IMG/VR virus record: IMGVR_UViG_3300023210_000036
Location: 1-60,504 of that record
Strand: one strand, 5' to 3'
Length of the DNA: 60,504 nucleotides
Source: a virus
Taxonomy: Duplodnaviria; Caudoviricetes
In this document: positions 1 to 60,504 of the stretch, one piece after another
Position numbering within the stretch: position 1 is the stretch's first letter
How the letters are laid out: the number at the start of each line of letters is the position of its first letter
Program-made: the position numbers and the translations under genes
The notes under the pieces: model-generated
The model's input: the letters and a program-made list of their open reading frames with translations, nothing else
Told to the model about the DNA's origin: nothing
Databases searched by the model: none

Positions 1-1916
1 TTAACAATTCGGTTATCTTCTCTAGCATTGGCTCTTGTAAGAGCATACGCATCTCTGTGTATAGAAAGAGCTGTGCTAAAATCTTGATCAGCTACAGTTT
101 GTCTTGATTCAGTTTCTCTCATGCTTTTACTCAATTGCTGAAATACTTGAGTAGTAACTAATTCAGGATCGGTTGCTTTTAAAATTAACTGTCCGGTTTC
201 ATCAACACCTGTTATTATTTCCATTTTCTCTTTGAAAATATTTTCAATATCTGCGGTATTAATAAGATTTCCATTATCATCTTCAGCATTTAAAGCATTC
301 CTTAATGTTTCAACTGTACCTGTTACATCTTGACCCCCAATATTAAGAGTCCATTGATGAGATGGTCTACCATCTACCAAGTCACCATTGGGGTTTTGTA
401 ATACCAGTGCGTCTAATATATTATTAACCTTATTTCCTTTTATTTCAGAAATAGCTTTTTCATAATCAATAGTAGTTTGCAAAGGTATATCCGTATTGGC
501 ATCAATGACACCATCTTCATCCGTTGTAAACTCATTTGTATATGCGCCCCCATACTCAGTAGTAAATGCATTAGCTGCAGCATATAGAGGATCATCAGGA
601 TTAAACAACTCACCTTTATCTTTAGCTAAAGCCCTTGCATCAGCATTCTTTTGTGCTTGAAGAATCATATTATTCTCATGTCTTGCCAATATCTTAGCCA
701 TATCCATTTTGAACTTTCTTTGTTCAGTCATCATTGGATTTAACCTCATAACACTTTTAGAATCTCTTTTACTAAATAATTCTGCTTCAGCTCTCATGTC
801 ACCATCTAAATTAGTTAACATTAATAATTGATAAGCTGTACTTAATTGAGTATTTAAATCTCCTGACGGGGCTTCTATGATAGTGTTAATTTTTTGACTA
901 GCCTCCATTTCCATTTTAGTTTGCTCATAAACACCCAACTGTTCTTTTCTCAATTTATCATCATCAGATCCTGGAATAATACCAATATTCTCTTCATAAT
1001 TTGACCACCGCACATTTACATTTTCTAGTTCAGCAAGTCTAGAAATTTCTTCAGATAATATAATTGCATTATTTTTAGCAATTCTTTGTATAGTCTCTTG
1101 TGCCCAGATGGCTTGTCCTTCTTCCACAGTATTAAACTTACCAGCTTTGATACCTTCTGCAGCAAAATCTCTTCCTAGTACATATGCTTGTGTATCATAA
1201 GAAGCTCTAACTCTAGGGTCATTTGCTAATTGCTTTCTTAAGATCTGTAACGCAGGCCCCTCAACCAATGATCCATTTTTTTGTGTTACAATCCAATCCG
1301 GATTAACACTCCCATCTATATTATACATAGGAACATCTTTTTCAATCTTCAATGGCGGCTCTAGACCACCTAATATTTCATTAGATAATTCATGTAAATT
1401 TGCTTTTGGAATATATTTTTCTAATGGAGAATTTATTGCCTCATCTGCAGACATGTTTATAAAATCTTCCATATCGTATTGCAATTTAGCAACACCATCT
1501 CTCCAATACATACTTCTAACTAAGTGATCGGGAGATGTTTCTAATCTTTTAGCGTGGGCCATTTCTGCTCTATAGTTAGCAGTTTTAACCATATCTTTAA
1601 CAATAACTTTATTCTCAAAGAAAGGAGCAAATACTGCTTTAGCTGATTGTGCATTTTGAGCTAATGATAAATCCATACTTGCAATCTTCTCTAAAGAGGG
1701 TGCTAAATTGTTTACATATTGTTCTCTTTGCTCATTAGTATCTTCTCTTGATAAATCTGCATATACAACTTTATTGTAGACATCGTTAGTTGCCTGCCAA
1801 TTTGTATTATACTTGTCTTGTCTAACATCAAGAACCGCAGACAAAAACTTATAGTCTGGTGTAAACGGTTTAATGTCTGGTAGATATGTTTCTGATCCTG
1901 GTACGTATGTTGCCAT
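1..1916 (-). CDS. Putative virion cargo/ejection protein, runs off the left edge of the window
   Basis: Not in the ORF track. ATG at 1916 reads MATYVPGSETYLPDIKPFTPDYKFLSAVLDVRQDKY...; the same frame is open at the window edge (...AREDNRIV). I did not translate the whole middle. Lies downstream of the other cargo genes. Confidence 0.75.
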   Translation of the reverse strand, partial: MATYVPGSETYLPDIKPFTPDYKFLSAVLDVRQDKYNTNWQATNDVYNKVVYADLSREDTNEQREQYVNNLAPSLEKIASMDLSLAQNAQSAKAVFAPFFENKVIVKDMVKTANYRAEMAHAKRLETSPDHLVRSMYWRDGVAKLQYDMEDFINMSADEAINSPLEKYIPKANLHELSNEILGGLEPPLKIEKDVPMYNIDGSVNPDWIVTQKNGSLVEGPALQILRKQLANDPRVRASYDTQAYVLGRDFAAEGIKAGKFNTVEEGQAIWAQETIQRIAKNNAIILSEEISRLAELENVNVRWSNYEENIGIIPGSDDDKLRKEQLGVYEQTKMEMEASQKINTIIEAPSGDLNTQLSTAYQLLMLTNLDGDMRAEAELFSKRDSKSVMRLNPMMTEQRKFKMDMAKILARHENNMILQAQKNADARALAKDKGELFNPDDPLYAAANAFTTEYGGAYTNEFTTDEDGVIDANTDIPLQTTIDYEKAISEIKGNKVNNILDALVLQNPNGDLVDGRPSHQWTLNIGGQDVTGTVETLRNALNAEDDNGNLINTADIENIFKEKMEIITGVDETGQLILKATDPELVTTQVFQQLSKSMRETESRQTVADQDFSTALSIHRDAYALTRANAREDNRIV

Positions 1917-1975
1917 AATGTAAAATTACTAAAATTTATTAAGTTTAACTAGGTAAGTGTTAACACTTTTAAGGT

Positions 1976-4705
1976 TTACCCTCCCATCTTACCTGTATAG
2001 AATGGAACTACCATCCGTTTTATTTCTTTTCCTTTTTTTGCCGCTTGTGTTGGATACCGAGGTATTCCTCCAATTCTATCTACTTCACGTTGAAGATTTG
2101 TATCACTTGAATTATTTTGGGTTCCATTTACTTCATTATTATATGCTTCCCACATATCTTTATTAAACTCTACACCAGGAGTTTTTCTTTGAAATTCAGC
2201 CAAGTTATCAAACCATGCTTCTGACCTATCCGGTTGAGTGCCAACTTTATTTAATGCATTTGGATTTGTTATGTTTATCATTCCCCCTGATAGAGGATCA
2301 ATTGCAAAGTTATCGTAAGTAGTGTTTAAGTTGTATGTATCAGCTCTATTAGTATCAGCTGTATTCCATAAGTCAGCATTTTTATTAACTTTCCAATTTC
2401 TAAAATTGTCTGCAGCTTGTAATACTTTTTGAGTATTGTCATAAACACCCGTTTGTCTTTTTGCATTCTCTGCATTAACTGCCATGTCATACTGTGCTTG
2501 CATAGCCCCATACTGATTCGCAATTCCAACATTATTTGTGTTAGTTCTATTTTGAACTTTAGCATTTGCATCCATTGCTTGACCTTGAATTAATGAATTA
2601 GCTACAGCTTGAGGTCCACCTACAGCTCCGAGTGCATTGGCCATAGTACTTGCAGATGCATTGTTTGCATTAACAGCTCCTCTCCAATCATCAAATGTGG
2701 GAGCTAATTGAATTCTTTCAGCATCTGGAGCCCATGGTAAATACAGATTATCATCTATTTGACCCAAAGCTGCAAGGCTCCTTAAATCTTGCCTCCAATA
2801 TTCTGGGTTTGGTCTAGAAATTTCTTCTGGGAGAATGGTGGGTATAATTTCAGGTGGTGATGGTGGATTATCAAATGAATCACTATCAGAAAAGTATTCT
2901 CTTTTAGTAAGTTTGGGGGCATTAAAAGTATGTAAACCATACATACCATCAAAACCATACCCGCCATCAGCTGGAGTTCCATCTGCATTGTTTTCTATAA
3001 ACCATGGCACATAAGTTATTCCTGCAGCTTCAGCGTCTAATTTTCTTTGTGCAGCAATATTTTTTTGAAATGCCAATGCTTGTTCATATGGCATATCCCA
3101 ATCCCATTCATTCCCAGAGTCTGTTTCATACTGATCCATTTGAGGACCCCACCTTCTTCGTAAGTCTGCTCTTCCTTCTTCTGATTGTATATCAGCTGAT
3201 CCATATGCGGTATTTCTACTATCAATAGAATTTTGAAGTGTGGGTCTGGTACCATCAGAAAATAAACCTTTATCATTAAAATAATCTTGATTTTCACTAA
3301 GAGCTCTGTTTTGTTCTGCAAGATCGTCACCGGTAATATTTACTGATCCAGAACCTTGTAGCTCTGAAGCTTGTCTTCTTTCTATATCAACTCTGGGAGC
3401 ATCTCTAGTTTCTGTTATAGTTACTGTAGTTCGTCCATTAGCATCAACAGTTGTTGAAAGTTCATGTCCACCAGCATCTAGTTTTTCTTGCCATACCTCC
3501 CACTTAGCTGGATCAATACCTGGATTACCATATCTTGTACTAGGTTCATCAATTATTTCTGTATCTACTACAGCAGGCTCAGTTGTTGCCTGTGTAGATT
3601 GTACTTGATATACTTCAGGTACGGGGGCACCATTTTTAGCAGCTCTTGCCATTTGCACAGCCTCTGATTTAGTCAGAGATGGAGCACCACTTTCAAATAC
3701 CCAAACTTCATTTGCTTCATCATATGTTGGATCTTCAACACCTTCTGGCCAAGACTGACCCATCCTTGTAGCATATTCTGATCCTGTCTCATTACCTCGT
3801 TGAGCTTGTTTTAATCTTCTTTCACCACCAAATCTAGCCATTGCTTGTTCTTGCATGGCCATTTCTTGATTCATTTGTTGTGGCTGTTGCATTGGTTGCT
3901 GCTGACCTTGTTGCTCTTGCTGTTCCATTTGAGCCATCATTTCCTGAAGCATCATTAGCTCTTGTTGCTTTTCAGGAGGCAATGCTGCAATAGCATTCAT
4001 TTGAGCTTGTTCTCTTGTTATCTCCTCCATCTTTGCAGTAAATTCAATAGGATCTATTCCTTGTTGAACTAAGTAAGGGTGTGCTGCAAGTGGTACACCT
4101 TCTTCAAATTTCTTTTTTGATTCTTGTCCAAAAGCAACTTTAGAAAGATTCATCATATTCTTTTTAAGCATTAATTCAGCTGTAGTAGACTGTATCTTAT
4201 CTGCATATGGAGATTCTAAATTAGCATAGTATTTATTTAACTCATACTTCTTAGATAATTTTGCAGGAGTCATTTTCTTTTTAGTACTAATACCAAACTC
4301 TGCTAATTCATCTTTATTGAATTTCATTTTATTTGTATCAGAATAAATAAAGGATTGTTCTGGTAAGAACATGGGAACACCACCACTAGAATGTCTAGGT
4401 CCTTTAATATCATACAAACCAAACACACCATCATTGGTCAAATCTGTTAATACAGTTTCTCCACCTTCTGCTTCTATATTTGCATTATCTCTAGGTACAC
4501 TTGATAGACTATATCTTACATCTTTATCATCTGTATTATTAAAATTAGTATTTCTATAATACTCTTGAGGAGTTGTTACTAAACCATAGTTTGCTTGATC
4601 ACCCGTGCTTAAATCACCACCATCTCTCATAAATTTATCTTCAACAACTTTACCATTGTCTAATTTAAATCCCGCAGGTAATTTATTTATTTTAATTTTT
4701 GCCAT
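1976..4705 (-). CDS. Putative virion cargo/internal protein (909 aa)
   Basis: N-terminal EAEGGE...GPRHSSGG...FIYSD domain, Gln/Met-rich linker, Asn/Ala-rich helical C-terminus, RFGG...AQRG motif; position after the tail stabilisation gene matches crAss-like cargo genes. Confidence 0.6.
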   Translation of the reverse strand: MAKIKINKLPAGFKLDNGKVVEDKFMRDGGDLSTGDQANYGLVTTPQEYYRNTNFNNTDDKDVRYSLSSVPRDNANIEAEGGETVLTDLTNDGVFGLYDIKGPRHSSGGVPMFLPEQSFIYSDTNKMKFNKDELAEFGISTKKKMTPAKLSKKYELNKYYANLESPYADKIQSTTAELMLKKNMMNLSKVAFGQESKKKFEEGVPLAAHPYLVQQGIDPIEFTAKMEEITREQAQMNAIAALPPEKQQELMMLQEMMAQMEQQEQQGQQQPMQQPQQMNQEMAMQEQAMARFGGERRLKQAQRGNETGSEYATRMGQSWPEGVEDPTYDEANEVWVFESGAPSLTKSEAVQMARAAKNGAPVPEVYQVQSTQATTEPAVVDTEIIDEPSTRYGNPGIDPAKWEVWQEKLDAGGHELSTTVDANGRTTVTITETRDAPRVDIERRQASELQGSGSVNITGDDLAEQNRALSENQDYFNDKGLFSDGTRPTLQNSIDSRNTAYGSADIQSEEGRADLRRRWGPQMDQYETDSGNEWDWDMPYEQALAFQKNIAAQRKLDAEAAGITYVPWFIENNADGTPADGGYGFDGMYGLHTFNAPKLTKREYFSDSDSFDNPPSPPEIIPTILPEEISRPNPEYWRQDLRSLAALGQIDDNLYLPWAPDAERIQLAPTFDDWRGAVNANNASASTMANALGAVGGPQAVANSLIQGQAMDANAKVQNRTNTNNVGIANQYGAMQAQYDMAVNAENAKRQTGVYDNTQKVLQAADNFRNWKVNKNADLWNTADTNRADTYNLNTTYDNFAIDPLSGGMINITNPNALNKVGTQPDRSEAWFDNLAEFQRKTPGVEFNKDMWEAYNNEVNGTQNNSSDTNLQREVDRIGGIPRYPTQAAKKGKEIKRMVVPFYTGKMGG

Positions 4706-4707
4706 AA

Positions 4708-7700
4708 TTATAGTATTTCAATATCAGCTCCCGCTGCAATTAATTTTGCTAATGTAGTAGAGTCAACATCTACTGTATCTCCATTGTTTATCTCCATTCC
4801 TTGCTTAGCTATACCCATATTAGTTCTTACAGTTCTTTGTCCTTCACTACCAAAGGTGCCTGTATTAACATCCCAAGCACCCCTTTTCATAAAAGGATCT
4901 TCATTAGTGCCATATATTTCATCTGCCACTAAGTTATGTCTATTTTCTGCCTTAGCATCCGCATAGGCTTTATCTTCAAAATAATTATTAGCTACCCCAG
5001 CTATTTTTACTGCATCATCACTTACATTCTTATAAATTTCCATCCCTCTACTATCCATAAATCTATTATAACCACCTTCAAGTTTATTTTTTCTATCTAC
5101 CACGGGCTCACTATAAGAAGGGGGTCCTTGCTGATTAGAACCATCGTAGTTCTCCAAAGTGGATATCAAGTTTGAAACTTGAGGTCCATCAACTTTTTCT
5201 GCACCTTCTGGAATAGCACCTGTACTACTCAATTTATTTAACTGATCACCAAAGGAGGGTGTTTGTATATTTGATGGAGGGGGTGTAGGTAACCCAAAAT
5301 CTTGGTTTACATTAAACATACCACTTGCATTATTTATTCCATTTCCTCTAGGAGTGGGATCATAAACAATATCTTCTGAGGCATTAATATTATGTAAACC
5401 ATACATATCATCATCGTTTTCTGTAAAGTATGGCACATATTGCTCTGTAGATTCTTGAGTTTGTTCCCATGGTTCTCCTGTTGCTGGATTAATAGGACCT
5501 TCTATATTTTGATTATTATCACCAACATTATATGGATCAGGAAACATTGCCTCCCAGTCTCCACCTCCTGCTTGTGCTTGTGGTAAAAAGCCACCATATT
5601 TTCCAGCAACTAATGTTTTAGCACCTGCTTTACCAACTTGTTCAACACCTTCTTTAATACCTTTCTTAAAGATATTTTTTAATATTCCTGCACCAACATA
5701 AGTTGAAGGATCTGTAACTATATTTGCTCCAAGAGCAAGCCAAGGATTTTCAACTAAAGGATTTCCCTCAGCATCTTCAAGTGCGGCCAAATTCTTCATC
5801 TCACCATCATTCATGTTCTTAAAAGAAAAATCACCCTTCATGCCAGGCATAGCATCAGTAAAATTAAATTCACCATCCCCTCTTCCAGTATACCACTCAC
5901 CTGCTTCGGCAACTAGTGCGCCAGGTATACTTAGAGCATCCAGTGCATTTGAAGTATTAGTAATAGGATCTGCATTAATCATTTTAAGAGCGGGCCTAAC
6001 ATTTTCATTATAATAATTTGCAGCACCGCTAACTCCAGATTTTAAACTATTCCACGCACTACTAACAGGACCTGATCCATTACCTTCTTGTGCTTTAGGT
6101 ACACCACCATATCTAAATTCATCATCCCCAATAGAATTATATATCTCTTGTAGTTGACTTTGAGATTTACCTTGAAAATTAGATGCATTTTGAGCATACC
6201 AAGATCTAAAAGAAGGTCTTGCAATTGGAGTCGTATTAGCTTGTGGCGCTCTTGGTCCTGATTGTGCTGATGTTGGCCCACCGATTAATTCTGCAGAACC
6301 CAAACGATCAACTGTATTAGGAATCCCATCCCCATCAATATCTGGATTATAAGGATTTTGGTTAAAATCCATAATGCGGTCAATAGGGTTATCCTGGTAA
6401 TCTTTATACATACCGGCTTCTGGTTGACCAGTGAAACCTGTGGGTATCATGGAATCACTGACTTTATTTCTCCCCATCATGGTGTCATGGTAATATGGAT
6501 TGATGGCACCCGGTGCATAAGATGATGCATTACCTTGCTCATCAATACCTAATGTAGTTCCTTCAGGATCATCTTGAGTACCAAGGATTAAGTCTTTTGT
6601 ATCACCATCTGCATACTCATTAAAGTAATTTAAATTTTCTCCAAATTCATATGTAGAATTGGCATCTTTTTTACCTATACCTAAAAAGCCTTTTCTTTCT
6701 CCATATCTATCTTCACTCAATGGTCTACTAGATATTAGAGTATCATATTCTCCAGTTTCAACATTGAAATTAGCTCTAGAATTTTCATTTACATCATCTG
6801 TAAATGTTTGTAAATCTCTTAGAGTCCCATTATTCTTTGAAGCATTAAACAAATCTAAATTATCAAAAGCATACGTGTTAGGGTCATTCTCGTCTATTGT
6901 AACATCATAGTTATAATAGTCACCTTTTCCTTCTTTTCTATTTGCACGTCTTGTTTTTCTGTTAGTTATTGTTCCATCTTCGCCCAAAGTTCTATTGGCA
7001 ATGTTCCCTACAACTGACGCAACTTGTCCTAGATTAAAATTCTTTTTTGTTTCAAAGGCAAGTGGGTTTGCATAGTTAGGAGATGATGTAAGTACATCAT
7101 CTTTTTTAACTACACCTGTGGTATTAAAGAAATTCTGCGCTTCTGTTAATTCAGTTCCGCTTTGTGCTTTATGAACATACCCCATCTCTTTTAACTTGAG
7201 ATGTTGATCATATGTATTAGCCTTTCGTGATTTATTACCTTTATGCATTTCATGAGGTATAAACTCACCGCCATCTTCTCTTTTCCAACCTGCTGCATTT
7301 TTAGCAAAGTTTGCCATTTTAACTACAGATGTTGAATAAGCATCAGGATTAGACATTACTTTTCTAGCAGCTTCAAGAACACTCATACCACGTGCTTTAG
7401 CCCATCTAGTAAACTTACCTTTATTTTCAGGTTTAATTTCTATACCCGACTTTGCCATAAGATTTTGTGACATTGCATCTTGTTGTGCAACCATGGCTTG
7501 TTCTTGCTGTGCTTCTGCTTCTTGTGCTTCAATCTCCAATGATTGATTTCTAGCAATCTCTTGCGGATCTCTTGTTTGTTCTTCAGTAGATGCGGGAGGT
7601 GGAGGTTGAGATTGTTTTTGAACTTCTTCAAATAAAGCCATCACATCTTCTTGTTGATACCCGGCTGTCATAAACGCTTGTGCAATAATTTGTTCATCAA

Positions 7701-7857
7701 CTTGTTGTTCAACTAACCCCGCAACTATACTCACTGGGTCATCTCCATTATTGATGGAGTTAAAGATAAACTCTGTAATTTGTTGAATAGCCGGGTCAAC
7801 AGTTTGATTCTGCGCCTGTCCACCCATTTGTTTTAAACTTATTTTGTTTACTTTCAC
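4708..7857 (-). CDS. Putative modular virion cargo/internal protein (1049 aa, GTG start)
   Basis: Contains a basic IKPENKGKFT...ANFAKNAAGWK module, a hydrophobic LALGANIVTDPSTYVGAG segment and several GG..AQxG linker motifs. Confidence 0.6.
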   Translation of the reverse strand: MKVNKISLKQMGGQAQNQTVDPAIQQITEFIFNSINNGDDPVSIVAGLVEQQVDEQIIAQAFMTAGYQQEDVMALFEEVQKQSQPPPPASTEEQTRDPQEIARNQSLEIEAQEAEAQQEQAMVAQQDAMSQNLMAKSGIEIKPENKGKFTRWAKARGMSVLEAARKVMSNPDAYSTSVVKMANFAKNAAGWKREDGGEFIPHEMHKGNKSRKANTYDQHLKLKEMGYVHKAQSGTELTEAQNFFNTTGVVKKDDVLTSSPNYANPLAFETKKNFNLGQVASVVGNIANRTLGEDGTITNRKTRRANRKEGKGDYYNYDVTIDENDPNTYAFDNLDLFNASKNNGTLRDLQTFTDDVNENSRANFNVETGEYDTLISSRPLSEDRYGERKGFLGIGKKDANSTYEFGENLNYFNEYADGDTKDLILGTQDDPEGTTLGIDEQGNASSYAPGAINPYYHDTMMGRNKVSDSMIPTGFTGQPEAGMYKDYQDNPIDRIMDFNQNPYNPDIDGDGIPNTVDRLGSAELIGGPTSAQSGPRAPQANTTPIARPSFRSWYAQNASNFQGKSQSQLQEIYNSIGDDEFRYGGVPKAQEGNGSGPVSSAWNSLKSGVSGAANYYNENVRPALKMINADPITNTSNALDALSIPGALVAEAGEWYTGRGDGEFNFTDAMPGMKGDFSFKNMNDGEMKNLAALEDAEGNPLVENPWLALGANIVTDPSTYVGAGILKNIFKKGIKEGVEQVGKAGAKTLVAGKYGGFLPQAQAGGGDWEAMFPDPYNVGDNNQNIEGPINPATGEPWEQTQESTEQYVPYFTENDDDMYGLHNINASEDIVYDPTPRGNGINNASGMFNVNQDFGLPTPPPSNIQTPSFGDQLNKLSSTGAIPEGAEKVDGPQVSNLISTLENYDGSNQQGPPSYSEPVVDRKNKLEGGYNRFMDSRGMEIYKNVSDDAVKIAGVANNYFEDKAYADAKAENRHNLVADEIYGTNEDPFMKRGAWDVNTGTFGSEGQRTVRTNMGIAKQGMEINNGDTVDVDSTTLAKLIAAGADIEIL

Positions 7858-7876
7858 AACAATGATTTTATATTAT

Positions 7877-7887
7877 TAATATACAAA
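7877..7887 (-). promoter_or_regulatory. Putative late promoter TTTGTATATTA (representative copy)
   Basis: Exact intergenic copies at 7877, 27171, 39875 and 58004; one-mismatch variants at 22921 and 41555; all upstream of minus-strand genes. Confidence 0.65.
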
Positions 7888-7923
7888 TAAATCAAGAGAT
7901 TTACTAATTTTTAAGGTTTAAGC

Positions 7924-10900
7924 TTACCCCACAAGATGTGACATAATATAGTTAGACGGGGACATACCTAAAGCTTTGGCTTCTTTATAATGCCTTCTAT
8001 TTAGTTTATCAAAAACTTTTTCAGAAGACTTATCTCTTGGTGTGTTATTATAATCGCCATTAACATAATTTTTAAATACACCATATTCTCCACCTTTAGC
8101 TAATACTGGAGGTGTGTTACTATTTGTAATATTTGTTGCTAAAAGCATATCATTATATTCATCTGATCCTCCATATACTTCAGTTATGTATCTATTAGTT
8201 TTAGATATATATTTTTCAGAAGGTGTTTCATATCCTAATACTAATGCAGCATCATACAAACTCTCTCCTCCTGGTATTCGCGAATAGTTAGTAGATGATA
8301 TATCAGCCATACTACCTTCGTATAGTTCTCTAAGAGCAGCTAGCTCTTCTTCACTATTTCGTGTATTTTCATCATTTCGTCCTGTTGTTAATAATTTGCT
8401 TACCCCTTGATTATAGGAAAGCAAAGTCATATTTCTGACATCTTCTTCAGCTAATCCTAATGTTGGATATTGTTGAGCATAGTTTTTAAATAATTCATAA
8501 TTTTTAACCAGCATATAACTAACTGCATCCACTGCTTTATTATCATCAGCTAGATCAGCTGGAGAATTTATTTCAAAATAATTTCGTGCAAAATTATCTA
8601 ATGAATTGTATTTTGTTTTACCTACACCAAGTGAAATATCTGCATCTTTTGTATTTTCCCACATATGCGCTAATGCTCTAGTTACACTTAAATCATCGCG
8701 TGTTCTAGGAGCATTTATACCACCTCCTGTTTCAACACCCGTGATGCCAAATATTGCAGCATTTAACCATTCTTGATCAATACTAGAATTTAATATTTCA
8801 GGGATATGCTTAGAATTATAATTTGCTCTTTGCATTATATTACTCACTATTTTTCTTTCTTCATCTGTTAAAGATCTTTCTATTTTGTTTTCAAAATTAT
8901 CTATAAGTGCTGAGTCAGTTTGAGAAAGTGCAATATCATCTGGATCTATTTGTTCAGCATAAGTAGCAGTAAGCTTAATATTTTCATTAGGTCTAGATAT
9001 CCAAGCCGTAGCTACTTCGTTATATGGTACATTTCTTATAGTACCGCCAACATTATGAGTAATTATTGGAGTACCATTTTCATCAATACTTGATACGAAC
9101 CCAGAATGGGTGTTATGTGTTTCTGAATTTAATGTTTCTAAGTGATGATCTGACCCTGGCCAATATATACCCACTATATCACCCACTTTATAATTTGATG
9201 CTGTTGTTTGGTGCTTTCTTTTTGCTTTAGCAGTTAGGTTTTTAAGCTCAGATATAGAAGTATTTTCATCAACATTGTCAAATAAAGAATCATCATATAT
9301 ATTAAATTGTACGGCACTATTTCCTACATGCTTCATGCTTTCTAATAAATCCCAAGCATCTTTATATTTAACCCCTATTGCCTCTGTTTCTATATCATTT
9401 AATTCTAATATTTGACACATACCAGCTGCACAACGTTCATCTTCTAATGTAGTGGGAATTGTATCAAAGATTAAACCCTCAACATCCTCTTCTTCTTCGG
9501 CTTTTGATGTATTATAATCTAACAATGCCATTTTTGTACGTTCACCAAACTTACCATCTATATTGCTTTTACCAGCCTCAGTTATTTCAGGTAAGAAACC
9601 TTTTTCTATAAGTTTGGTTTGAATAGCTTTAACTTCAGTATATGTTTCAGGATTATACTTTTTATCATATCTAGATATAGCGCTTTCTTCTAATCCTGCA
9701 TCTGCTATCATTGATGAATATGCATCATGAGTCCTTTGCCCATATATACCATCTGCACCTGTTGGTCCTATATCATATCCTCTTTCTAATAAGTCCCCCT
9801 GCATCAATTGTACATCTTCAGCACTTCGTTCAGTAAAATCTTCAAAACCTCTTTCATAATTTTGACCACGTTGATTAGCATTTGTAACAAATCCTGCTAT
9901 TTGATTGGGGTCTATATATTCTTGATCTATTAACTCTTGATCCCTTTGATCTTGTTCATAATTAAAATTTAACTCTTGATGGAAAGCCTCCAGATCTTCG
10001 GGAGATAAATCATTTATGTCTCGGCCAAGATGATCAGTAAGTATGGGTGAATTTAAATTAGTTCCATCCTGAATGCTGATTATAGGTGGTTGCAACAAAT
10101 TTATATCAAGCGGGGAAAGTTGTGTTATATCAACCTCTTCTTCTACTATATCTGCATCATTATCTGTATCTGGGTCAACTGGCACACCATAAGGAAAAGG
10201 ATAAGGATTTGGATCATTGCCGCTTTCATAGCCACCATCAAATGGATAAAATTCTGAACCATCCTGAGCTTTAGGTAATGAGCCACCGTAACGTTTTTTA
10301 AAAGATTTATAACCCCCTGTAATTCCCTTCTTCTTTGCTTCATCTACACTTTCTTGAAAGCTTGCACGATCACCGGGTTTTTCTATATTCTTATGACCTT
10401 GTAGCCATAAATCTACTTGTTCCATTTTACCATCAGAATAATCTGACAACGTTGCATCTGATTCTATCAAGTTGGCAAAGAATAATGTATATTGTTTATC
10501 CATTGGCAACAGATCTGCAGATGTAGCGTTTATTATTTCTGGATCTAGGGTAAAGCCTTTTGCTCTAGCAATATTTTTATATCTTGTTTGAGCTGTTTCT
10601 AATGATGGACCTTCAAACTGAAAAACACCTCTTCCTGGACCATCAAAAAGACTACCGTCTTCATTTTGTGATATTTGTTTAGCTAGTCTATCCATTCTTT
10701 GTTGAGCGCCACTTTCATGAAATGCAACTGTGTCTGCTGTATTACCCCAGAATTCTTCTGTTCCACCTCTTGATTCTGAAACATAGGCTAATATATTATT
10801 AAAATCTAATAGTGATTTATCTACTTCATCATGAAATTCACTCCAATCATTAGGTACTAAACTCTTTCCATTCCACTTGTATCCTTCGGGTGCTTCTTTA

Positions 10901-13900
10901 GGACCTACCTCTACTCCTCCTTGTGCTACAGGTAAAGTATCTGCATCTGGTAAAGTCCCAGTATCTGATATAGTGTTTAACATTTGTAAAATGGACTCCT
11001 CAGAATAAAGTCTTTTTAAGTCTCTAAAAGCTTTAACTCTTGAAGTTGGCATATCATCATATGTAATTTCTTTATTAAATACATCAACCCCATTAACCTT
11101 CATATCTTTTCTTATTTCATTAAGTCTAGCTCTAACTTCAGTAGGGTCGGAATAATAGTTTCTAGTCCCTTCTTCTGGTGTATCACCATAACTTTCCCAA
11201 AAACTAAGAGTTTTTCCTATATCAAGAGTTGGATCAATAAGATTACCCATAAGGTCTATATCATTATTTGGTATTAGTCTTCCTTCAGGATCCATTCCTC
11301 TTGCATAAAATTGAACTATATCTGTTAAGAGAAAGTTATCAGCAGGTCTATCAATACTATGTGAGATTTCATGATCATACAAAGTAGGCGCTCTCCCCCC
11401 AGATTTTGGTTTTACATAAATCTTTCCTGTATCAGATTCTGAATATCCTGCTATACCGCTAAGGGCCTTTTCAGAATAATATTGATTGGGGTCATTAGAT
11501 ATATATAATGGTGCATCTTGTAATTCGTTAAAATTACTAATTCTCCCACGTTGTACATCTCCAGCTCTATTCCACCATTCACTACCCCCACTATTATTTA
11601 ACATCTCTAAATATCTTGGGCTATTCATCCATTTACCTGCAAAATCTTTTGCTGAATCAAGATTCTTTTGATTGGCATTTTGCAATGCCTCATCCTCATG
11701 CATTATTACATTTCCATCTAGCCCGCTTACATAATCTAGACCTTTACCTATTTGTGCTTGTGGTAACTGTTCACCACCATCACGTTCATTTGCTAATACA
11801 GCCCCTACACCTGCTGCTGGAAACATCCATGCATTTTCTAATATGGGTCTTACAGCATCTTTCCATCCTTTACTTCCCGGTTTTAATATATTTCCAGCAT
11901 CATCTCCTAAGTTTCTAAAAAGATCATCAACACCAAATTTATTTTGACCATTAATAACATCATCTGAAAATTTAGATAATAAATCATCAGTTACTTTTCC
12001 ATAATTATATCCATATTTTGAAACTAGATTTTCAATAGCCATAATATGCCTTGCATTTTGTTCCATTGGATCAGATAAATATTCAAATCTGTTTCCATAA
12101 CCAGACATTGGTGTATTTTTTAATTCAGAGTTTATGGGCGTTGTCATATGCCGTTGCCCTTTATGAAATCCGCTGCTTATGTCTTCCATTGAAACAGCTT
12201 TCTGTTTTAACGCTTTTTGAATTGATTCTATACTTTCACCTTTAGCAAGTTTGCCTTTTGCTATATCATACATTGCATCAAGAAGTTCTGTATTACTACT
12301 TCCAAACTTTGTTTGAAATGCATGTAAAACTTCATGATCAAAAACGTCAAGATACGTATCAAGGTTAGGGCTATATCCAACTCCTGATCCGTCTGGTGTT
12401 TTTATTGTAATATTTTTTCCACTGTATATACCTTGAGTTTCTAGATCTTTATTAAATTTTACAACTATTTGATCAAAGGCATTTTCCATAGATTTTACAT
12501 CATCATTTATATATTTTGCAATATCTGCATCTGATGCGTTTTTAAATTTATCTGTTTCTCTTAACTGTGTACCTCTTCTTTTAATATATTCATCGCTATT
12601 TACCCATGCTTTTCTTTTTGTCACTACATCATCAAGTTGGGATCTTGTTAAATTTCCGGTTTCATTACGCCCCATCCTATAAGTTGCATTTTCTAAACCT
12701 TCAGTTGTAAATTCAGATACAGAAGGATTAAAGTAATCATCTACGTACTTTGCCCCGTCATCAATATACTTTGCTATATCATCAACATACTTTGGTAGTT
12801 TTTTAACTCCTGCCTTTAAGAATGCTCCTAGCTGAGCTTCTGGTAAACTTCCTCCATATTTAAGACCAAAACCTGCTGCTTCTCCTTCATCTGTTACGCG
12901 GATTTTAGTTTTAGGATTGCCAAAAAAATTTGTTTTATCTACTTGTGTAGCTAAAAGATTATCTTCCTTGTCATATATATTAAATTCTTGCTTTAATCTT
13001 TCTCTGTTACCGTTATTTACTGATTTAATATTCATATTAGAATACCCATCCTCATTAGTAACCGTGGTATCTTCCAAAAAAGTTTGCTTTAACTTTTCAT
13101 TACCATTGTTCTTTTTCTTAGAATTTACTTCATAAGAGCTAGTGCTATCAACATGAGAATCAGGAAGAACCCCTCCTCTTGGTGAAATTAGCCCTCCCGG
13201 ATACTGTGAGGAGAATGGTATTTCAGGTTGGTCAATGAGTGTTGCGGGTCTAGGAATTAAAGGTTGTATTGTTGTATTACCCTGGGCACCCGTATAATCA
13301 TAAGAGCCATTTGCAGGTATACCTGACCCATCAAACCCATATTGATCAATGGACACATTGGGTATAGTAGTTCCGTTAGGCCCAGCGGGTACTTTAGTGT
13401 TTCCAATTCCTGAACCATAAAAATCCCCAGTTATAGACGCTTCATCCCCCGGTTCTGTTCTTTCTCTATTTTGTACATCAGTTTCATTTTTTGTTTGTGA
13501 TTTTTTCCACCTCTCAGCCTCAATCTTAAAATCCGCAAGACTACCTTTGTTACCTGCAGCCAACCAGTTTTCGTAACCCACCTTCCAGTTTACACCACGC
13601 TTAGAATATTCAACATCACGGTTACCAGTTCTTTCGTCAATTATTGTTGTGGCACCTGTAGTTGGATTAACACTTCTGCTTATCTCAGCCCAATCTCCGT
13701 ATATAAATGGGTTTGCAGAAGTTTGATTTAACTCAAAACCCTCTTGAGCCCTTGGTAATGAACCACCTCGTCTCAGTTTCTTTTTCCAAGATCCTTCACC
13801 AAACTTAATAGCTGCTTCTTTATTAGTTCCAAAGTCTATTACCTCACCTCTTTTCAATGCTTCTTGATATACAGGTTCCCACGGTTCTTCTAAAGAGATT

Positions 13901-14349
13901 GACATATCTACCCATGTTCCATCTTCATTTTGAAATAATGTAGGAAAAGAAAACCAATTACCTTTACCGTCTGTTTCTGTTCTCATTATATGAGTAGACT
14001 CCCCAACTACATTACCTTCTTTATCATAATTTAATCTAACTCCCTTTCGTTTAGGGACTTCCCGACCTGCTTGAGCCATTGGTACTTCAAATACTTGATC
14101 ACCAGGAAATTGATAGTTATTACCCGGAGTCATTAATTTTCTATTACCTAAGTTATCAGTTCCTATTACCGGAAAGTCTACACCCTCCATGGTAATATTA
14201 CCTGAGTTAATAATATTGTATGGATTATTTACATCTGGACTATCTGCCTTGTACCCCTCTAAGGAATAAAAATCAGAAAAGTTTGTTATATATTCATTTG
14301 GGCCGCCCTTTAGACCAATGCTTTTTTTGTTATTTGAGTAATTTGCCAT
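7924..14349 (-). CDS. Multidomain virion cargo polyprotein: two zincin-like domains, lysozyme-like domains, two peptidoglycan-binding domains, CHAP/NlpC-like domain (2141 aa)
   Basis: HEVLH and HEISH, each followed by YxSDPxExxAR; AFHESG...GRGVFQFE; two PG-binding repeats (DVQLMQGDLLERGY...ADGIYGQRT; EVKAIQTKLIEKGF...IDGKFGERT); CAAGMC...VGDIVGI...THSG; GVETGGG...SYNQG. Confidence 0.7.
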   Translation of the reverse strand: MANYSNNKKSIGLKGGPNEYITNFSDFYSLEGYKADSPDVNNPYNIINSGNITMEGVDFPVIGTDNLGNRKLMTPGNNYQFPGDQVFEVPMAQAGREVPKRKGVRLNYDKEGNVVGESTHIMRTETDGKGNWFSFPTLFQNEDGTWVDMSISLEEPWEPVYQEALKRGEVIDFGTNKEAAIKFGEGSWKKKLRRGGSLPRAQEGFELNQTSANPFIYGDWAEISRSVNPTTGATTIIDERTGNRDVEYSKRGVNWKVGYENWLAAGNKGSLADFKIEAERWKKSQTKNETDVQNRERTEPGDEASITGDFYGSGIGNTKVPAGPNGTTIPNVSIDQYGFDGSGIPANGSYDYTGAQGNTTIQPLIPRPATLIDQPEIPFSSQYPGGLISPRGGVLPDSHVDSTSSYEVNSKKKNNGNEKLKQTFLEDTTVTNEDGYSNMNIKSVNNGNRERLKQEFNIYDKEDNLLATQVDKTNFFGNPKTKIRVTDEGEAAGFGLKYGGSLPEAQLGAFLKAGVKKLPKYVDDIAKYIDDGAKYVDDYFNPSVSEFTTEGLENATYRMGRNETGNLTRSQLDDVVTKRKAWVNSDEYIKRRGTQLRETDKFKNASDADIAKYINDDVKSMENAFDQIVVKFNKDLETQGIYSGKNITIKTPDGSGVGYSPNLDTYLDVFDHEVLHAFQTKFGSSNTELLDAMYDIAKGKLAKGESIESIQKALKQKAVSMEDISSGFHKGQRHMTTPINSELKNTPMSGYGNRFEYLSDPMEQNARHIMAIENLVSKYGYNYGKVTDDLLSKFSDDVINGQNKFGVDDLFRNLGDDAGNILKPGSKGWKDAVRPILENAWMFPAAGVGAVLANERDGGEQLPQAQIGKGLDYVSGLDGNVIMHEDEALQNANQKNLDSAKDFAGKWMNSPRYLEMLNNSGGSEWWNRAGDVQRGRISNFNELQDAPLYISNDPNQYYSEKALSGIAGYSESDTGKIYVKPKSGGRAPTLYDHEISHSIDRPADNFLLTDIVQFYARGMDPEGRLIPNNDIDLMGNLIDPTLDIGKTLSFWESYGDTPEEGTRNYYSDPTEVRARLNEIRKDMKVNGVDVFNKEITYDDMPTSRVKAFRDLKRLYSEESILQMLNTISDTGTLPDADTLPVAQGGVEVGPKEAPEGYKWNGKSLVPNDWSEFHDEVDKSLLDFNNILAYVSESRGGTEEFWGNTADTVAFHESGAQQRMDRLAKQISQNEDGSLFDGPGRGVFQFEGPSLETAQTRYKNIARAKGFTLDPEIINATSADLLPMDKQYTLFFANLIESDATLSDYSDGKMEQVDLWLQGHKNIEKPGDRASFQESVDEAKKKGITGGYKSFKKRYGGSLPKAQDGSEFYPFDGGYESGNDPNPYPFPYGVPVDPDTDNDADIVEEEVDITQLSPLDINLLQPPIISIQDGTNLNSPILTDHLGRDINDLSPEDLEAFHQELNFNYEQDQRDQELIDQEYIDPNQIAGFVTNANQRGQNYERGFEDFTERSAEDVQLMQGDLLERGYDIGPTGADGIYGQRTHDAYSSMIADAGLEESAISRYDKKYNPETYTEVKAIQTKLIEKGFLPEITEAGKSNIDGKFGERTKMALLDYNTSKAEEEEDVEGLIFDTIPTTLEDERCAAGMCQILELNDIETEAIGVKYKDAWDLLESMKHVGNSAVQFNIYDDSLFDNVDENTSISELKNLTAKAKRKHQTTASNYKVGDIVGIYWPGSDHHLETLNSETHNTHSGFVSSIDENGTPIITHNVGGTIRNVPYNEVATAWISRPNENIKLTATYAEQIDPDDIALSQTDSALIDNFENKIERSLTDEERKIVSNIMQRANYNSKHIPEILNSSIDQEWLNAAIFGITGVETGGGINAPRTRDDLSVTRALAHMWENTKDADISLGVGKTKYNSLDNFARNYFEINSPADLADDNKAVDAVSYMLVKNYELFKNYAQQYPTLGLAEEDVRNMTLLSYNQGVSKLLTTGRNDENTRNSEEELAALRELYEGSMADISSTNYSRIPGGESLYDAALVLGYETPSEKYISKTNRYITEVYGGSDEYNDMLLATNITNSNTPPVLAKGGEYGVFKNYVNGDYNNTPRDKSSEKVFDKLNRRHYKEAKALGMSPSNYIMSHLVG

Positions 14350-17300
14350 TATCTAAGGGATGTAAGTAATTTAGTATTATTTAATCTTAATAACATCTTT
14401 CTATTATCAGAATCCATTTTACGCAATATTACATTAGTGAAGTAGTGTCTAAACTTTTTATGTTGTAATGGGGATTTTAAATAGTTTAAATTAATAAAGT
14501 TTAAATTTTTAATATACCCATTAGGTTCAGTATCCCATATAGGTTGCTCAACATTGGTAAATTCTCCTCTATCATTTGTAATATCCCAAAATTGATTAAA
14601 TCTATATTTCTGTTCTACTTTAGAACATAAGATATTAATATTGTTTCCATTAATTATAGGATAGGTTAATTCTAAAATGGGGTTATTAAATGGAGTGGGA
14701 GTTAATTGCAATAACCCTGATACCTGCTCATTATTGTAGATGACCGATTGATCAAAATTAAAGTTTAGATCTTCCCATTTATCATCACCGCACAAAAACC
14801 CAGGATCATTTTTATATACATATGCTTCCATCTGATATTCCATACTTCGTACAGTGTTGACTGTTTGCCCTGTATTAGCCACTAATTCTATTTCCCATGG
14901 ATATTGTATATTATAAAAATTAGCATAACTATCACATCTAGCATTATGTCTCCATAGTGTACCCGCATTATAGTTGGCGGGCACAGAATCATAATAAAAA
15001 TAATTGCATAATGGAGGATCAGGATTAACCCAATTAGGGTCCCCTATAGCAAATAATCCTGGTGCAGAATCTGGGCAAGTTCCAGTTACTGTTGTTGTTG
15101 AATTAGGAATAGTAGATTCAGGACAACCGCATATAACTTGTCTACATATGGGGGGTCTTTCATATTTGCATGGACCATCCTCATCGGTGTATAAATTTGT
15201 TAATTGGTTTGGGTATACTAATGTATAACCAGTGGGACACGCACATGCAATGGGTTCAGAACAGACACCACTTGCTATTTCTTCTGCTGCAGCATCTATT
15301 CCAGCGCTTACGTTAGCACTCATTGTAAGCTGGTATGGACCCGGTGTTCCTGTACTTGTATCATATGTAGTGTTAGAAATATTATTCATTACTACAGCAC
15401 TTGGGGGAGTGCTGGATGTTGCACCACAATATATTGCATATATTTCTTGTTTACGCTGATCAACAGCTATATTAGCAGGTGAACTTTGTAAATTATTTTC
15501 AGCCCACTCACCTGTATTTTGAGCTTGGGGTGTACCTGCTGTTGCATTTGGAGTTTGAAATTTATTTACATTGTTTTCTGCTAGTCCATTTGTTCCATCT
15601 GTTACAACAATTAAAATTTGCTTAAAAGATGCATTTTCTTGTCTAGTTGGATATTGAGATGCAAAACTTGAATTTGCTTTATCATTTAATTGTGCTAAAC
15701 CACCTTGCCCTGATGTTGGACTTGCTGTACCAATTGCCGCCACCACACTAGTGGTGCCACCAGCCCATGCGCCAGTATACCAATTGCATGCCTCTTCTGG
15801 TAAAACTGTATTAGTCATTGATTTATTACCAGGTTGCATCCATCTTACACCACTACCAGACCACCCTTGAAATCCAACTTGCATAGTTCCTGCAGACATT
15901 GCCCCACTAATTGATGTATTATTTAAAAATACATGTAACCAACGTAATTGAGCTGATGCACGGGTTACCATTGGTGCTGCTATAGAACCAGTAACACAAT
16001 TAATAGTCGGAATACCTGTACTTCCTGACCAATCCATTGCAATTACAATATCTAATTTGCAATTTTCTCCTCCACCAGTTATTGTAGAAACTATATCACT
16101 TACATCTATGGTTGCGTTTGCTGTTGTATTTACGGCTTGTTCACATAATCCAGTATCAGGATTAAAATTATATCCCGGAGGACACAGAGGTGTATCCGTA
16201 AGTATAGTCTTAGTAGTAAAAAAGTGATTTATACTTGGTATAGAAAATTCAGGATGCCAATCATGAAAAGATATCCATGCTTTAGCTTTTGGATCATAAC
16301 TAATAGTCCAAGATGCGTCATCAAAATAAATAGGGTCTCCTAAAATTATAGGAATCTTTCCATGAGCTGTCTCTAACATAAAGCCTGTTAAAGCACCGTA
16401 TGTTATCATATCAATCCATTCACTCTTTACTCTATAATCCTTCTTCATAAAGTAGGCAATGTCATCATTCGGATCATATATAGATTGACATCCCACACCT
16501 ACTACCGCATTATCTGATAATTTAGAATATTCTAATTCGGGGTACTGCTTAATTAATTGTGATGGTAGATACTTATTAAACCACCACTTCATTCCTTTAT
16601 TAGATATAGGATCTAAACCTTGACCAGCATAATGGAAAATCTTTCCTTGTGCTTGCGAGATATAAAATATTCCCATTGGTGTATTCATAACTCCTCTTAA
16701 ACTTTCACATGAACCATATTCATTTGAAAGATCTGAGTTAGTTATATTCTGAAAGGGTTGGCTAAACAATCCTCCATCACCTATAGTTATTTTAGTATCT
16801 AATCCTGTTTTAAGAGTATCTAAACCCTGAAACATTTGTGGAGATAAGTACGGGAAAAATACTATTGCTCCACTTTTATTAATAGGTTTAATAATACTTA
16901 CTTTATTTTTAAAGTCTTTATAATTAAAATTTAAGAAAACTCTCCAGTAATCTTTTTTAGATTCATGTTGTGCCTGTAGCGAATATATAAGTCTTTTAGG
17001 ACGACTGACATAACAGTTGGCTGCTACATAAGGATCATAATATCTGGGCTGTACTTGTCCAAATGAAGTTATTTGACTTGTTAATTTAGAAGGACTTAAT
17101 GATTCATCATACTTATAAAAGTTATCTATTTTTTCTATTTGAGCATGAAATAATTCTGTTAAATCATTATACTCATATATATTATATATTCTTTTTGCTG
17201 CTGTATCTTCCCAATCTCTATGAGCTAAATTTATTTCTGACTCAACAAAGAAATCTAAAATACCATTTGAATGACTATACATATACGCATATCTCATTGC

Positions 17301-20300
17301 AAATGCAGGATTAGGATCACTACTATTAAATACAGTACCTATAGAAAAGCCTCCGCAACTTTGACTACCCCTATCTAAATAAAATAAATCATTGGGAAAC
17401 ATGGAGTTTAATGCTCCTGTACTTAGAATACCAAACGAAGCAATTTTAGTAGCTAATTCAGTCATATCAAATCTTAGAGAATTTAACCAAAATCTTGGAT
17501 AGGGTATATTTACATGATTTGAATAGTCATAAGTAAACTCATCTGGCTGACCCAGTAAATACTGAGAAAAAATAGGCATTATTACTTTTTCAGTATACCT
17601 ATTAATAAATATATCTCCTGCAAAAATTGCACCCGATGAATTCATGAGTTCATCTGGTTTAGTAGGATCTAAATAATTTACACAACCCCTCATAGGTATT
17701 TGTTTTATACCATCAAGTTGTCCGTATTGATTATCAAAATTAAATTTAAGTGCTCCATAATAAGCAGAAATAGGTTGTTTTTTAGATATAGAAGGGTCTA
17801 ATAGATAATTGGCAGAATAAGGAGTTGTTGTTCCATTTGCATTTACATGACCTCCTACAGTAAATCTTGATGTATCTTGTTGAGAAGGTTCATCAATTGG
17901 AGTATCTAATGATACAGCAACTGTACTTGGTCTAAATAAATTATTAATTTTATATTTTCCGCTATCAAAAGATTGAAAAGATTGGCCTATATAGTTTGAG
18001 TCACGATTTTTAATTCTCCATAATCCTGTGTTTCTTTTCCTAAAATCAGTAAACTGACCAGTTGAATTATATTTTAGTACAAAATCTCTCTTCTCAATTA
18101 AATTATATAATAAATCTATTATCTCATTACCTCCAATTGCAATATTTGTTGATGTAGATAATATACTTAAACCAGCTTTTAATAGGGTGGGTAATTGTGA
18201 AAAGCTTGTTGTTTGATTATTAACAATTGTAAATTCACCAGAATGTGTAGCTGGAGAAGCAACATATCCACTGTTTGCAATACCCGAATAATATCCGTCT
18301 AAAAGCCCTAGAGCAAGACCACCCCCCCATAAATCTGCTAAAGCGGCAGCATTATCCGCATTATCATATATATTTATAGCTGCTTGCATAGTTGCTGCTC
18401 CTGCAGCTGCTCCTGCAGCATCTGATACATAATTAGCACCCACAGCTCCGGCACTCGCCCCTATTCCAGCAACAAAAGAGCCAAAGTACCAATCACTTGC
18501 TCCTTTTATTCCATAGCCACCTGAAGTTTGAGTACTTCCCGATTCACCCCTAACTTGTTTTATAGCATAACCTACACCAATAGCTGCAGCAATTATAGCA
18601 GAACCAGATCTTAATAATTTAAATTGAGGGTGATCTTCAGATGCTTTAAATGATCCAGTTTGATATCCGCTTAAATCACCATAAATTCTTGTTTCATAAG
18701 CATTTAGAAATGGTTTAGTAAACATTAAATCAGGAGAAGAAAAAGTAAATGCTTCTTTTGAATAACCCGTTTGTACTCCATCAACAATACCAAAAAATCC
18801 TAAAGGTTTAAAGTTATTTATAGATTGAGCTAAATTATTACATCCTTCTGTTCTATTTAATTCAACATCATCATCATCATCAAATGTTCCGTCATGAAAA
18901 TACATGTCAGGTCTTAAATCATTATAGGGATAGTTGGGATATAATCCTTGCACTGATCCTCCTATTAAATTTTCTGAATCTGGAACAGTATATTTTCTCA
19001 TATTTCTAAATAGCCCTTTTGCTAAAATAGATTTTGCACCACCTCTTGATCCTCTTAAGATTTCATACCCAACAACATTAGTGATATATGTTCCATCGTT
19101 ATTTGTTGGTTGACCTATATTTGTAAATTCAACACCTAGAAGATTTATTGAATCCCCACTGGTAGTACTTATATGTAATGCTGAATTGGGTCCAAAACCA
19201 CCTCCATCTTCTGCAGGCATCTTATGGTGTCTAATAGGTTTACCACATAAATCCCCCCATATATCAGGTCTATTAATAGGATATTTTTCTGTAGATTCCC
19301 AATAACCCATCTTTCCTTTTGCAATTATAGAACTTCCATCAGGTTGTGTAAGGTTTGGCTCTGAGGTTATTACTCCAGTATTATATACTTTAAATAATGG
19401 GTCTCCACCAGGCTCTATAACATTTGCTCCCCAAATAATTTCATTCTCCATTGTCATATTACCATTATCTTCTTGGAAAAGCTCTGCTTCTCTGCCGGGT
19501 ATATGATATGAACTTGATCTTTCTCCTGTATTATATATCCACCTTATGAAAAAGGCGTATTGTTCATCTCTTAAAAACCCCAACTTATTTCCTCCTAAGT
19601 GATAGTATTCTGAAGATATTTGGTTAACAACGAAATTTGTTTTAATATTATTTGCAATAGGCTGATAATTAAAATCAAACTGTTCTACAGGTCCTTGTCT
19701 AAGAAGCCAATCATTAACAACATACATTGCTTCTGATTTTTCATATGCAGGACTTCTCTTGGGGATTACTTTTAAATCTACTGATACTAATGAATCATCT
19801 AAATAATCAATGTTAATGTCTTTACGTTGAGTACTGTATAACCCCACACGTTTAGCATATGTTTGCCCTTGATTCCTTACTAGTAGAGCAAGCTCAAAAT
19901 TTTCAAAATTTAAATCTAAATTTGAAATAGATATATTTAATGAGTTTTTTGTTCCTTCATGACTCCATAAAGTTTGTACATTTGAGATACCTATGTAGTC
20001 TGTTACCCGTTGTTCATTTTCTGTATATGCAATAAAGGCTTGATAAGAACCATTCATTAACATACCACCATCAATTGATTTAGTTAACTCAACACAAGGT
20101 GTGTCCACTAAAGGAGCCAATCTTATTTTTTCACAATTTAATTGTAATGGTTCAAAGTCACTATAGACTATGCAAGGATCTCCATCAGGTGAACTTATAT
20201 ATTGTATATATGGTATATCATCTATATTTAAACTTCTAGAAGGATTATTGGAATCATCCCAGTATACTTGCCATGTACAATCAAAGTTTTCTTTTGCAGC

Positions 20301-20675
20301 ACCAGTAATAAGAAATTCTTTATTAAACGCTAAACATGTGTCATTAACTAAAGTAGTATACTTACACTCACTATCATCAAACCTTCCTATTTCTGAACTA
20401 AAATTATCAGTGGAAAATATTATCCACTCATCACCATATCTATGTATGGCACCAATAACTGTGTAGGGTATAACCCCGCATTGTAAATTAGCAGGTTCAT
20501 TACCTATTACACCCATATCACCATCATTGGAATTATTGGCAGCATTACGTGCATGCCACCAACTTTGATTTGGTTCCATAGCTTGCGTAATATCCTTATT
20601 CATTCCTTTTATGAACGAATTAGTAACTACAGAGGTTGTGCCCTTTTGGTTATTTGGTGCTTTTTGTTTTGCCAT
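14349..20675 (-). CDS. Tail stabilisation / muzzle protein with inserted VWA domain (2108 aa)
   Basis: Starts NSFIKGMNKD, has WTISYDPKAKAWISFHDWHP near the C-terminus, typical of crAss-like stabilisation proteins; follows the tail tube/ring genes; VWA MIDAS-like LDIVIAMDWSGS...ILIVVTDG. Confidence 0.7.
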   Translation of the reverse strand: MAKQKAPNNQKGTTSVVTNSFIKGMNKDITQAMEPNQSWWHARNAANNSNDGDMGVIGNEPANLQCGVIPYTVIGAIHRYGDEWIIFSTDNFSSEIGRFDDSECKYTTLVNDTCLAFNKEFLITGAAKENFDCTWQVYWDDSNNPSRSLNIDDIPYIQYISSPDGDPCIVYSDFEPLQLNCEKIRLAPLVDTPCVELTKSIDGGMLMNGSYQAFIAYTENEQRVTDYIGISNVQTLWSHEGTKNSLNISISNLDLNFENFELALLVRNQGQTYAKRVGLYSTQRKDINIDYLDDSLVSVDLKVIPKRSPAYEKSEAMYVVNDWLLRQGPVEQFDFNYQPIANNIKTNFVVNQISSEYYHLGGNKLGFLRDEQYAFFIRWIYNTGERSSSYHIPGREAELFQEDNGNMTMENEIIWGANVIEPGGDPLFKVYNTGVITSEPNLTQPDGSSIIAKGKMGYWESTEKYPINRPDIWGDLCGKPIRHHKMPAEDGGGFGPNSALHISTTSGDSINLLGVEFTNIGQPTNNDGTYITNVVGYEILRGSRGGAKSILAKGLFRNMRKYTVPDSENLIGGSVQGLYPNYPYNDLRPDMYFHDGTFDDDDDVELNRTEGCNNLAQSINNFKPLGFFGIVDGVQTGYSKEAFTFSSPDLMFTKPFLNAYETRIYGDLSGYQTGSFKASEDHPQFKLLRSGSAIIAAAIGVGYAIKQVRGESGSTQTSGGYGIKGASDWYFGSFVAGIGASAGAVGANYVSDAAGAAAGAATMQAAINIYDNADNAAALADLWGGGLALGLLDGYYSGIANSGYVASPATHSGEFTIVNNQTTSFSQLPTLLKAGLSILSTSTNIAIGGNEIIDLLYNLIEKRDFVLKYNSTGQFTDFRKRNTGLWRIKNRDSNYIGQSFQSFDSGKYKINNLFRPSTVAVSLDTPIDEPSQQDTSRFTVGGHVNANGTTTPYSANYLLDPSISKKQPISAYYGALKFNFDNQYGQLDGIKQIPMRGCVNYLDPTKPDELMNSSGAIFAGDIFINRYTEKVIMPIFSQYLLGQPDEFTYDYSNHVNIPYPRFWLNSLRFDMTELATKIASFGILSTGALNSMFPNDLFYLDRGSQSCGGFSIGTVFNSSDPNPAFAMRYAYMYSHSNGILDFFVESEINLAHRDWEDTAAKRIYNIYEYNDLTELFHAQIEKIDNFYKYDESLSPSKLTSQITSFGQVQPRYYDPYVAANCYVSRPKRLIYSLQAQHESKKDYWRVFLNFNYKDFKNKVSIIKPINKSGAIVFFPYLSPQMFQGLDTLKTGLDTKITIGDGGLFSQPFQNITNSDLSNEYGSCESLRGVMNTPMGIFYISQAQGKIFHYAGQGLDPISNKGMKWWFNKYLPSQLIKQYPELEYSKLSDNAVVGVGCQSIYDPNDDIAYFMKKDYRVKSEWIDMITYGALTGFMLETAHGKIPIILGDPIYFDDASWTISYDPKAKAWISFHDWHPEFSIPSINHFFTTKTILTDTPLCPPGYNFNPDTGLCEQAVNTTANATIDVSDIVSTITGGGENCKLDIVIAMDWSGSTGIPTINCVTGSIAAPMVTRASAQLRWLHVFLNNTSISGAMSAGTMQVGFQGWSGSGVRWMQPGNKSMTNTVLPEEACNWYTGAWAGGTTSVVAAIGTASPTSGQGGLAQLNDKANSSFASQYPTRQENASFKQILIVVTDGTNGLAENNVNKFQTPNATAGTPQAQNTGEWAENNLQSSPANIAVDQRKQEIYAIYCGATSSTPPSAVVMNNISNTTYDTSTGTPGPYQLTMSANVSAGIDAAAEEIASGVCSEPIACACPTGYTLVYPNQLTNLYTDEDGPCKYERPPICRQVICGCPESTIPNSTTTVTGTCPDSAPGLFAIGDPNWVNPDPPLCNYFYYDSVPANYNAGTLWRHNARCDSYANFYNIQYPWEIELVANTGQTVNTVRSMEYQMEAYVYKNDPGFLCGDDKWEDLNFNFDQSVIYNNEQVSGLLQLTPTPFNNPILELTYPIINGNNINILCSKVEQKYRFNQFWDITNDRGEFTNVEQPIWDTEPNGYIKNLNFINLNYLKSPLQHKKFRHYFTNVILRKMDSDNRKMLLRLNNTKLLTSLR

Positions 20676-20692
20676 AGTAGCTTACTTCTTTA

Positions 20693-21664
20693 TTAAACTG
20701 TTGCACAAGTAGAGCCAGGGGCTGCACTTGTAGATGTGTTTGTAGTTGTAGATACAGTTGGTCCCGATACTAATCTAGGATTTATAGGTGCATGGCTTAA
20801 AAACATATTATAGTAATTATGATATTGAGCTCTTCTATTAACTTCCCATAATTTTCTCATTTCTGCAAAGTCAGGAGTATTAACAAAACTTAAAGCATTA
20901 TTTCTAGCAGCTCTAAGCCTGGTCTCTACTAAATTCATTTGTTGAGAAACATTTTCTCCTTGCCAAATCATATTTTCTAAAATTCTTTGCTTAATGGCAT
21001 ACTCATAATACTCATTACAATAAGGTTGATCCAAGACTAATAAATCACCACTAGCTGATTCCATAGCACCCTGATAACTTAAATATACTTTTCCTGTTCT
21101 AAAAGTGGTTATTAAAAACCCGTCTACTATTTCAGCAATATCAGGAGCTTGTGCTCCTAGAGAAGGACAAAAACATGTTTTACTATTTACATCTTGAATG
21201 CGTAGTTGCATAAAAGTACTAAATGTTCTAAATTGATTTGGTCCAATTCTTTGGACTATTTGATAGCTGTTTTTATCCTCACATGATTTTATTACACATA
21301 CATCTTTGCATGCTACACCATCTACACAAGGAGCAACTTCACCTGGTGCAGGAACATAGGGGACATCATTAAATGTTTCTACATGTGTGCCTGAAGGCAT
21401 AGATGCGTTAATGTGATATTCACCACACAAAAATGCATAATTGAGAAATGCAAAATCCATGGGTAGTTGCCCTCTACCATGTTCAACATCAATGACAACT
21501 TCTTTAGTCCTGTGTATCTTTAAACCAAGATCATAATTTACTCTAGTTGCAACTTTGATAAGTTGTTGGGGCTCAATCATACCTTCTAAAGCATATGTAG
21601 AAAAATCAATAGATACGTCTTCCATTAATTGAGTGAACGTCCTGTATTTTTGTGATACTCCCAT
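20693..21664 (-). CDS. Tail tubular / ring protein
   Basis: Immediately upstream of the stabilisation gene; GKVYLSYQG...YYEYAIKQRILE pattern; synteny with crAss-like tail tube genes. Confidence 0.6.
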   Translation of the reverse strand: MGVSQKYRTFTQLMEDVSIDFSTYALEGMIEPQQLIKVATRVNYDLGLKIHRTKEVVIDVEHGRGQLPMDFAFLNYAFLCGEYHINASMPSGTHVETFNDVPYVPAPGEVAPCVDGVACKDVCVIKSCEDKNSYQIVQRIGPNQFRTFSTFMQLRIQDVNSKTCFCPSLGAQAPDIAEIVDGFLITTFRTGKVYLSYQGAMESASGDLLVLDQPYCNEYYEYAIKQRILENMIWQGENVSQQMNLVETRLRAARNNALSFVNTPDFAEMRKLWEVNRRAQYHNYYNMFLSHAPINPRLVSGPTVSTTTNTSTSAAPGSTCATV

Positions 21665-22335
21665 TATCTATGTATATTTATTTTGTTATCAGAATCTTCT
21701 GCAGGAACCTTCATTGTATTCATCATTGTATTGATGACTTGACTTTCTATTTCTGCAAATAATGCCTCCGGTATATATATTGGTTGGTTGTATCTAGGAG
21801 TGCAGTCATCTTCGGTATCACAATTCCATTTTGTAATATCTGAATTAAATACTCCTTCAAGTTTTAATGCATCCCATTCTATATTAGGTGAGTATATATA
21901 TCCATCTAACCACCAAAAATATCTTGTTGTATTGTACTTAAATGACGTTGTTTTAGTCATAGAGGTATATGTACCCGGTTGAGTAGCTTGAAGCTCCTGA
22001 GAGCCGTCTATGGAGCTTACAGTGCGTATAAGCGGTCCCCAATATCCTTCTATCATAGATGGCAACCTAACTTTACTTCTTTTTATGGTGCACCCACTGC
22101 TTATTCCTGAACAGTGCGCCTCTACTTTATCTACATCTACTAATTCAATATACGGTAGTGCTTTCCAGACAGAGTTAAATTTCATTAACTTATTAGCATA
22201 ATCTTGTCTGCGCATTAATACTTGGGCAAACTTTTCTATTAAGCTATATATATATCTGTCTGTAACATATGCATCTTGGACTTCTGCTTTAACTTGCCCT
22301 CTGATTCTTGATATTGCTTCTGCTATTGTTGACAT
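21664..22335 (-). CDS. Tail ring/adaptor protein
   Basis: MSTIAEAISRIR...TDRYIY start; overlaps the next gene by one base; synteny. Confidence 0.5.
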   Translation of the reverse strand: MSTIAEAISRIRGQVKAEVQDAYVTDRYIYSLIEKFAQVLMRRQDYANKLMKFNSVWKALPYIELVDVDKVEAHCSGISSGCTIKRSKVRLPSMIEGYWGPLIRTVSSIDGSQELQATQPGTYTSMTKTTSFKYNTTRYFWWLDGYIYSPNIEWDALKLEGVFNSDITKWNCDTEDDCTPRYNQPIYIPEALFAEIESQVINTMMNTMKVPAEDSDNKINIHR

Positions 22336-22340
22336 GTTCT

Positions 22341-22907
22341 TTATGTTTCAAATTCATTATAATTTTTTAAAGCTTCTTTTGTTTGTTCAATATTTGAATC
22401 ATATAAATGAGCAACTCTATATTTATTTTTCATAACCACATACTTTGTCCAGTTAGTTGGATATGTTTTAGCTACCGCTCTTTTAAATTCTCTACATGCA
22501 ACAAATCTCCATAGCTCTCTATTTTTATATCTATATCTTGTAGACCAGTTAGTGTAAAAGATTTTTCCTAAATTTCCATCAGTTTCCCAATTCTTATTTT
22601 GTAAAATTTTACCATGTTCATGGGATAAAGCATAATTCGGATTAATGGTTTTAGAAGAAGCACATGTTCCAATAAATAAATATCCTAATGAATCAGGGAG
22701 CTCTACCCCATCTCTGTGATTAATAACTGCATTCCATAGTTTTACATTATATAGTTTAATTATTTTTTTTAATTTATTATTATCAATATTGGAATATGAT
22801 GGCTTCTTATCTTTAAATTCTTTTATTGTTTCTTTATTTAATATACCCAATCTTTTTTCTCTATATCTAGAAGCGTTGAGATCGGGTTTTTTAAAATTGT
22901 TAATCAT
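22341..22907 (-). CDS. IHF/HU-like basic DNA-binding protein
   Basis: Very basic; DGVELPDSLGYLFI resembles the IHF beta-arm; IHF-like genes sit beside the ring genes in crAss-like phages. Confidence 0.5.
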   Translation of the reverse strand: MINNFKKPDLNASRYREKRLGILNKETIKEFKDKKPSYSNIDNNKLKKIIKLYNVKLWNAVINHRDGVELPDSLGYLFIGTCASSKTINPNYALSHEHGKILQNKNWETDGNLGKIFYTNWSTRYRYKNRELWRFVACREFKRAVAKTYPTNWTKYVVMKNKYRVAHLYDSNIEQTKEALKNYNEFET

Positions 22908-22965
22908 ATAGTTATATTTATAATTTACAAAAAAAACCCCACTTAATGAAATTTAATTGGTGCCA

Positions 22966-24189
22966 TTATTGTGCTTGGTATGTTAATTCACAAATATTCC
23001 CTATTAGTGGATCTTGTAACTCTAGTTTACCCGACCTTCTATTTCCAACAAATTTATTATGATAATGGTAATAATCTGTTTTTCCTAAACTGGGCAATGT
23101 CTTATGAATAAACCCTGTTGTTTCAGCAGTAGTCATATATTCTATTTTCCTTTCTGTATGGAAATGACCTGTAAATAAAGTTCTGTTAGTGGTATCACCC
23201 CATTGTTTGGGATATTCTGTTGCATAGACTAATGGTGTATTTTTACTTGGTTTATCACCATGCTCGAATGCATTGAAGTTATTGTGCCATATGTGAACTT
23301 TTCTTTCCTCATATTTTATATCCCAAGTAATTTCATCACTTTCTATAGACTTAGATAATGCATGGGCTAAATGATATGAGGATAATCTATCATGATTTCC
23401 GGGCACATATACCACTACTAATTTGTTACAAAATGCTTTAATATAATTAATTGCCCAATGCATTGCATCAAAGGCTTGTGTATATGCCTCTGTGGAGCTC
23501 ATACAGTTATCCAATGGTGTTCCTGCAGTAGTTGTACCATCAAAGGTGTCCATGTTGATTAGATCGCCTCCTACAACAAAATATAATTTTTCAATATAAT
23601 GTGATGTAGCTGCTCTTTGTAATAAATTGATAATTGTATCTTCAAAATCTTTATCAATTGTTTCATTACCTTCTTTACCAAAATGGATATCCTGCAAAGA
23701 CATTACTCCACAAACTTTTTGCCCACTTTTAATTTTAGATATATCTACTTTAGGTATTTTGTAAGTCTTGGGAGTCCAAGACTCTAATAATTCCTCAAGA
23801 TTACTTATTGAAATATCTTTCTTTCTTGATATTAATGCTGAAACTCTCCAATGGTCCCCCATTTGTTTATTCCAATACTGAGATAACTTCCAAATGGTAG
23901 TATCAATATTAAGTAAAGATATAATTTCTTCTGGAGACTTTGGTTCATGAGAAAATGTTCCGGATACTTTACCCTCTCCTTTTTCTAAATCAATAGCTTC
24001 AGCAATCTGTGCATTTTTAGATGCACCAAAAAAGAATTTATTTTTTTGTCTAACTTTTCTTTTTTCTGAAAGAACCTCTTGCTTGATTTCTAAATATTTA
24101 GATTCTGTAATTCCTAATTTAGCAGAACAGTATCTAGCATTCTTTTTCCATTTTAATGTTTCTGCAATTTGTTTCTTAATGTTGGCCAT
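22966..24189 (-). CDS. Calcineurin-like metallophosphoesterase with N-terminal HTH-like region
   Basis: All five motifs in order: DIHFG, GGDLIN, PGNHD, HGD, GHFH. Confidence 0.85.
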   Translation of the reverse strand: MANIKKQIAETLKWKKNARYCSAKLGITESKYLEIKQEVLSEKRKVRQKNKFFFGASKNAQIAEAIDLEKGEGKVSGTFSHEPKSPEEIISLLNIDTTIWKLSQYWNKQMGDHWRVSALISRKKDISISNLEELLESWTPKTYKIPKVDISKIKSGQKVCGVMSLQDIHFGKEGNETIDKDFEDTIINLLQRAATSHYIEKLYFVVGGDLINMDTFDGTTTAGTPLDNCMSSTEAYTQAFDAMHWAINYIKAFCNKLVVVYVPGNHDRLSSYHLAHALSKSIESDEITWDIKYEERKVHIWHNNFNAFEHGDKPSKNTPLVYATEYPKQWGDTTNRTLFTGHFHTERKIEYMTTAETTGFIHKTLPSLGKTDYYHYHNKFVGNRRSGKLELQDPLIGNICELTYQAQ

Positions 24190-24243
24190 AATAAAAAATT
24201 GTTAATTATCCAAAGATATATGAAAAGGTTTATTAAAACAAAA

Positions 24244-24267
24244 AGAGACTGAGTTACCCCAGTCTCT
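24244..24267 (-). terminator. Rho-independent terminator
   Basis: AGAGACTG/CAGTCTCT stem followed by a U-tract on the minus strand, after the 186-aa gene. Confidence 0.75.
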
Positions 24268-24321
24268 TCCAACTTGTGTGGTAGAAAACCAACAAACCAC
24301 CACTCTGTTGTTTTTATTATA

Positions 24322-24882
24322 CTATGTAGCTAAAGTAGAAAATAATATTTCAATTGGTTTACATGAGGATGAATTCGCTGAATCCACAACCTTTACTTTA
24401 TATGCTGTGCTGGCAGATAAATTTGTTATTGTATAGTTATTTATCGTAGTTACAATGGGCACAGTATTTTGAAGTACCCAGGCTCCAGGAGCCACTTGAG
24501 TATTAATATATATATTTATACCAGCACTAGAACTCCATATACCATTCCAAAGAACGGATGCTGTAGAGGCTGTAATAACACCCGCATAAACATTGTATGG
24601 ATCATGTTGTAGATCATTTGATGTACACGCACCCAAACCATTACTTAATATCATAGCAAATTTTTGGATAATTGAATCCAATCGCTCTCCTTTGGTTATT
24701 TGCAATAATGCACTTGGATCTCCAATTTGAAATGTAGTACCGCAATAACTCACACATTCTGCACATTGGATATCATCACATCTTTCACTACCCACACTGC
24801 AATCAGTATAGGTGCATGCATTAGTTAGAGCTGTATCAGAACAACTACACGTTACACTACATTTTGTACAATTACATGCCAT
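24322..24882 (-). CDS. Cys-rich protein with C-terminal FN3-like domain (virion decoration/fibre)
   Basis: Cys-rich N-terminus; YTITNLSASTAYKVKV is an FN3 signature. Confidence 0.6.
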   Translation of the reverse strand: MACNCTKCSVTCSCSDTALTNACTYTDCSVGSERCDDIQCAECVSYCGTTFQIGDPSALLQITKGERLDSIIQKFAMILSNGLGACTSNDLQHDPYNVYAGVITASTASVLWNGIWSSSAGINIYINTQVAPGAWVLQNTVPIVTTINNYTITNLSASTAYKVKVVDSANSSSCKPIEILFSTLAT

Positions 24883-24903
24883 TTTTATATCTTTTTATTT
24901 TTA

Positions 24904-27120
24904 TTAAGGGGTTGGGCCGCAGGCATTTGTTATTTGAGAAATAACTGATGTTGTATCATAATTTACAGTATAAGTACCACCAGTAGCTGTAGCCAACGTT
25001 CTCCAAGGATAGGTTGTTGTTCCTCCACTCGGTGTATATGGTTTATCAACTCCTTGACCTAATATAAAGACTTTAATTCCATTGGAAGCGCATGTTATAG
25101 CTAATGAATTTAGTCTAGTTACATCTGTAGCAGTAAACGCATCATCATCACCGCTTGGTAAATCATCAGTATAGATCAATACGTACTTTGCCACACCCGT
25201 TCTAAATGCTCCAAGTAATTGGTTAGATTCTACAATTAATCCAAGAGCCATATCTGTTGGTTCTGGGAAACCAGATCCCGCTCCTAAAGGCCAACCAGCT
25301 GTTGGAGAACCTGTATTAAGTTTAGCTAATTGTGTTTCAAAAGATGTTTGGTTATTAGTTTGGAACATCTCTACTGCAGTAATAAACTGATAATCAGATG
25401 ATCCTGTATTTATAATTCTTTGTGCTGATGGTAATGCTAAGTAATCAGTTGATGTAACATATGTCGGTGTAGATGAAGAGCTCTCATCAGCTAAGGCTAA
25501 TCCTAATCTATAGTCATTAGTTCCTGATTGAGTTATAATTTCAGCAATAATATCAGATATCCCAGTTTTAACACCGTTAACAACAGTACCCATACTAAAT
25601 GTATAGTCTAATAAAAATACTACATCTAGCCCAGAATTACATGCAGCTGCAGCAGTAGTAGTAGCAAACGTTGTTTGATTTGGACATATTTTTGTAGCAC
25701 CGTTCATAACAACAGTTATTCTAATGTTATATGTAGTATTAGGAGTTAATCCAGTAAATACATGTGATGGAGTTGCTCCAGGATTGCTTATTGTGGTTGT
25801 ATCAACTAATACACCTGTTAATGCATTAAGTATATCAATTGTATATGTTGCTGTTAAACCAAGTAAATTATTAAAGCCAACAGTTGCCGAAGTAGAAGTT
25901 AGTGATGTCACATTAACATTTGCTGGACAAGGTAATAAACCGTTGATAACTGTTGATTGATTTTCATTACATCTATTTTCACTTGTACTATCTGTTACAC
26001 AAAATGCAACTAAAACAGTTAAGTTTTGTTGAGTATTTAATGTATTCACTGCTAATGTAACTCCAGATGCATTATTCTGAAGTGAACTAACACTTACCGT
26101 ACTAGTTACTGAAAGTCCAGCAGCATCGGTTATTGTGATTACTGTTGATCCTGCACAATCATTAAATGATGCGGGAATACTACTTGTTTGAAAGTTAAAA
26201 GTTACACTTGCTATTTCTCCATTTGTATCCAGATTATTACTTGTACTATATCCAAATATTACTGCATCACATCCAGAAGGACAGCAGTTTAATTGTATGG
26301 AGGCTATAGCCGTATACATATCATCTATAACTACCCATGCATTTTGTACAGATTGTGCAAGATTAACAGGAGAACTATTCCAACCACCAATACTACCATA
26401 GTCACTTCCTGGATTAGTTAATTGAGAAGTTGCTGAAACAATAAAGCTTTGTTGAATAGTCAACAAGATTGCTGCAGGTAAACCTACTGCTGTCTCTAAT
26501 GTACAGAACCGAGCCTCTAAAGCAAGTAGTAATACAGATACATTTGTTAGGACAGCGGGCATTACACAAGTGGGTATAACTTGTGTTTCAACTACAGCAC
26601 CAGAACAAGGTAAAACGCATGCTTCTAAAATTACTAATCTTCCGGTAATATTTGTAAGAGCCGAGTTAAGAGTATTTATGCTTGATAGGTTAGTACACAC
26701 TTGATTAGCAATAAGTGTGGCAAATAAATCTAAACGTAACTCTGTTACAGGATTTCCACTAGCATCGTTGTACTGCAAACATGCAGGTAATGTCATTATA
26801 GGCAATTCAGTTTGTGGTGCAACTGAATTTGAGTTTGCACATATCTGAACAACCATGGATTGTAAGACAGGTACTAAAGTAGTTGGTGTTAATCCGGCTA
26901 TATTTAAACAAGTTAAATCTAGACCTGTAAGATTTGGATTAGCAGTAACACCACTAGTTATTAATGTGCATACTTCAGTAGCTAATTTATATACTACCTC
27001 TGTTACAGTATCGCCTGAACATAGATCTATACATGCAATATCGGGACCTTGCCATACAACACAATTTGATGATATATTATCACATCCATTTGTTGATATG
27101 CTTGAACTAGTTGGAATCAT
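24904..27120 (-). CDS. Cys-rich fibre-like protein with FN3 and C-terminal VWA domain (738 aa)
   Basis: SSNCVVWQGPDIAC N-terminus; FTGLTPNTTYNIRI (FN3); LDVVFLLDYTFSMG...PEPTD...YVLIYTDD...NGIKVF...LATATGG (VWA). Confidence 0.75.
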   Translation of the reverse strand: MIPTSSSISTNGCDNISSNCVVWQGPDIACIDLCSGDTVTEVVYKLATEVCTLITSGVTANPNLTGLDLTCLNIAGLTPTTLVPVLQSMVVQICANSNSVAPQTELPIMTLPACLQYNDASGNPVTELRLDLFATLIANQVCTNLSSINTLNSALTNITGRLVILEACVLPCSGAVVETQVIPTCVMPAVLTNVSVLLLALEARFCTLETAVGLPAAILLTIQQSFIVSATSQLTNPGSDYGSIGGWNSSPVNLAQSVQNAWVVIDDMYTAIASIQLNCCPSGCDAVIFGYSTSNNLDTNGEIASVTFNFQTSSIPASFNDCAGSTVITITDAAGLSVTSTVSVSSLQNNASGVTLAVNTLNTQQNLTVLVAFCVTDSTSENRCNENQSTVINGLLPCPANVNVTSLTSTSATVGFNNLLGLTATYTIDILNALTGVLVDTTTISNPGATPSHVFTGLTPNTTYNIRITVVMNGATKICPNQTTFATTTAAAACNSGLDVVFLLDYTFSMGTVVNGVKTGISDIIAEIITQSGTNDYRLGLALADESSSSTPTYVTSTDYLALPSAQRIINTGSSDYQFITAVEMFQTNNQTSFETQLAKLNTGSPTAGWPLGAGSGFPEPTDMALGLIVESNQLLGAFRTGVAKYVLIYTDDLPSGDDDAFTATDVTRLNSLAITCASNGIKVFILGQGVDKPYTPSGGTTTYPWRTLATATGGTYTVNYDTTSVISQITNACGPTP

Positions 27121-27180
27121 AAATATTTTTTTTACTATAATGCAATGTGATCTTACACTCTATACATTTATAATATACAA

Positions 27181-27224
27181 AAAATTTTAAAACCAAACAA
27201 GAAATGTCTGACTTTAAAATTTTT
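27181..27224 (-). terminator. Long hairpin, probable terminator
   Basis: Minus-strand RNA AAAAUUUUAAAGUCAGACA-UUUCU-UGUUUGGUUUUAAAAUUUU pairs fully with G-U wobbles, after the 91-aa gene. Confidence 0.55.
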
Positions 27225-27247
27225 AGTAAAATATATATGAGGAAATT

Positions 27248-27523
27248 TTATGCTTCTTCGTACACCTCTTCTTTCACTTCTTTTTCTTCTGAAGGGGAAA
27301 GAGCGCCATCTTCTAGACTGATATTTACAGACCCATATTTTTCTTCTAAAGTAGAACTTAGTACTTGCCATTCACCTTGCTTAACAACATGTTTGTTTAC
27401 TAACTGATTCTTAACCAGTTCAGCATTACCAATACTCATTAGTAGGTTATTAATTTCACCTTGAAGTTCTTTAACTTTTGCAAGTTCTTTTGATGTTAGC
27501 TTTTTAGCTTTTGATTTTGCCAT
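27248..27523 (-). CDS. Small coiled-coil protein
   Basis: Heptad pattern; LEEKYGSVNISLEDG; preceded by TATCTTTG. Confidence 0.7.
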   Translation of the reverse strand: MAKSKAKKLTSKELAKVKELQGEINNLLMSIGNAELVKNQLVNKHVVKQGEWQVLSSTLEEKYGSVNISLEDGALSPSEEKEVKEEVYEEA

Positions 27524-27575
27524 GGGAATGGAGTTTAAAAATTATTTTTATGTAACAAAGATAGTAATATTTTAT

Positions 27576-28160
27576 TTATTTCCAAGGGAGTTCATTAATT
27601 ATTTTATGCTCAGGCCAAACCTCTTTATATATTACTTCTTTTACACCTGCTAAATGATCACTTCTAAAGTGTTCTGTTAAGAAACGATTTACTTCTTTTT
27701 TAGTTAATGTACTATAATCTCTAGTAAGTATAGGATCTTCAATATGATTGGGTATAACAAACGTTGATTGCACGGCATGACTATTAGGTTCGTGATAAGG
27801 TTTTAAAGATTGGGGGATGACTAAAGTACCCCTAATTTCAAAAATTATTTCTTTAAGTAAACCCCGTTCATTAGTGCTTAGCGATATTACTTCTTGGTAA
27901 TATTTTATATAAAGATTTTTTTCTGGTAATACAACAGGAACTTTAGCAATTTTTTTTGTTTTAGTAACTGCCTTTTTTTTAGCAACAACTTTTGTTTTAG
28001 GTTTTCTAACTTTTTTTACAGTAACTTTAACAGGTGTTCCTGTTGCAAGTTGATCCATAGTTAAAAATCCTTCAACAACTTCCGTGTTCTTTTTTAATGA
28101 TACCTTTTTCTTTGAAGGCACCTTTTTCTTTTTCAGAGGTGTATTCTTTTTTTTGCTCAT
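27576..28160 (-). CDS. Hypothetical protein with Lys-rich N-terminus (possible tail-fibre assembly factor)
   Basis: Histone-H1-like K/V/P-rich N-terminal half; ends ELPWK; downstream of the tail fibre genes. Confidence 0.55.
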   Translation of the reverse strand: MSKKKNTPLKKKKVPSKKKVSLKKNTEVVEGFLTMDQLATGTPVKVTVKKVRKPKTKVVAKKKAVTKTKKIAKVPVVLPEKNLYIKYYQEVISLSTNERGLLKEIIFEIRGTLVIPQSLKPYHEPNSHAVQSTFVIPNHIEDPILTRDYSTLTKKEVNRFLTEHFRSDHLAGVKEVIYKEVWPEHKIINELPWK

Positions 28161-28167
28161 AATTTTA

Positions 28168-28647
28168 TTATTTACAGGTTCCCATTCTTGTCCATGTTAA
28201 ATTTGTACTGTGCCATGATCCTCGTGTTCCCCCACCTCCTTGTAATAAAACAGCATAAGTTCCTGTAGCTGCATATGTAGTACATGTAGAATTAGAATAT
28301 AGATAATTATTAAATATATCTGTAATATCTGGAGTATAGTATGTAGCTCCGTTTGCAGCACATGCAATAGTAGCAGTACTTCCATATCCCAATGTGACTG
28401 CAGTACACCCAGCACTTTGATCATAATCATACCATTCATCCATTGGCCAAGGTGTGGTTGTAGTAGGTACAGATGAACTAGCTGTATTTAAAGCTGGGTA
28501 ACTCATTCCTGATCCGCCAGTATTTCCCCCATTAATAAGATCTTCATATACAATCGGACCTGTAATAGAACCAGTCCCATAAGTTGAATAATATCTTTCT
28601 TGAGCTATACCCAACAATGTTAATGCGCCTGATGATGGAACTGCCAT
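28168..28647 (-). CDS. Small tail-fibre-associated protein
   Basis: MAVPSSGALTL start, a pattern common downstream of S74-bearing fibres; Gly/Thr/Cys-rich. Confidence 0.55.
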   Translation of the reverse strand: MAVPSSGALTLLGIAQERYYSTYGTGSITGPIVYEDLINGGNTGGSGMSYPALNTASSSVPTTTTPWPMDEWYDYDQSAGCTAVTLGYGSTATIACAANGATYYTPDITDIFNNYLYSNSTCTTYAATGTYAVLLQGGGGTRGSWHSTNLTWTRMGTCK

Positions 28648-28648
28648 A

Positions 28649-31600
28649 TTATTTTAGTTTTCTTTTTAAATCTGCTACTTCACTGGTAAGTTCTTTGACA
28701 GCTTCTATTAATAGTGGCACAAGCTTAGAGTAATCAACTGTAAGATAATCTTTACCAGATTTAGAAATATACTCTCCATCATCATTTAATTCATCCTCTA
28801 AGTAATCTATTGGAGCAAGACCCACTGCTTCGGGCAATACTGCGTTAACTGATTGGGCAGATAATCCAACTTGTTGTTTTTTATTATCAAAACCTAAAGA
28901 TTTTGCCAAATCATTTTCAACATAGGTAAATCCCTCAAGAGAATTAATTTTATCTAACGCATTTTCAATATTACCTGTTTTAGTTTTAAGTCTTTCATCT
29001 GAGAAATATGCAGTAATGTTACCTGTACAAACAAAGTCTTGATTTACTCTAGTATATGAACTACTGCATTGCAATCTTTGTGAACCACTGGTTGATACAG
29101 TCCATTGACCAGTAGTAAATTCCATTTTTGTAGTGGTGTCCCCCGTATGAGCAATAGCAGCTGGAACATATAAAGTAGAAGAAACAGTAACAGATCCTTG
29201 TAAAAAAGCATTACTTGTTACTACAAGTTGTCCTGTTATTACATTTCCATTGCTTGATATACTAGATAGTCCAACATCAGAAGGTGTAGTAGAAAATGGT
29301 AAATCATCAACATTGCAAAACAATACATCTTCAGCACCATCACTATATAATAGTTTATCATTTACATCAAGTGTAGTTCCTGTTGCATCCGTTGTTGCAA
29401 GGATTATATTAGACCCACCTGCATAATCTGGAGACACTGTTCCTGAACCAGTAAATGTTCCACCAGTTAAACCCTGACCTGTTCCTACACTTGTAACTGT
29501 TCCTCCACCTGCAACCCAAGACATAGTACCCGTAGTGGTAGAAGACAAGACCTTATTTGCACTTCCCGGAAGTTGAGGTAGTATATATGTTGCACCTGTA
29601 GCAAAAGTGTCAGGAGCTCTTAAAGAAATTGCTGTAGTACCATTACTTGAAATACCTCTAAGCTTTAATAAACTAGCGGTGGTTGAAGCAGCTGCTACTA
29701 TTACATCAGTTCCAAAGTAGGTATTACCTGCTGAAAAAATTGAAAGATAACCTCCAGAAGAATTCAGTATTGATAAAGTAGAACTAGATCCTAATGTTAA
29801 TGTCCTGCTTGTTGCAGCAGGTACAGAAAGATTTATAGATCCAATATTTGTATTTGCAGTTGCATATCCACTATCATTAGTCCATTGAGATATATTACCA
29901 CTCTTATTGGTGAATGTTTGAGTATTACTTGCCGTAGTAGTACCTGTATTAGTCGTGTAACCCTCACCATTGGTCAACTGATTGTTGTTGGTAGGGAAGC
30001 CTGTAGCCGTTAAGTTGCTCAGGCCATTTCTAGTCAACGTAAGTGTTCCACCTGAGTATGATGCACCACTCACATAGTAGTTGCTGTTATCATCATTTGG
30101 ATTAAAGGTAATAGTGTCAGTACTAACATCTGTCGTGATAGTCATACCACCCGCTGCAACTAGTGTTAATGTGTCATTATTGCTATCAGCAACCACTGTT
30201 GATTGACCACTTACTGCAATATTCTTAAATATGTTCTGTGATGAACCTTTGTCTGAGTTGGTTACCGTTACTGTACCACTTGTCCCACCACCACTAATAC
30301 CTGCACCGGCAGTAACGCCTGTGATGTCTCCTTGAGGTGCTAATGCTATAAGACTTGATATTGCAATCTCTTTGACCGTTGTGTCAGTGTTATCTTCATA
30401 CAGAATCTTGTCAAGCGTGGTTATCGTAGTGCCTGCTCCTGCGCCATCCACAAGGTTTCCTGACCCTGCATAGTCTACATTTACAGTTACGCCACCGGAA
30501 GTACCACCACCAGTTAATCCTGTGCCAGCAGTTACAGCAGTGATGTCACCTAGGTTGGTTGTATAACCGGAATCATTAGTCCACTGGCTAATATTGCCTG
30601 ACTTATTAGTGAAAGTTTGGGTATTGCTTGCAGTAGTTGTTCCTGTATTGGTTGTCCACCCCAAATTGTTATTGAATATGCTAAGGGGGATAGATGAAAT
30701 AAGTTGCTTGTTGTTTGTCGTGCCATTTACAGCAACCAAGCTATCTGTAGCAATCAATGTTCCACCTGCGCCTAATTCATTTAGGTCTAAGGATAGTGCT
30801 ATTGTTTGGGCAGCGGCTTGATTCAGTGTAAAGGATGTCGCACCATCAAGCCCTGTTCCTGTGGTGACTGTGATTGTAGAATTGTTTACCGTTGGCAATG
30901 ATGCAGAAGTGATGTACCCCGCGTCATTGGTCCATTGATTATTACTACCAGACTTATTGGTAAACGTCTGTGTGTTACTAGCGGTAGTAGTTCCTAAATT
31001 GGAAGTATAATTCGCAGGGTTAGTTGCATTATAAGGAGTAAACCCTAATCCACTTGTAACATTAGCTGACGTTAAAGATAACGTTCCTCCTAAAGTTATT
31101 GTACCTGTGCTTGTAATAGTACCTCCTGTAAGTGTTAAACCACTTACAGTACCAGATGTTCCTACACTTGTTACACCCGATGAAGTTGCATAATTTTGAT
31201 TTTTTACAAAGGCTGTAGATGCGGCATTTGTTGAATTATCAGTATTTGTCATGGTGGGGACAATGATTGCTGATGTAAATGTCTTTGTATTAGCAAGATT
31301 TTGATTACCCGTGGTTCTAATCACAGTTGCATCAACTTGTATATTATTTGCATTAGCTGTTATACCAGCCCCTCCCACAACATCTAATGTGGGATTTGTA
31401 GTAGAAGTGCCTGTCTGAGTCATACCAGCTCCGGCTGTTACAGATGTTACTGTACCTTGTGGATTACTAAATGACGTAGTTAAAGTACCAGCATCTTGTT
31501 GTGTAAGTGTTAATGTTATTGTAGAAGATCCTGAATCACTAAATCCAGTAATCATATTATCATATGCTGAATTAGATTCTGTTGATCCACCACCTGACCA

Positions 31601-32794
31601 GGTTACTGCACCCCCAACAGTTAAATCATCTGTAGTGCTATTAAATGTTAATCCTGTATCACTTATAATGTTAGATGCACTATTCCAAAAAGCTACTCTC
31701 CCAGATGAACCACTACCTGTTACATTACCTACTTGTGTGTTATCAATTTTAGTCCATGTAGTATGAAATACCGCCCAATCTCCGACTTCCCAATCTGTTT
31801 CTCCATTTAAATTAGTTGAACCAGCTACAGATACTATATAATAATACCCTGAAGTTCCTGATGATGATGTTAGGGTTGGTGAATTTGTATTTGCATTCCA
31901 AGGTCCTTGGTAAGATAATACTCCTGTTACAGCTGTATTAATAGCAGTTTGAATTTGAGCACCAGTTGCTAATGCAGCAGAACCACTACTAACTGTAGCT
32001 GTTACTGGTGTTAATGTTTTTGCTGTTGTTCCAGCAGAAGCTAAAGTAGAACTATTCCCAGTTGCAACGGTGTTTACTTGTCCTGTATCTCCAGTTGTTA
32101 CTGCTGTTACCCTTCCATATGCATCTACTGTAATATTATCTATCTTAGTACTATTTGATGTAGAACCATAACTTCCAGCTCCAACACCACCAGTTGCCAT
32201 GTTGATAGTAATTGTTTCATTAGTACCCTGATTAGTTGTAAAGTCACCACCAGTAGTTAAATTTGTACCTGCAGATATAGTTATTGTTGCATCATTTACT
32301 GTAGGTAAAGATGCAGAGGTTATAAAGTTTGCATCATTATTAAATATACTTAGACCTATTTCATTAGCTGCTTTTCTTCTTTGTGCACTACTATCTAATA
32401 CAATAAACTCATCTGTACCAGTCATTGCTGCAGTCATATCTGTAAATTCAGATAAATCTAAACTAAGTGAAGTAGCGCCAGAATCTAAACCAGCACTTAA
32501 TGTAATTTCAGTTAAATCTAATGTAACAGCAAATGTAGAATTACCAGCTTGATTAGCTGTAAATGTAGCACCACCATTAAGTCCTGTATTGGTAGTCATA
32601 GTGAGTGTACCATTACCCGCTGATGGTAAGGCAACCCAGTCCACAGTTGATCCTGTAGTACTAAGTACTTGACCTGACGTTCCGGCAGATCCATTAATAT
32701 CAAGCAATGTACCGCCCGCTTCTAAACTTACCGCTGTAGATATATTATTTCCAGATATATCCAATAACCTTTGTGTTCCTGTTACTGTAGCCAT
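28649..32794 (-). CDS. Long tail fibre with C-terminal peptidase S74 intramolecular chaperone (1381 aa)
   Basis: T/G/S-rich repeats; SDERLK...ALDKINSLEG...VGLSAQ...LPEAV...VDYSKLVPLLIEAVKEL. Confidence 0.9.
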   Translation of the reverse strand: MATVTGTQRLLDISGNNISTAVSLEAGGTLLDINGSAGTSGQVLSTTGSTVDWVALPSAGNGTLTMTTNTGLNGGATFTANQAGNSTFAVTLDLTEITLSAGLDSGATSLSLDLSEFTDMTAAMTGTDEFIVLDSSAQRRKAANEIGLSIFNNDANFITSASLPTVNDATITISAGTNLTTGGDFTTNQGTNETITINMATGGVGAGSYGSTSNSTKIDNITVDAYGRVTAVTTGDTGQVNTVATGNSSTLASAGTTAKTLTPVTATVSSGSAALATGAQIQTAINTAVTGVLSYQGPWNANTNSPTLTSSSGTSGYYYIVSVAGSTNLNGETDWEVGDWAVFHTTWTKIDNTQVGNVTGSGSSGRVAFWNSASNIISDTGLTFNSTTDDLTVGGAVTWSGGGSTESNSAYDNMITGFSDSGSSTITLTLTQQDAGTLTTSFSNPQGTVTSVTAGAGMTQTGTSTTNPTLDVVGGAGITANANNIQVDATVIRTTGNQNLANTKTFTSAIIVPTMTNTDNSTNAASTAFVKNQNYATSSGVTSVGTSGTVSGLTLTGGTITSTGTITLGGTLSLTSANVTSGLGFTPYNATNPANYTSNLGTTTASNTQTFTNKSGSNNQWTNDAGYITSASLPTVNNSTITVTTGTGLDGATSFTLNQAAAQTIALSLDLNELGAGGTLIATDSLVAVNGTTNNKQLISSIPLSIFNNNLGWTTNTGTTTASNTQTFTNKSGNISQWTNDSGYTTNLGDITAVTAGTGLTGGGTSGGVTVNVDYAGSGNLVDGAGAGTTITTLDKILYEDNTDTTVKEIAISSLIALAPQGDITGVTAGAGISGGGTSGTVTVTNSDKGSSQNIFKNIAVSGQSTVVADSNNDTLTLVAAGGMTITTDVSTDTITFNPNDDNSNYYVSGASYSGGTLTLTRNGLSNLTATGFPTNNNQLTNGEGYTTNTGTTTASNTQTFTNKSGNISQWTNDSGYATANTNIGSINLSVPAATSRTLTLGSSSTLSILNSSGGYLSIFSAGNTYFGTDVIVAAASTTASLLKLRGISSNGTTAISLRAPDTFATGATYILPQLPGSANKVLSSTTTGTMSWVAGGGTVTSVGTGQGLTGGTFTGSGTVSPDYAGGSNIILATTDATGTTLDVNDKLLYSDGAEDVLFCNVDDLPFSTTPSDVGLSSISSNGNVITGQLVVTSNAFLQGSVTVSSTLYVPAAIAHTGDTTTKMEFTTGQWTVSTSGSQRLQCSSSYTRVNQDFVCTGNITAYFSDERLKTKTGNIENALDKINSLEGFTYVENDLAKSLGFDNKKQQVGLSAQSVNAVLPEAVGLAPIDYLEDELNDDGEYISKSGKDYLTVDYSKLVPLLIEAVKELTSEVADLKRKLK
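29871..31005 (-). repeat. Three dispersed ~30-aa repeats within the tail fibre
   Basis: GTTTASNTQTFTNKSGxxxQWTNDxGY at about 29871-29960, 30563-30655 and 30915-31005. Confidence 0.85.
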
Positions 32795-32795
32795 A

Positions 32796-34535
32796 TTATA
32801 TTTTTTTGCCTTTTAGTTTAAATCTTGTCATTCTATTCTTTATAGACGGATTCATTTCTGAAGCATACTTTGTTCCAAAAGTAATAAAATCTTTTTCATA
32901 ACCCATTTTATAAGCATTTTTTGAAACATCTCCTGAGCCACTCACTTTGCAAAGTAATGTATTTCCTGATGAAGAAAAGTTATGTTCTGCTGTTTCTGTT
33001 CCACTATATGACTCCCAAGTTGTTCCGTCATCGTTAGATACAAAAAATGATAAAGTGCACCCGGAGGGTGTAAAATAATCTGGTCTATTCCAAAATACAA
33101 AATCTATATTAGCTGAATTAGCCAATGTATAATCACCATACTTTATTGTCCAATTTGCAATTAACTCATTTTTATATGTATCACTCCAAATTCTAAATGC
33201 ATGCCCATCTGCTCCATACCCTACTTGAACCCACCATGCAGTTCCATTATCCGAATACATCCTTACTATTGGAGTTCCATAATCACTTCTATATGACCTA
33301 CCTCTACCTAAAGAAGTAGTATCTTCGGTTGTACTTTCATATCTGTAAAGGGATACTATTCTATTATTGTCTTCATCAACCCATCCAGGATTCATGGCCC
33401 TACCTCTATCACCCGATGTTGGTATAAAGTCAGGATAGCCAACCATTTTATCCGTAGGTTGATTAGCTGTTGCGGATTGATATTTTGTGCCTACTCTAAA
33501 TTGAATTTCATACTGATTACCAGGTGTAGTACTGTTTACATACCTTTGTGTTATTACAGTGGCTGTATTACCAGAAAAACATGGCGTAACATTAACCTTA
33601 GTTATTCTAGAATTTGTCCCTACCCAAAATACATTTGGAGCATTTACTGGATCTGGTATAAACCAACCTTGTTCATAACCATCATCTCCTTGTCCTGCAT
33701 CACCCATATCACACCATACAGTCTTTGGACTTGCTGTTGAGGCATCTACAACTAATATAAAATTTGCGTTATAATAATAACCATATAAAACTCTATCATT
33801 AACCTCATCATACATCATCCAGTTTCTATAACCATTTCTATCTTGTGCTGCTGAACCGGAGTACATTACATTAGTATCATCTGTTTCTAATCTTTCTTCA
33901 TCACCTGTGTTTAGATTTCTACGCATTACTTTTTTGTAATGATGTGAATCATGATCACCGGCATATATCCATTCTCCTGCTGCTACTAAACCACTAAAAT
34001 AAGATGAACCAACTCTATTAACATATCCACCAGCAGTGTCTTGTGAACCTATAAATACATCTGGATTACTATGTGTAGGTCTTGCATCTTTAACAAATGT
34101 AGTCCCACCATCAACCAAACCACTATAATCAAAAGTAGTATAACCTTCAACATTATATGTCATCGCCACCCCCAACTTATTTACTTTGTCTATAGCTACT
34201 GAAGTTATATGATTATATGTTGTTGATGTATCTCTCCATAGAAATTGACTTTCGTAATACAGCCTTGTCATTGATCCGTCATTATTTAATCTTCTAACGG
34301 CAAATCCATCCCCCCATCCAACGGTAAATATTAAATCACCATCAATTTCATAGCCGTTAGTAAAACCAATAACCCTATCTCCACCATCGTACTCCCCACT
34401 ACCACTACTAATAGTTGTATTGCTCATACCCCTTTTAGACACAGGAACAATAGCAATTTGACCACCGTAGTCACTTGCTGCACATCCCACAATGGTCTGT
34501 ATATCTGCTCTTTCTATGCTAATTGATTTATACAT
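32796..34535 (-). CDS. Putative beta-propeller receptor-binding/tail protein (579 aa)
   Basis: Aromatic/Asp-rich beta-strand pattern; Asp-box-like FVSNDDGTTW; lies between fibre genes. Confidence 0.5.
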   Translation of the reverse strand: MYKSISIERADIQTIVGCAASDYGGQIAIVPVSKRGMSNTTISSGSGEYDGGDRVIGFTNGYEIDGDLIFTVGWGDGFAVRRLNNDGSMTRLYYESQFLWRDTSTTYNHITSVAIDKVNKLGVAMTYNVEGYTTFDYSGLVDGGTTFVKDARPTHSNPDVFIGSQDTAGGYVNRVGSSYFSGLVAAGEWIYAGDHDSHHYKKVMRRNLNTGDEERLETDDTNVMYSGSAAQDRNGYRNWMMYDEVNDRVLYGYYYNANFILVVDASTASPKTVWCDMGDAGQGDDGYEQGWFIPDPVNAPNVFWVGTNSRITKVNVTPCFSGNTATVITQRYVNSTTPGNQYEIQFRVGTKYQSATANQPTDKMVGYPDFIPTSGDRGRAMNPGWVDEDNNRIVSLYRYESTTEDTTSLGRGRSYRSDYGTPIVRMYSDNGTAWWVQVGYGADGHAFRIWSDTYKNELIANWTIKYGDYTLANSANIDFVFWNRPDYFTPSGCTLSFFVSNDDGTTWESYSGTETAEHNFSSSGNTLLCKVSGSGDVSKNAYKMGYEKDFITFGTKYASEMNPSIKNRMTRFKLKGKKI

Positions 34536-34684
34536 TGTTCTATTTCAAATTTAAGTAGTTGTATCATTTCATCATTAAACCCATATCCAGGTTGCATTAA
34601 AAATTCTTCTTGTAAAGCCAATTCATATTCAGCTAAACAATTTAACCAATATTCTCTATCTGTATCTGGTTCCATTATATCCAT
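34514..34684 (-). CDS. Small acidic hypothetical protein (56 aa)
   Basis: Below the ORF-track cutoff; MDIMEPDTDREYWLNCLAEYELALQEEFLMQPGYGFNDEMIQLLKFEIEQCINQLA fills the gap between two genes. Confidence 0.6.
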   Translation of the reverse strand: MDIMEPDTDREYWLNCLAEYELALQEEFLMQPGYGFNDEMIQLLKFEIEQCINQLA

Positions 34685-34685
34685 T

Positions 34686-36131
34686 TTAAGTTGTTGTTAT
34701 TTCAACCCAAAACTGGTGATAATTACTACTGGTATTTACATCTCTCATATAAGATGCATTTTGTCCACTGTATACTAATATTGCATTTGCTCTTAGTAAT
34801 GCCCCTAGAGTTGTTGTTGAGTCCATCCATATTTCTATATGATCAATAAATCTTGATATAGGTTTTTCATACTGCACATAATAAGCTGTATTTAAATTTA
34901 TAACTGTCATATTTGTAACTGACAAAGCACCAACTGTATAAACTTTGCTTACTGTACCAGCAGTAGAATAAAGCCCGCCTTTTACAGCAAATACACGGTA
35001 AGACATTGTACCTCCAGTTGTAAAGGTTGTATCTACTACTGTCATAGTAGCTGAAAAATCTGTTGGAGTTATTTGAGCTATAAGACCATAATCTCCACCA
35101 TCATCTGAAGACCATACTTGATAGTAACCTATATCTGTTGTTGAAGACTGATTAAACTGTATCTCTATAGTTTCGCCTACAATAGTAGCAACTAAACTTC
35201 CGGGTGTTGCAGGAGTGGCCGGTGCAACATATGTTGGAACCCAAGAAGCTGTTAATGTACCACCATCCTGCTGGGTAGCTGTTAGTGTTTTAGTAGCTAC
35301 ACCCGTTACAGCCAGTAATGTAATTGTATCATCATAAGCACTATTCCACTCTGTTGAGTTACCCCCTGCTGCATATATAATATTTGGTACATAGAAACTG
35401 TTTCCATTAAAAGTAAAACCGTTTGTACTTGTTATTCCGCTTGCTGAATTCCAATAAGCCACCCTTTGATTAACACCAGATCCTGTTACTGTACCTTGTG
35501 GTACACCAGACACTGCGGTATCTACATAAGTTTTAGTTGCCCCATCTTGTGCTGATGTTGGATCTACTAAATTTGTTATTCTTGCTTGTGAATTAAGATC
35601 TAATTGAGTTGCATTTCTTAATCTTAATTTATCATCAGTAGTATCGTCAATTGTATCTAAATAAACAGTTGTTGAACCATTAAATATAAGTCCTTCACCT
35701 GGATCATTAAAAGATAATTGATTAACTCCGGTTATATTATAATTAGAACCACTAACACCTCCATTAGCATTTGTTAATCCGTCTATACCCCCATCTGCAC
35801 CTATCTTACCAGTAAAACTTTTAACACCGGCTACACTTTGATTAGTGCTTAAATCAACATATCTACCATCTAAATTTTGGGAAAGGGTAGATAGACCAAC
35901 ACGCACTAGAGTAAGTGCGCCAGTGGATGTATTAAACCCCGTACTCGTTACATAATAATCAGTGGAGCTTGTTCCTGCACCTATATAGGATAGTAGAGTG
36001 GCACCTGTAACATATTTTATTACACCACCATCTGACATTAAAAATTTATCTGTATCAGAACCTATTACTGATATTGTAGATACTGTTAATTCTCCAGTTA
36101 TACTTTGGGATGATAAAAATTTTATTGCCAT
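34686..36131 (-). CDS. Tail fibre protein with FN3-like C-terminal domains
   Basis: ITNLVDPTSAQDGATKTYVD stalk motif; YYQVWSSDDG...SYRVFAV; shares modules with the 1381-aa fibre. Confidence 0.7.
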   Translation of the reverse strand: MAIKFLSSQSITGELTVSTISVIGSDTDKFLMSDGGVIKYVTGATLLSYIGAGTSSTDYYVTSTGFNTSTGALTLVRVGLSTLSQNLDGRYVDLSTNQSVAGVKSFTGKIGADGGIDGLTNANGGVSGSNYNITGVNQLSFNDPGEGLIFNGSTTVYLDTIDDTTDDKLRLRNATQLDLNSQARITNLVDPTSAQDGATKTYVDTAVSGVPQGTVTGSGVNQRVAYWNSASGITSTNGFTFNGNSFYVPNIIYAAGGNSTEWNSAYDDTITLLAVTGVATKTLTATQQDGGTLTASWVPTYVAPATPATPGSLVATIVGETIEIQFNQSSTTDIGYYQVWSSDDGGDYGLIAQITPTDFSATMTVVDTTFTTGGTMSYRVFAVKGGLYSTAGTVSKVYTVGALSVTNMTVINLNTAYYVQYEKPISRFIDHIEIWMDSTTTLGALLRANAILVYSGQNASYMRDVNTSSNYHQFWVEITTT

Positions 36132-36228
36132 AATTGCGTTTATGTATTGCTAAGATAAGGGTTTAAGGTAAAAAGGGAGCACAAAATATATATTATTTAA
36201 GTGCCCCCTCTTACCCTTAATTTTTAAT

Positions 36229-38502
36229 TTACCAAACTTTTGACATCACAACTCTAATATAATTTATTGCAACCGAACTTGAGGTGCTCATAGATATAAG
36301 ACCTGATGATGGATTTGCCGTTGTTTTTAAAAATACTTGTTCACCTGTAGATGCTATATATGTTTGAATTATCCATTGTCCAGAAGTCCCCAACCCATGA
36401 GTACCAGCCGCAATAGTCCATGATGACCCTGCTACGGCAGGAAATGTACTAGTATATGTTGTACTAGCTAAAACAGATGGTGTAACTGCAGTAAGATCAT
36501 CTGTTCCAGCAAGAGCAAGAGCATCTGTAGATAATTTAATAATACCCAGTGTACTTTCCGTTGCTTGGGCATATGTTGTATTTGTTGGTGTTGCCCAAGT
36601 ACCATTCCCTTTTAAGAAGGTAGAAGTAGTACCCCCGCTTGGTACATAACCCACCTTATTTGTTCCACCATATACATTAGATGTTAAGGTTAATTGAGTT
36701 CCTGAAATACTAGGTGTTAATGGTACAGTTTGTCCACTTCCAGTAGCTGCAACAACAGAAACAAGACCTGTATCATCATTTACCCATGGTACGTTAACTA
36801 CTAGTTGACCGCTGGCATTGTTAGTAACACCGTATGTTCTGTTAGCCGTTGTTGTTTGTGATTGAGCTGTGGGTGTAGAGCCAGTAGTGTATCTTAATTT
36901 ACCTAAACCAAGAGTAGAGGTGGTCATGGTAGTATAGGTGGTATTAGTACCTGTTATAGTAAGTGTACCACCTGACATTGCTGTTGAAACAGAACCAGAA
37001 CCAGCTATAGTTAATGTAGCTGTAGGACTGCCAGCAGAAGATCCTCCCGTATCTCCATTAATAGTTTTCCAAAGATCTTGAACTATGTTTGGAGAAGTGT
37101 TGGTTAATGTTGCCACACCTGCAACAGTGTTGGAAGATATACCAGTCCCTGTCGGGTTTACATACATTAAACCAACTGTCGAGTTAGTTGCAAGATCTGT
37201 ATCAGATTGAACAACTATAAAATCACCTTCAACAGAAGTTCCTACAGCAGCGGCTGTTTGAACTATAACTGAATCACCAGGTGTTAGAGGAGTAGCTGTG
37301 TTTCCAAAGAAATTACCAGCTACTGTTACCACATAGTAATCACCAACTGCTACCGCAACTCTCGATCCTCCAGACGTTAAATTACCACCACCAACTATTG
37401 CACCGGTGTTAGCATTAAACCCACCTTTAAATTCTAACAATCCTGTTAGTGAGGACTGAACAAATGCAGTGGTGGCTATTTTTGTACTACTATCTCCAGA
37501 AGCTGGAGTAACAACATAACCATAACCACTACCATCTCTTGCTACAACTTTAGAAGCTGTAGCAGTTGTTGTTCCATCTACATTTACGGTTAATGTCCTA
37601 GTGATTCCAACGGTAGCAAGATTTGTTGTAGCATAAGTACCACCAGCTATGTCAACTACATTACCTTGACTAACTGTAGTTCCAGATCCAGTATCTGCAT
37701 CTAGGTTAAAAGAGGACATCGTACCAGTACCACCCGTATAAGAAATTGTAACGCCTCCACCTCCATTACCTATAGCAGATATATTACTTCCTGCTAGTAT
37801 ACTTATAGTATCACCATCACTTATTGTAGTGTCGGTACCTGAACTACCTGCTAATGTTAATTCATTAAACGGTAAAGCGTTAGTTATCGTTGGTACGGGT
37901 CCGGTAGCATTAGTTATACTTATACCAGCTCCTGCAGTTAATCCAGTTATATCACCTTGAGGAATAGCGGGAAAAGTTGTTAAATTTCCTGCTCCATCAA
38001 TATATTGAGAAGCAGATCCTGCCATTGTAATAGCAAGAGTTCCTGAAGTGGTAACTGCAGAACCTGTGGTAAATGCATTACCTCCGTGAGATATGCCAAC
38101 GCTTTCTACTGTACCAGTATTAGTTGTAGCATCTGTTGTAACTGTAAGAGTATTTGATGCTCTGGTTACGAGTATACCAGCTGATGATGAACCTGCTCCA
38201 ACTATTAATACATTGTCAAGAGTTCCATCTGATCCATCAAGTTGTACACCTGCTGTACCATTTGTAGAACCAACACCAAATAACTCATATGTAGTGTTAT
38301 CATCTGACCCAGTATCTTCTAAGGATGTCCAAGCACCATCTGCATAAAGTTTTAATTTATTAGTACTAGTGTTAAAATAGATTTGTCCTTCAACCCCTGC
38401 TGGATCAGCACTTAAGTTTTCAATTCTTGGTTTTACAAGTTGATTTTGATTTAAATCTACATTTCCCGTGACATCTAGACCTGTTAGAAATTTAATTGCC
38501 AT
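36229..38502 (-). CDS. Tail fibre protein (757 aa)
   Basis: EGQIYFNT, DSSTKIATTAFV, ATESTLGIIKLST...AVTP motifs; T/G/S-rich. Confidence 0.75.
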   Translation of the reverse strand: MAIKFLTGLDVTGNVDLNQNQLVKPRIENLSADPAGVEGQIYFNTSTNKLKLYADGAWTSLEDTGSDDNTTYELFGVGSTNGTAGVQLDGSDGTLDNVLIVGAGSSSAGILVTRASNTLTVTTDATTNTGTVESVGISHGGNAFTTGSAVTTSGTLAITMAGSASQYIDGAGNLTTFPAIPQGDITGLTAGAGISITNATGPVPTITNALPFNELTLAGSSGTDTTISDGDTISILAGSNISAIGNGGGGVTISYTGGTGTMSSFNLDADTGSGTTVSQGNVVDIAGGTYATTNLATVGITRTLTVNVDGTTTATASKVVARDGSGYGYVVTPASGDSSTKIATTAFVQSSLTGLLEFKGGFNANTGAIVGGGNLTSGGSRVAVAVGDYYVVTVAGNFFGNTATPLTPGDSVIVQTAAAVGTSVEGDFIVVQSDTDLATNSTVGLMYVNPTGTGISSNTVAGVATLTNTSPNIVQDLWKTINGDTGGSSAGSPTATLTIAGSGSVSTAMSGGTLTITGTNTTYTTMTTSTLGLGKLRYTTGSTPTAQSQTTTANRTYGVTNNASGQLVVNVPWVNDDTGLVSVVAATGSGQTVPLTPSISGTQLTLTSNVYGGTNKVGYVPSGGTTSTFLKGNGTWATPTNTTYAQATESTLGIIKLSTDALALAGTDDLTAVTPSVLASTTYTSTFPAVAGSSWTIAAGTHGLGTSGQWIIQTYIASTGEQVFLKTTANPSSGLISMSTSSSVAINYIRVVMSKVW

Positions 38503-38536
38503 AATATTTTTATTTTACTTTGTTATATTTGTATTG

Positions 38537-39073
38537 TTAGTTTAGAAACACACATCCTGAAAATGCTGAATCAAACGTTATCTTTATTACATTACTATTT
38601 ACATAATCTACATTTCCAATTACTATTACAGTATTTCCATCAACAATGGTGACAGATGGATGCTTGCCGAGATTATGTGTTATATTCCAAACAGCCAGAG
38701 GTGTAGTAAAGCACTGAGTGTATGTTCCCCCTGAACTTATTAATGTTGCTAATTCTACTATTGTACAAACATTACTTGGTGTTGCTGGACAAGCTGAACT
38801 TGCTGTTTCATTTATAGGGGCCAATGGAGCAACAAATACACCCTTTACTTCTGTTGAAGCAACGGTCTTATTGCTCTTGCTATATTTCCATTCATATATA
38901 GAATGTGTGATAGCCGCTGATTCATAATTAACAATACAACATGGGGTTATACCAAACTTAACTTCTCTAAATACCATATAAGACTGCTCTGCAAAATTTT
39001 GCTCAACACTTATCCTTTTCTTGAGGGCTAACTCAGCGGTATATATTGCATTAGATCTTTTTGCTATAGCCAT
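38537..39073 (-). CDS. Tail hub/fibre-attachment protein
   Basis: C-terminal WNITHNLGKHPSVTIVD...FSG domain common in phage tail proteins; synteny. Confidence 0.5.
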   Translation of the reverse strand: MAIAKRSNAIYTAELALKKRISVEQNFAEQSYMVFREVKFGITPCCIVNYESAAITHSIYEWKYSKSNKTVASTEVKGVFVAPLAPINETASSACPATPSNVCTIVELATLISSGGTYTQCFTTPLAVWNITHNLGKHPSVTIVDGNTVIVIGNVDYVNSNVIKITFDSAFSGCVFLN

Positions 39074-39074
39074 C

Positions 39075-39260
39075 TTATCTGTTTCTTAAATCTTGAATTT
39101 TTTGTCTTGCTATTTCTAAATTTAAATCTTTAACTGCAGGTTGTGCAGCTTGTGAGTTATTATAGTCATTAGCACATGTCTTATGAATATTTACTCCGTT
39201 TCCTACTGAATGTTTTTGGCATCCACAAGTAAAGGGTTTATTACATTGTACACAATTCAT
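39075..39260 (-). CDS. Small Cys/His-rich (Zn-binding) protein
   Basis: CxxC...CGC...HKTC. Confidence 0.55.
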   Translation of the reverse strand: MNCVQCNKPFTCGCQKHSVGNGVNIHKTCANDYNNSQAAQPAVKDLNLEIARQKIQDLRNR

Positions 39261-39270
39261 TTTTTTGGTT

Positions 39271-39846
39271 TTAAATTATATATGGGTTGGAACCTCCACA
39301 ATTTCCTGAAGGACAACTTATTTTATTTAATCTTTGTTTAGCATATCTATAAAGCTGCATTCCTTTAGCAGACGATTGGCAATATTCTACATTTGCAACA
39401 GCTGCATCAATCATGGTTTTAATAAAACTCATTTCACTTAATACATCTTGTCTTTGAGAATCTGGTTGACATGCTTGCACATCTATATCACATAATACTT
39501 GATAATACTCTGTAAGCAAAAGTGTGACTCTTAAATGATTATACTCTACAAATACTTTTTCGTTAGGAGACACACTATATCTAATAATATATATTCCATC
39601 TGTAAGGTTTTGCTGTTCTGTTCCACACAGCTCTGTTTGAGTACCTATTACACATGCATTTAAGCACATATCAAAATCTTTCTCAACTTTGGTTAGAACT
39701 GGAACAGAGTAACCAGGGAGTGTTATTAATAACTCTTCGCAGTCAACGGCAAGTTCAGGAGCATATTGACTAGTATCTTTAATACATAAAAGTCCACAGT
39801 TTGACACAGTGGGTATTTCTAAACTTAATATATGCTTATCTGCCAT
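39271..39846 (-). CDS. Putative tail hub protein
   Basis: LTDGIYIIRYSVSP motif; follows the auxiliary capsid gene. Confidence 0.45.
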   Translation of the reverse strand: MADKHILSLEIPTVSNCGLLCIKDTSQYAPELAVDCEELLITLPGYSVPVLTKVEKDFDMCLNACVIGTQTELCGTEQQNLTDGIYIIRYSVSPNEKVFVEYNHLRVTLLLTEYYQVLCDIDVQACQPDSQRQDVLSEMSFIKTMIDAAVANVEYCQSSAKGMQLYRYAKQRLNKISCPSGNCGGSNPYII

Positions 39847-39910
39847 GATTTATGAGTTTATTACTCTATATATATAATATACAAAAAAAACTAGATATTA
39901 TAAAATAAAA

Positions 39911-39936
39911 AGAGCAGGAGTTTTACGTCCTGCTCT
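39911..39936 (-). terminator. Rho-independent terminator
   Basis: AGAGCAGGA/TCCTGCTCT stem plus U-tract after the 492-aa gene. Confidence 0.8.
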
Positions 39937-39981
39937 AATTCATTTAAAAGTGTAAACTTTTAACGTAACCGTTTATTACAG

Positions 39982-41460
39982 TTATCCATCAATTGTTTCC
40001 ATTGCAATATTCTGTCCAGCAGCAACTGCTAGTGCAACCAATCTGTCTAAGATAGCTTCAACTGCTGTTTTTGCAGCTGTTTCAGAATCCTTAACAAAAA
40101 TTTGGTAAACATATTGGTCATGATCAAACACACCACTTGGGTTGTTGAATCTTGGAACAACGTGTTGTACATAGTAAGCTTTATAGACAGCTGATCTAGT
40201 TACAAAATCAAGTAAATCATCAGACATTTCAATCTCTCTAATTCTAGCACTGTCTGCGTTTCCTTGATTATAAGGAGACTGACGGTATCTTTCAGATAAG
40301 ATTAAAGCTCTAATTACTTCTTCACCTTGAGTTTGTTGCATTTGACCAGGAGTCCTAGCAGCAGTACCACAATCATTACAAGGATTTCCAGTTTCATCTA
40401 GAATGCTTGCAATAATTTCAACTGGCTCTGCATTATAGTGATCTCTAGTATCAAATGAACAGTTACCAAATTTAGTGTCTACGTAAGCTCCAACCCAGTG
40501 AACTATGGCACTAACTTTAGAAGTTCCATTAGGATCTGTTGATGCAGTATAGTTTCCAGCAGATGCGGTACCTTTTGCCTGAGCAATAGTATACGATGAT
40601 TGAACAACTTGTCCAGCAGCATCTGTTACAGATACAACTACACCACCCGCTCCAACTGCATCAATTGTAATAGTACCAGCACTACCACCAGATTGAACAA
40701 CTGTAAGTACATCACCAGCAGCATATCCTGAACCTACAGCGGCTATAGAATATGTAGCTATTGCACCAGTAGAAACAGTGAGAATGTTAATTTTAGCACC
40801 AGATCCACCAGATGGAGAAACAGTGGTAGCAAGTCCATCAGCAACAGTGTAACCAGCACCACCGGCAAGTGCAGTACTTGTAGCAACACCACCGAGAGCT
40901 GCTTCAGCAACAAATGGTTTGATTAATGGATTCATTAAGACCATATCAGCTTCAGTAGCAAGTACTAATGCAGGATCTAAATATTCTTGTCCATCAACGC
41001 AACAAATGTTTGCAGAATCACCAATAGCATACGCATTGTGATTTAAGAAACGAAGTGCAGGAGAACCTTTTACATCCATTCTCATGAATTGCGTAGTTCC
41101 ACATGGAACGCATGCTGATCCCAATGATAAAGATGCAGTAGCTGCAGTTGCAGTTCGCGCAGGAACTTCCCAAACTCTTTGGATATATTTTGGGTTAATT
41201 CCTTTAGACTTTACAGATTCTTTGTATCCCCCATGTCCTGGATTGTTTCCAATTGAATCTTTGTCATAAAGTGATCCTTGAACTAAATAAGCTAAAGAAT
41301 TTGCTGGGATTGTTCCTCCTACAGCAGCGATAGTTTCCCAATCTGAGTCAACTACCAATCCTAGTTCACCTTTAGCAAGTGATTGTGTAGCAGTTCCCGC
41401 AGCTGTATCAGCGGCATTTACTACAAACGTTTTGAAAAACGCATTATTAAAATAAGCCAT
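39982..41460 (-). CDS. Putative auxiliary capsid/structural protein (492 aa)
   Basis: Own promoter motif and terminator suggest high expression; HVVPRFNNPSGVFD; position after MCP and ring genes. Confidence 0.55.
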   Translation of the reverse strand: MAYFNNAFFKTFVVNAADTAAGTATQSLAKGELGLVVDSDWETIAAVGGTIPANSLAYLVQGSLYDKDSIGNNPGHGGYKESVKSKGINPKYIQRVWEVPARTATAATASLSLGSACVPCGTTQFMRMDVKGSPALRFLNHNAYAIGDSANICCVDGQEYLDPALVLATEADMVLMNPLIKPFVAEAALGGVATSTALAGGAGYTVADGLATTVSPSGGSGAKINILTVSTGAIATYSIAAVGSGYAAGDVLTVVQSGGSAGTITIDAVGAGGVVVSVTDAAGQVVQSSYTIAQAKGTASAGNYTASTDPNGTSKVSAIVHWVGAYVDTKFGNCSFDTRDHYNAEPVEIIASILDETGNPCNDCGTAARTPGQMQQTQGEEVIRALILSERYRQSPYNQGNADSARIREIEMSDDLLDFVTRSAVYKAYYVQHVVPRFNNPSGVFDHDQYVYQIFVKDSETAAKTAVEAILDRLVALAVAAGQNIAMETIDG

Positions 41461-41586
41461 AATTTATAAGTATTTATGCAAGGACTATTACCCCCGCTAG
41501 TTATATAGATGATTTTTACAGTTTACTCTGTTCGTAACATAAGCGTTACTATAATAATATACTAATTGTATATTAGAATACCAAAT

Positions 41587-42291
41587 TTAATTATTTCTTT
41601 CTGCAGCTGCTTGTCCTCTTTGTTGCTGATAAATATTCTCTATGTCACCTGCTATAATTGAAGCGGCATCATCTAACATTAATTCTGCCAAATCATCTTT
41701 AAATTCACAATCAATATTAACTGTGGAAACAAGTCCTGTATATGGATCAACACAATTTAGAATTTCAATATATACAGGTTGTCTATAATATGTTAATACT
41801 GGATTAACAATAGCAAAGTCTGTATTTCTATATATTCTAATTGTATTATTTATCATTGTACAGAACGTTTCTCCCCATTCAAAGTCCGGATTTTTTAATG
41901 GATCTCTAAGAAGTAAAGGAACATTGGCCTCTTCAGCTAAATACACAGTCATACTTCTAACAGGACAACAATCAGTTTGAGCATCTGTACTCACTCTTTT
42001 ATATTCTAAATATGCACCTGTTGGAAAATTATCACTTTCAAAATAATCATCTGTAGATGTTCCTGTTAGTGATAACTCAATCAACAGGGGTTGTAAATCA
42101 TCAATTCTTTTTTTTGATAACTCATCACCTTCCTTATACATATTACCCCCGTGTAAATTTCTTCTACACCATTCTACTTGAGCTTTATTAAAAGCCTCAA
42201 CAAACTGCCAACATTCTATATTATCATAGTCTTGACTATCTAGTTTATTTAATCTTTGCTTAAGTTTAATTAATAGGGTATTATTATTCAT
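41587..42291 (-). CDS. Head-tail ring/adaptor protein
   Basis: LNKLDSQ...FNKAQ...KRIDDLQPLL...LTYYRQP pattern; crAss-like MCP-downstream synteny. Confidence 0.6.
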   Translation of the reverse strand: MNNNTLLIKLKQRLNKLDSQDYDNIECWQFVEAFNKAQVEWCRRNLHGGNMYKEGDELSKKRIDDLQPLLIELSLTGTSTDDYFESDNFPTGAYLEYKRVSTDAQTDCCPVRSMTVYLAEEANVPLLLRDPLKNPDFEWGETFCTMINNTIRIYRNTDFAIVNPVLTYYRQPVYIEILNCVDPYTGLVSTVNIDCEFKDDLAELMLDDAASIIAGDIENIYQQQRGQAAAERNN

Positions 42292-42302
42292 TGTCTATAT
42301 AA

Positions 42303-43319
42303 TTAAGAAGCCCAGTAGGGTTCAACTTTATCTAAAATAGCCATCAGTGATTCTTCATTTTCAGGCTTCCTTAAAAATTCAAAACATTCTGCAGGACTTT
42401 TTCCTAGTCTAATACCACTATCAATTGGTTCAATCCAACCCCCAGCTTTAGTAGTTATAAATCTATAGTATAAAGCATCTTTTACTAATGCCCTTATTTT
42501 TAATTCTTCCATAGTAAGCTTAGATACTTCAAGAAATTGACTAGCAGCTTTTTTCTTTGAAGACTCTGTGCCTAACCCATTAATATAATTATCCATATTT
42601 TCATATAGAATATCATTAGGGGTAGACTTAATGTATTGTACACTATCTGTATCACATATTTTAGCAACATACATTAATTTAGTTGTATTAGTGTCATAGA
42701 GCTTTTGTAATTCAACTAAAGATTTATTTTTTAATTTACTTAATTCTGTACGTGTACTTAAACTTTCTTCTGCCGTATCTAAATAAAATTTAGGCGCAGT
42801 TGCTGCTTCTTTAGCGCTCCTTAATGATTTTGCAACAATAGAGAATCCTCCAGCGTTTATTGCATATAATTTAATTAAATCATAAGGATCTTTTGTAGGA
42901 TCTAAAAATACAGGATCATTGCCACATCTTAATGAAATCTTATCCCAAAAATCAGAATTATCAGGTTTCATTACAGTTAATTTATTCCAAAAATCTTTGT
43001 CTTCCGGATCTACTACATTAGCCGCTAATTCAGCTTCTAATTGTGCAACAGCAGTTCTTATTTCAGAAATCTTAGCTTTCTTTTTTTCTTTAGAAAGCAT
43101 TTTTACTTCTGGAGCAAATTCATTAAGTCCTGTTACATAGCGTTTTATACCGTTTATTTCTAAACAAGCTAGATTCTCTTCATGGTATACTCCGTCATGG
43201 AGAGATAATCCATATTGTTCTAGTCCCATATTTTCTTTACCCGGAGTAAAAAAAGGACGCACTGCTATAGTGGGTTTTTTTCCTTGTTGATACTTTTCTA
43301 CAATTGTGTAATCACTCAT
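42303..43319 (-). CDS. Conserved capsid-module protein downstream of MCP
   Basis: 338-aa ORF; position typical of the conserved crAss-like capsid gene block. Confidence 0.5.
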   Translation of the reverse strand: MSDYTIVEKYQQGKKPTIAVRPFFTPGKENMGLEQYGLSLHDGVYHEENLACLEINGIKRYVTGLNEFAPEVKMLSKEKKKAKISEIRTAVAQLEAELAANVVDPEDKDFWNKLTVMKPDNSDFWDKISLRCGNDPVFLDPTKDPYDLIKLYAINAGGFSIVAKSLRSAKEAATAPKFYLDTAEESLSTRTELSKLKNKSLVELQKLYDTNTTKLMYVAKICDTDSVQYIKSTPNDILYENMDNYINGLGTESSKKKAASQFLEVSKLTMEELKIRALVKDALYYRFITTKAGGWIEPIDSGIRLGKSPAECFEFLRKPENEESLMAILDKVEPYWAS

Positions 43320-43433
43320 TATTATTTTGGTTTTAAAATTAGTAAATGTTTATAATCAAAGGTACATAAAATATGTACAGTTTATTTATTAATAATTTCT
43401 AAAGTAAGGTTTTACCCTTACTAAAGTTTTTGA

Positions 43434-43634
43434 TTATGCATCATAAACAATTTTTAACAATCCTGCAGTATGATATAAATCTCCATTAACTAGACCGGCT
43501 GCTTTTGCAGCAGTATTACTTACATGCGCTCTAGTTAAAATATCTTTACCAACTGCTGTTGAAGCAATTATTTTAGATACACCTAAATTAGTAAATTCAG
43601 TTGTTTTATTTGCCTTTTTTATAGATAGTCCCAT
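43434..43634 (-). CDS. Small hypothetical (possible head fibre/decoration) protein
   Basis: AAKAAGLVNGDLYHT motif seen in phage fibre tips. Confidence 0.5.
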   Translation of the reverse strand: MGLSIKKANKTTEFTNLGVSKIIASTAVGKDILTRAHVSNTAAKAAGLVNGDLYHTAGLLKIVYDA

Positions 43635-43660
43635 TATTATATTTTTAAAAGATTAAAGAA

Positions 43661-43684
43661 AAGGGGAGGGATTAGCCTCCCCTT
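43661..43684 (-). terminator. Rho-independent terminator after MCP
   Basis: AAGGGGAGG/CCTCCCCTT stem followed by TTCTTT on the minus strand. Confidence 0.85.
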
Positions 43685-43703
43685 ATCATATCAAAAAGTG
43701 TTC

Positions 43704-45323
43704 TTAGAATGAACCGCCTGTGACTGGGTTTCTCATTACAATTTTAAGAACTTTAGTTGGATCTTTCACCCAAATAGCAGGCATAGTTTGAGTCATCATT
43801 ACTCTATAACCATTGAAGTTTCCAGTAGAAGCAAATCCTTGAGATCTTCCCATGTAGTCCATAGTACCGTTCTGGTAGAACCACTTAAGTTGATTATCCC
43901 AAGAAAGCTTTAACAAGTGAATGTTATCATTTCCTTCATCTGTTACGTCAAAGATAATAAAGCTATAAGAACTTAGAGGACGACCATCAATTAATGGGTT
44001 CTCAATGTCATTAGTATTCAAGTTATCAAATGCTGGATTTAATACAAACTTAACGTTAGCTAAGAACGGAATAGTAAAGCTTGTGTAAGCAAAACCATAA
44101 TCTAAATCCATACCAGAACCTTTAACAGCTCCAATCTCAGAAGCATTTTGAACTAATCCTGAACCATACACTTCATCAGCAATAGCCTTATTAATCAATT
44201 GCATTCCTGCAATACCTGTTTGTACAACAAGTGATCTTTGTGGGTCTGGACCTTTAAACTCAACTTTACCTTGGTAGAAGTTGTAAAGTTCAGACTTAAA
44301 CATATCAAGTGTAAATGAAGACTTGTTATATACTCTCTTGAAAGAGTTATCTAACTGCGCCCATAAACCTACAGACAATCTAATATCATCTGGTCCATCT
44401 TGCTTAATTCTACCACCTTTACCCCACATTAGGTAAGTTTCAATATCCGTTGCAATTTTAGATAAGTGAGCTGCTTCCATATTTGTAATGAAAGTTCTTG
44501 TTAAAGTTCCATTTTCAAATGCTTCTCTAGCTCCTGCTTTACCCATGTTTGCTACAAGCCCTTCAATACTAGGTACAGATGGGTTGTTTGGATCAGTGTT
44601 AAAGTTTCTCCAGATCTCCGTTACTGGAACAGTACCATCAGCGTTTAAACCACCTTTGATCATTAAGTCTGCTCTTGAAGAAATTGAATAGTGAACGTGT
44701 GCTTCTGCTCCACCTACAAAGTTGTAGAATTCACGGAAACCAGAACCTGTTTCAATATCAGAGAATCTTTCACCATACTCGCCTCTTGCAGAACCTTTTC
44801 TAAAGTACTTTGTACCTTTAGCTAAGTATTTTTCATCTAAGGAAACGGTGTTATTGTTATTTACTAATTGAACAGTATAAATGAAACCATCACCTGCTGG
44901 GATAATATCATCCGCAGTAATGTAAAGTTCCAAACCATTATACTTGTCATAAGTGATAATATCACCATGACCAAAGGTTCTTTTAGAAATTTTAATTTTA
45001 AAGGTTGTTCCGTCAATACCTTTAGTTGTGTTTGCTGCATCAACATCTGCCACAATATAGGGTAGATCTTGTGCAATAGGAGTTTGCCATTTGTACTCAC
45101 CGCGAGCGTTGTCTACCATGATAGTGTTCTTTCCACCAAAGGAAGCCATTTGATACAAAGGCATTTCTACCTTCTGGGTCATTGCCCAAAGATCTACTGG
45201 TCCCATATCCATAGGCTCAGCGTTGCCGAGCATTTGAGTTAGGTGATAAGAATCTACATGAGAACTAGCTTTGTAGCTTGTATCTCTCAGGAAAATTCCA
45301 TTATTTAATACTGGTGTTGCCAT
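43704..45323 (-). CDS. Major capsid protein
   Basis: 539 aa; order terminase-portal-scaffold-MCP; biased codon use; strong terminator; ETYLMWGKG...GLWAQL and WVKDPTK motifs. Confidence 0.8.
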   Translation of the reverse strand: MATPVLNNGIFLRDTSYKASSHVDSYHLTQMLGNAEPMDMGPVDLWAMTQKVEMPLYQMASFGGKNTIMVDNARGEYKWQTPIAQDLPYIVADVDAANTTKGIDGTTFKIKISKRTFGHGDIITYDKYNGLELYITADDIIPAGDGFIYTVQLVNNNNTVSLDEKYLAKGTKYFRKGSARGEYGERFSDIETGSGFREFYNFVGGAEAHVHYSISSRADLMIKGGLNADGTVPVTEIWRNFNTDPNNPSVPSIEGLVANMGKAGAREAFENGTLTRTFITNMEAAHLSKIATDIETYLMWGKGGRIKQDGPDDIRLSVGLWAQLDNSFKRVYNKSSFTLDMFKSELYNFYQGKVEFKGPDPQRSLVVQTGIAGMQLINKAIADEVYGSGLVQNASEIGAVKGSGMDLDYGFAYTSFTIPFLANVKFVLNPAFDNLNTNDIENPLIDGRPLSSYSFIIFDVTDEGNDNIHLLKLSWDNQLKWFYQNGTMDYMGRSQGFASTGNFNGYRVMMTQTMPAIWVKDPTKVLKIVMRNPVTGGSF

Positions 45324-45364
45324 AATTTTGAATTGTTTTTAATTAGTGTTTATATTTATGATTA

Positions 45365-46681
45365 TTAAATCCTTTTGAAAATGTTGTTGGTCCTTTGTAA
45401 TTTCTTACCTTTTGGTTTTCTTTTTGTATCCTCGCTTTCTTGTACACCAAGAGAAGCTGAACTATTACTTGCAGCTGCAGTTTTTAATTTTCTTACAGTT
45501 GTCTCAACACTTTTTTGAGCCCCTTTATCCATGATTTTTGCTTTGTATCCATTTGGATCAGACAATAACCATAGAGCTTCAGAAATTAAAGTATAATTTG
45601 GTTCAACAAACTGATACTTTTCTAAAAGGTGTCCTAATAAGTTTGTGTTCTTTCCACTCACTGATGGGTAACTAGGTTGCACTAAGCCGTTATATAACAT
45701 AGCTTGTGTCTTTCTATCTACTTTGATATCTCCTAAATTTCCTTCTTTAAGCGTTTCATATACATTAGACATGTATTGTTTAGAAGCATGCTCTTGTTGT
45801 TTTCTTTTTAAGTCTTGCTCTTGAAGCTTTTTACCAACAATTTTTTCTTGCATCTTATCCAACTTAGGTTTAAACTTAGAAGCCTGTTTTTCAAGCTTTC
45901 CCAAGTCTTTCCAGATTTCTATTTCTTCAGCAATTTCTTCTGAAGTTCCGTAACCTGTTGCACCTAAATATTCTTTAATAATTGTTTCTTGATCTGCTTC
46001 AGATTTAATGTTGAGTGATTTAGTTTCTTCTACACTACCTAAAGTATTAAACAAACCTTTTAAATCTTGTCCTCCATCTGCAACATATCTTGCAGCAATC
46101 TGTAATTCTTCTGGTAAACTTGCAAAAAATTGTTTGGGTGTTTCACGCCTTACTTGATTAGCTCTTTCTTCTAAGTTAGCTTCAATTAATTCTTCCCAAT
46201 CTTTAGCCGTGTAATCATTAAATGATTTATCATCATCAAATGGTACAATTTTTTCAGACTTAACCAGTTTGTCAAATACATCAGAAATACCAGATATAGA
46301 TTTTCTACCTCTTGTTTCTTTTTTTTCAAGATCCTCTTCAGTTTCATCATCTAAAGTATCAAGGATATCTTTTACATCTTCTGTTTTAGCTTCAACCTTA
46401 TCTTGGCTTTCTACTAACTCATCTAATGTTTCTTCTGAAGCAGAATCAGAATCTTTTACTGTGTCCTCTGCTTTTTTACTTAAATCATCTACTTTATCAT
46501 CATCAGTATCTGCAAATGAAAAATCTGCTTTTTCATTTAAACCAGATAAAATGCTTGGCTTAGTTTTGGTTTCATTAGGCAATGTAATATCACTGCCGCT
46601 AGGAGCGCCATTGAATATTTCATCTAAGTTTACATCTAATGTTTCTACCTTACTATTCACTGTAGTTTCTTTTGTATTCAT
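45365..46681 (-). CDS. Putative scaffolding protein
   Basis: Highly acidic N-terminus, coiled coil, basic C-terminal tail; between portal and MCP. Confidence 0.65.
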   Translation of the reverse strand: MNTKETTVNSKVETLDVNLDEIFNGAPSGSDITLPNETKTKPSILSGLNEKADFSFADTDDDKVDDLSKKAEDTVKDSDSASEETLDELVESQDKVEAKTEDVKDILDTLDDETEEDLEKKETRGRKSISGISDVFDKLVKSEKIVPFDDDKSFNDYTAKDWEELIEANLEERANQVRRETPKQFFASLPEELQIAARYVADGGQDLKGLFNTLGSVEETKSLNIKSEADQETIIKEYLGATGYGTSEEIAEEIEIWKDLGKLEKQASKFKPKLDKMQEKIVGKKLQEQDLKRKQQEHASKQYMSNVYETLKEGNLGDIKVDRKTQAMLYNGLVQPSYPSVSGKNTNLLGHLLEKYQFVEPNYTLISEALWLLSDPNGYKAKIMDKGAQKSVETTVRKLKTAAASNSSASLGVQESEDTKRKPKGKKLQRTNNIFKRI

Positions 46682-46816
46682 AATATTGTTGGTTTTATTA
46701 TTTAGTACGACTGCTTATATATACAATATAATAAAAGTTTACGTATGATACAACATATTAAACTTATAATATTTTACTATAATGCAATGTTTTTAGCAGT
46801 ATATAGCTAACGCCAA

Positions 46817-49573
46817 TTATTTGTCCTTAGATTTTTTAGAATCTTTGACATCGTACTTATTTTTGTTCTCTCTGGCAATTTCTAAATCTTTGCTGGCAAC
46901 ATCTCTTGTAGCAGCAATTTTTTCTCGCTCAACTTGGAGTCTTTCTTTTTCCAAAGTTCCTTTCATTGCCATCTCATCACGCTTCATATTAGTCTGTTCT
47001 TGATATCTTGTGGTTTCTCTAATTTCTTTCATAGCATCTTGATAATCAGACACTTTGTTTTCATTTATATCAACCATAGAACCATAACCAGCTGCTCTAA
47101 TTTCTGCAATTGTAATATCATTCTGTCTATCTTTTTCATTTTCAGACATTTCAGCTTGAAGTTTCTGTTGTTCTTCTTGCGCTTTAGCTTGAAGTTGTTG
47201 TTCTTGCATTTGACGTTCTTGCTGCATTTGTTGAGCTCTTTCTTGTTCTACTCTTACTTCTGAGTCTTTTAAGATATCAGTTACTTCAGAAATAGAGTCA
47301 GCTTTAACAATGTTTCCAAGTTCGTATATAGAAGCTCCTGTAGTATTATTAGTTAATGCCATTTGCTTTAACTGTTCTAAAATGGCTCTGTGATTAGTCT
47401 TAGTAGTTGCAAAGACATTAAAATCTCTAAGCAATAGATCAGTCCCATTTATAACAAAATTAACTTTTTGGGCCTCTGTAGAAATATATGATAGTCTAAC
47501 ACTGGGATTAGTACTATTATAGTACTGAGCTAAATCAGTTCTCATTTGATGAACTCTAGGCATTAAGTGATCAGAGTGCTGTACAAAGTATATTTCTGTC
47601 TGAGCATATGATTGCTGCATAGCATTAACTACTCCTGTTGCTGTTTCTGCAGATACTGCACCCCCTAAACGTTGTGGGTTTATACCAATAGAATCAAAAC
47701 ACTGTTGTTTAAAGTGATTTGCTAATGAGATTCTACCCATTAACCTACTAGTCTGCTCCATATTAAGAGTCTGATAGTGATTAAAGTTGGTAGCATTTTC
47801 TGTATTAGTGATAGATGTGTCTAATGGTAGCATCTGAAAATCTTTCATTGCTACATATGCTTTGGCATAATTGTTTTTACCCCAGTCTTCTCCCATTGAG
47901 TGACGTGGTAATGCATTCTGATCAAACATAATTACTGTTCCTAGCTCATCAATAAGGATATCAGCTATCTGGTTATTAACCATATTGTATCCTACTTGAT
48001 ATGCTTTCATTAAATCCACTAAAGATGTAGATCTAGTATTTCTATCTGAAAACACTCTTCCTTCTACAGGAAGTTTACATCCATACAGCGAATTCTCTCC
48101 TTTAAATTGGAAAGGTAGTCTTCCAGGTTTGTCTCTATTAATTCCTAAATAAATAGGATTAACATTATCATCCATGGTAGTTTGCCACATAGCGGGAACA
48201 TTGGGTCCTATTTTAACCCCGCCCCATGTTTCATTAATCCAAATCCAGTCAATGTGCTCACCTTGCAACAATGTATCTTTAGATTTATTTTTAAAGATAG
48301 ATGTATCATAAACAGCTTTCTCTGTTATTTTAAAAGTTTCATCAATTATCTCTTGAGTTACTTCTCCATCAAATTCTATTTTAGTCAAGTGCCCAACTTT
48401 ACGTTGTGTCTTCCAGTAGATTGTTGAAACACGCATTAAATTCCCATCACCCCATTGCTCTAAGTCTTCACTTTGAGAAAGGATCTGTGTTAATATATCC
48501 CCACCTCGTGCAGGATCAGCCATATAGTTGCTTGCATATTGTCTATACGCTAAGCCCGGCATTTCAGTATTCCATGCATGTGATCTAGTTGCATCATAAT
48601 ATGACCCATCATTTTGATAACCATTTACTTGATATTGAGCTGAACGTGCGGGATATATTCTCTGCAATGATGAGAGCTGTCTCTCATCCATTAAATAACC
48701 ATACTTGTCTACCACATCAGATACAGTCATTAAATCTACTTTACCTACATAGTTTGAATCTGCTATATATCTTTGATCTGGGGATTTTTGATAAAATGTC
48801 AAGACAGGATTCCATAACTCTACATCATAATCATCTTCTAACATGCGGAAATGCCAAAACTCTCTATCTGCAATAAGCATATCTCTAAAACCTCTTTCTT
48901 CAAGCTCTTGCATTTTAAATCTCTCCTCATCAACATTTAATTGATGAGTTGCCCATTCCTCTACACTACTTCTGTAAGACTTGCTAAAGTAGTCCTCTAT
49001 TTCAGGAAGGGTTTTTAAATTATCTGGTGATAATTGTTGTTGTGCTTCTTCTGAACCAGGATCCATTCCTGCTTCAATCATTTTTCCAACTAGATTTCTT
49101 TCTGCATCAGCCAATAAAGATTCTTCTATTTCAGATTTTTTTAGTTCAAGCATTTCATTGTATGACTTATCATCAACTGCTCTAAATTGTACTTTGTTAT
49201 ATCTTTTGGTAAACTCCCCGCTTAGTACATTAATGACATTTGGTACAATAGGATAAAATTTAAGTTCTAACGCAGAATCATTTTCTTTTGTTAGAACATC
49301 CATCATTTCTTTATAATCATTATCTTCCTCAACAATATAATCTGACTTATCAATAATACCTTTGGCTAACTTATAATTTTTTAAAAGTCTTCTAGCATTA
49401 GTTCTTAAAAACTCCACACCTTGTAATTCTAACCAATCTAAATTCCATGCCGCCCAATCATCAGTTTTTTCTGAATATGGTAAAAACTGTATAGGTTGAG
49501 TTAAACTAGAATACGTAGGGCCTCCTTCTGCCTTAGCTCCACTTTTTAACTGCATTGCATTTAATACTCTCAT
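46817..49573 (-). CDS. Portal protein
   Basis: 918 aa directly after terminase; YPIVPNVINVLSGE, SLVDLMKAYQ, GINPQRLG; Gln-rich coiled-coil C-terminus. Confidence 0.85.
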   Translation of the reverse strand: MRVLNAMQLKSGAKAEGGPTYSSLTQPIQFLPYSEKTDDWAAWNLDWLELQGVEFLRTNARRLLKNYKLAKGIIDKSDYIVEEDNDYKEMMDVLTKENDSALELKFYPIVPNVINVLSGEFTKRYNKVQFRAVDDKSYNEMLELKKSEIEESLLADAERNLVGKMIEAGMDPGSEEAQQQLSPDNLKTLPEIEDYFSKSYRSSVEEWATHQLNVDEERFKMQELEERGFRDMLIADREFWHFRMLEDDYDVELWNPVLTFYQKSPDQRYIADSNYVGKVDLMTVSDVVDKYGYLMDERQLSSLQRIYPARSAQYQVNGYQNDGSYYDATRSHAWNTEMPGLAYRQYASNYMADPARGGDILTQILSQSEDLEQWGDGNLMRVSTIYWKTQRKVGHLTKIEFDGEVTQEIIDETFKITEKAVYDTSIFKNKSKDTLLQGEHIDWIWINETWGGVKIGPNVPAMWQTTMDDNVNPIYLGINRDKPGRLPFQFKGENSLYGCKLPVEGRVFSDRNTRSTSLVDLMKAYQVGYNMVNNQIADILIDELGTVIMFDQNALPRHSMGEDWGKNNYAKAYVAMKDFQMLPLDTSITNTENATNFNHYQTLNMEQTSRLMGRISLANHFKQQCFDSIGINPQRLGGAVSAETATGVVNAMQQSYAQTEIYFVQHSDHLMPRVHQMRTDLAQYYNSTNPSVRLSYISTEAQKVNFVINGTDLLLRDFNVFATTKTNHRAILEQLKQMALTNNTTGASIYELGNIVKADSISEVTDILKDSEVRVEQERAQQMQQERQMQEQQLQAKAQEEQQKLQAEMSENEKDRQNDITIAEIRAAGYGSMVDINENKVSDYQDAMKEIRETTRYQEQTNMKRDEMAMKGTLEKERLQVEREKIAATRDVASKDLEIARENKNKYDVKDSKKSKDK

Positions 49574-49594
49574 TCCGTATTTATTTAATTGGGT

Positions 49595-51781
49595 CTATTT
49601 ATAATTTTTAAATCCAGACCTTTTGGGTCTATTGCTATTGGGCTTAGATGATCGTCCAATATTTTTAAACGGACTATACTTTAATTTACCAATTTTTTCT
49701 GAATTTACCAAAGATTTAGCCTCTGATTCGCGTCTTTTTGAATAACCCCTATTTGATTGTTGTATTTTTGCAAAAGCAACTAGTGCACCGAATGCAACCA
49801 ACCTATCCACGTTTAGTCCAGGATAGTATGCTAACATTTCCTTTATAAGCATGGGATCCGGGATTCTTTCCACACCTAAAGTTTGTGAAATTACAACACC
49901 ATTAATATCTGTATCTTCATCAATTACTTCTCTTAAAAATTCTATTGCATAAGAAATTAAATGGCTCTTAAAAAGTGTACCTGTATTTTTCCACCCGTAT
50001 TCCTGATAAACAGTTTTATTAGCACCTATATCTTTTAGAAATAAAATCTGTTGTTTAGGAACTAAATACTTTTGTTTTTTTCTTGCTATCATATGCTGAA
50101 TAAATAATGAAATGTTATTCTCCACTATTGTCCATGCATTATACCACTCTATAATTAATTCTAATCTTTCATGTGTTTTATTGATATCATCAAATCTACC
50201 ACACCAAGCGGCCACCACTTTGTCTTTTTCTAGAAATTGCTCAACATCACCAGCTGAGGTAGTTCTAGTTACTTCAGTTGCATTCTTATATACAAAAATG
50301 CTACATAAAGAGTCAGATGTTGTAGTCTTACCTTCTGATACGGGGTCAATGGATGCATAGTATGCTCCAAATCCTGGTGATGGTATGGGTCTTTCCCAGA
50401 CTACTAAAGTTCCTGTTTTATCTATTTGTTTTTTATCTACTGGAAATTTAGATATAGGTAACTTATTAGTTCTTTTAGCTGATATACCTTTCTCATCTCT
50501 ATCTAACTCAATTAGCTCATAAGGATATTCTTTTTCTTCAATTCTTTTCTGTTGTCTAGTTAACACTCCTTGTGGGAATATAGATGCTTTCCTGTATGCA
50601 AAAGCTTCTGCTATATTCATTGGTTTCTGAGAAATTCTTAATTGAAACTGCTCTCCATTTAATTCATTTTTCCATTTATCTCTTTCTTCAATAACTGCTT
50701 TAACTGCTTCTTCCACTAATGAGTTGCCGTATTTGTCAATATAAGGGGGCATAGACCATTGTTCTGGTATAAAGAGTCCTGCCATACCTATAGCACCATC
50801 AGCATCCATCAGGTTTGTTTCTACTGCATATATATCATTTGCTTTAGGATTTAGAATCATTTCCTTTAGTGGGTTACATTGTTGTAAATCTCCCACTGAC
50901 CCCGCAGCTATAAACATACCTGTAGTCATCATTCCAGATGACATAGCTGGGCGTAAATACTCGTATGTGTCTGACATCTTAGGCGCAATACCCGCTTCCT
51001 CATGGAAAAATATTGTGCATGGTCCACCCACACCTGTGGTAGCATTTTTTTCAAATGATCCCCCTTGTATTTTAGACTTTAATCCCCTTGCTGTTTTTCT
51101 ATTACCTACTTTAACTTCAATCTGCTGTTGCCATAACAAAACCTTTTCAGGATTACTAGGTCTATACCATGCGGTGTGCTCATTAAGGAATGTTTTATAT
51201 TCATCCAAAAACTTCCAAGATCCTTTATCATTAATGAAATCTTTTAGGGATGCCCCTATTTTACATATACTACCTTCCTCAAACCAATACATATTTATAA
51301 TCTTTCCCATATGAAAATATGAGGAAGCTATCTGACGTTTTTTTAGTATTGCAGCATGTTTGTTATTTAACTCCGCCAATAATTCATATAAAGCCATATG
51401 ATACTGAGCATCTCTTACTTTTGCAAAACCATATTTTTTTTCTTCCTTATCAAAGATTGGTAAAAAGTTTAACCACATATAATAATCTCTAGTTAGGAAA
51501 AAACTTTTTCCTCCGCCTTTATATATTACACCTTCTCTGCATTTATTTTTTTGGTCTTCCCAGTAGCTAGTAAAGTCTTTAGACCTAAATGGTTTATTAC
51601 AATAGTATCCTTGTTTATTAAAATTTATGGCCTCTATATTAAATTTAAAAGACATATCATTAAGGCCATAGAGTCCAGGTTCACTAAATATACTTAATAT
51701 ATATTCAATAAATGCAGGTTCATCTATAAACTCTGTAGTTCCCCATTCACCATTATGATATGTAGGTACAATTTTATACAT
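49595..51781 (-). CDS. terL: Terminase large subunit
   Basis: Walker A-like LKKRQIASS, Walker B FFHEEAG, nuclease YYASIDPV, IVENN and NVDRL motifs. Confidence 0.9.
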   Translation of the reverse strand: MYKIVPTYHNGEWGTTEFIDEPAFIEYILSIFSEPGLYGLNDMSFKFNIEAINFNKQGYYCNKPFRSKDFTSYWEDQKNKCREGVIYKGGGKSFFLTRDYYMWLNFLPIFDKEEKKYGFAKVRDAQYHMALYELLAELNNKHAAILKKRQIASSYFHMGKIINMYWFEEGSICKIGASLKDFINDKGSWKFLDEYKTFLNEHTAWYRPSNPEKVLLWQQQIEVKVGNRKTARGLKSKIQGGSFEKNATTGVGGPCTIFFHEEAGIAPKMSDTYEYLRPAMSSGMMTTGMFIAAGSVGDLQQCNPLKEMILNPKANDIYAVETNLMDADGAIGMAGLFIPEQWSMPPYIDKYGNSLVEEAVKAVIEERDKWKNELNGEQFQLRISQKPMNIAEAFAYRKASIFPQGVLTRQQKRIEEKEYPYELIELDRDEKGISAKRTNKLPISKFPVDKKQIDKTGTLVVWERPIPSPGFGAYYASIDPVSEGKTTTSDSLCSIFVYKNATEVTRTTSAGDVEQFLEKDKVVAAWCGRFDDINKTHERLELIIEWYNAWTIVENNISLFIQHMIARKKQKYLVPKQQILFLKDIGANKTVYQEYGWKNTGTLFKSHLISYAIEFLREVIDEDTDINGVVISQTLGVERIPDPMLIKEMLAYYPGLNVDRLVAFGALVAFAKIQQSNRGYSKRRESEAKSLVNSEKIGKLKYSPFKNIGRSSKPNSNRPKRSGFKNYK

Positions 51782-52049
51782 CTACTAGAATTGCAAATAC
51801 ATCTCCCTCCTGGATAAGTAAATGATCTTCTCCATCATGTTGCATTGTGGTTGGTAGGCAGTGCTCTGTGTATTGTACAACATCACCCACTTTAATTTCT
51901 TCAACAGATTTACCTATTCCTACAACAGTACCTTTATATTCTTTCTTCTGTGCTATTTCCGGTAGATACAAACCCGAATCTGTTTTAGTTTTAGCTTTTT
52001 TCTGTTTGATCAGTAATTTTTTTCCCACTGGTATTACTTGTTGTTTCAT
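51774..52049 (-). CDS. groES: Co-chaperonin GroES (Cpn10)
   Basis: PVGKKLLIK...KTDSGLYLP...GTVVGIG...IKVGDVVQY...LLIQEGDVFAIL. Confidence 0.9.
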   Translation of the reverse strand: MKQQVIPVGKKLLIKQKKAKTKTDSGLYLPEIAQKKEYKGTVVGIGKSVEEIKVGDVVQYTEHCLPTTMQHDGEDHLLIQEGDVFAILVDV

Positions 52050-52131
52050 CTTTTTTTGGTTTTATTTTGTTTAAAAATACTGGTTCATCCCAATAGCAAA
52101 AATGCCAGGAATCTTTTTTATTATTACTCAT
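51991..52131 (-). CDS. Possible small protein (46 aa)
   Basis: ATG overlaps the upstream stop (TAATG); MSNNKKDSWHFCYWDEPVFLNK...; 3' end overlaps groES. Confidence 0.35.
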   Translation of the reverse strand: MSNNKKDSWHFCYWDEPVFLNKIKPKKDETTSNTSGKKITDQTEKS

Positions 52132-52649
52132 TATAATTGATCATAAGCTAGACCGGCTCCTCCGCGTACAGAACTTTCTTGTTCTTGTTTCATATCTGTA
52201 AATGCTCCTTTGTAAGAAGATCTAATTTGTTCAAACTTAGCTGCTGCGTTGACCATGGCATTTATATTACCATCTCTACCATGTTCTATTGCAGTAACTT
52301 CCATATACTTGGCTAGTCTATCAAGCATTGATTTGATTCCTACATATGCTCTGTACGTGGGTGTTTCATACATCTTTTTACACATGTCCAATGCATATCT
52401 TATTTTTCCATCCTCTGGTGAATCCTCTAGACCCACTTCTTCTATGATGATGTCTTCTTTTTCATGTTCGGGTAAATTAAAGAAGGGATTTAAGTCTGGG
52501 TTGGGGCAACTCATATAAAATATATACTGATATACCTGCATGTATGAGTCTGGGTACTTGGTCATTATCACTTTTAAAAAAGGTAGGGTATAACAGTGTT
52601 CTGTTACTACAACTTTGCTATTCTGTATATCAAATAATCTTACTATCAT
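52131..52649 (-). CDS. Conserved hypothetical protein, candidate small terminase
   Basis: 172 aa, helical, ends VRGGAGLAYDQ; close upstream of terL. The TerS role is positional inference only. Confidence 0.4.
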   Translation of the reverse strand: MIVRLFDIQNSKVVVTEHCYTLPFLKVIMTKYPDSYMQVYQYIFYMSCPNPDLNPFFNLPEHEKEDIIIEEVGLEDSPEDGKIRYALDMCKKMYETPTYRAYVGIKSMLDRLAKYMEVTAIEHGRDGNINAMVNAAAKFEQIRSSYKGAFTDMKQEQESSVRGGAGLAYDQL

Positions 52650-52652
52650 GGT

Positions 52653-52934
52653 TTATGGATTAGCTGTTATGTATCCTTTTATTGTTGCATATGAATCTGT
52701 TACTATAATCGGTTGAACAACTCCAAGATTTGCAATATAAACTTGTACAACACCATCTAAAATTTTCTGACCTGACGGATCCCAAAAATAACCAACACCC
52801 ACTATTGATGTTTGATTAATACTAATAGAGCTTGAGGAATCAGGAATTACATAAGCTCCGGGTATTATTCCAGTAGTGGGCACCGGGTTTTCTGCTGTTA
52901 CTTGTACTTGTGTTAAATCTACTACTGTTGCCAT
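52653..52934 (-). CDS. Hypothetical protein
   Basis: 93-aa ORF translationally coupled to the upstream gene. Confidence 0.55.
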   Translation of the reverse strand: MATVVDLTQVQVTAENPVPTTGIIPGAYVIPDSSSSISINQTSIVGVGYFWDPSGQKILDGVVQVYIANLGVVQPIIVTDSYATIKGYITANP

Positions 52935-53746
52935 TATTGTTTATCTTTAAGCCACATTATTAGAGATGTTACTTCATCTTTTAAATATGGTAGTTCATAT
53001 ATTTTTACTTCATCTAAAACAGGTTCACCATTTATACTTTCATTGATAGGATATCCATTTGAGTCTTCACCCACTTGTACAAATTTAACGTGTTGAATTG
53101 TCAACTTACCAATTTTTAATTTGGGGTTGTGCTTCTTAATAATATACGCATAAATGCTGAGCTGTAGGTTATAATGATTAATGTTACAATCATCTAAATT
53201 ATTAACTGGCTTATATAGCTTATTAGTAATACCTTCCCAATTAGTATATCCCTTCTCTTTGATCTCTTTATTTGTTTTATAATCATGGATATTAATATGT
53301 CCATCAACTACCTCAACCAGATCTGCTTGACCACATAATTTTGCAGATTTTAAATATACCATATGTTCTGGGTACACCCCTTCCTTAAGCTTTTGTTCAG
53401 GTGCTAATTTAAGTCCGTCTTCAGTAATTAAAGGTTTAATAATAGGCACCTCAGTCCCATTGCGCCCAATAGTTGTAAAGTTTAACATATCCGCCTCTCT
53501 TTGGTTATGATACCAATTACCTAATTTAATTGCTCTCTGTGTCTCATTATCCCAAGCAGACAATATTTCCTTCTCAGTCATATTATACCACTTAGATCTT
53601 TTATTCTTTGAGGATTTTTTAGCTTGTCCCTCCCTATCAAATTTAGGTTTAAACATTCCTATAAAAGATGTTACACTGGTCCAATCTATTTTGTCTTGGT
53701 CATTACTTTCATAAATATGACCTTTTTCTTTAAATACTATTGCCAT
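52934..53746 (-). CDS. PD-(D/E)XK (Cas4/RecB-like) exonuclease
   Basis: SVTSFI...GNWYH...E...CGQADLV...IHDYKTN...YNLQLSIYAY. Confidence 0.85.
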   Translation of the reverse strand: MAIVFKEKGHIYESNDQDKIDWTSVTSFIGMFKPKFDREGQAKKSSKNKRSKWYNMTEKEILSAWDNETQRAIKLGNWYHNQREADMLNFTTIGRNGTEVPIIKPLITEDGLKLAPEQKLKEGVYPEHMVYLKSAKLCGQADLVEVVDGHINIHDYKTNKEIKEKGYTNWEGITNKLYKPVNNLDDCNINHYNLQLSIYAYIIKKHNPKLKIGKLTIQHVKFVQVGEDSNGYPINESINGEPVLDEVKIYELPYLKDEVTSLIMWLKDKQ

Positions 53747-53747
53747 C

Positions 53748-53843
53748 TTAGTAGGTTAGTGTAGTATACCAATATCCATTTTGTTGGTTAGTGATTGTAC
53801 TACTAGTTACTCCGTTATATATGTAATTAATTTGAATGTCCAT
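53748..53843 (-). CDS. Possible small protein (31 aa)
   Basis: MDIQINYIYNGVTSSTITNQQNGYWYTTLTY fills the gap exactly, stop one base from the next ATG. Confidence 0.35.
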   Translation of the reverse strand: MDIQINYIYNGVTSSTITNQQNGYWYTTLTY

Positions 53844-54162
53844 TGTTTTCTATTTGTTTATTAATTAATTCTTCTGTTTCTTCAGATACTAATGAATGCC
53901 AATATCCTTTGGGGCATTCCGAAGATAGTGATCTCATTTTAAATGCCAAACTGCAACCACAATCAGAGCAACATGGTTGAGTACCGGGGGCTAAGCAGTC
54001 ATCACCTTTAGCATCAAATAAGCTACAGTTTATACATACTTTCCATCTATCTGTCACCACTGCTTCTATATGCTCTTTTTTAAAAATATTATTTTTTATT
54101 CCTTCAGCTATTTGGTCTAAATTTCTAAAGACATCTAGATATTTTTTTAAAGGTTTAATCAT
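53827..54162 (-). CDS. Zn-finger protein
   Basis: CINC...C...CCSDCGC...ECPKGYW. Confidence 0.7.
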   Translation of the reverse strand: MIKPLKKYLDVFRNLDQIAEGIKNNIFKKEHIEAVVTDRWKVCINCSLFDAKGDDCLAPGTQPCCSDCGCSLAFKMRSLSSECPKGYWHSLVSEETEELINKQIENNGHSN

Positions 54163-54517
54163 TTTTTTTACTTTTAAAATCTTTCTTTAATTTTATGTTT
54201 TCTTCAAGTTGACTAAGAGCACGGGTCATTTGTTCTATATTCTCAGTTATGTTCTCACTTTTAGCATAACCATTGTATGTTCGTTTAGCAATATTACCCA
54301 ACATACTTTTATTTTTTTTTATCGCTGCTTCTAACCTGCCTTTTCTTAATTCAAAAGTACCTAGCCCGTCCACATAAATTCTTGGATAATTAAGTTGAGA
54401 TAATTTTTTTCTTAATTTTGTATAATAAAAATCTATGAAGTCATCTACTACTTGAGGATGAACACCCACTTCTTCGGCTATCCCTCTATTAAATTCTTTA
54501 TGCTTCTTGGGATTCAC
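54155..54517 (-). CDS. IHF/HU-like DNA-binding protein
   Basis: IAEEVGV...VVDDFI...IYVDGLGTF matches the HU/IHF fold. Confidence 0.7.
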   Translation of the reverse strand: MNPKKHKEFNRGIAEEVGVHPQVVDDFIDFYYTKLRKKLSQLNYPRIYVDGLGTFELRKGRLEAAIKKNKSMLGNIAKRTYNGYAKSENITENIEQMTRALSQLEENIKLKKDFKSKKND

Positions 54518-54869
54518 TGCCTAATATTTTATAGTCCAATAGCACTAATCCTTCTTTTTGCACATTTATATTTTTATTTAAAATTATAGTTTTTTTATTA
54601 GTACCTTTTTTTATTACTAAGTTTTTTTTCTCTGCTTTTGAAATAGCATTCCTAGCTGACTGTGCACTTTTAAAAATGTTTAGTTCTGTTAGTAGAACAC
54701 AAAATTTAGATATTTCCATTTTAGGATTTCTAGCCAATGTAGCTAAAAACTCTAAATCAGAACTGCTTATTACTATACGCTCAAAAAAACAAAAAGTTAG
54801 TATCTGATATTTGATACTATTATTTATATTAACTTTTAATTTTAAATCTACTTTATTTACTATTGCCAT
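54498..54869 (-). CDS. Winged-helix DNA-binding protein
   Basis: SAQSARNAISKAEKKNLVIKK followed by a beta-wing pattern. Confidence 0.55.
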   Translation of the reverse strand: MAIVNKVDLKLKVNINNSIKYQILTFCFFERIVISSSDLEFLATLARNPKMEISKFCVLLTELNIFKSAQSARNAISKAEKKNLVIKKGTNKKTIILNKNINVQKEGLVLLDYKILGSESQEA

Positions 54870-54871
54870 AT

Positions 54872-55807
54872 TTATAAGCTTAATATCATATCAACAAGAT
54901 CAGGGTCAGGGTAACAATCTGATTTATCATTTCTTACATTGGTATGTGTTAGTAATCCTTTTATATTTCCTTGACTTGCATCCATTTGAAAACCGAATCC
55001 TTTAACCGGTCCGTATTTTTGAATAAATTGCTTTAACCCAAGTCTAATATCTATACCGTCTCTTTCACCTACATATCTAAGCCACTTTTCAGTTTCTTTT
55101 ATTTGCTTTTCAGAATATCTGTGGAACTTTAAGTGACCTTTAAAGTGTTCTTTTAATTCAATTACTTCTGCGGGAGTAACAGTAGTACCCACATAAGTTT
55201 TATTGTCATCATCTAGATAACCCATAGCACATATCTCTAAACCAACAGAGTGTCTGTTCATCCATCCAGAATGAGTGCGACCCAAGTGCCATGCCTGACA
55301 CCCTTCTGGGAATGCTTGCACCATTACCCCATCATATTTATCGTCTCCTGTTCTATGATTTCTCCCACCTAATACAAATTCAGTGGCAATTCTTCCTCTA
55401 TTATCCCTTCCCCAATGATCAACAGTTCTGTATGGGTTATTATTTCCTGCCGTATGATGTAAGAAAACATACTCATTTTTTATAGGGCCTTCAAGGTATT
55501 GACCTTTAGGTAGATAGTGTTTATGAATCAATTGATTAAAACCAGTATTATAATATTGATTAAATACATCTGTGTCTTCATCAATTGCCTCTAAGTCTAT
55601 CTTAGTTGTATTAAATAGTAAAGCCCACATTTCACTATCTACCATACCCGTTACAGTTAAATCATTAGATAATTGATATCTTATAACTGCTTTTTCTGTT
55701 AATGGTCCAAAAGCACCATCAGGTTTTAATCCTAATTTATCTTGAAGATGTTTTACATTAGGGGTTCTGTCTCCTTTTTTAATTAACATAATTTTAAAGT
55801 TAGTCAA
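54872..55807 (-). CDS. Endolysin: PG-binding domain plus N-acetylmuramoyl-L-alanine amidase (Amidase_2)
   Basis: VKHLQDKLG..PDGAFGPLTEKAV; LHHTAG, AWHLG, SVGLEI, THTNVRNDKSDCYP. Confidence 0.9.
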   Translation of the reverse strand: MTNFKIMLIKKGDRTPNVKHLQDKLGLKPDGAFGPLTEKAVIRYQLSNDLTVTGMVDSEMWALLFNTTKIDLEAIDEDTDVFNQYYNTGFNQLIHKHYLPKGQYLEGPIKNEYVFLHHTAGNNNPYRTVDHWGRDNRGRIATEFVLGGRNHRTGDDKYDGVMVQAFPEGCQAWHLGRTHSGWMNRHSVGLEICAMGYLDDDNKTYVGTTVTPAEVIELKEHFKGHLKFHRYSEKQIKETEKWLRYVGERDGIDIRLGLKQFIQKYGPVKGFGFQMDASQGNIKGLLTHTNVRNDKSDCYPDPDLVDMILSL

Positions 55808-56105
55808 TACTCATTGCTGCCTTTTCCATAGCTTGTTTAAATGCCAATGCTTCTTCAGATTCTGGGTTTACCCCACCTTCTTTTTGGTCGGCATACTGTT
55901 GTGCCATAAACATCTGAGCTTGCATTCTTTCTGCCCTAGCCTTTTCTATAGTAGCTAATAGCATCTCATATTCAGCTTGGATTTCAAGATGTTCAATGTT
56001 GTCTTTGTAAAAAGCAGTGATTTCATCTCTTCTAGCATTGAGTTCTTCTTTGCTAAGAGTTGGTTCTTTTTCGTCTAAACTTGAGTTGGTTTTTAAATCT
56101 GACAT
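55800..56105 (-). CDS. Small coiled-coil hypothetical protein
   Basis: 101 aa, helical; preceded by TATATTTG. Confidence 0.6.
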   Translation of the reverse strand: MSDLKTNSSLDEKEPTLSKEELNARRDEITAFYKDNIEHLEIQAEYEMLLATIEKARAERMQAQMFMAQQYADQKEGGVNPESEEALAFKQAMEKAAMSID

Positions 56106-56180
56106 TTTAATTATTTTTAGTTAAACATTATACAAATATATATAAATAGTTTAACTAAAAAAAGTTTATTGCCTTATTTT

Positions 56181-57623
56181 TTATCTGAATACGGTTAGAC
56201 TCCCCGATTCATTAATTACTTCTGGCGAGTTAGACCTTCTTCCCACCACCGAATAATAGTATACACCGTCTTGAACATAATAGCCACCATCATTTATACT
56301 TCCATCCCAAAATGGGTATGAATCGAAGGAGCTCCCATAACCCTGATAGATTTTAACACCCCATCTATTAAATATATTGAATTCAACATCAACCCAACAA
56401 TTCACTTCATATACGATTTTCCATACATCGTTTATCCCGTCATTGTTAGGTGTAAATACATTGGGGATCCATATTGCTTCACATAAGTCATAAATACAAT
56501 CCCCATTATCTATAACTGCTGCTTCATTGTAATTAGTTGCTAGGCTATCTGTACATCCTTCTAAATACAAAACATATTCACAGCTACCATCATCTATAGT
56601 TGCAAGTGGATTATAATTAGTGGCAAAGGAATCAGTGCACCCTAATATATCATACAAACAGCTTCCGTCATCTATGGTGGCTAAGGGGTTATAATTGTTC
56701 GCCTCTGAATCCATACATCCATCAGTAGGGGGACATAGATTGATTAATTCTATTATTTGGTTCTCTGGGGCATTCCCAATAAACTGCCCGGCATTATTAA
56801 AATTATATACAGTTAAAACTAACTCACAGTTCTCACCACTATTAATAGAGTCTAATATAGATTCTAAAAGAGTATTTAAACTTGGGCTATTTAAATCTAT
56901 AGTGAGAGCATCACTAGAAGCATATATGTCTTGACCTCCTATACTAATATTAATAGAGTTGCCACCGAAATTAAAATTTAATACAAACCCAAAAATAAAA
57001 GGATCCTCATAGGGATATTGCGCCCACCAACTTGGGCTCCCTATGTTTGGGCAATAGGTGGAATGTGGGATTAAAGTTATCTCTCCAGTCCCTAAATCAA
57101 AGTCCACTAATTCTATATTACAACCATCATTACAGAAATTATCTCCATTAGGATTAAGACACCCATCACTTAGAGGTTCATCCCACCAAGTCCCATCATT
57201 GTTTAAAACCCATTGAAAGCATTCTCCATTGGATTCTAAAGCAAGTTTAAAAAATGATATATAAGAAGTTCCGGTCCATCCCCCATAAGGTGTCCAGTTT
57301 CCTGGAACATTTGCTGGTAGGGGAATATCAAATATGGGTGTGGAGATATATCTTGAACCACCCGCAGGAATGGGTAATATACCTAAACTAAAATCCCAGA
57401 CAGGACCCGAAATAAATCCTGATAGTGTCCAATCCATATATAGAGATCCTCCCGTGTATGGTACGATATCATCATTTTGAATTTCAAATGCAAACGAGAT
57501 ACCCGGATTATGATCGATTACTTGAGTTGATCCAGGGGATATATAAACATCACACTGAGCAGAACTAGTATAAGCCAGAAAAGATATTGCTACAATTAAT
57601 ACACTCCTAAGTATACTTAACAT
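56181..57623 (-). CDS. Secreted protein with gliding-motility-associated (T9SS type B) C-terminal domain
   Basis: Signal peptide ending SSA-Q; three GCxDSxAxNYNxxAxIDxGxC repeats; IPNVFTPNNDGIND...IFNRWG...WDG...DGVYYY...GSLTVFR. Confidence 0.85.
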   Translation of the reverse strand: MLSILRSVLIVAISFLAYTSSAQCDVYISPGSTQVIDHNPGISFAFEIQNDDIVPYTGGSLYMDWTLSGFISGPVWDFSLGILPIPAGGSRYISTPIFDIPLPANVPGNWTPYGGWTGTSYISFFKLALESNGECFQWVLNNDGTWWDEPLSDGCLNPNGDNFCNDGCNIELVDFDLGTGEITLIPHSTYCPNIGSPSWWAQYPYEDPFIFGFVLNFNFGGNSINISIGGQDIYASSDALTIDLNSPSLNTLLESILDSINSGENCELVLTVYNFNNAGQFIGNAPENQIIELINLCPPTDGCMDSEANNYNPLATIDDGSCLYDILGCTDSFATNYNPLATIDDGSCEYVLYLEGCTDSLATNYNEAAVIDNGDCIYDLCEAIWIPNVFTPNNDGINDVWKIVYEVNCWVDVEFNIFNRWGVKIYQGYGSSFDSYPFWDGSINDGGYYVQDGVYYYSVVGRRSNSPEVINESGSLTVFR

Positions 57624-57639
57624 TTTTAACCTAAAATTT

Positions 57640-57969
57640 TTAACCTACAGTCTCTGGAAACTTTTCGTGCATAATGTCACGAATTTTTACGCAACACTCA
57701 TACTCCTCATTATCCACATAATAATGAAGCATGTTTTCTAACTCATATAACATAGGCCCTTCTTCAGGATCAAACGCCAAGACAGCCGTTAAGTTCTCAT
57801 CAAACTTATTATCCAGCATATCATTAAACGTTATTTCATTTGTAAGGATACGGTATGAGTTGCGGAATGCATCTGCCAATATTAACTCATCTTCTTGCCT
57901 ACGCTTAATCTCCTGCATAGGGTCCATACTCTCATCATCATGATCGTCATATTCATCATAGTCACTCAT
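57640..57969 (-). CDS. Acidic protein with C-terminal UVR (UvrB/C)-like motif
   Basis: YYVDNEEYECCVKIRD. Confidence 0.6.
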   Translation of the reverse strand: MSDYDEYDDHDDESMDPMQEIKRRQEDELILADAFRNSYRILTNEITFNDMLDNKFDENLTAVLAFDPEEGPMLYELENMLHYYVDNEEYECCVKIRDIMHEKFPETVG

Positions 57970-58125
57970 GTGTTCTTTATTTTTGGTGAATAACTCTATA
58001 CTCTAATATACAAAATTAATAGAATATTTGAAAGTAAATAGTCCTCAACCTTATTCCCGCCTAATAAAAAAAAATTTTTCCACCAAAAAAATAGTGTGTA
58101 TGGCATTGTTGAGATGTACTATGGT

Positions 58126-58143
58126 TTTGCTCCCCAGCTAATT
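58126..58143 (+). promoter_or_regulatory. 18-bp motif TTTGCTCCCCAGCTAATT, copy 1 (putative early promoter)
   Basis: Identical to 58674-58691; ends 49 nt before an ATG. Confidence 0.65.
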
Positions 58144-58192
58144 TTTGTGGTAGGGTATCCCCCCGTAAATTTCCACCAATTAATTCATTATT

Positions 58193-58534
58193 ATGAATAA
58201 TTTAAATAAGGTTTACTTTAGAAAAGTAAATATCAATGCTGAGAGAAACACAGCAACCGTGATTGTGTCGTCTGCACCTCTCGCGTCCAAGGTAACTACT
58301 ATCTTGGGAAAAGAAGTGGCTACACGGTCACAGTCTAACATTGTATTCGGTGTCTTATCTCTATTAGACCCTGAGACAAACGAGACTATGCGGGCTGACC
58401 ATCCAACTATTAAACACATACAGAAAACCTGTAATGTGGGACAAGAGTTGGAGGGATTTAGAATGACAGATAACTTGGTGCTGGATATGGTAACCAAAGA
58501 ACCAACTACCCTTTGTTGGGTGGAGGCTGTCTAA
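58193..58534 (+). CDS. Hypothetical early protein, paralog A
   Basis: Aligns end to end with 58725-59060 (VYF..NTATV.VSS.P...FG.LS..DPET...EGF...EPT...WVEA). Confidence 0.8.
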   Translation: MNNLNKVYFRKVNINAERNTATVIVSSAPLASKVTTILGKEVATRSQSNIVFGVLSLLDPETNETMRADHPTIKHIQKTCNVGQELEGFRMTDNLVLDMVTKEPTTLCWVEAV

Positions 58535-58540
58535 GTCTTA

Positions 58541-58586
58541 AAGGAATTGTAATGAGAGAGTGTAAGCTCTCTTGTTACTCTTCCTT
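58541..58586 (+). terminator. Extended hairpin after paralog A
   Basis: AAGGAA..GTAA..AGAGAG / CTCTCT..TTAC..TTCCTT; weak U-tract. Confidence 0.5.
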
Positions 58587-58673
58587 ACAATGTTACTTAC
58601 TTAAACAATCAATATTAACAATCAATCTATGTTACTATTCTTTGCTCTTCAGCTGCTCGCTGCGCTCGCTCTC

Positions 58674-58691
58674 TTTGCTCCCCAGCTAATT
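58674..58691 (+). promoter_or_regulatory. 18-bp motif, copy 2
   Basis: Identical to copy 1; ends 33 nt before an ATG; degenerate third copy TTTGCTCTTCAGCT at 58641. Confidence 0.65.
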
Positions 58692-58724
58692 ACTGCAATA
58701 ATGCATTAATTAAAATTAAATAAA

Positions 58725-59060
58725 ATGAGCAATTCAGTTTATTTCAAGTCACTCAGTATTAATAAAACATTTAATACTGCAACAGTTGTTGTATCATCTA
58801 CACCAATCTTAAATAAAATGGCTACTATAGCCGGCATTAAGGTTGAAACAAGAACACAACAACAGACCACATTTGGCCTATTGTCTATCATAGACCCTGA
58901 AACAGGTAAAACTATTACAGGAGATAGTGATATAGCCAAGACATTGCAACAGTCACTTAACGTGGGTGATGTAATAGAAGGCTTTCAATTGTCAAGTAAC
59001 CCTGTAATGGACAGGGAAACCAATGAACCAACCAATATGTATTGGGTGGAAGCAATCTAA
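58725..59060 (+). CDS. Hypothetical early protein, paralog B
   Basis: Paralog of 58193-58534. Confidence 0.8.
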   Translation: MSNSVYFKSLSINKTFNTATVVVSSTPILNKMATIAGIKVETRTQQQTTFGLLSIIDPETGKTITGDSDIAKTLQQSLNVGDVIEGFQLSSNPVMDRETNEPTNMYWVEAI

Positions 59061-59068
59061 AGCATAAT

Positions 59069-59096
59069 GGGGAAGGTAAGTGTTACTTTCCCCTTT
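59069..59096 (+). terminator. Rho-independent terminator
   Basis: GGGGAAGGTAA-GTG-TTACTTTCCCC followed by TTT. Confidence 0.75.
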
Positions 59097-59504
59097 AAAT
59101 CTTTATTTAAATGCAATTTATATTCATTTGTGTGTTACAATATGAATATGTGGTCTCATATCCCACAATTACCCACTTGTTACCACAGTTACTATCATCA
59201 CTCTTATAGGAGTTATATATAGCTAACACTAACAAGACTATTAGAGTTACTAATAGAGAATCTATAGTATGAAGAGTTGTTTCTCTCTCTATAGGAATAG
59301 CATTATATTACCCGTAATCTTGAAATGATAATAGTCCAGGAGACTTAGTGAATATAGTTGAACGCATGATACTATTGAAACTTTAACAACAATTGCAAGA
59401 CACTGTTATGAATCACAGTGCACCAGAGATGGTATCATAGGTCGTTGAGTTTAAAAAAAGCCTTTCCTGAAATATTATATGTTACCACTTAAAACCTTAA
59501 AACT

Positions 59505-59630
59505 ATGGCAATACAAATTATTGGAAACTGTGTCTATGAGATAACAGTGGATGAATGCGGACAGTGTACCCAACTTGTTGGTGAGCTCTCTGAAATGACT
59601 AAACAAGAAATTGAATATTATAACCTTTAA
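59505..59630 (+). CDS. Small hypothetical protein (41 aa)
   Basis: MAIQIIGNCVYEITVDECGQCTQLVGELSEMTKQEIEYYNL with an A-rich initiation region. Confidence 0.5.
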   Translation: MAIQIIGNCVYEITVDECGQCTQLVGELSEMTKQEIEYYNL

Positions 59631-59648
59631 ATTAAAACCCTAGAACAA

Positions 59649-59837
59649 ATGTCAAAGAATATTGTCCAAACGCAAATTGATATAGCAAAAACTAAATATG
59701 ATAGTATGAGGTTAGGAGTTATTACACAATGTAAAGAACGCCTTACCAACATTGCATTAAAGCAAAGAGAGTTAGAAGATGAAGCAGATAGGATTGAAAG
59801 ATATCTTCAAGATTTAAATATAAATCCTCCAAGATGA
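59649..59837 (+). CDS. Small coiled-coil protein
   Basis: 62-aa ORF with an A-rich leader. Confidence 0.6.
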   Translation: MSKNIVQTQIDIAKTKYDSMRLGVITQCKERLTNIALKQRELEDEADRIERYLQDLNINPPR

Positions 59838-60121
59838 AACATATTATAATCTTATCCCAGAAAGCATTTGCTGAATATAAGTCAGAAATTGGACTTATAA
59901 ATCTATACATATCAAATGAACCTGATGTTGACTTTTATACAGGCAACACACATCTCGTGGTAAAACGTGATGAACTTAGTCTACCATCGTTTAAAACAAT
60001 TGAAAAAGAATTGAATCGCAATGATGCACTAAAACATATGGCTCATGAACATAATCTGATAGAAATTCATAACCAAGATCCAGTACACAGTTACTTATCT
60101 TATGTATCAACGTATAACTAA
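59834..60121 (+). CDS. Hypothetical protein
   Basis: ATGA overlap with the previous gene. Confidence 0.6.
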   Translation: MKHIIILSQKAFAEYKSEIGLINLYISNEPDVDFYTGNTHLVVKRDELSLPSFKTIEKELNRNDALKHMAHEHNLIEIHNQDPVHSYLSYVSTYN

Positions 60122-60133
60122 ATATAAAATAAA

Positions 60134-60469
60134 ATGAAAAAACCATTAAAATACTTCGTAAAGCTATTATTTGTAATCATCTTACCTGTAATAGTATCTA
60201 TAGTAGCAATAGGATTGCTAATATCTAATTATTCATCTGTTATTCCATTATTTACACCATTTGAAATAGGATTTATAATTACTTTATTCACTTGTACACT
60301 GCTTAATGCTATTTTTTATAGTTCAATAATGTCCCAAACTAAATTGTTACCCGGACTTAAATTTGAATTTATGCCCATGATAGGATTAGGAATAGGAATA
60401 GATGTTAGAGTTCAAACATTAATTATCATGATTCCACTTTGTGCAATAGAAATAAGATTTAAAAAATAG
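60134..60469 (+). CDS. Small membrane protein
   Basis: Two clear hydrophobic helices plus a hydrophobic C-terminus. Confidence 0.65.
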   Translation: MKKPLKYFVKLLFVIILPVIVSIVAIGLLISNYSSVIPLFTPFEIGFIITLFTCTLLNAIFYSSIMSQTKLLPGLKFEFMPMIGLGIGIDVRVQTLIIMIPLCAIEIRFKK

Positions 60470-60504
60470 TGCCATCAGTGACACCCTAACAATACCAGTA
60501 ATTA

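Follow-up and report, generated by a model that had tools for sequence, protein, structure and literature searches.

The window analysed here is a 60,504-nt stretch of a marine crAss-like (Crassvirales-type) phage (positions 1 to 60,504 of the IMG/VR record IMGVR_UViG_3300023210_000036) and covers about half of its genome. On the minus strand, the genes for the portal, the capsid, ring 1, ring 2, and the muzzle are followed by P0001, P0002, P0003, and P0005 (Table 1). This order from portal to cargo is identical in the relatives G001 to G005, and the product of the gene that separates portal from capsid resembles an acidic scaffold. Because the muzzle gene (PF25731) directly precedes P0001 to P0003, past the ring, capsid, and portal genes, these three products are identified as cargo, in agreement with a preliminary description of the sequence that had taken them for virion proteins. 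The N terminus of phi4:1 gp040, annotated as a virion protein by MS/MS, resembles the P0001 module M1. Orthologues of P0005 occur in G001, G003, G004, and G005.

P0001 to P0003 are presumably ejected cargo proteins built like beads on a string, with conserved end pieces, exchanged internal modules, and a short motif as the joint. In each, both the N-terminal module and the C-terminal tail are conserved across phages. P0001 begins with a conserved N-terminal module and ends in a conserved tail of 53 aa; between them lie five swappable modules and then a peptidoglycan-directed C-terminal part. In P0003, a conserved N-terminal domain is followed by a Q-rich stretch, one motif copy, and a C-terminal half that is also conserved. 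When the translations were checked, the previously listed motif copies were all recovered in place, on the minus strand.

Table 1. Features of the cargo block in the window (M1 to M6, modules of P0001).
Feature	Position (nt)	Strand	Remarks
Muzzle protein P0004	14349..20675	-	2108 aa; PF25731 crAss_MUZ, E 1e-24
Cargo protein 1, P0001	7924..14349	-	2141 aa; ORF, translation, homology map, family comparison
VPMAQAG	14059..14079	-	P0001 aa 91-97; core half only; ends conserved N-terminal module M1
RRGGSLPRAQEG	13735..13770	-	P0001 aa 194-205; M2/M3 junction; within disordered aa 187-214 (AlphaFold)
KYGGSLPEAQLG	12823..12858	-	P0001 aa 498-509; junction of M3 and zincin-like M4
Module M4	11782..12822	-	P0001 aa 510-856; second HExxH, HEVLH at nt 12322-12336
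RDGGEQLPQAQIG	11743..11781	-	P0001 aa 857-869; M4/M5 junction; disordered, residues 1-38 of M5 model
Module M5	10930..11742	-	P0001 aa 870-1140; zincin-like metallopeptidase; HEISH at nt 11359-11373
LPVAQGG	10909..10929	-	P0001 aa 1141-1147; after M5; disordered, residues 285-316 of M5 model
RYGGSLPKAQDG	10255..10290	-	P0001 aa 1354-1365; between M6 and C-terminal peptidoglycan-directed part
Peptidoglycan-binding domain	9520..9639	-	P0001 C-terminal part; PF01471, E 6e-8 (whole protein), 3.5e-9 (piece)
VLAKGG (half-motif)	8086..8103	-	P0001 aa 2083-2088; precedes conserved C-terminal tail
Conserved C-terminal tail	7927..8085	-	P0001 aa 2089-2141; family comparison
Cargo protein 2, P0002	4708..7857	-	1049 aa; conserved N- and C-terminal ends, variable middle; probable partial homologue of crAss001 gp45
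MAKSG			P0002 aa 136-140
VHKAQSG	7141..7161	-	P0002 aa 233-239
RYGGVPKAQEG	6067..6099	-	P0002 aa 587-597
KYGGFLPQAQAG	5551..5586	-	P0002 aa 758-769
IAKQG (degenerate copy)	4792..4806	-	P0002 aa 1018-1022; precedes conserved C-terminal tail (..IAAGADIEIL)
Cargo protein 3, P0003	1976..4705	-	909 aa
RFGGERRLKQAQRG	3782..3823	-	P0003 aa 295-308
Cargo protein 4, P0005	3..1916	-	Runs off window end; 0 motif copies

The joint is a conserved peptide of 13 residues. In most copies its core, L-P-(K)-A-Q-x-G, comes after a basic residue, G-G, and one further residue; the fixed positions are G, G, L, P, K, A, Q, and G. The residue that lies two positions ahead of G-G was tallied in 128 copies (K, 52; Q, 19; E, 15; R, 14), and Glu is only mildly enriched two residues past the last Gly (23 copies). 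Eight positions are fixed or nearly so across phages whose capsid proteins are only 21% identical. At orthologous positions, Q is replaced by K and A by F, Y, or V. Those corresponding to VPMAQAG of P0001 read PMAQxG, PKAQxG, PIAKSGG, PMYKRGG, or PLVQRGG, and the junction marked by RFGGERRLKQAQRG in P0003 reads AKYGAEVLPQAQDG in G001, MAKYGSELPKAQDG in G002, and MAQDGVELPKAQLG in G003. The GG half is dispensable, as LPKAQxG without it occurs at natural N termini and directly against domain ends, and the spacer between domain end and core ranges from 0 to about 12 residues.

The expected enrichment of the motif in cargo proteins was borne out. P.AQ.G occurs eight times in P0001 to P0003 (4,099 aa) and is absent from the remaining 42 called proteins (15,109 aa), and 1000 composition-preserving shuffles of the three proteins gave a mean of 0.06 and a maximum of 2. 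The longer pattern [KR].GG.{0,5}[KLP].AQ.G was found seven times versus zero times (shuffle mean 0.00, maximum 1); bare [KR].GG is unconvincing alone, its 11 occurrences in P0001 to P0003 equaling the shuffle maximum. In 121 homologues of P0001, 251 copies of PxAQxG were observed versus 1.8 expected, with 0 to 8 copies per protein, and GGxLPKAQxG is present on at least 119 viral contigs. Throughout six genomes the motif is limited to cargo-block genes, save for two weak matches in the giant protein of G001 and, in two of the genomes, a portal match that is a regex coincidence. Cellular genomes hardly contain it: in 596 Gb of such sequence, GGxLPKAQxG gave 24 stretches, 11 of them in frame; only two of these look genuine, and both lie on small low-GC contigs that are probably phage. 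A search of 151 Flavobacteriaceae genomes for LPKAQxG revealed no conserved host protein, and no cultured phage in the "phages" collection matched the motif-gene queries except for phi4:1 gp040, which has a variant only. Copies are rarely terminal: among 124 in 430 complete ORFs, six start within the first 25 residues and one ends within the last 25. Further N-terminal core copies occur in the stand-alone proteins of L016 and cr128, and small as well as large stand-alone proteins carry N-terminal copies after a short basic stretch (MRKMKKQLPKAQSG, MSRKLKNKSKKILPKAQSG, MKKLRKAQKG, and MNKKLRKYQEGG).

Conservation at the protein level, proposed from three copies whose codons (GGT GGT TCA, GGA GGA AGT, and GGT GGC TCA) had been quoted correctly, was confirmed. 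Codon use at the invariant residues equals the background, with a pairwise nucleotide identity of 0.73, and selection therefore acts on the protein. The position of the motif between domains rather than inside them is likewise supported by structure prediction and by homology. The four copies covered by two AlphaFold models have pLDDT values of <50 (for VPMAQAG at P0001 aa 94-97) and lie between domains with values of 80-96, and 931 of 3,704 internal ends of homology blocks fall within 20 aa of a motif, compared with 297 +/- 17 expected. KYGGSLPEAQLG is the right-hand edge of a 69%-identical block common to P0001 and L001, RYGGSLPKAQDG closes the block at P0001 aa 1180-1369 that is common to L018, and RYGGVPKAQEG opens blocks that P0002 has in common with L075 (aa 587-744) and L059 (aa 587-754). 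The overall picture is one of folded modules of about 90-350 aa, disordered linkers between them, and one short linear motif per linker.

The short variants of the preliminary description stood up in part. VHKAQSG, IAKQG, and VLAKGG hold by positional homology: the first corresponds to THD[VA]PKAQTG in L011 and L014, the second (IAKQG-MEIN) aligns with VAQRG-LEIE of L104 (LRVAQRG-LEIEV..IAAGADIEIL) and with NVAQTGGE or AKEGGE in other genomes, and the third has the family equivalents [LF]-K-x-G-G-E and [LF]-K/A-K-G-G-E, followed by the conserved tail YDKLNR..NYI. MRDGG of P0003 corresponds to a [RQE]-x-G-G that is kept in all six cargo-3 N termini. MAKSG is also retained, being the exact point at which one gut crassvirus protein begins; the start of that protein, MTIEIKK.., lies one residue past ..MAKSG-IEIKP.. 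of P0002. REDGG and AAKKG could not be distinguished from composition.

The idea of a plug-in architecture with swappable modules is supported by the comparison of homologous loci. In another phage, the segment corresponding to P0001 aa 196-509 stands between the same motifs with different neighbors. In a close relative whose capsid protein is 91% identical, the internal modules are not the same, and such a pattern is the hallmark of a phage-host arms race. The module repertoire includes zincin peptidases, peptidoglycan-binding and peptidoglycan-cleaving domains, ADP-ribosyltransferase-type domains, and many unknowns. Within the P0001 family, LysM, YkuD, SLT, PG_binding_1, and PF18760 were detected, the last of which we take to be Pfam's ART-PolyVal.

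Two adjacent modules of P0001 contain an HExxH motif. In M5, H149, E150, H153, and E227 (HExxH plus a downstream Glu) are invariant in 16 aligned sequences, and the AlphaFold model (pTM 0.67) has three strands followed by the HExxH helix. Zincins stood at the top of both fold searches, with Foldseek E values of at least 0.12 and VIA matches to PepO (Z 7.0, rmsd 5.2, 187 aligned) and PPEP-2 (Z 6.9, rmsd 3.8, 140 aligned), Z values that are weak if taken alone. The three-stranded sheet, the HExxH helix, and the downstream Glu are the features by which the zincin hub of polyvalent proteins is recognized. M4 is likely also a peptidase, judging from its sequence. A Pfam search of M4 and M5 that included the polyvalent-protein peptidase model gave nothing at E <= 1, and the Atlas leads to the polyvalent-protein domain LPD23 (0.88 and 0.83; 0.83 for M4) are weak and below the 0.9 level. 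The pool holds 66 M5-like modules, 58 of which keep HExxH. HExxH is present in 54 of 121 members of the P0001 family, and M5-type zincins are present in 28 of 120. In addition, a conserved zincin (YHEAFH) occurs in the 4,600- to 4,900-aa cargo protein of all four relatives that reach that far.

We tentatively interpret the motif as a processing signal that is cut by co-packaged zincin peptidases, a reading that we hold with somewhat less than even confidence and prefer to that of a docking or encapsidation tag. On this view, the end modules, which are conserved, would carry the entire chain into the particle, and a virion-packaged metallopeptidase would recognize the exposed linker and release separate effectors by cutting the polyprotein, whether inside the filled head or once ejection has taken place. 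Candidate proteases are the M5-type zincins, the commonest module in the same proteins, and the conserved zincin of the giant RNA-polymerase-associated cargo protein. N-terminal copies on small stand-alone proteins could be short propeptides that serve for targeting and are then clipped, as in T4. Processing is favored because there is a copy at essentially every junction (seven full and several partial), as needed for cutting and not for docking, because the motif is long, specific, glycine-flanked, and disordered between domains in the covered models, and because selection is on the peptide. It is further favored since peptidases sit in the same proteins, with two HExxH modules in P0001, and since the gut crassvirus protein starts just past the MAKSG point. 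Published hypotheses agree, as polyvalent proteins are predicted to be processed by their own zincin domains (main text of PMC5512222) and crAss-like RNA-polymerase polyproteins, with a zincin in the block, are called "likely cleaved" in a passage of a preprint (10.1101/2020.03.07.982082).

Several observations argue against cutting. M5-type zincins occur in just a minority of the family, and the zincin of the giant protein is also found in crAss001 gp47, yet crAss001 gp45-47 are devoid of the motif. Nor is the motif present in the giant polyproteins, for which cutting is expected in the literature. N-terminal core copies offer 3-18 residues at most to remove, the Q/K and A/F/Y/V variation is loose for a protease P1 site, and AlphaFold placed neither flanking motif in the M5 cleft. 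A canonical head-maturation protease was not found: families S78 and S77 were detected in none of five records, all of which are fragments (44-88% complete), and the S77 search says little, because its control rang in no control genome. Finally, the crAss001 structure paper describes docked cargo segments, and its main text has no word beginning with "cleav" or "proteoly" (PMC10172136).

An alternative, which we regard as possible but rather unlikely, is that LPxAQxG is bound, uncut, by a conserved interior site such as the capsid lining, scaffold, portal, or tail rings and makes any tagged module loadable. Such a tag would serve terminal and internal copies by a single function, the core is kept at the natural N termini of stand-alone proteins, the tolerance of Q/K and A/F/Y fits a binding groove, and the copies are confined to cargo-block genes in the six genomes apart from the portal coincidence and the two weak G001 matches. 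There is also a precedent in crAss001, where, according to the main text, short segments of one cargo protein are bound to the portal, ring proteins, and muzzle (PMC10172136). However, one tag per polypeptide would suffice, yet each junction keeps one under purifying selection; 0 to 8 copies per protein fit poorly with fixed 6- or 12-fold sites, and packaging handles seem to be available already in the conserved N-terminal module and C-terminal tail. Quite improbable, in our view, is a portable joint that has no specific reader and acts as a flexible hinge for stepwise unfolding and refolding through the tail and for in-frame recombination. The disordered, Gly- and Pro-rich character of the linker, its presence at every shuffling boundary (the excess of block ends given above), and the variable spacer would suit such a hinge, but a passive linker would drift rather than keep eight near-fixed positions at 21% capsid identity, and the codons show no extra nucleotide conservation to guide recombination. 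Least probable is a motif directed at the host, bound or cut after ejection by a conserved Bacteroidota factor (periplasmic protease, chaperone, or cell-wall enzyme). The strict conservation would be explained if the reader evolved more slowly than the phage, the motif is confined to cargo proteins 1-3, whose recognizable domains are peptidoglycan acting (PG_binding_1; LysM, YkuD, and SLT in the family), and it is missing from the polymerase polyprotein bound for the cytoplasm. The hosts themselves do not use the motif, however, as is evident from the two genuine-looking and probably phage-derived stretches in the cellular genomes and from the result for Flavobacteriaceae.

Loading and cutting might also be combined. 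It is doubtful that LPxAQxG is an "address-and-cut" code of a large marine crAss-like branch, in which the peptide on the N-terminal side would load a module and a co-packaged zincin would release it. If so, new effectors would be gained by recombination between two copies, and Crassvirales would have its first defined rule, written in sequence, for how cargo is loaded and processed; the code would also be a handle for loading chosen proteins into phage particles.

Short motifs that recur in many internal proteins are familiar from the head proteases of T4 (gp21, L/I-x-E) and phiKZ (gp175, S/A/G-x-E), for which cleavage is established; for the motif described here it is predicted. Those motifs comprise three residues and end in Glu, whereas 8-10 positions are fixed here, and an S77 or S78 protease was found in none of the five fragmentary records. 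A three-residue consensus ending in Glu was rejected on account of the fixed positions. The N-terminal copies are best modelled on the T4 capsid-targeting sequence, a peptide of about 10 residues at the N terminus that directs internal proteins into the head before being removed. Adenovirus and ASFV have Gly-Gly-X maturation sites in virion precursor proteins, and the Gly-Gly pair is indeed a likeness. The analogy drawn from it in the preliminary description was not supported: adenain needs a hydrophobic residue at P4, whereas this position holds Lys in 52 of 128 copies, the motif can do without its GG half, and a C48-type protease (PF02902) was found in none of the five fragmentary records. 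Encapsulin cargo-loading peptides (7-15 residues, Gly-rich, on a flexible linker) bind to the inner face of an HK97-fold shell; they are terminal and single, whereas the copies here are mostly internal and multiple, and any binding by these copies is putative. A single peptide at a protein terminus is at odds with the few copies near either end (6 and 1 of 124).

The crassviruses belong to the most abundant phages known. By what means they select several megadaltons of cargo protein, store it, and let it go is presented as an open question in the crAss001 study, which describes C1 (gp45) and C2 (gp46) as cargo proteins that the virion stores and then ejects (Bayfield et al. 2023, PMC10172136). 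P0001 to P0003 take up the same position in the genome, next to the muzzle gene on its downstream side. P0002 aa 132-199 matches gut crassvirus proteins (E 3e-9 to 8e-4), and a 60-aa mini-module of the G004 cargo protein 2 matches crAss001 gp45 aa 364-423 (E 4.5e-5), the sole match to gp45/gp46; a PDB sequence search gave no match. Unlike the proteins described here, crAss001 gp45-47 are without LPxAQxG (a loose motif unit occurs nine times versus 6.9 in shuffles, with no enrichment beyond composition), and gp45 (842 aa) and gp46 (534 aa) are much smaller.

Our search found no paper describing an LPxAQxG junction motif, and the nearest published concept is that of the polyvalent proteins. According to the main text of Iyer et al. 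2017 (PMC5512222), these are very large injected proteins of phages and conjugative elements with 2-15 unrelated domains, among which a zincin-like metallopeptidase is the commonest hub, often in several interspersed copies, and cell-wall-attacking and ADP-ribosyltransferase domains occur. P0001 similarly unites two HExxH modules, PG_binding_1, and an uncharacterized C-terminal part. The conserved junction peptide is the difference, as the main text of that study contains no word beginning with "linker" or "crass" (PMC5512222). The motif is a concrete handle that marks the module boundaries in three cargo proteins and separates a conserved chassis from a fast-changing payload. As a cleavage site, it would fill a gap by giving a sequence rule to the processing that has long been predicted for polyvalent proteins; as a docking tag, it would be the phage counterpart of the encapsulin loading peptides. 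On either reading, module boundaries in thousands of unannotated giant phage proteins would become readable from sequence.

Every copy of the motif [KR]xGG-x-LPxAQxG listed in the preliminary description was found at its position in the cargo proteins P0001, P0002, and P0003. The string P-x-A-Q-x-G occurs eight times in these three proteins versus none in the remaining 42 called proteins (shuffle mean, 0.06; maximum, 2 in 1000 shuffles) and the full form seven times versus zero elsewhere (shuffle maximum, 1), while the [KR]xGG half by itself did not exceed chance in shuffles of the three cargo proteins. The proposed conservation at the protein level was borne out as well, since the codons used at the invariant residues match the background. 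Together with a pairwise nucleotide identity of 0.73 over 30 nt, this background-like codon use rules out a DNA-level repeat or recombination site, and the codon use shows that selection acts on the motif peptide only. A loose regular expression of the motif also matches a conserved LMK[AP]YQ[VI]GYN at about aa 522 of the portal protein in many relatives; it sits within a conserved portal segment, and the match is treated as coincidence.

The GG part of the motif behaves as a spacer. Between the end of the P0001 module M2 (..GEGSWK) and LPKAQ, the distance varies from 0 to ~12 residues, and some stand-alone proteins carry the core by itself right at their start, behind a short run of basic residues. 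Where module M1 ends, the orthologous sequences are PMAQxG, PKAQxG, PIAKSGG, PMYKRGG, or PLVQRGG and, in Cellulophaga phage phi4:1, PNFQAGG; Q/K and A/F/Y/V exchanges are therefore tolerated.

The window is the entire record for this genome, a linear virus contig with an estimated completeness of 53% and a GC content of 0.35, and its minus strand holds all long genes. The virion cargo proteins of Bacteroides phage crAss001, namely gp45, gp46, and gp47, are encoded behind its muzzle gene (PMC10172136). The named phages with the nearest muzzle homologues infect Flavobacterium and Cellulophaga, and we infer a marine Bacteroidota host; for motif-bearing phages in general, marine Flavobacteriia are the probable hosts.

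Features of the window and of related records (window coordinates unless a record or locus is named)
Feature	Coordinates	Strand	Remarks
GroES-like co-chaperonin gene, 91 aa	51774-52049	-	phrog_3188, E 8e-19; directly upstream of terminase gene, with overlap
Terminase	49595-51781	-	phrog_6681, E 3e-62
Portal	46817-49573	-	
Acidic scaffold-like gene	45365-46681	-	between portal and capsid
Crassvirus major capsid protein	43704-45323	-	PF23898, E 1e-30
Fibres, then crassvirus ring proteins 1 and 2		-	after capsid gene in order
Two cysteine-rich proteins	24322-24882; 24904-27120	-	between fibre and ring genes; both match fibronectin type III
Muzzle protein, 2108 aa	14349-20675	-	PF25731, E 1e-24
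DIVIAMDWSGS, muzzle aa 1542-1552	16020-16052	-	
P0001, 2141 aa	7924-14349	-	directly after muzzle gene
Cys ... GDIVGIY ... THSGFV, P0001 aa ~1640-1750	9100-9430	-	after peptidoglycan-binding domain
P0002, 1049 aa	4708-7857	-	follows P0001
Mini-module, P0002 aa 132-199	7261-7464	-	60-70 aa
P0003, 909 aa	1976-4705	-	follows P0002
Fourth cargo gene		-	after P0003, cut by window end
Giant cargo proteins (record coordinates)	G001 39428-53260; G003 32688-47312; G004 70095-83945; G005 13296-27146		loci L155-L172
Small motif proteins (IMG/VR loci)	L113 3198-5965; L143 2784-3551		157-281 aa

With one position left free, a back-translated pattern matched 19 viral contigs, all 19 with Lys at this position, and GGxLPKAQxG is present in at least 119 viral contigs. 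A logo built from 128 distinct copies gives [F/K/Y]-[K/Q/E/R]-[Y/E/D/N]-G-G-[S..]-L-P-K-A-Q-x-G-[L/I/K], without conservation outside the motif. Recognisable crassvirus muzzle or cargo modules accompany it in 85 of 125 loci; of the remaining 40, many are short or have large motif proteins encoded close to the terminase and portal genes. P0001 is a member of a family, its N-terminal module being matched by 133 proteins (E <= 0.001). Among the 121 family proteins analysed (120 matches listed, plus P0001), 115 contain at least one PxAQxG, with a total of 251 occurrences over 203,972 aa (shuffle expectation, 1.8; maximum, 6 in 50 shuffles). A looser unit ([KQRE]xGG or [AFY][QK]xG), tested against shuffles as an order-wide feature, exceeded every shuffle in the window, the related phage records G001, G002, and G004, and phi4:1, and did not do so in G003, G005, crAss001, cr127, cr128, and FpV4; for gut crassviruses, we therefore limit ourselves to individual positional matches. 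The small motif-bearing proteins at L113 and L143, one with the motif at its very N-terminus, lie close to exonuclease-like genes instead of behind a muzzle gene; Pfam gave no match for them, and they could represent small cargo proteins.

Across 596 Gb of genome sequence from bacteria and archaea, GGxLPKAQxG matched 24 stretches, of which 13 are out of frame and nine in frame in GC-rich DNA (GC, 0.52 to 0.66), with an ORF of >150 aa in just two; the remaining two, on small low-GC contigs, look plausible. Of 151 Flavobacteriaceae genomes, 40 contain a match to LPKAQxG, and no conserved host protein with the core was found in the set of 151. Mimicry of a host motif is not supported by these two data sets. 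One Flavobacteriaceae match is strongly recurrent, besides two smaller recurrences of two genomes each. Most occurrences of the former fall in frames of 23-24 codons, so it probably belongs to a conserved non-coding RNA gene; for motif scans it is a trap. The DNA concerned translates to [LF]PKAQRGG.GCFPV, is common to ten loci (L186, L191, L194-L199, L201, and L207), and lies inside such frames at eight of them.

In each of the three cargo proteins, the two ends are conserved and the central part varies. More than 25 proteins begin with the N-terminal module of P0001 (aa 9 to 96, ending in VPMAQAG), and >15 finish with the last 53 residues of P0001. The closest relative has the same gene order and a 91% identical capsid protein; between its first cargo protein and P0001, only two parts are shared, the N-terminal module at 73% and the last 670 aa at 49%. 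Payload modules of the P0001 family include LysM, YkuD, SLT, PG_binding_1, PF18760, and above all HExxH modules. Pfam returned PG_binding_1 as the sole match for 15 separate modules and nothing useful for ten motif-bearing proteins from other contexts.

The location of the motif outside domains, as originally described, agrees with two AlphaFold models of P0001, which place the motif stretches in disorder between or flanking folded cores. In aa 1 to 215 (29-sequence alignment), domains are predicted at aa 5 to 92 and 105 to 186 (pLDDT, ~80 to 96), and both motif stretches have a pLDDT of <50; in aa 845 to 1160, the core is folded and the two flanking motifs are disordered. The M1 and M2 folds had no PDB match at E <= 0.001. 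When 157 motif-bearing ORFs were compared all against all, homology blocks started preferentially just before the motif and ended just after it: 931 of 3,704 internal ends lie <=20 residues from a motif versus 297 +/- 17 for random placement (maximum, 345 in 200 trials), although some of this excess is expected, since alignments are lengthened by the motif itself. The suggested plug-in architecture is clear in single examples. Residues 196 to 509 of P0001 are 69% identical to a block of locus L001 with the same bounding motifs and different neighbours. M2 (aa 99 to 211) is internal in two other proteins, at aa 776 to 887 and 580 to 712. Gene fission or fusion at the motif was seen in 18 cases, none of them informative.

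Three stretches deserve separate mention. DIVIAMDWSGS in the muzzle protein resembles a von Willebrand A domain metal-site motif, and Pfam matched this protein at the N-terminal crAss_MUZ alone. The Cys ... GDIVGIY ... THSGFV pattern of P0001, which resembles an NlpC/P60- or CHAP-type cell-wall peptidase, lies in a region without a Pfam match. The P0002 mini-module (IEIKPENKGKFTRWAKARGMS...) is common to the gut crassviruses cr127_1, cr128_1, cr50_1, and Dulem virus 41 and to phrog_20603, is linked via G004 to aa 364 to 423 of crAss001 gp45, and stands right at the start of the first cargo protein in cr127_1.

With respect to a reader of the motif, the initial analogy with the adenovirus and ASFV Gly-Gly proteases was not supported, and the C48 family was absent from the five fragmentary records searched. 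The S78 and S77 families were absent from them as well, the S77 control matching nowhere. Neither Pfam nor PHROGs revealed a head protease in the structural block, where the gene that separates portal from capsid (438 aa) is acidic and poorly conserved and has no PDB match; a 338-aa gene yielded nothing either. A canonical head protease was thus not found in the structural block and the five records. Zincins are numerous. In module M5, HExxH and a Glu are invariant, and its predicted model resembles zincin peptidases, e.g., PepO (VIA Z, 7.0; rmsd, 5.2; 187 aligned) and Pro-Pro endopeptidase (Z, 6.9; rmsd, 3.8; 140 aligned), with a best Foldseek E of 0.12. The pool contains 66 M5-type modules, 58 with HExxH, and just 28 of the 120 listed family proteins carry one. 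Family proteins with HExxH have 2.59 motif copies per 1,839 aa versus 1.66 per 1,562 aa without, a weak link between HExxH presence and motif number. In 4/4 relatives extending far enough, a single cargo protein of 4,610 to 4,874 aa has a conserved zincin motif, NSP[FY]RYHEAFHG, whose aligned counterpart in crAss001 gp47 lies near aa 2157. The giant proteins look like the fused RNA-polymerase polyproteins of the phi14:2 preprint; they contain no copy of LPxAQxG, and crAss001 gp45 to gp47 none of the motif.

We tentatively favour cutting at the motif, with or without targeting. To our knowledge, all motifs that recur among the internal head proteins of phages are protease sites. Each junction has one motif copy, the sites are exposed and specific, and peptidases reside in the same proteins; moreover, processing has been predicted for polyvalent proteins (PMC5512222) and for the crAss-like RNA-polymerase polyprotein (10.1101/2020.03.07.982082). 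That the motif is instead a pure docking peptide, without cutting, is somewhat less likely; in its favour are the N-terminal copies kept by stand-alone proteins, the tolerated substitutions, and the short cargo segments seen docked in crAss001 (PMC10172136). A T4-like signal that is first used for targeting and then clipped would reconcile cutting with docking. A merely passive joint is improbable, and reading of the motif by the host slightly more so.

A search of article texts yielded no phage paper for LPKAQ, GGSLPKAQ, SLPKAQ, or YGGSLP, and a search on crAss-like cargo proteins and proteolytic processing found nothing. A conserved junction peptide is likewise absent from the searched text of PMC10172136 and PMC5512222. 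The modular, injected, zincin-rich giant protein corresponds to the "polyvalent protein" (PMC5512222), and the genomic slot of P0001 to P0003 is the crassvirus cargo slot (PMC10172136).

Follow-up and report, generated by a model that had tools for sequence, protein, structure and literature searches.

Introduction

Pairing over the region of an mRNA that is contacted by the ribosome normally blocks the initiation of translation. In Firmicutes, the small RNAs RNAIII, RsaE and RoxS possess C-rich hairpin loops, which pair with Shine-Dalgarno sequences. Phages encode antisense RNAs as well, including the c4 RNA of P1/P7, the sar RNA of P22 and the OOP RNA of lambda, which pair near the ribosome-binding sites of the phage's own mRNAs; the c4 RNA is processed from a longer transcript and uses loop sequences to do so. 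The RegA of phage T4 represents a protein repressor, recognising a short start-region motif of several phage mRNAs. CpxQ and SroC are small RNAs derived from 3' UTRs and sharing the terminator of the mRNA, for which processing or an internal promoter has been documented.

The systems closest to the locus addressed here are GibS and FopS of Bacteroides thetaiotaomicron. They are short RNAs with a Rho-independent terminator and a conserved single-stranded seed; by pairing around the start codon, the seed represses Bacteroidota mRNAs that are A-rich and lack a Shine-Dalgarno sequence (PMC7366714, PMC11697453). One FopS member is described as deriving from a 3' end, and FopS has been deposited in Rfam (PMC11697453). 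For B. thetaiotaomicron, twenty-one UTR-derived small RNA candidates have been reported (PMC7366714).

This work addresses a hairpin in the 3' UTR of a phage structural gene, located in a window of 60,504 nucleotides, the whole stretch of DNA that was analysed (virus record IMGVR_UViG_3300023210_000036). If its loop pairs with start regions of the phage's own mRNAs, as proposed below, the hairpin would work most like GibS and FopS, sharing with their published descriptions the start-region seed pairing, the terminator at the 3' end and the 3'-derived origin. In those descriptions, however, the seed is linear and located at the 5' end (R1), whereas the phage element would use a hairpin loop; GibS and FopS are chromosomal, multicopy in the case of FopS, and serve host metabolism, whereas the phage element is single-copy and is proposed to act on the phage's own genes. 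The hairpin gave neither an Rfam nor a sequence match that would place it in the GibS/FopS family, its architecture differs, and it belongs to none of the families considered.

The Firmicute RNAs are alike in setting a short conserved loop motif against a ribosome-binding signal common to several mRNAs, but there a C-rich loop meets a G-rich Shine-Dalgarno sequence, whereas the U/G loop of the phage would meet an A/C-rich leader, and the RNAs are unrelated. The c4, sar and OOP RNAs operate in temperate immunity and lysogeny circuits, mostly on overlapping or adjacent targets, unlike the present hairpin, which lies among the structural genes of a crAss-like phage of lytic type and has its proposed target 22 kb away. 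T4 RegA is similar in that one factor serves several starts, although this factor is a protein and the one proposed here is an RNA. In contrast to CpxQ and SroC, no conserved promoter is evident upstream of the phage hairpin. In the literature searched at title and abstract level, we found no small RNA of a crAss-like phage, which is not proof of absence.

The Phage and Its Gene Context

The genes of the window make up the structural arm of a crAss-like phage. The Crassvirales-type assignment is based on hallmark virion genes, with matches to muzzle, portal and major head protein. A 2108-aa protein matches the Pfam family crAss_MUZ (crassvirus muzzle protein) at its N-terminus with E = 1e-24, and PHROG recognises the portal, the major head protein, GroES and an Mre11/SbcD-like exonuclease. 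Nearly all genes of the window are on the minus strand. Two giant genes span 7924-20675 (-), encoding the 2108-aa product and a 2141-aa product, and the latter contains a peptidoglycan-binding domain near residue 1571-1610. No tRNA or tmRNA was found by ARAGORN.

The viral-contig collection contains a large set of family relatives of 93-118 kb, one of which is complete with terminal repeats. Among cultured phages, the window has no DNA-similarity match, tblastn with the 438-aa protein described below has none either, and even the closest capsid and exonuclease proteins share only 25-28% identity. For both proteins, the nearest is the cyanobacterial Leptolyngbya phage Lbo-JY46 (capsid protein of 43704-45323, 27.9% identity and 99% coverage; exonuclease of 22966-24189, 25.5% identity), and Cellulophaga phages rank after it. 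With a cyanobacterial phage as the nearest cultured relative and Cellulophaga phages next, a Bacteroidota-type host phylum is tentative for the clade, being suggested by leader and promoter-like features only.

Three genes matter for what follows. The 186-aa gene, whose transcript would carry the hairpin, encodes a protein with a weak 'major tail protein' likeness (PHROG phrog_4971, E = 6.5e-07) and a Pfam fn3 match below the cut-off (E = 0.0057). Its N-terminal half is Cys-rich, with 8 invariant Cys in an alignment of 9 diverse homologues, and is followed by an FN3-like half. The exonuclease gene, with its start at 24189, is the next gene 3' of the hairpin. The 438-aa gene (45365-46681) sits between the portal and capsid genes and encodes a highly charged product with no Pfam or PHROG match. 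An earlier note, made by reading the DNA without database searches, had named this gene a scaffold gene and another one groES. The second name is borne out by a PHROG match of E = 7.7e-19; the first is unproven, and the 438-aa gene is called scaffold-like here for its position and the charge of its product only.

Contigs of four marine metatranscriptome libraries, from two studies, match the window exactly, for example at 22376-22746 and 26766-27151. These exact matches, within 20700-27200, indicate that the phage or its DNA was present in those RNA libraries. The contigs leave 24172-24822 uncovered and are silent on the hairpin either way.

Structure of the Hairpin and Its Terminator

Between the stop codon of the 186-aa gene and the start of the exonuclease gene, the minus strand contains an A-rich spacer, the hairpin at 24303-24278, eight bases, and then a G+C-rich hairpin with a U tract. 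The order on this strand is UAG UAUAAUAAAAACAACAGA GUGGUGG UUUGUUGGUUUU CUACCAC ACAAGUUGG, followed by the terminator. The features of the locus are as follows.

24322..24882, minus strand: 186-aa gene, from the list of open reading frames, with its stop TAG at 24324-24322; its 3' UTR carries the hairpin
24297..24303, minus strand: 5' arm of the hairpin stem, GUGGUGG, from the fold and from covariation in 53-55 distinct relatives
24285..24296, minus strand: 12-nt loop UUUGUUGGUUUU, the proposed antisense seed, from the fold; near-invariant in the family and exact complement of 46686-46696
24278..24284, minus strand: 3' arm of the hairpin stem, CUACCAC, from the fold and from covariation
24235..24270, minus strand: intrinsic terminator, G+C-rich hairpin at about 24269-24242 and U tract, from the fold and the terminator scan

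The earlier note had placed this hairpin on the minus strand just before the terminator and had read it as a 3'-UTR-derived RNA. Its coordinates and sequences are right, and the fold and the terminator scan support an RNA-level element within the 3' UTR of the 186-aa gene, with the intrinsic terminator following closely. The note had drawn a stem of 5 bp with a 13-nt loop; this register can form, but a stem of 7 bp, 24303-24297 with 24284-24278, and a loop of 12 nt are better supported by both the minimum-energy fold and the comparative data. The 101-nt region folds with -30.3 kcal/mol (z = -3.54), and none of 200 shuffles folds as well. By accessibility prediction, opening the loop costs only 0.1 kcal/mol.

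The terminator possesses a stem of 13 pairs at 24270-24241 and then a T-rich tail, as expected of an intrinsic terminator, and its arms covary in the relatives, with 4/8 stem pairs altered on both sides. The terminator scan gave 1 site, against 0.5 expected. A scan for sigma-70-type promoters, from which an independent small RNA could start, gave 4 sites where 4.2 were expected, which is chance level, and no conserved promoter motif was found upstream of the hairpin in the relatives. Rfam gave 0 matches over the whole window at gathering thresholds; within 24150-24400, at E up to 10, the best score was 19.2 bits against a threshold of 40 bits.

Two extensions of the structure were considered and dropped. 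The minimum-energy fold adds an outer helix, CAAC/GUUG, whose 4 pairs show zero double changes, and the flanks that form it are missing in L155, L076 and the L540-type clade; it is not a conserved structure. A pseudoknot between the 5' flank CAACA and UGUUG of the loop is sterically possible and was given up for the loss of the flank in the same clades.

The stretch from the terminator U tract to the exonuclease gene, 24211-24242 (-), contains TTTG, then 20 nt, then TATCTTTG, which we take to fit the Bacteroidota -33/-7 promoter consensus. The relatives retain TA(t/a)(c/a)TTTA at this place.

Conservation and Covariation of the Hairpin

The hairpin is found at the syntenic place in about 95 related viral contigs. 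With the 186-aa protein as query (40-85% identical), it follows right after the stop codon in 77 of 78 loci; at the 78th (L158), the stretch examined after the stop does not show it, and the same contig has the hairpin upstream of the exonuclease gene (L076). The exonuclease query gave the loop core in 79/79 testable loci. An alignment query brought in 17 more contigs, as well as the variants G013, G014 and G015, and gave the hairpin in 18/18 further loci. Presence of the loop at the syntenic position, a check put forward in the earlier note, is observed in every relative examined. In the main clade, the 12 letters of the loop are invariant and the flanking intergenic DNA varies.

Covariation was assessed in two alignments. 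In a plain MAFFT alignment of 55 sequences, which is independent of any structure model, the stem is 99% paired and 3 of its 7 pairs are changed on both sides. A model-fitted alignment of 53 distinct sequences, which leans towards the structure, has 97.8% of its cells paired and 5 of the 7 pairs double-changed, a result that 0 of 500 shuffles reach. The closing G-C pair has become A-U, with both sides changed, in 8 of the 53 distinct relatives, and G-U pairs are present at two stem positions in 23/53 and 30/53. Frequent G-U pairs would be A-C mismatches on the other strand, and thus selection acts on the sense-strand RNA. The covariance model has one strong match in the window, at 67.7 bits with the next best at 14, and one copy in each of 5 near-complete genomes. 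The hairpin is a genuine structured RNA motif, previously uncatalogued and outside Rfam. The 15-mer GTTTGTTGGTTTTCT, searched for in bacterial and archaeal genomes, gave more than 120 matches scattered over unrelated phyla, which were read as chance.

Protein-bound hairpins classically combine an invariant loop with a covarying stem. The hairpin could be a cis RNA element, bound by a protein or by RNA polymerase, that serves 3'-end stability or processing or modulates the terminator, its complementarity to leaders being incidental. We consider this rather unlikely, yet it is the main rival. The hairpin directly adjoins the intrinsic terminator, 8 nt downstream, in all relatives, as such an element might; but no candidate binding protein was identified, and the 3' flank GUUG and 5' flank CAAC, which could form a larger binding site, are not kept in the L540-type clade.

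The Leader Motif and Candidate Target Sites

The exact complement of the loop, AAAACCAACAA, has a single occurrence in the window apart from the loop locus itself (24285-24295 +), namely at 46686-46696(-), before the 438-aa gene. The core AAAACCAA has 8 minus-strand copies, and 4 of these are located just before gene starts (43327-43334, 39265-39272, 46689-46696 and 52056-52063). All of these sites, the 11-nt complement as well as the 8-mers before the 338-aa, 61-aa and groES genes, had been pointed out in the earlier note and are found as described. The candidate target sites are as follows.

46686..46696, minus strand: AAAACCAACAA, at -15..-5 of the 438-aa gene; best predicted target, with 11 bp to the loop
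43327..43334, minus strand: AAAACCAA, weaker 8-bp candidate site at -15..-8 of the 338-aa gene; -6.0 kcal/mol
39265..39272, minus strand: AAAACCAA, candidate site at -12..-5 of the 61-aa gene, in a 10-nt intergenic gap
52056..52063, minus strand: AAAACCAA, weaker and less conserved candidate site at -14..-7 of the GroES gene; -6.7 kcal/mol

The enrichment of AAAACCAA before starts, another check named in the earlier note, is clear: 4/46 leaders contain it, the shuffle mean is 0.20, and 0 of 20000 shuffles reach 4. Among the relatives, the complementary motif AAAACCAAC is kept gene by gene. For this survey, the window proteins were mapped onto 80 loci around the 438-aa gene, and AAACCAA was sought in the last 30 leader bases. 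It is present in 77/77 leaders of the 438-aa gene, 42/42 of the 338-aa gene, 22/28 of the 61-aa gene and 20/58 of GroES, and in essentially none of the leaders of other genes. In the complete relative, for which gene calls are rough, as they are in the relatives generally, 6 of 98 calls are preceded by leaders with 8 nt or more of complementarity to the loop, among them that of the ribonucleotide reductase large subunit.

The leaders of the window agree with what the earlier note states for Bacteroidota mRNAs: 0 of 46 have a Shine-Dalgarno tetramer, and they are A-rich at -3 and at -11..-14. Such A-rich, Shine-Dalgarno-less leaders are the pattern reported for Bacteroidetes (PMC7366714). Since the leaders are A-rich at -11..-14, the motif overlaps the ribosome-contact region. 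This overlap with a general A-rich start signal counts for a protein-bound hairpin, as conservation of the leader motif then needs no RNA partner. The leaders are also conserved further 5' than the stretch that matches the loop (ATTATTAA...), which makes it probable that the motif has its own role, be it in translation or as a promoter component.

The sites allow a reading at the level of DNA as well, in which AAAACCAAC, in either orientation, is a duplex site for a phage regulator, or in which the hairpin forms in single-stranded DNA and serves replication, packaging or as a virion-polymerase promoter. In favour of this, the same 11-mer is found on opposite strands at 24285-24295 and 46686-46696, and the loop site is roughly 70-85 bp upstream of the promoter-like motif for the exonuclease gene. 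However, the stem arms covary instead of conserving their letters, which a duplex site does not require, and their abundant G-U pairs fit one strand as RNA only. The hairpin is single-copy, unlike a repeated promoter or terminator type. The motif of the 61-aa gene, moreover, is inside a 10-nt gap after the preceding stop codon, which leaves no room for a promoter, and so it must lie and act in the mRNA. We regard a DNA-level element as highly improbable.

Predicted Loop and Leader Pairing Within and Across Genomes

In 22/22 genomes, which are all those in which both the loop and the 438-aa leader could be read, the genome's own loop and own 438-aa leader can form 8-13 contiguous pairs. When accessibility is included, the 438-aa start region ranks first of 41 in predicted pairing energy, at -10.9 kcal/mol; the runner-up has -7.9. 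That each of the 22 genomes keeps 8 or more contiguous pairs, with this target ranked first, argues against an incidental complementarity of a protein-bound element. The 8-nt sites have weak predicted pairing, at -6 to -7 kcal/mol, and in a closed loop the pairing of all 11-12 nt is sterically demanding.

The earlier note had cautioned that a match of 8-11 nt in AT-rich DNA could be chance. A composition control was performed with all 220 U9G3 loops of 12 nt: 8/220 find an 11-nt leader match, 143/220 reach 8 nt, and 41/220 have at least 4 leaders with 8-nt matches. U/G loops readily meet A/C-rich leaders, and therefore the match in a single genome, at about p = 0.04, is only modestly unusual. 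That composition-matched loops so often match leaders is also what a protein-bound cis element would lead one to expect.

Loops that depart from the main-clade sequence offer a further comparison. In genomes G001 and G002 the loop has lost its 3' UU and ends in ...GGUUAC or ...GGUUCU; these are sister lineages, and this is therefore one event. Their 438-aa leaders keep AAAACC in 2/2 genomes, without compensation, and the pairing falls to 8 bp, which favours the protein-bound element. Their 338-aa leaders, in turn, have CCAAC, found in G001 and G002 only and absent in 24/24 main-clade leaders and 8 other distant genomes, where the leader has CCAAA or CCAAU; CCAAC shifts the 8-bp helix in the direction of the loop letters that did not change.

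The G001 orthologue of the 61-aa gene has GUAACCAAUAAA, giving 12 bp with G001's own variant loop, and GT before AACCAA is present in 0/108 leader sites of the canonical genomes. In the control for this case, the 'AC' ending of the G001 loop takes rank 2 of 16 possible dinucleotides. G001 also retains a different leader that matches the canonical loop, and not the G001 loop, perfectly over 12 nt.

In G013 the loop has an inserted U (GUUUGG), and the 438-aa leader of the same genome, AAAACCAAAUA, is among only 2/41 unique leaders that give 11 bp with it; in a control with all leaders of G013, 187/364 U11G3 arrangements pair as well with some leader as the real loop does, and this version of the test has no weight. 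The G015 loop contains an additional U on its 5' side, and there the match reaches 12-13 pairs through an extension in the leader. Pattern scans and distant-homologue queries gave no further loop variants in the viral collection.

The signs of loop/leader co-evolution in three variant genomes are suggestive, individually weak and not decisive. Covariation of loop and leader motif, which the earlier note had named as a check, is in sum a set of weak and mixed signals, with the uncompensated 438-aa leaders of G001 and G002 on one side and three hints that favour pairing over a protein-bound element on the other.

Proposed Mechanism and Its Meaning

The simplest account of these observations is pairing, because an invariant, unpaired loop is accompanied by an equally conserved complement at -15..-5 of a start. 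We propose a 3'-UTR-borne antisense RNA that would occlude start regions rich in A and devoid of Shine-Dalgarno sequences, above all the one of the scaffold-like 438-aa gene. This is the reading that we favour tentatively; we hold it to be quite possible and would stop short of calling it probable. The RNA would be produced at the end of the transcript of the 186-aa structural gene, in its 3' UTR, and may be released as an RNA of ~70-90 nt composed of hairpin and terminator. Its 7-bp stem would present the 12-nt loop UUUGUUGGUUUU, invariant and predicted to be fully single-stranded, so that it could pair in trans with (A)AAACCAAC(AA), a motif rich in A and C. Such pairing would cover the ribosome-contact region of an unstructured A-rich leader, and translation would be repressed as the structural transcript accumulates. 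Repression would be the expected outcome, since these phage mRNAs lack Shine-Dalgarno sequences and rely on an open A-rich leader.

The same pairing could have the opposite effect, if the loop stabilises, activates or tethers its target mRNAs. This reading shares the evidence for pairing, and the genes with the motif include some that may be needed in bulk, such as the scaffold-like gene and GroES. The site, however, spans -15..-5, the A-rich ribosome-contact region, and the published descriptions of GibS and FopS are of repression by such pairing (PMC7366714, PMC11697453). The ribosome-recruiting adaptor suggested in the earlier note is without support: two Bacteroidota 16S rRNAs have only 6-7 nt in common with the loop or its complement, a weak negative, which gives no hint of ribosome tethering. 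Mimicry of rRNA and leader-rRNA pairing were rejected on the same comparison, there being no meaningful likeness or complementarity. We consider an activating role decidedly unlikely.

A broader form of the antisense proposal, quite unlikely in our estimate, is that AAAACCAA(C) at about -15..-8 is the dedicated start signal of a small regulon and that the hairpin loop is its anti-signal, turning the regulon off (or on) with virion assembly. Its members would be the scaffold-like, 338-aa and 61-aa genes and GroES and, in the complete relative, the ribonucleotide reductase large subunit. If true, this would be an RNA counterpart of T4 RegA, carried along by a late structural mRNA, and the first circuit of its kind in Bacteroidota-type, Shine-Dalgarno-less translation and in a crAss-like phage.

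If the pairing with the leaders is real, a large uncultivated marine clade of crAss-like phages encodes an antisense regulator of its own late genes. It would also be a natural case of RNA-controlled translation in hosts that dispense with Shine-Dalgarno sequences, where a U/G-rich loop set against an A/C-rich leader replaces the usual C-rich loop against a G-rich ribosome-binding site. Together, the loop and leader motifs represent a compact hypothesis that is directly testable. Whatever its function, the hairpin is a new structured RNA motif and could serve to mark this phage clade.

Additional Observations on Upstream Sequences

Other conserved sequences accompany the leader motif. A block, TTATTATATTGTATATATAAG, precedes the AAAACCAAC motif of the 438-aa gene by ~20 nt (window about 46700-46750 (-); L159-L238), and TTGTATATTATATATATA-like strings are found upstream of the starts at 39846 and 56105; the block is possibly a middle or late promoter of the phage. 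Ahead of the 338-aa gene, relatives (L439-L443, L557-L561) share a palindromic hairpin, GTACATAATTATGTAC, with TTTTGA between it and the leader; this is likely to be a terminator that overlaps with a -33-like element.

Some relatives possess the leader motif in tandem, as two or three copies (L167, in the leader of its 438-aa homologue, and also L162, L180 and L243), for example AACCAAttattAAAACCAActattAAAACCAAC. In the 101-aa gene, AAAACCAAC is found within the coding sequence (+13..+21), at 56086-56093 (-), and the G013 orthologue has the motif in its leader instead. Finally, an unrelated viral contig of 238 kb (L467) contains, on its minus strand near 2765, a tandem unit atgtaGTTTGTTGGTT that holds a loop-like string.
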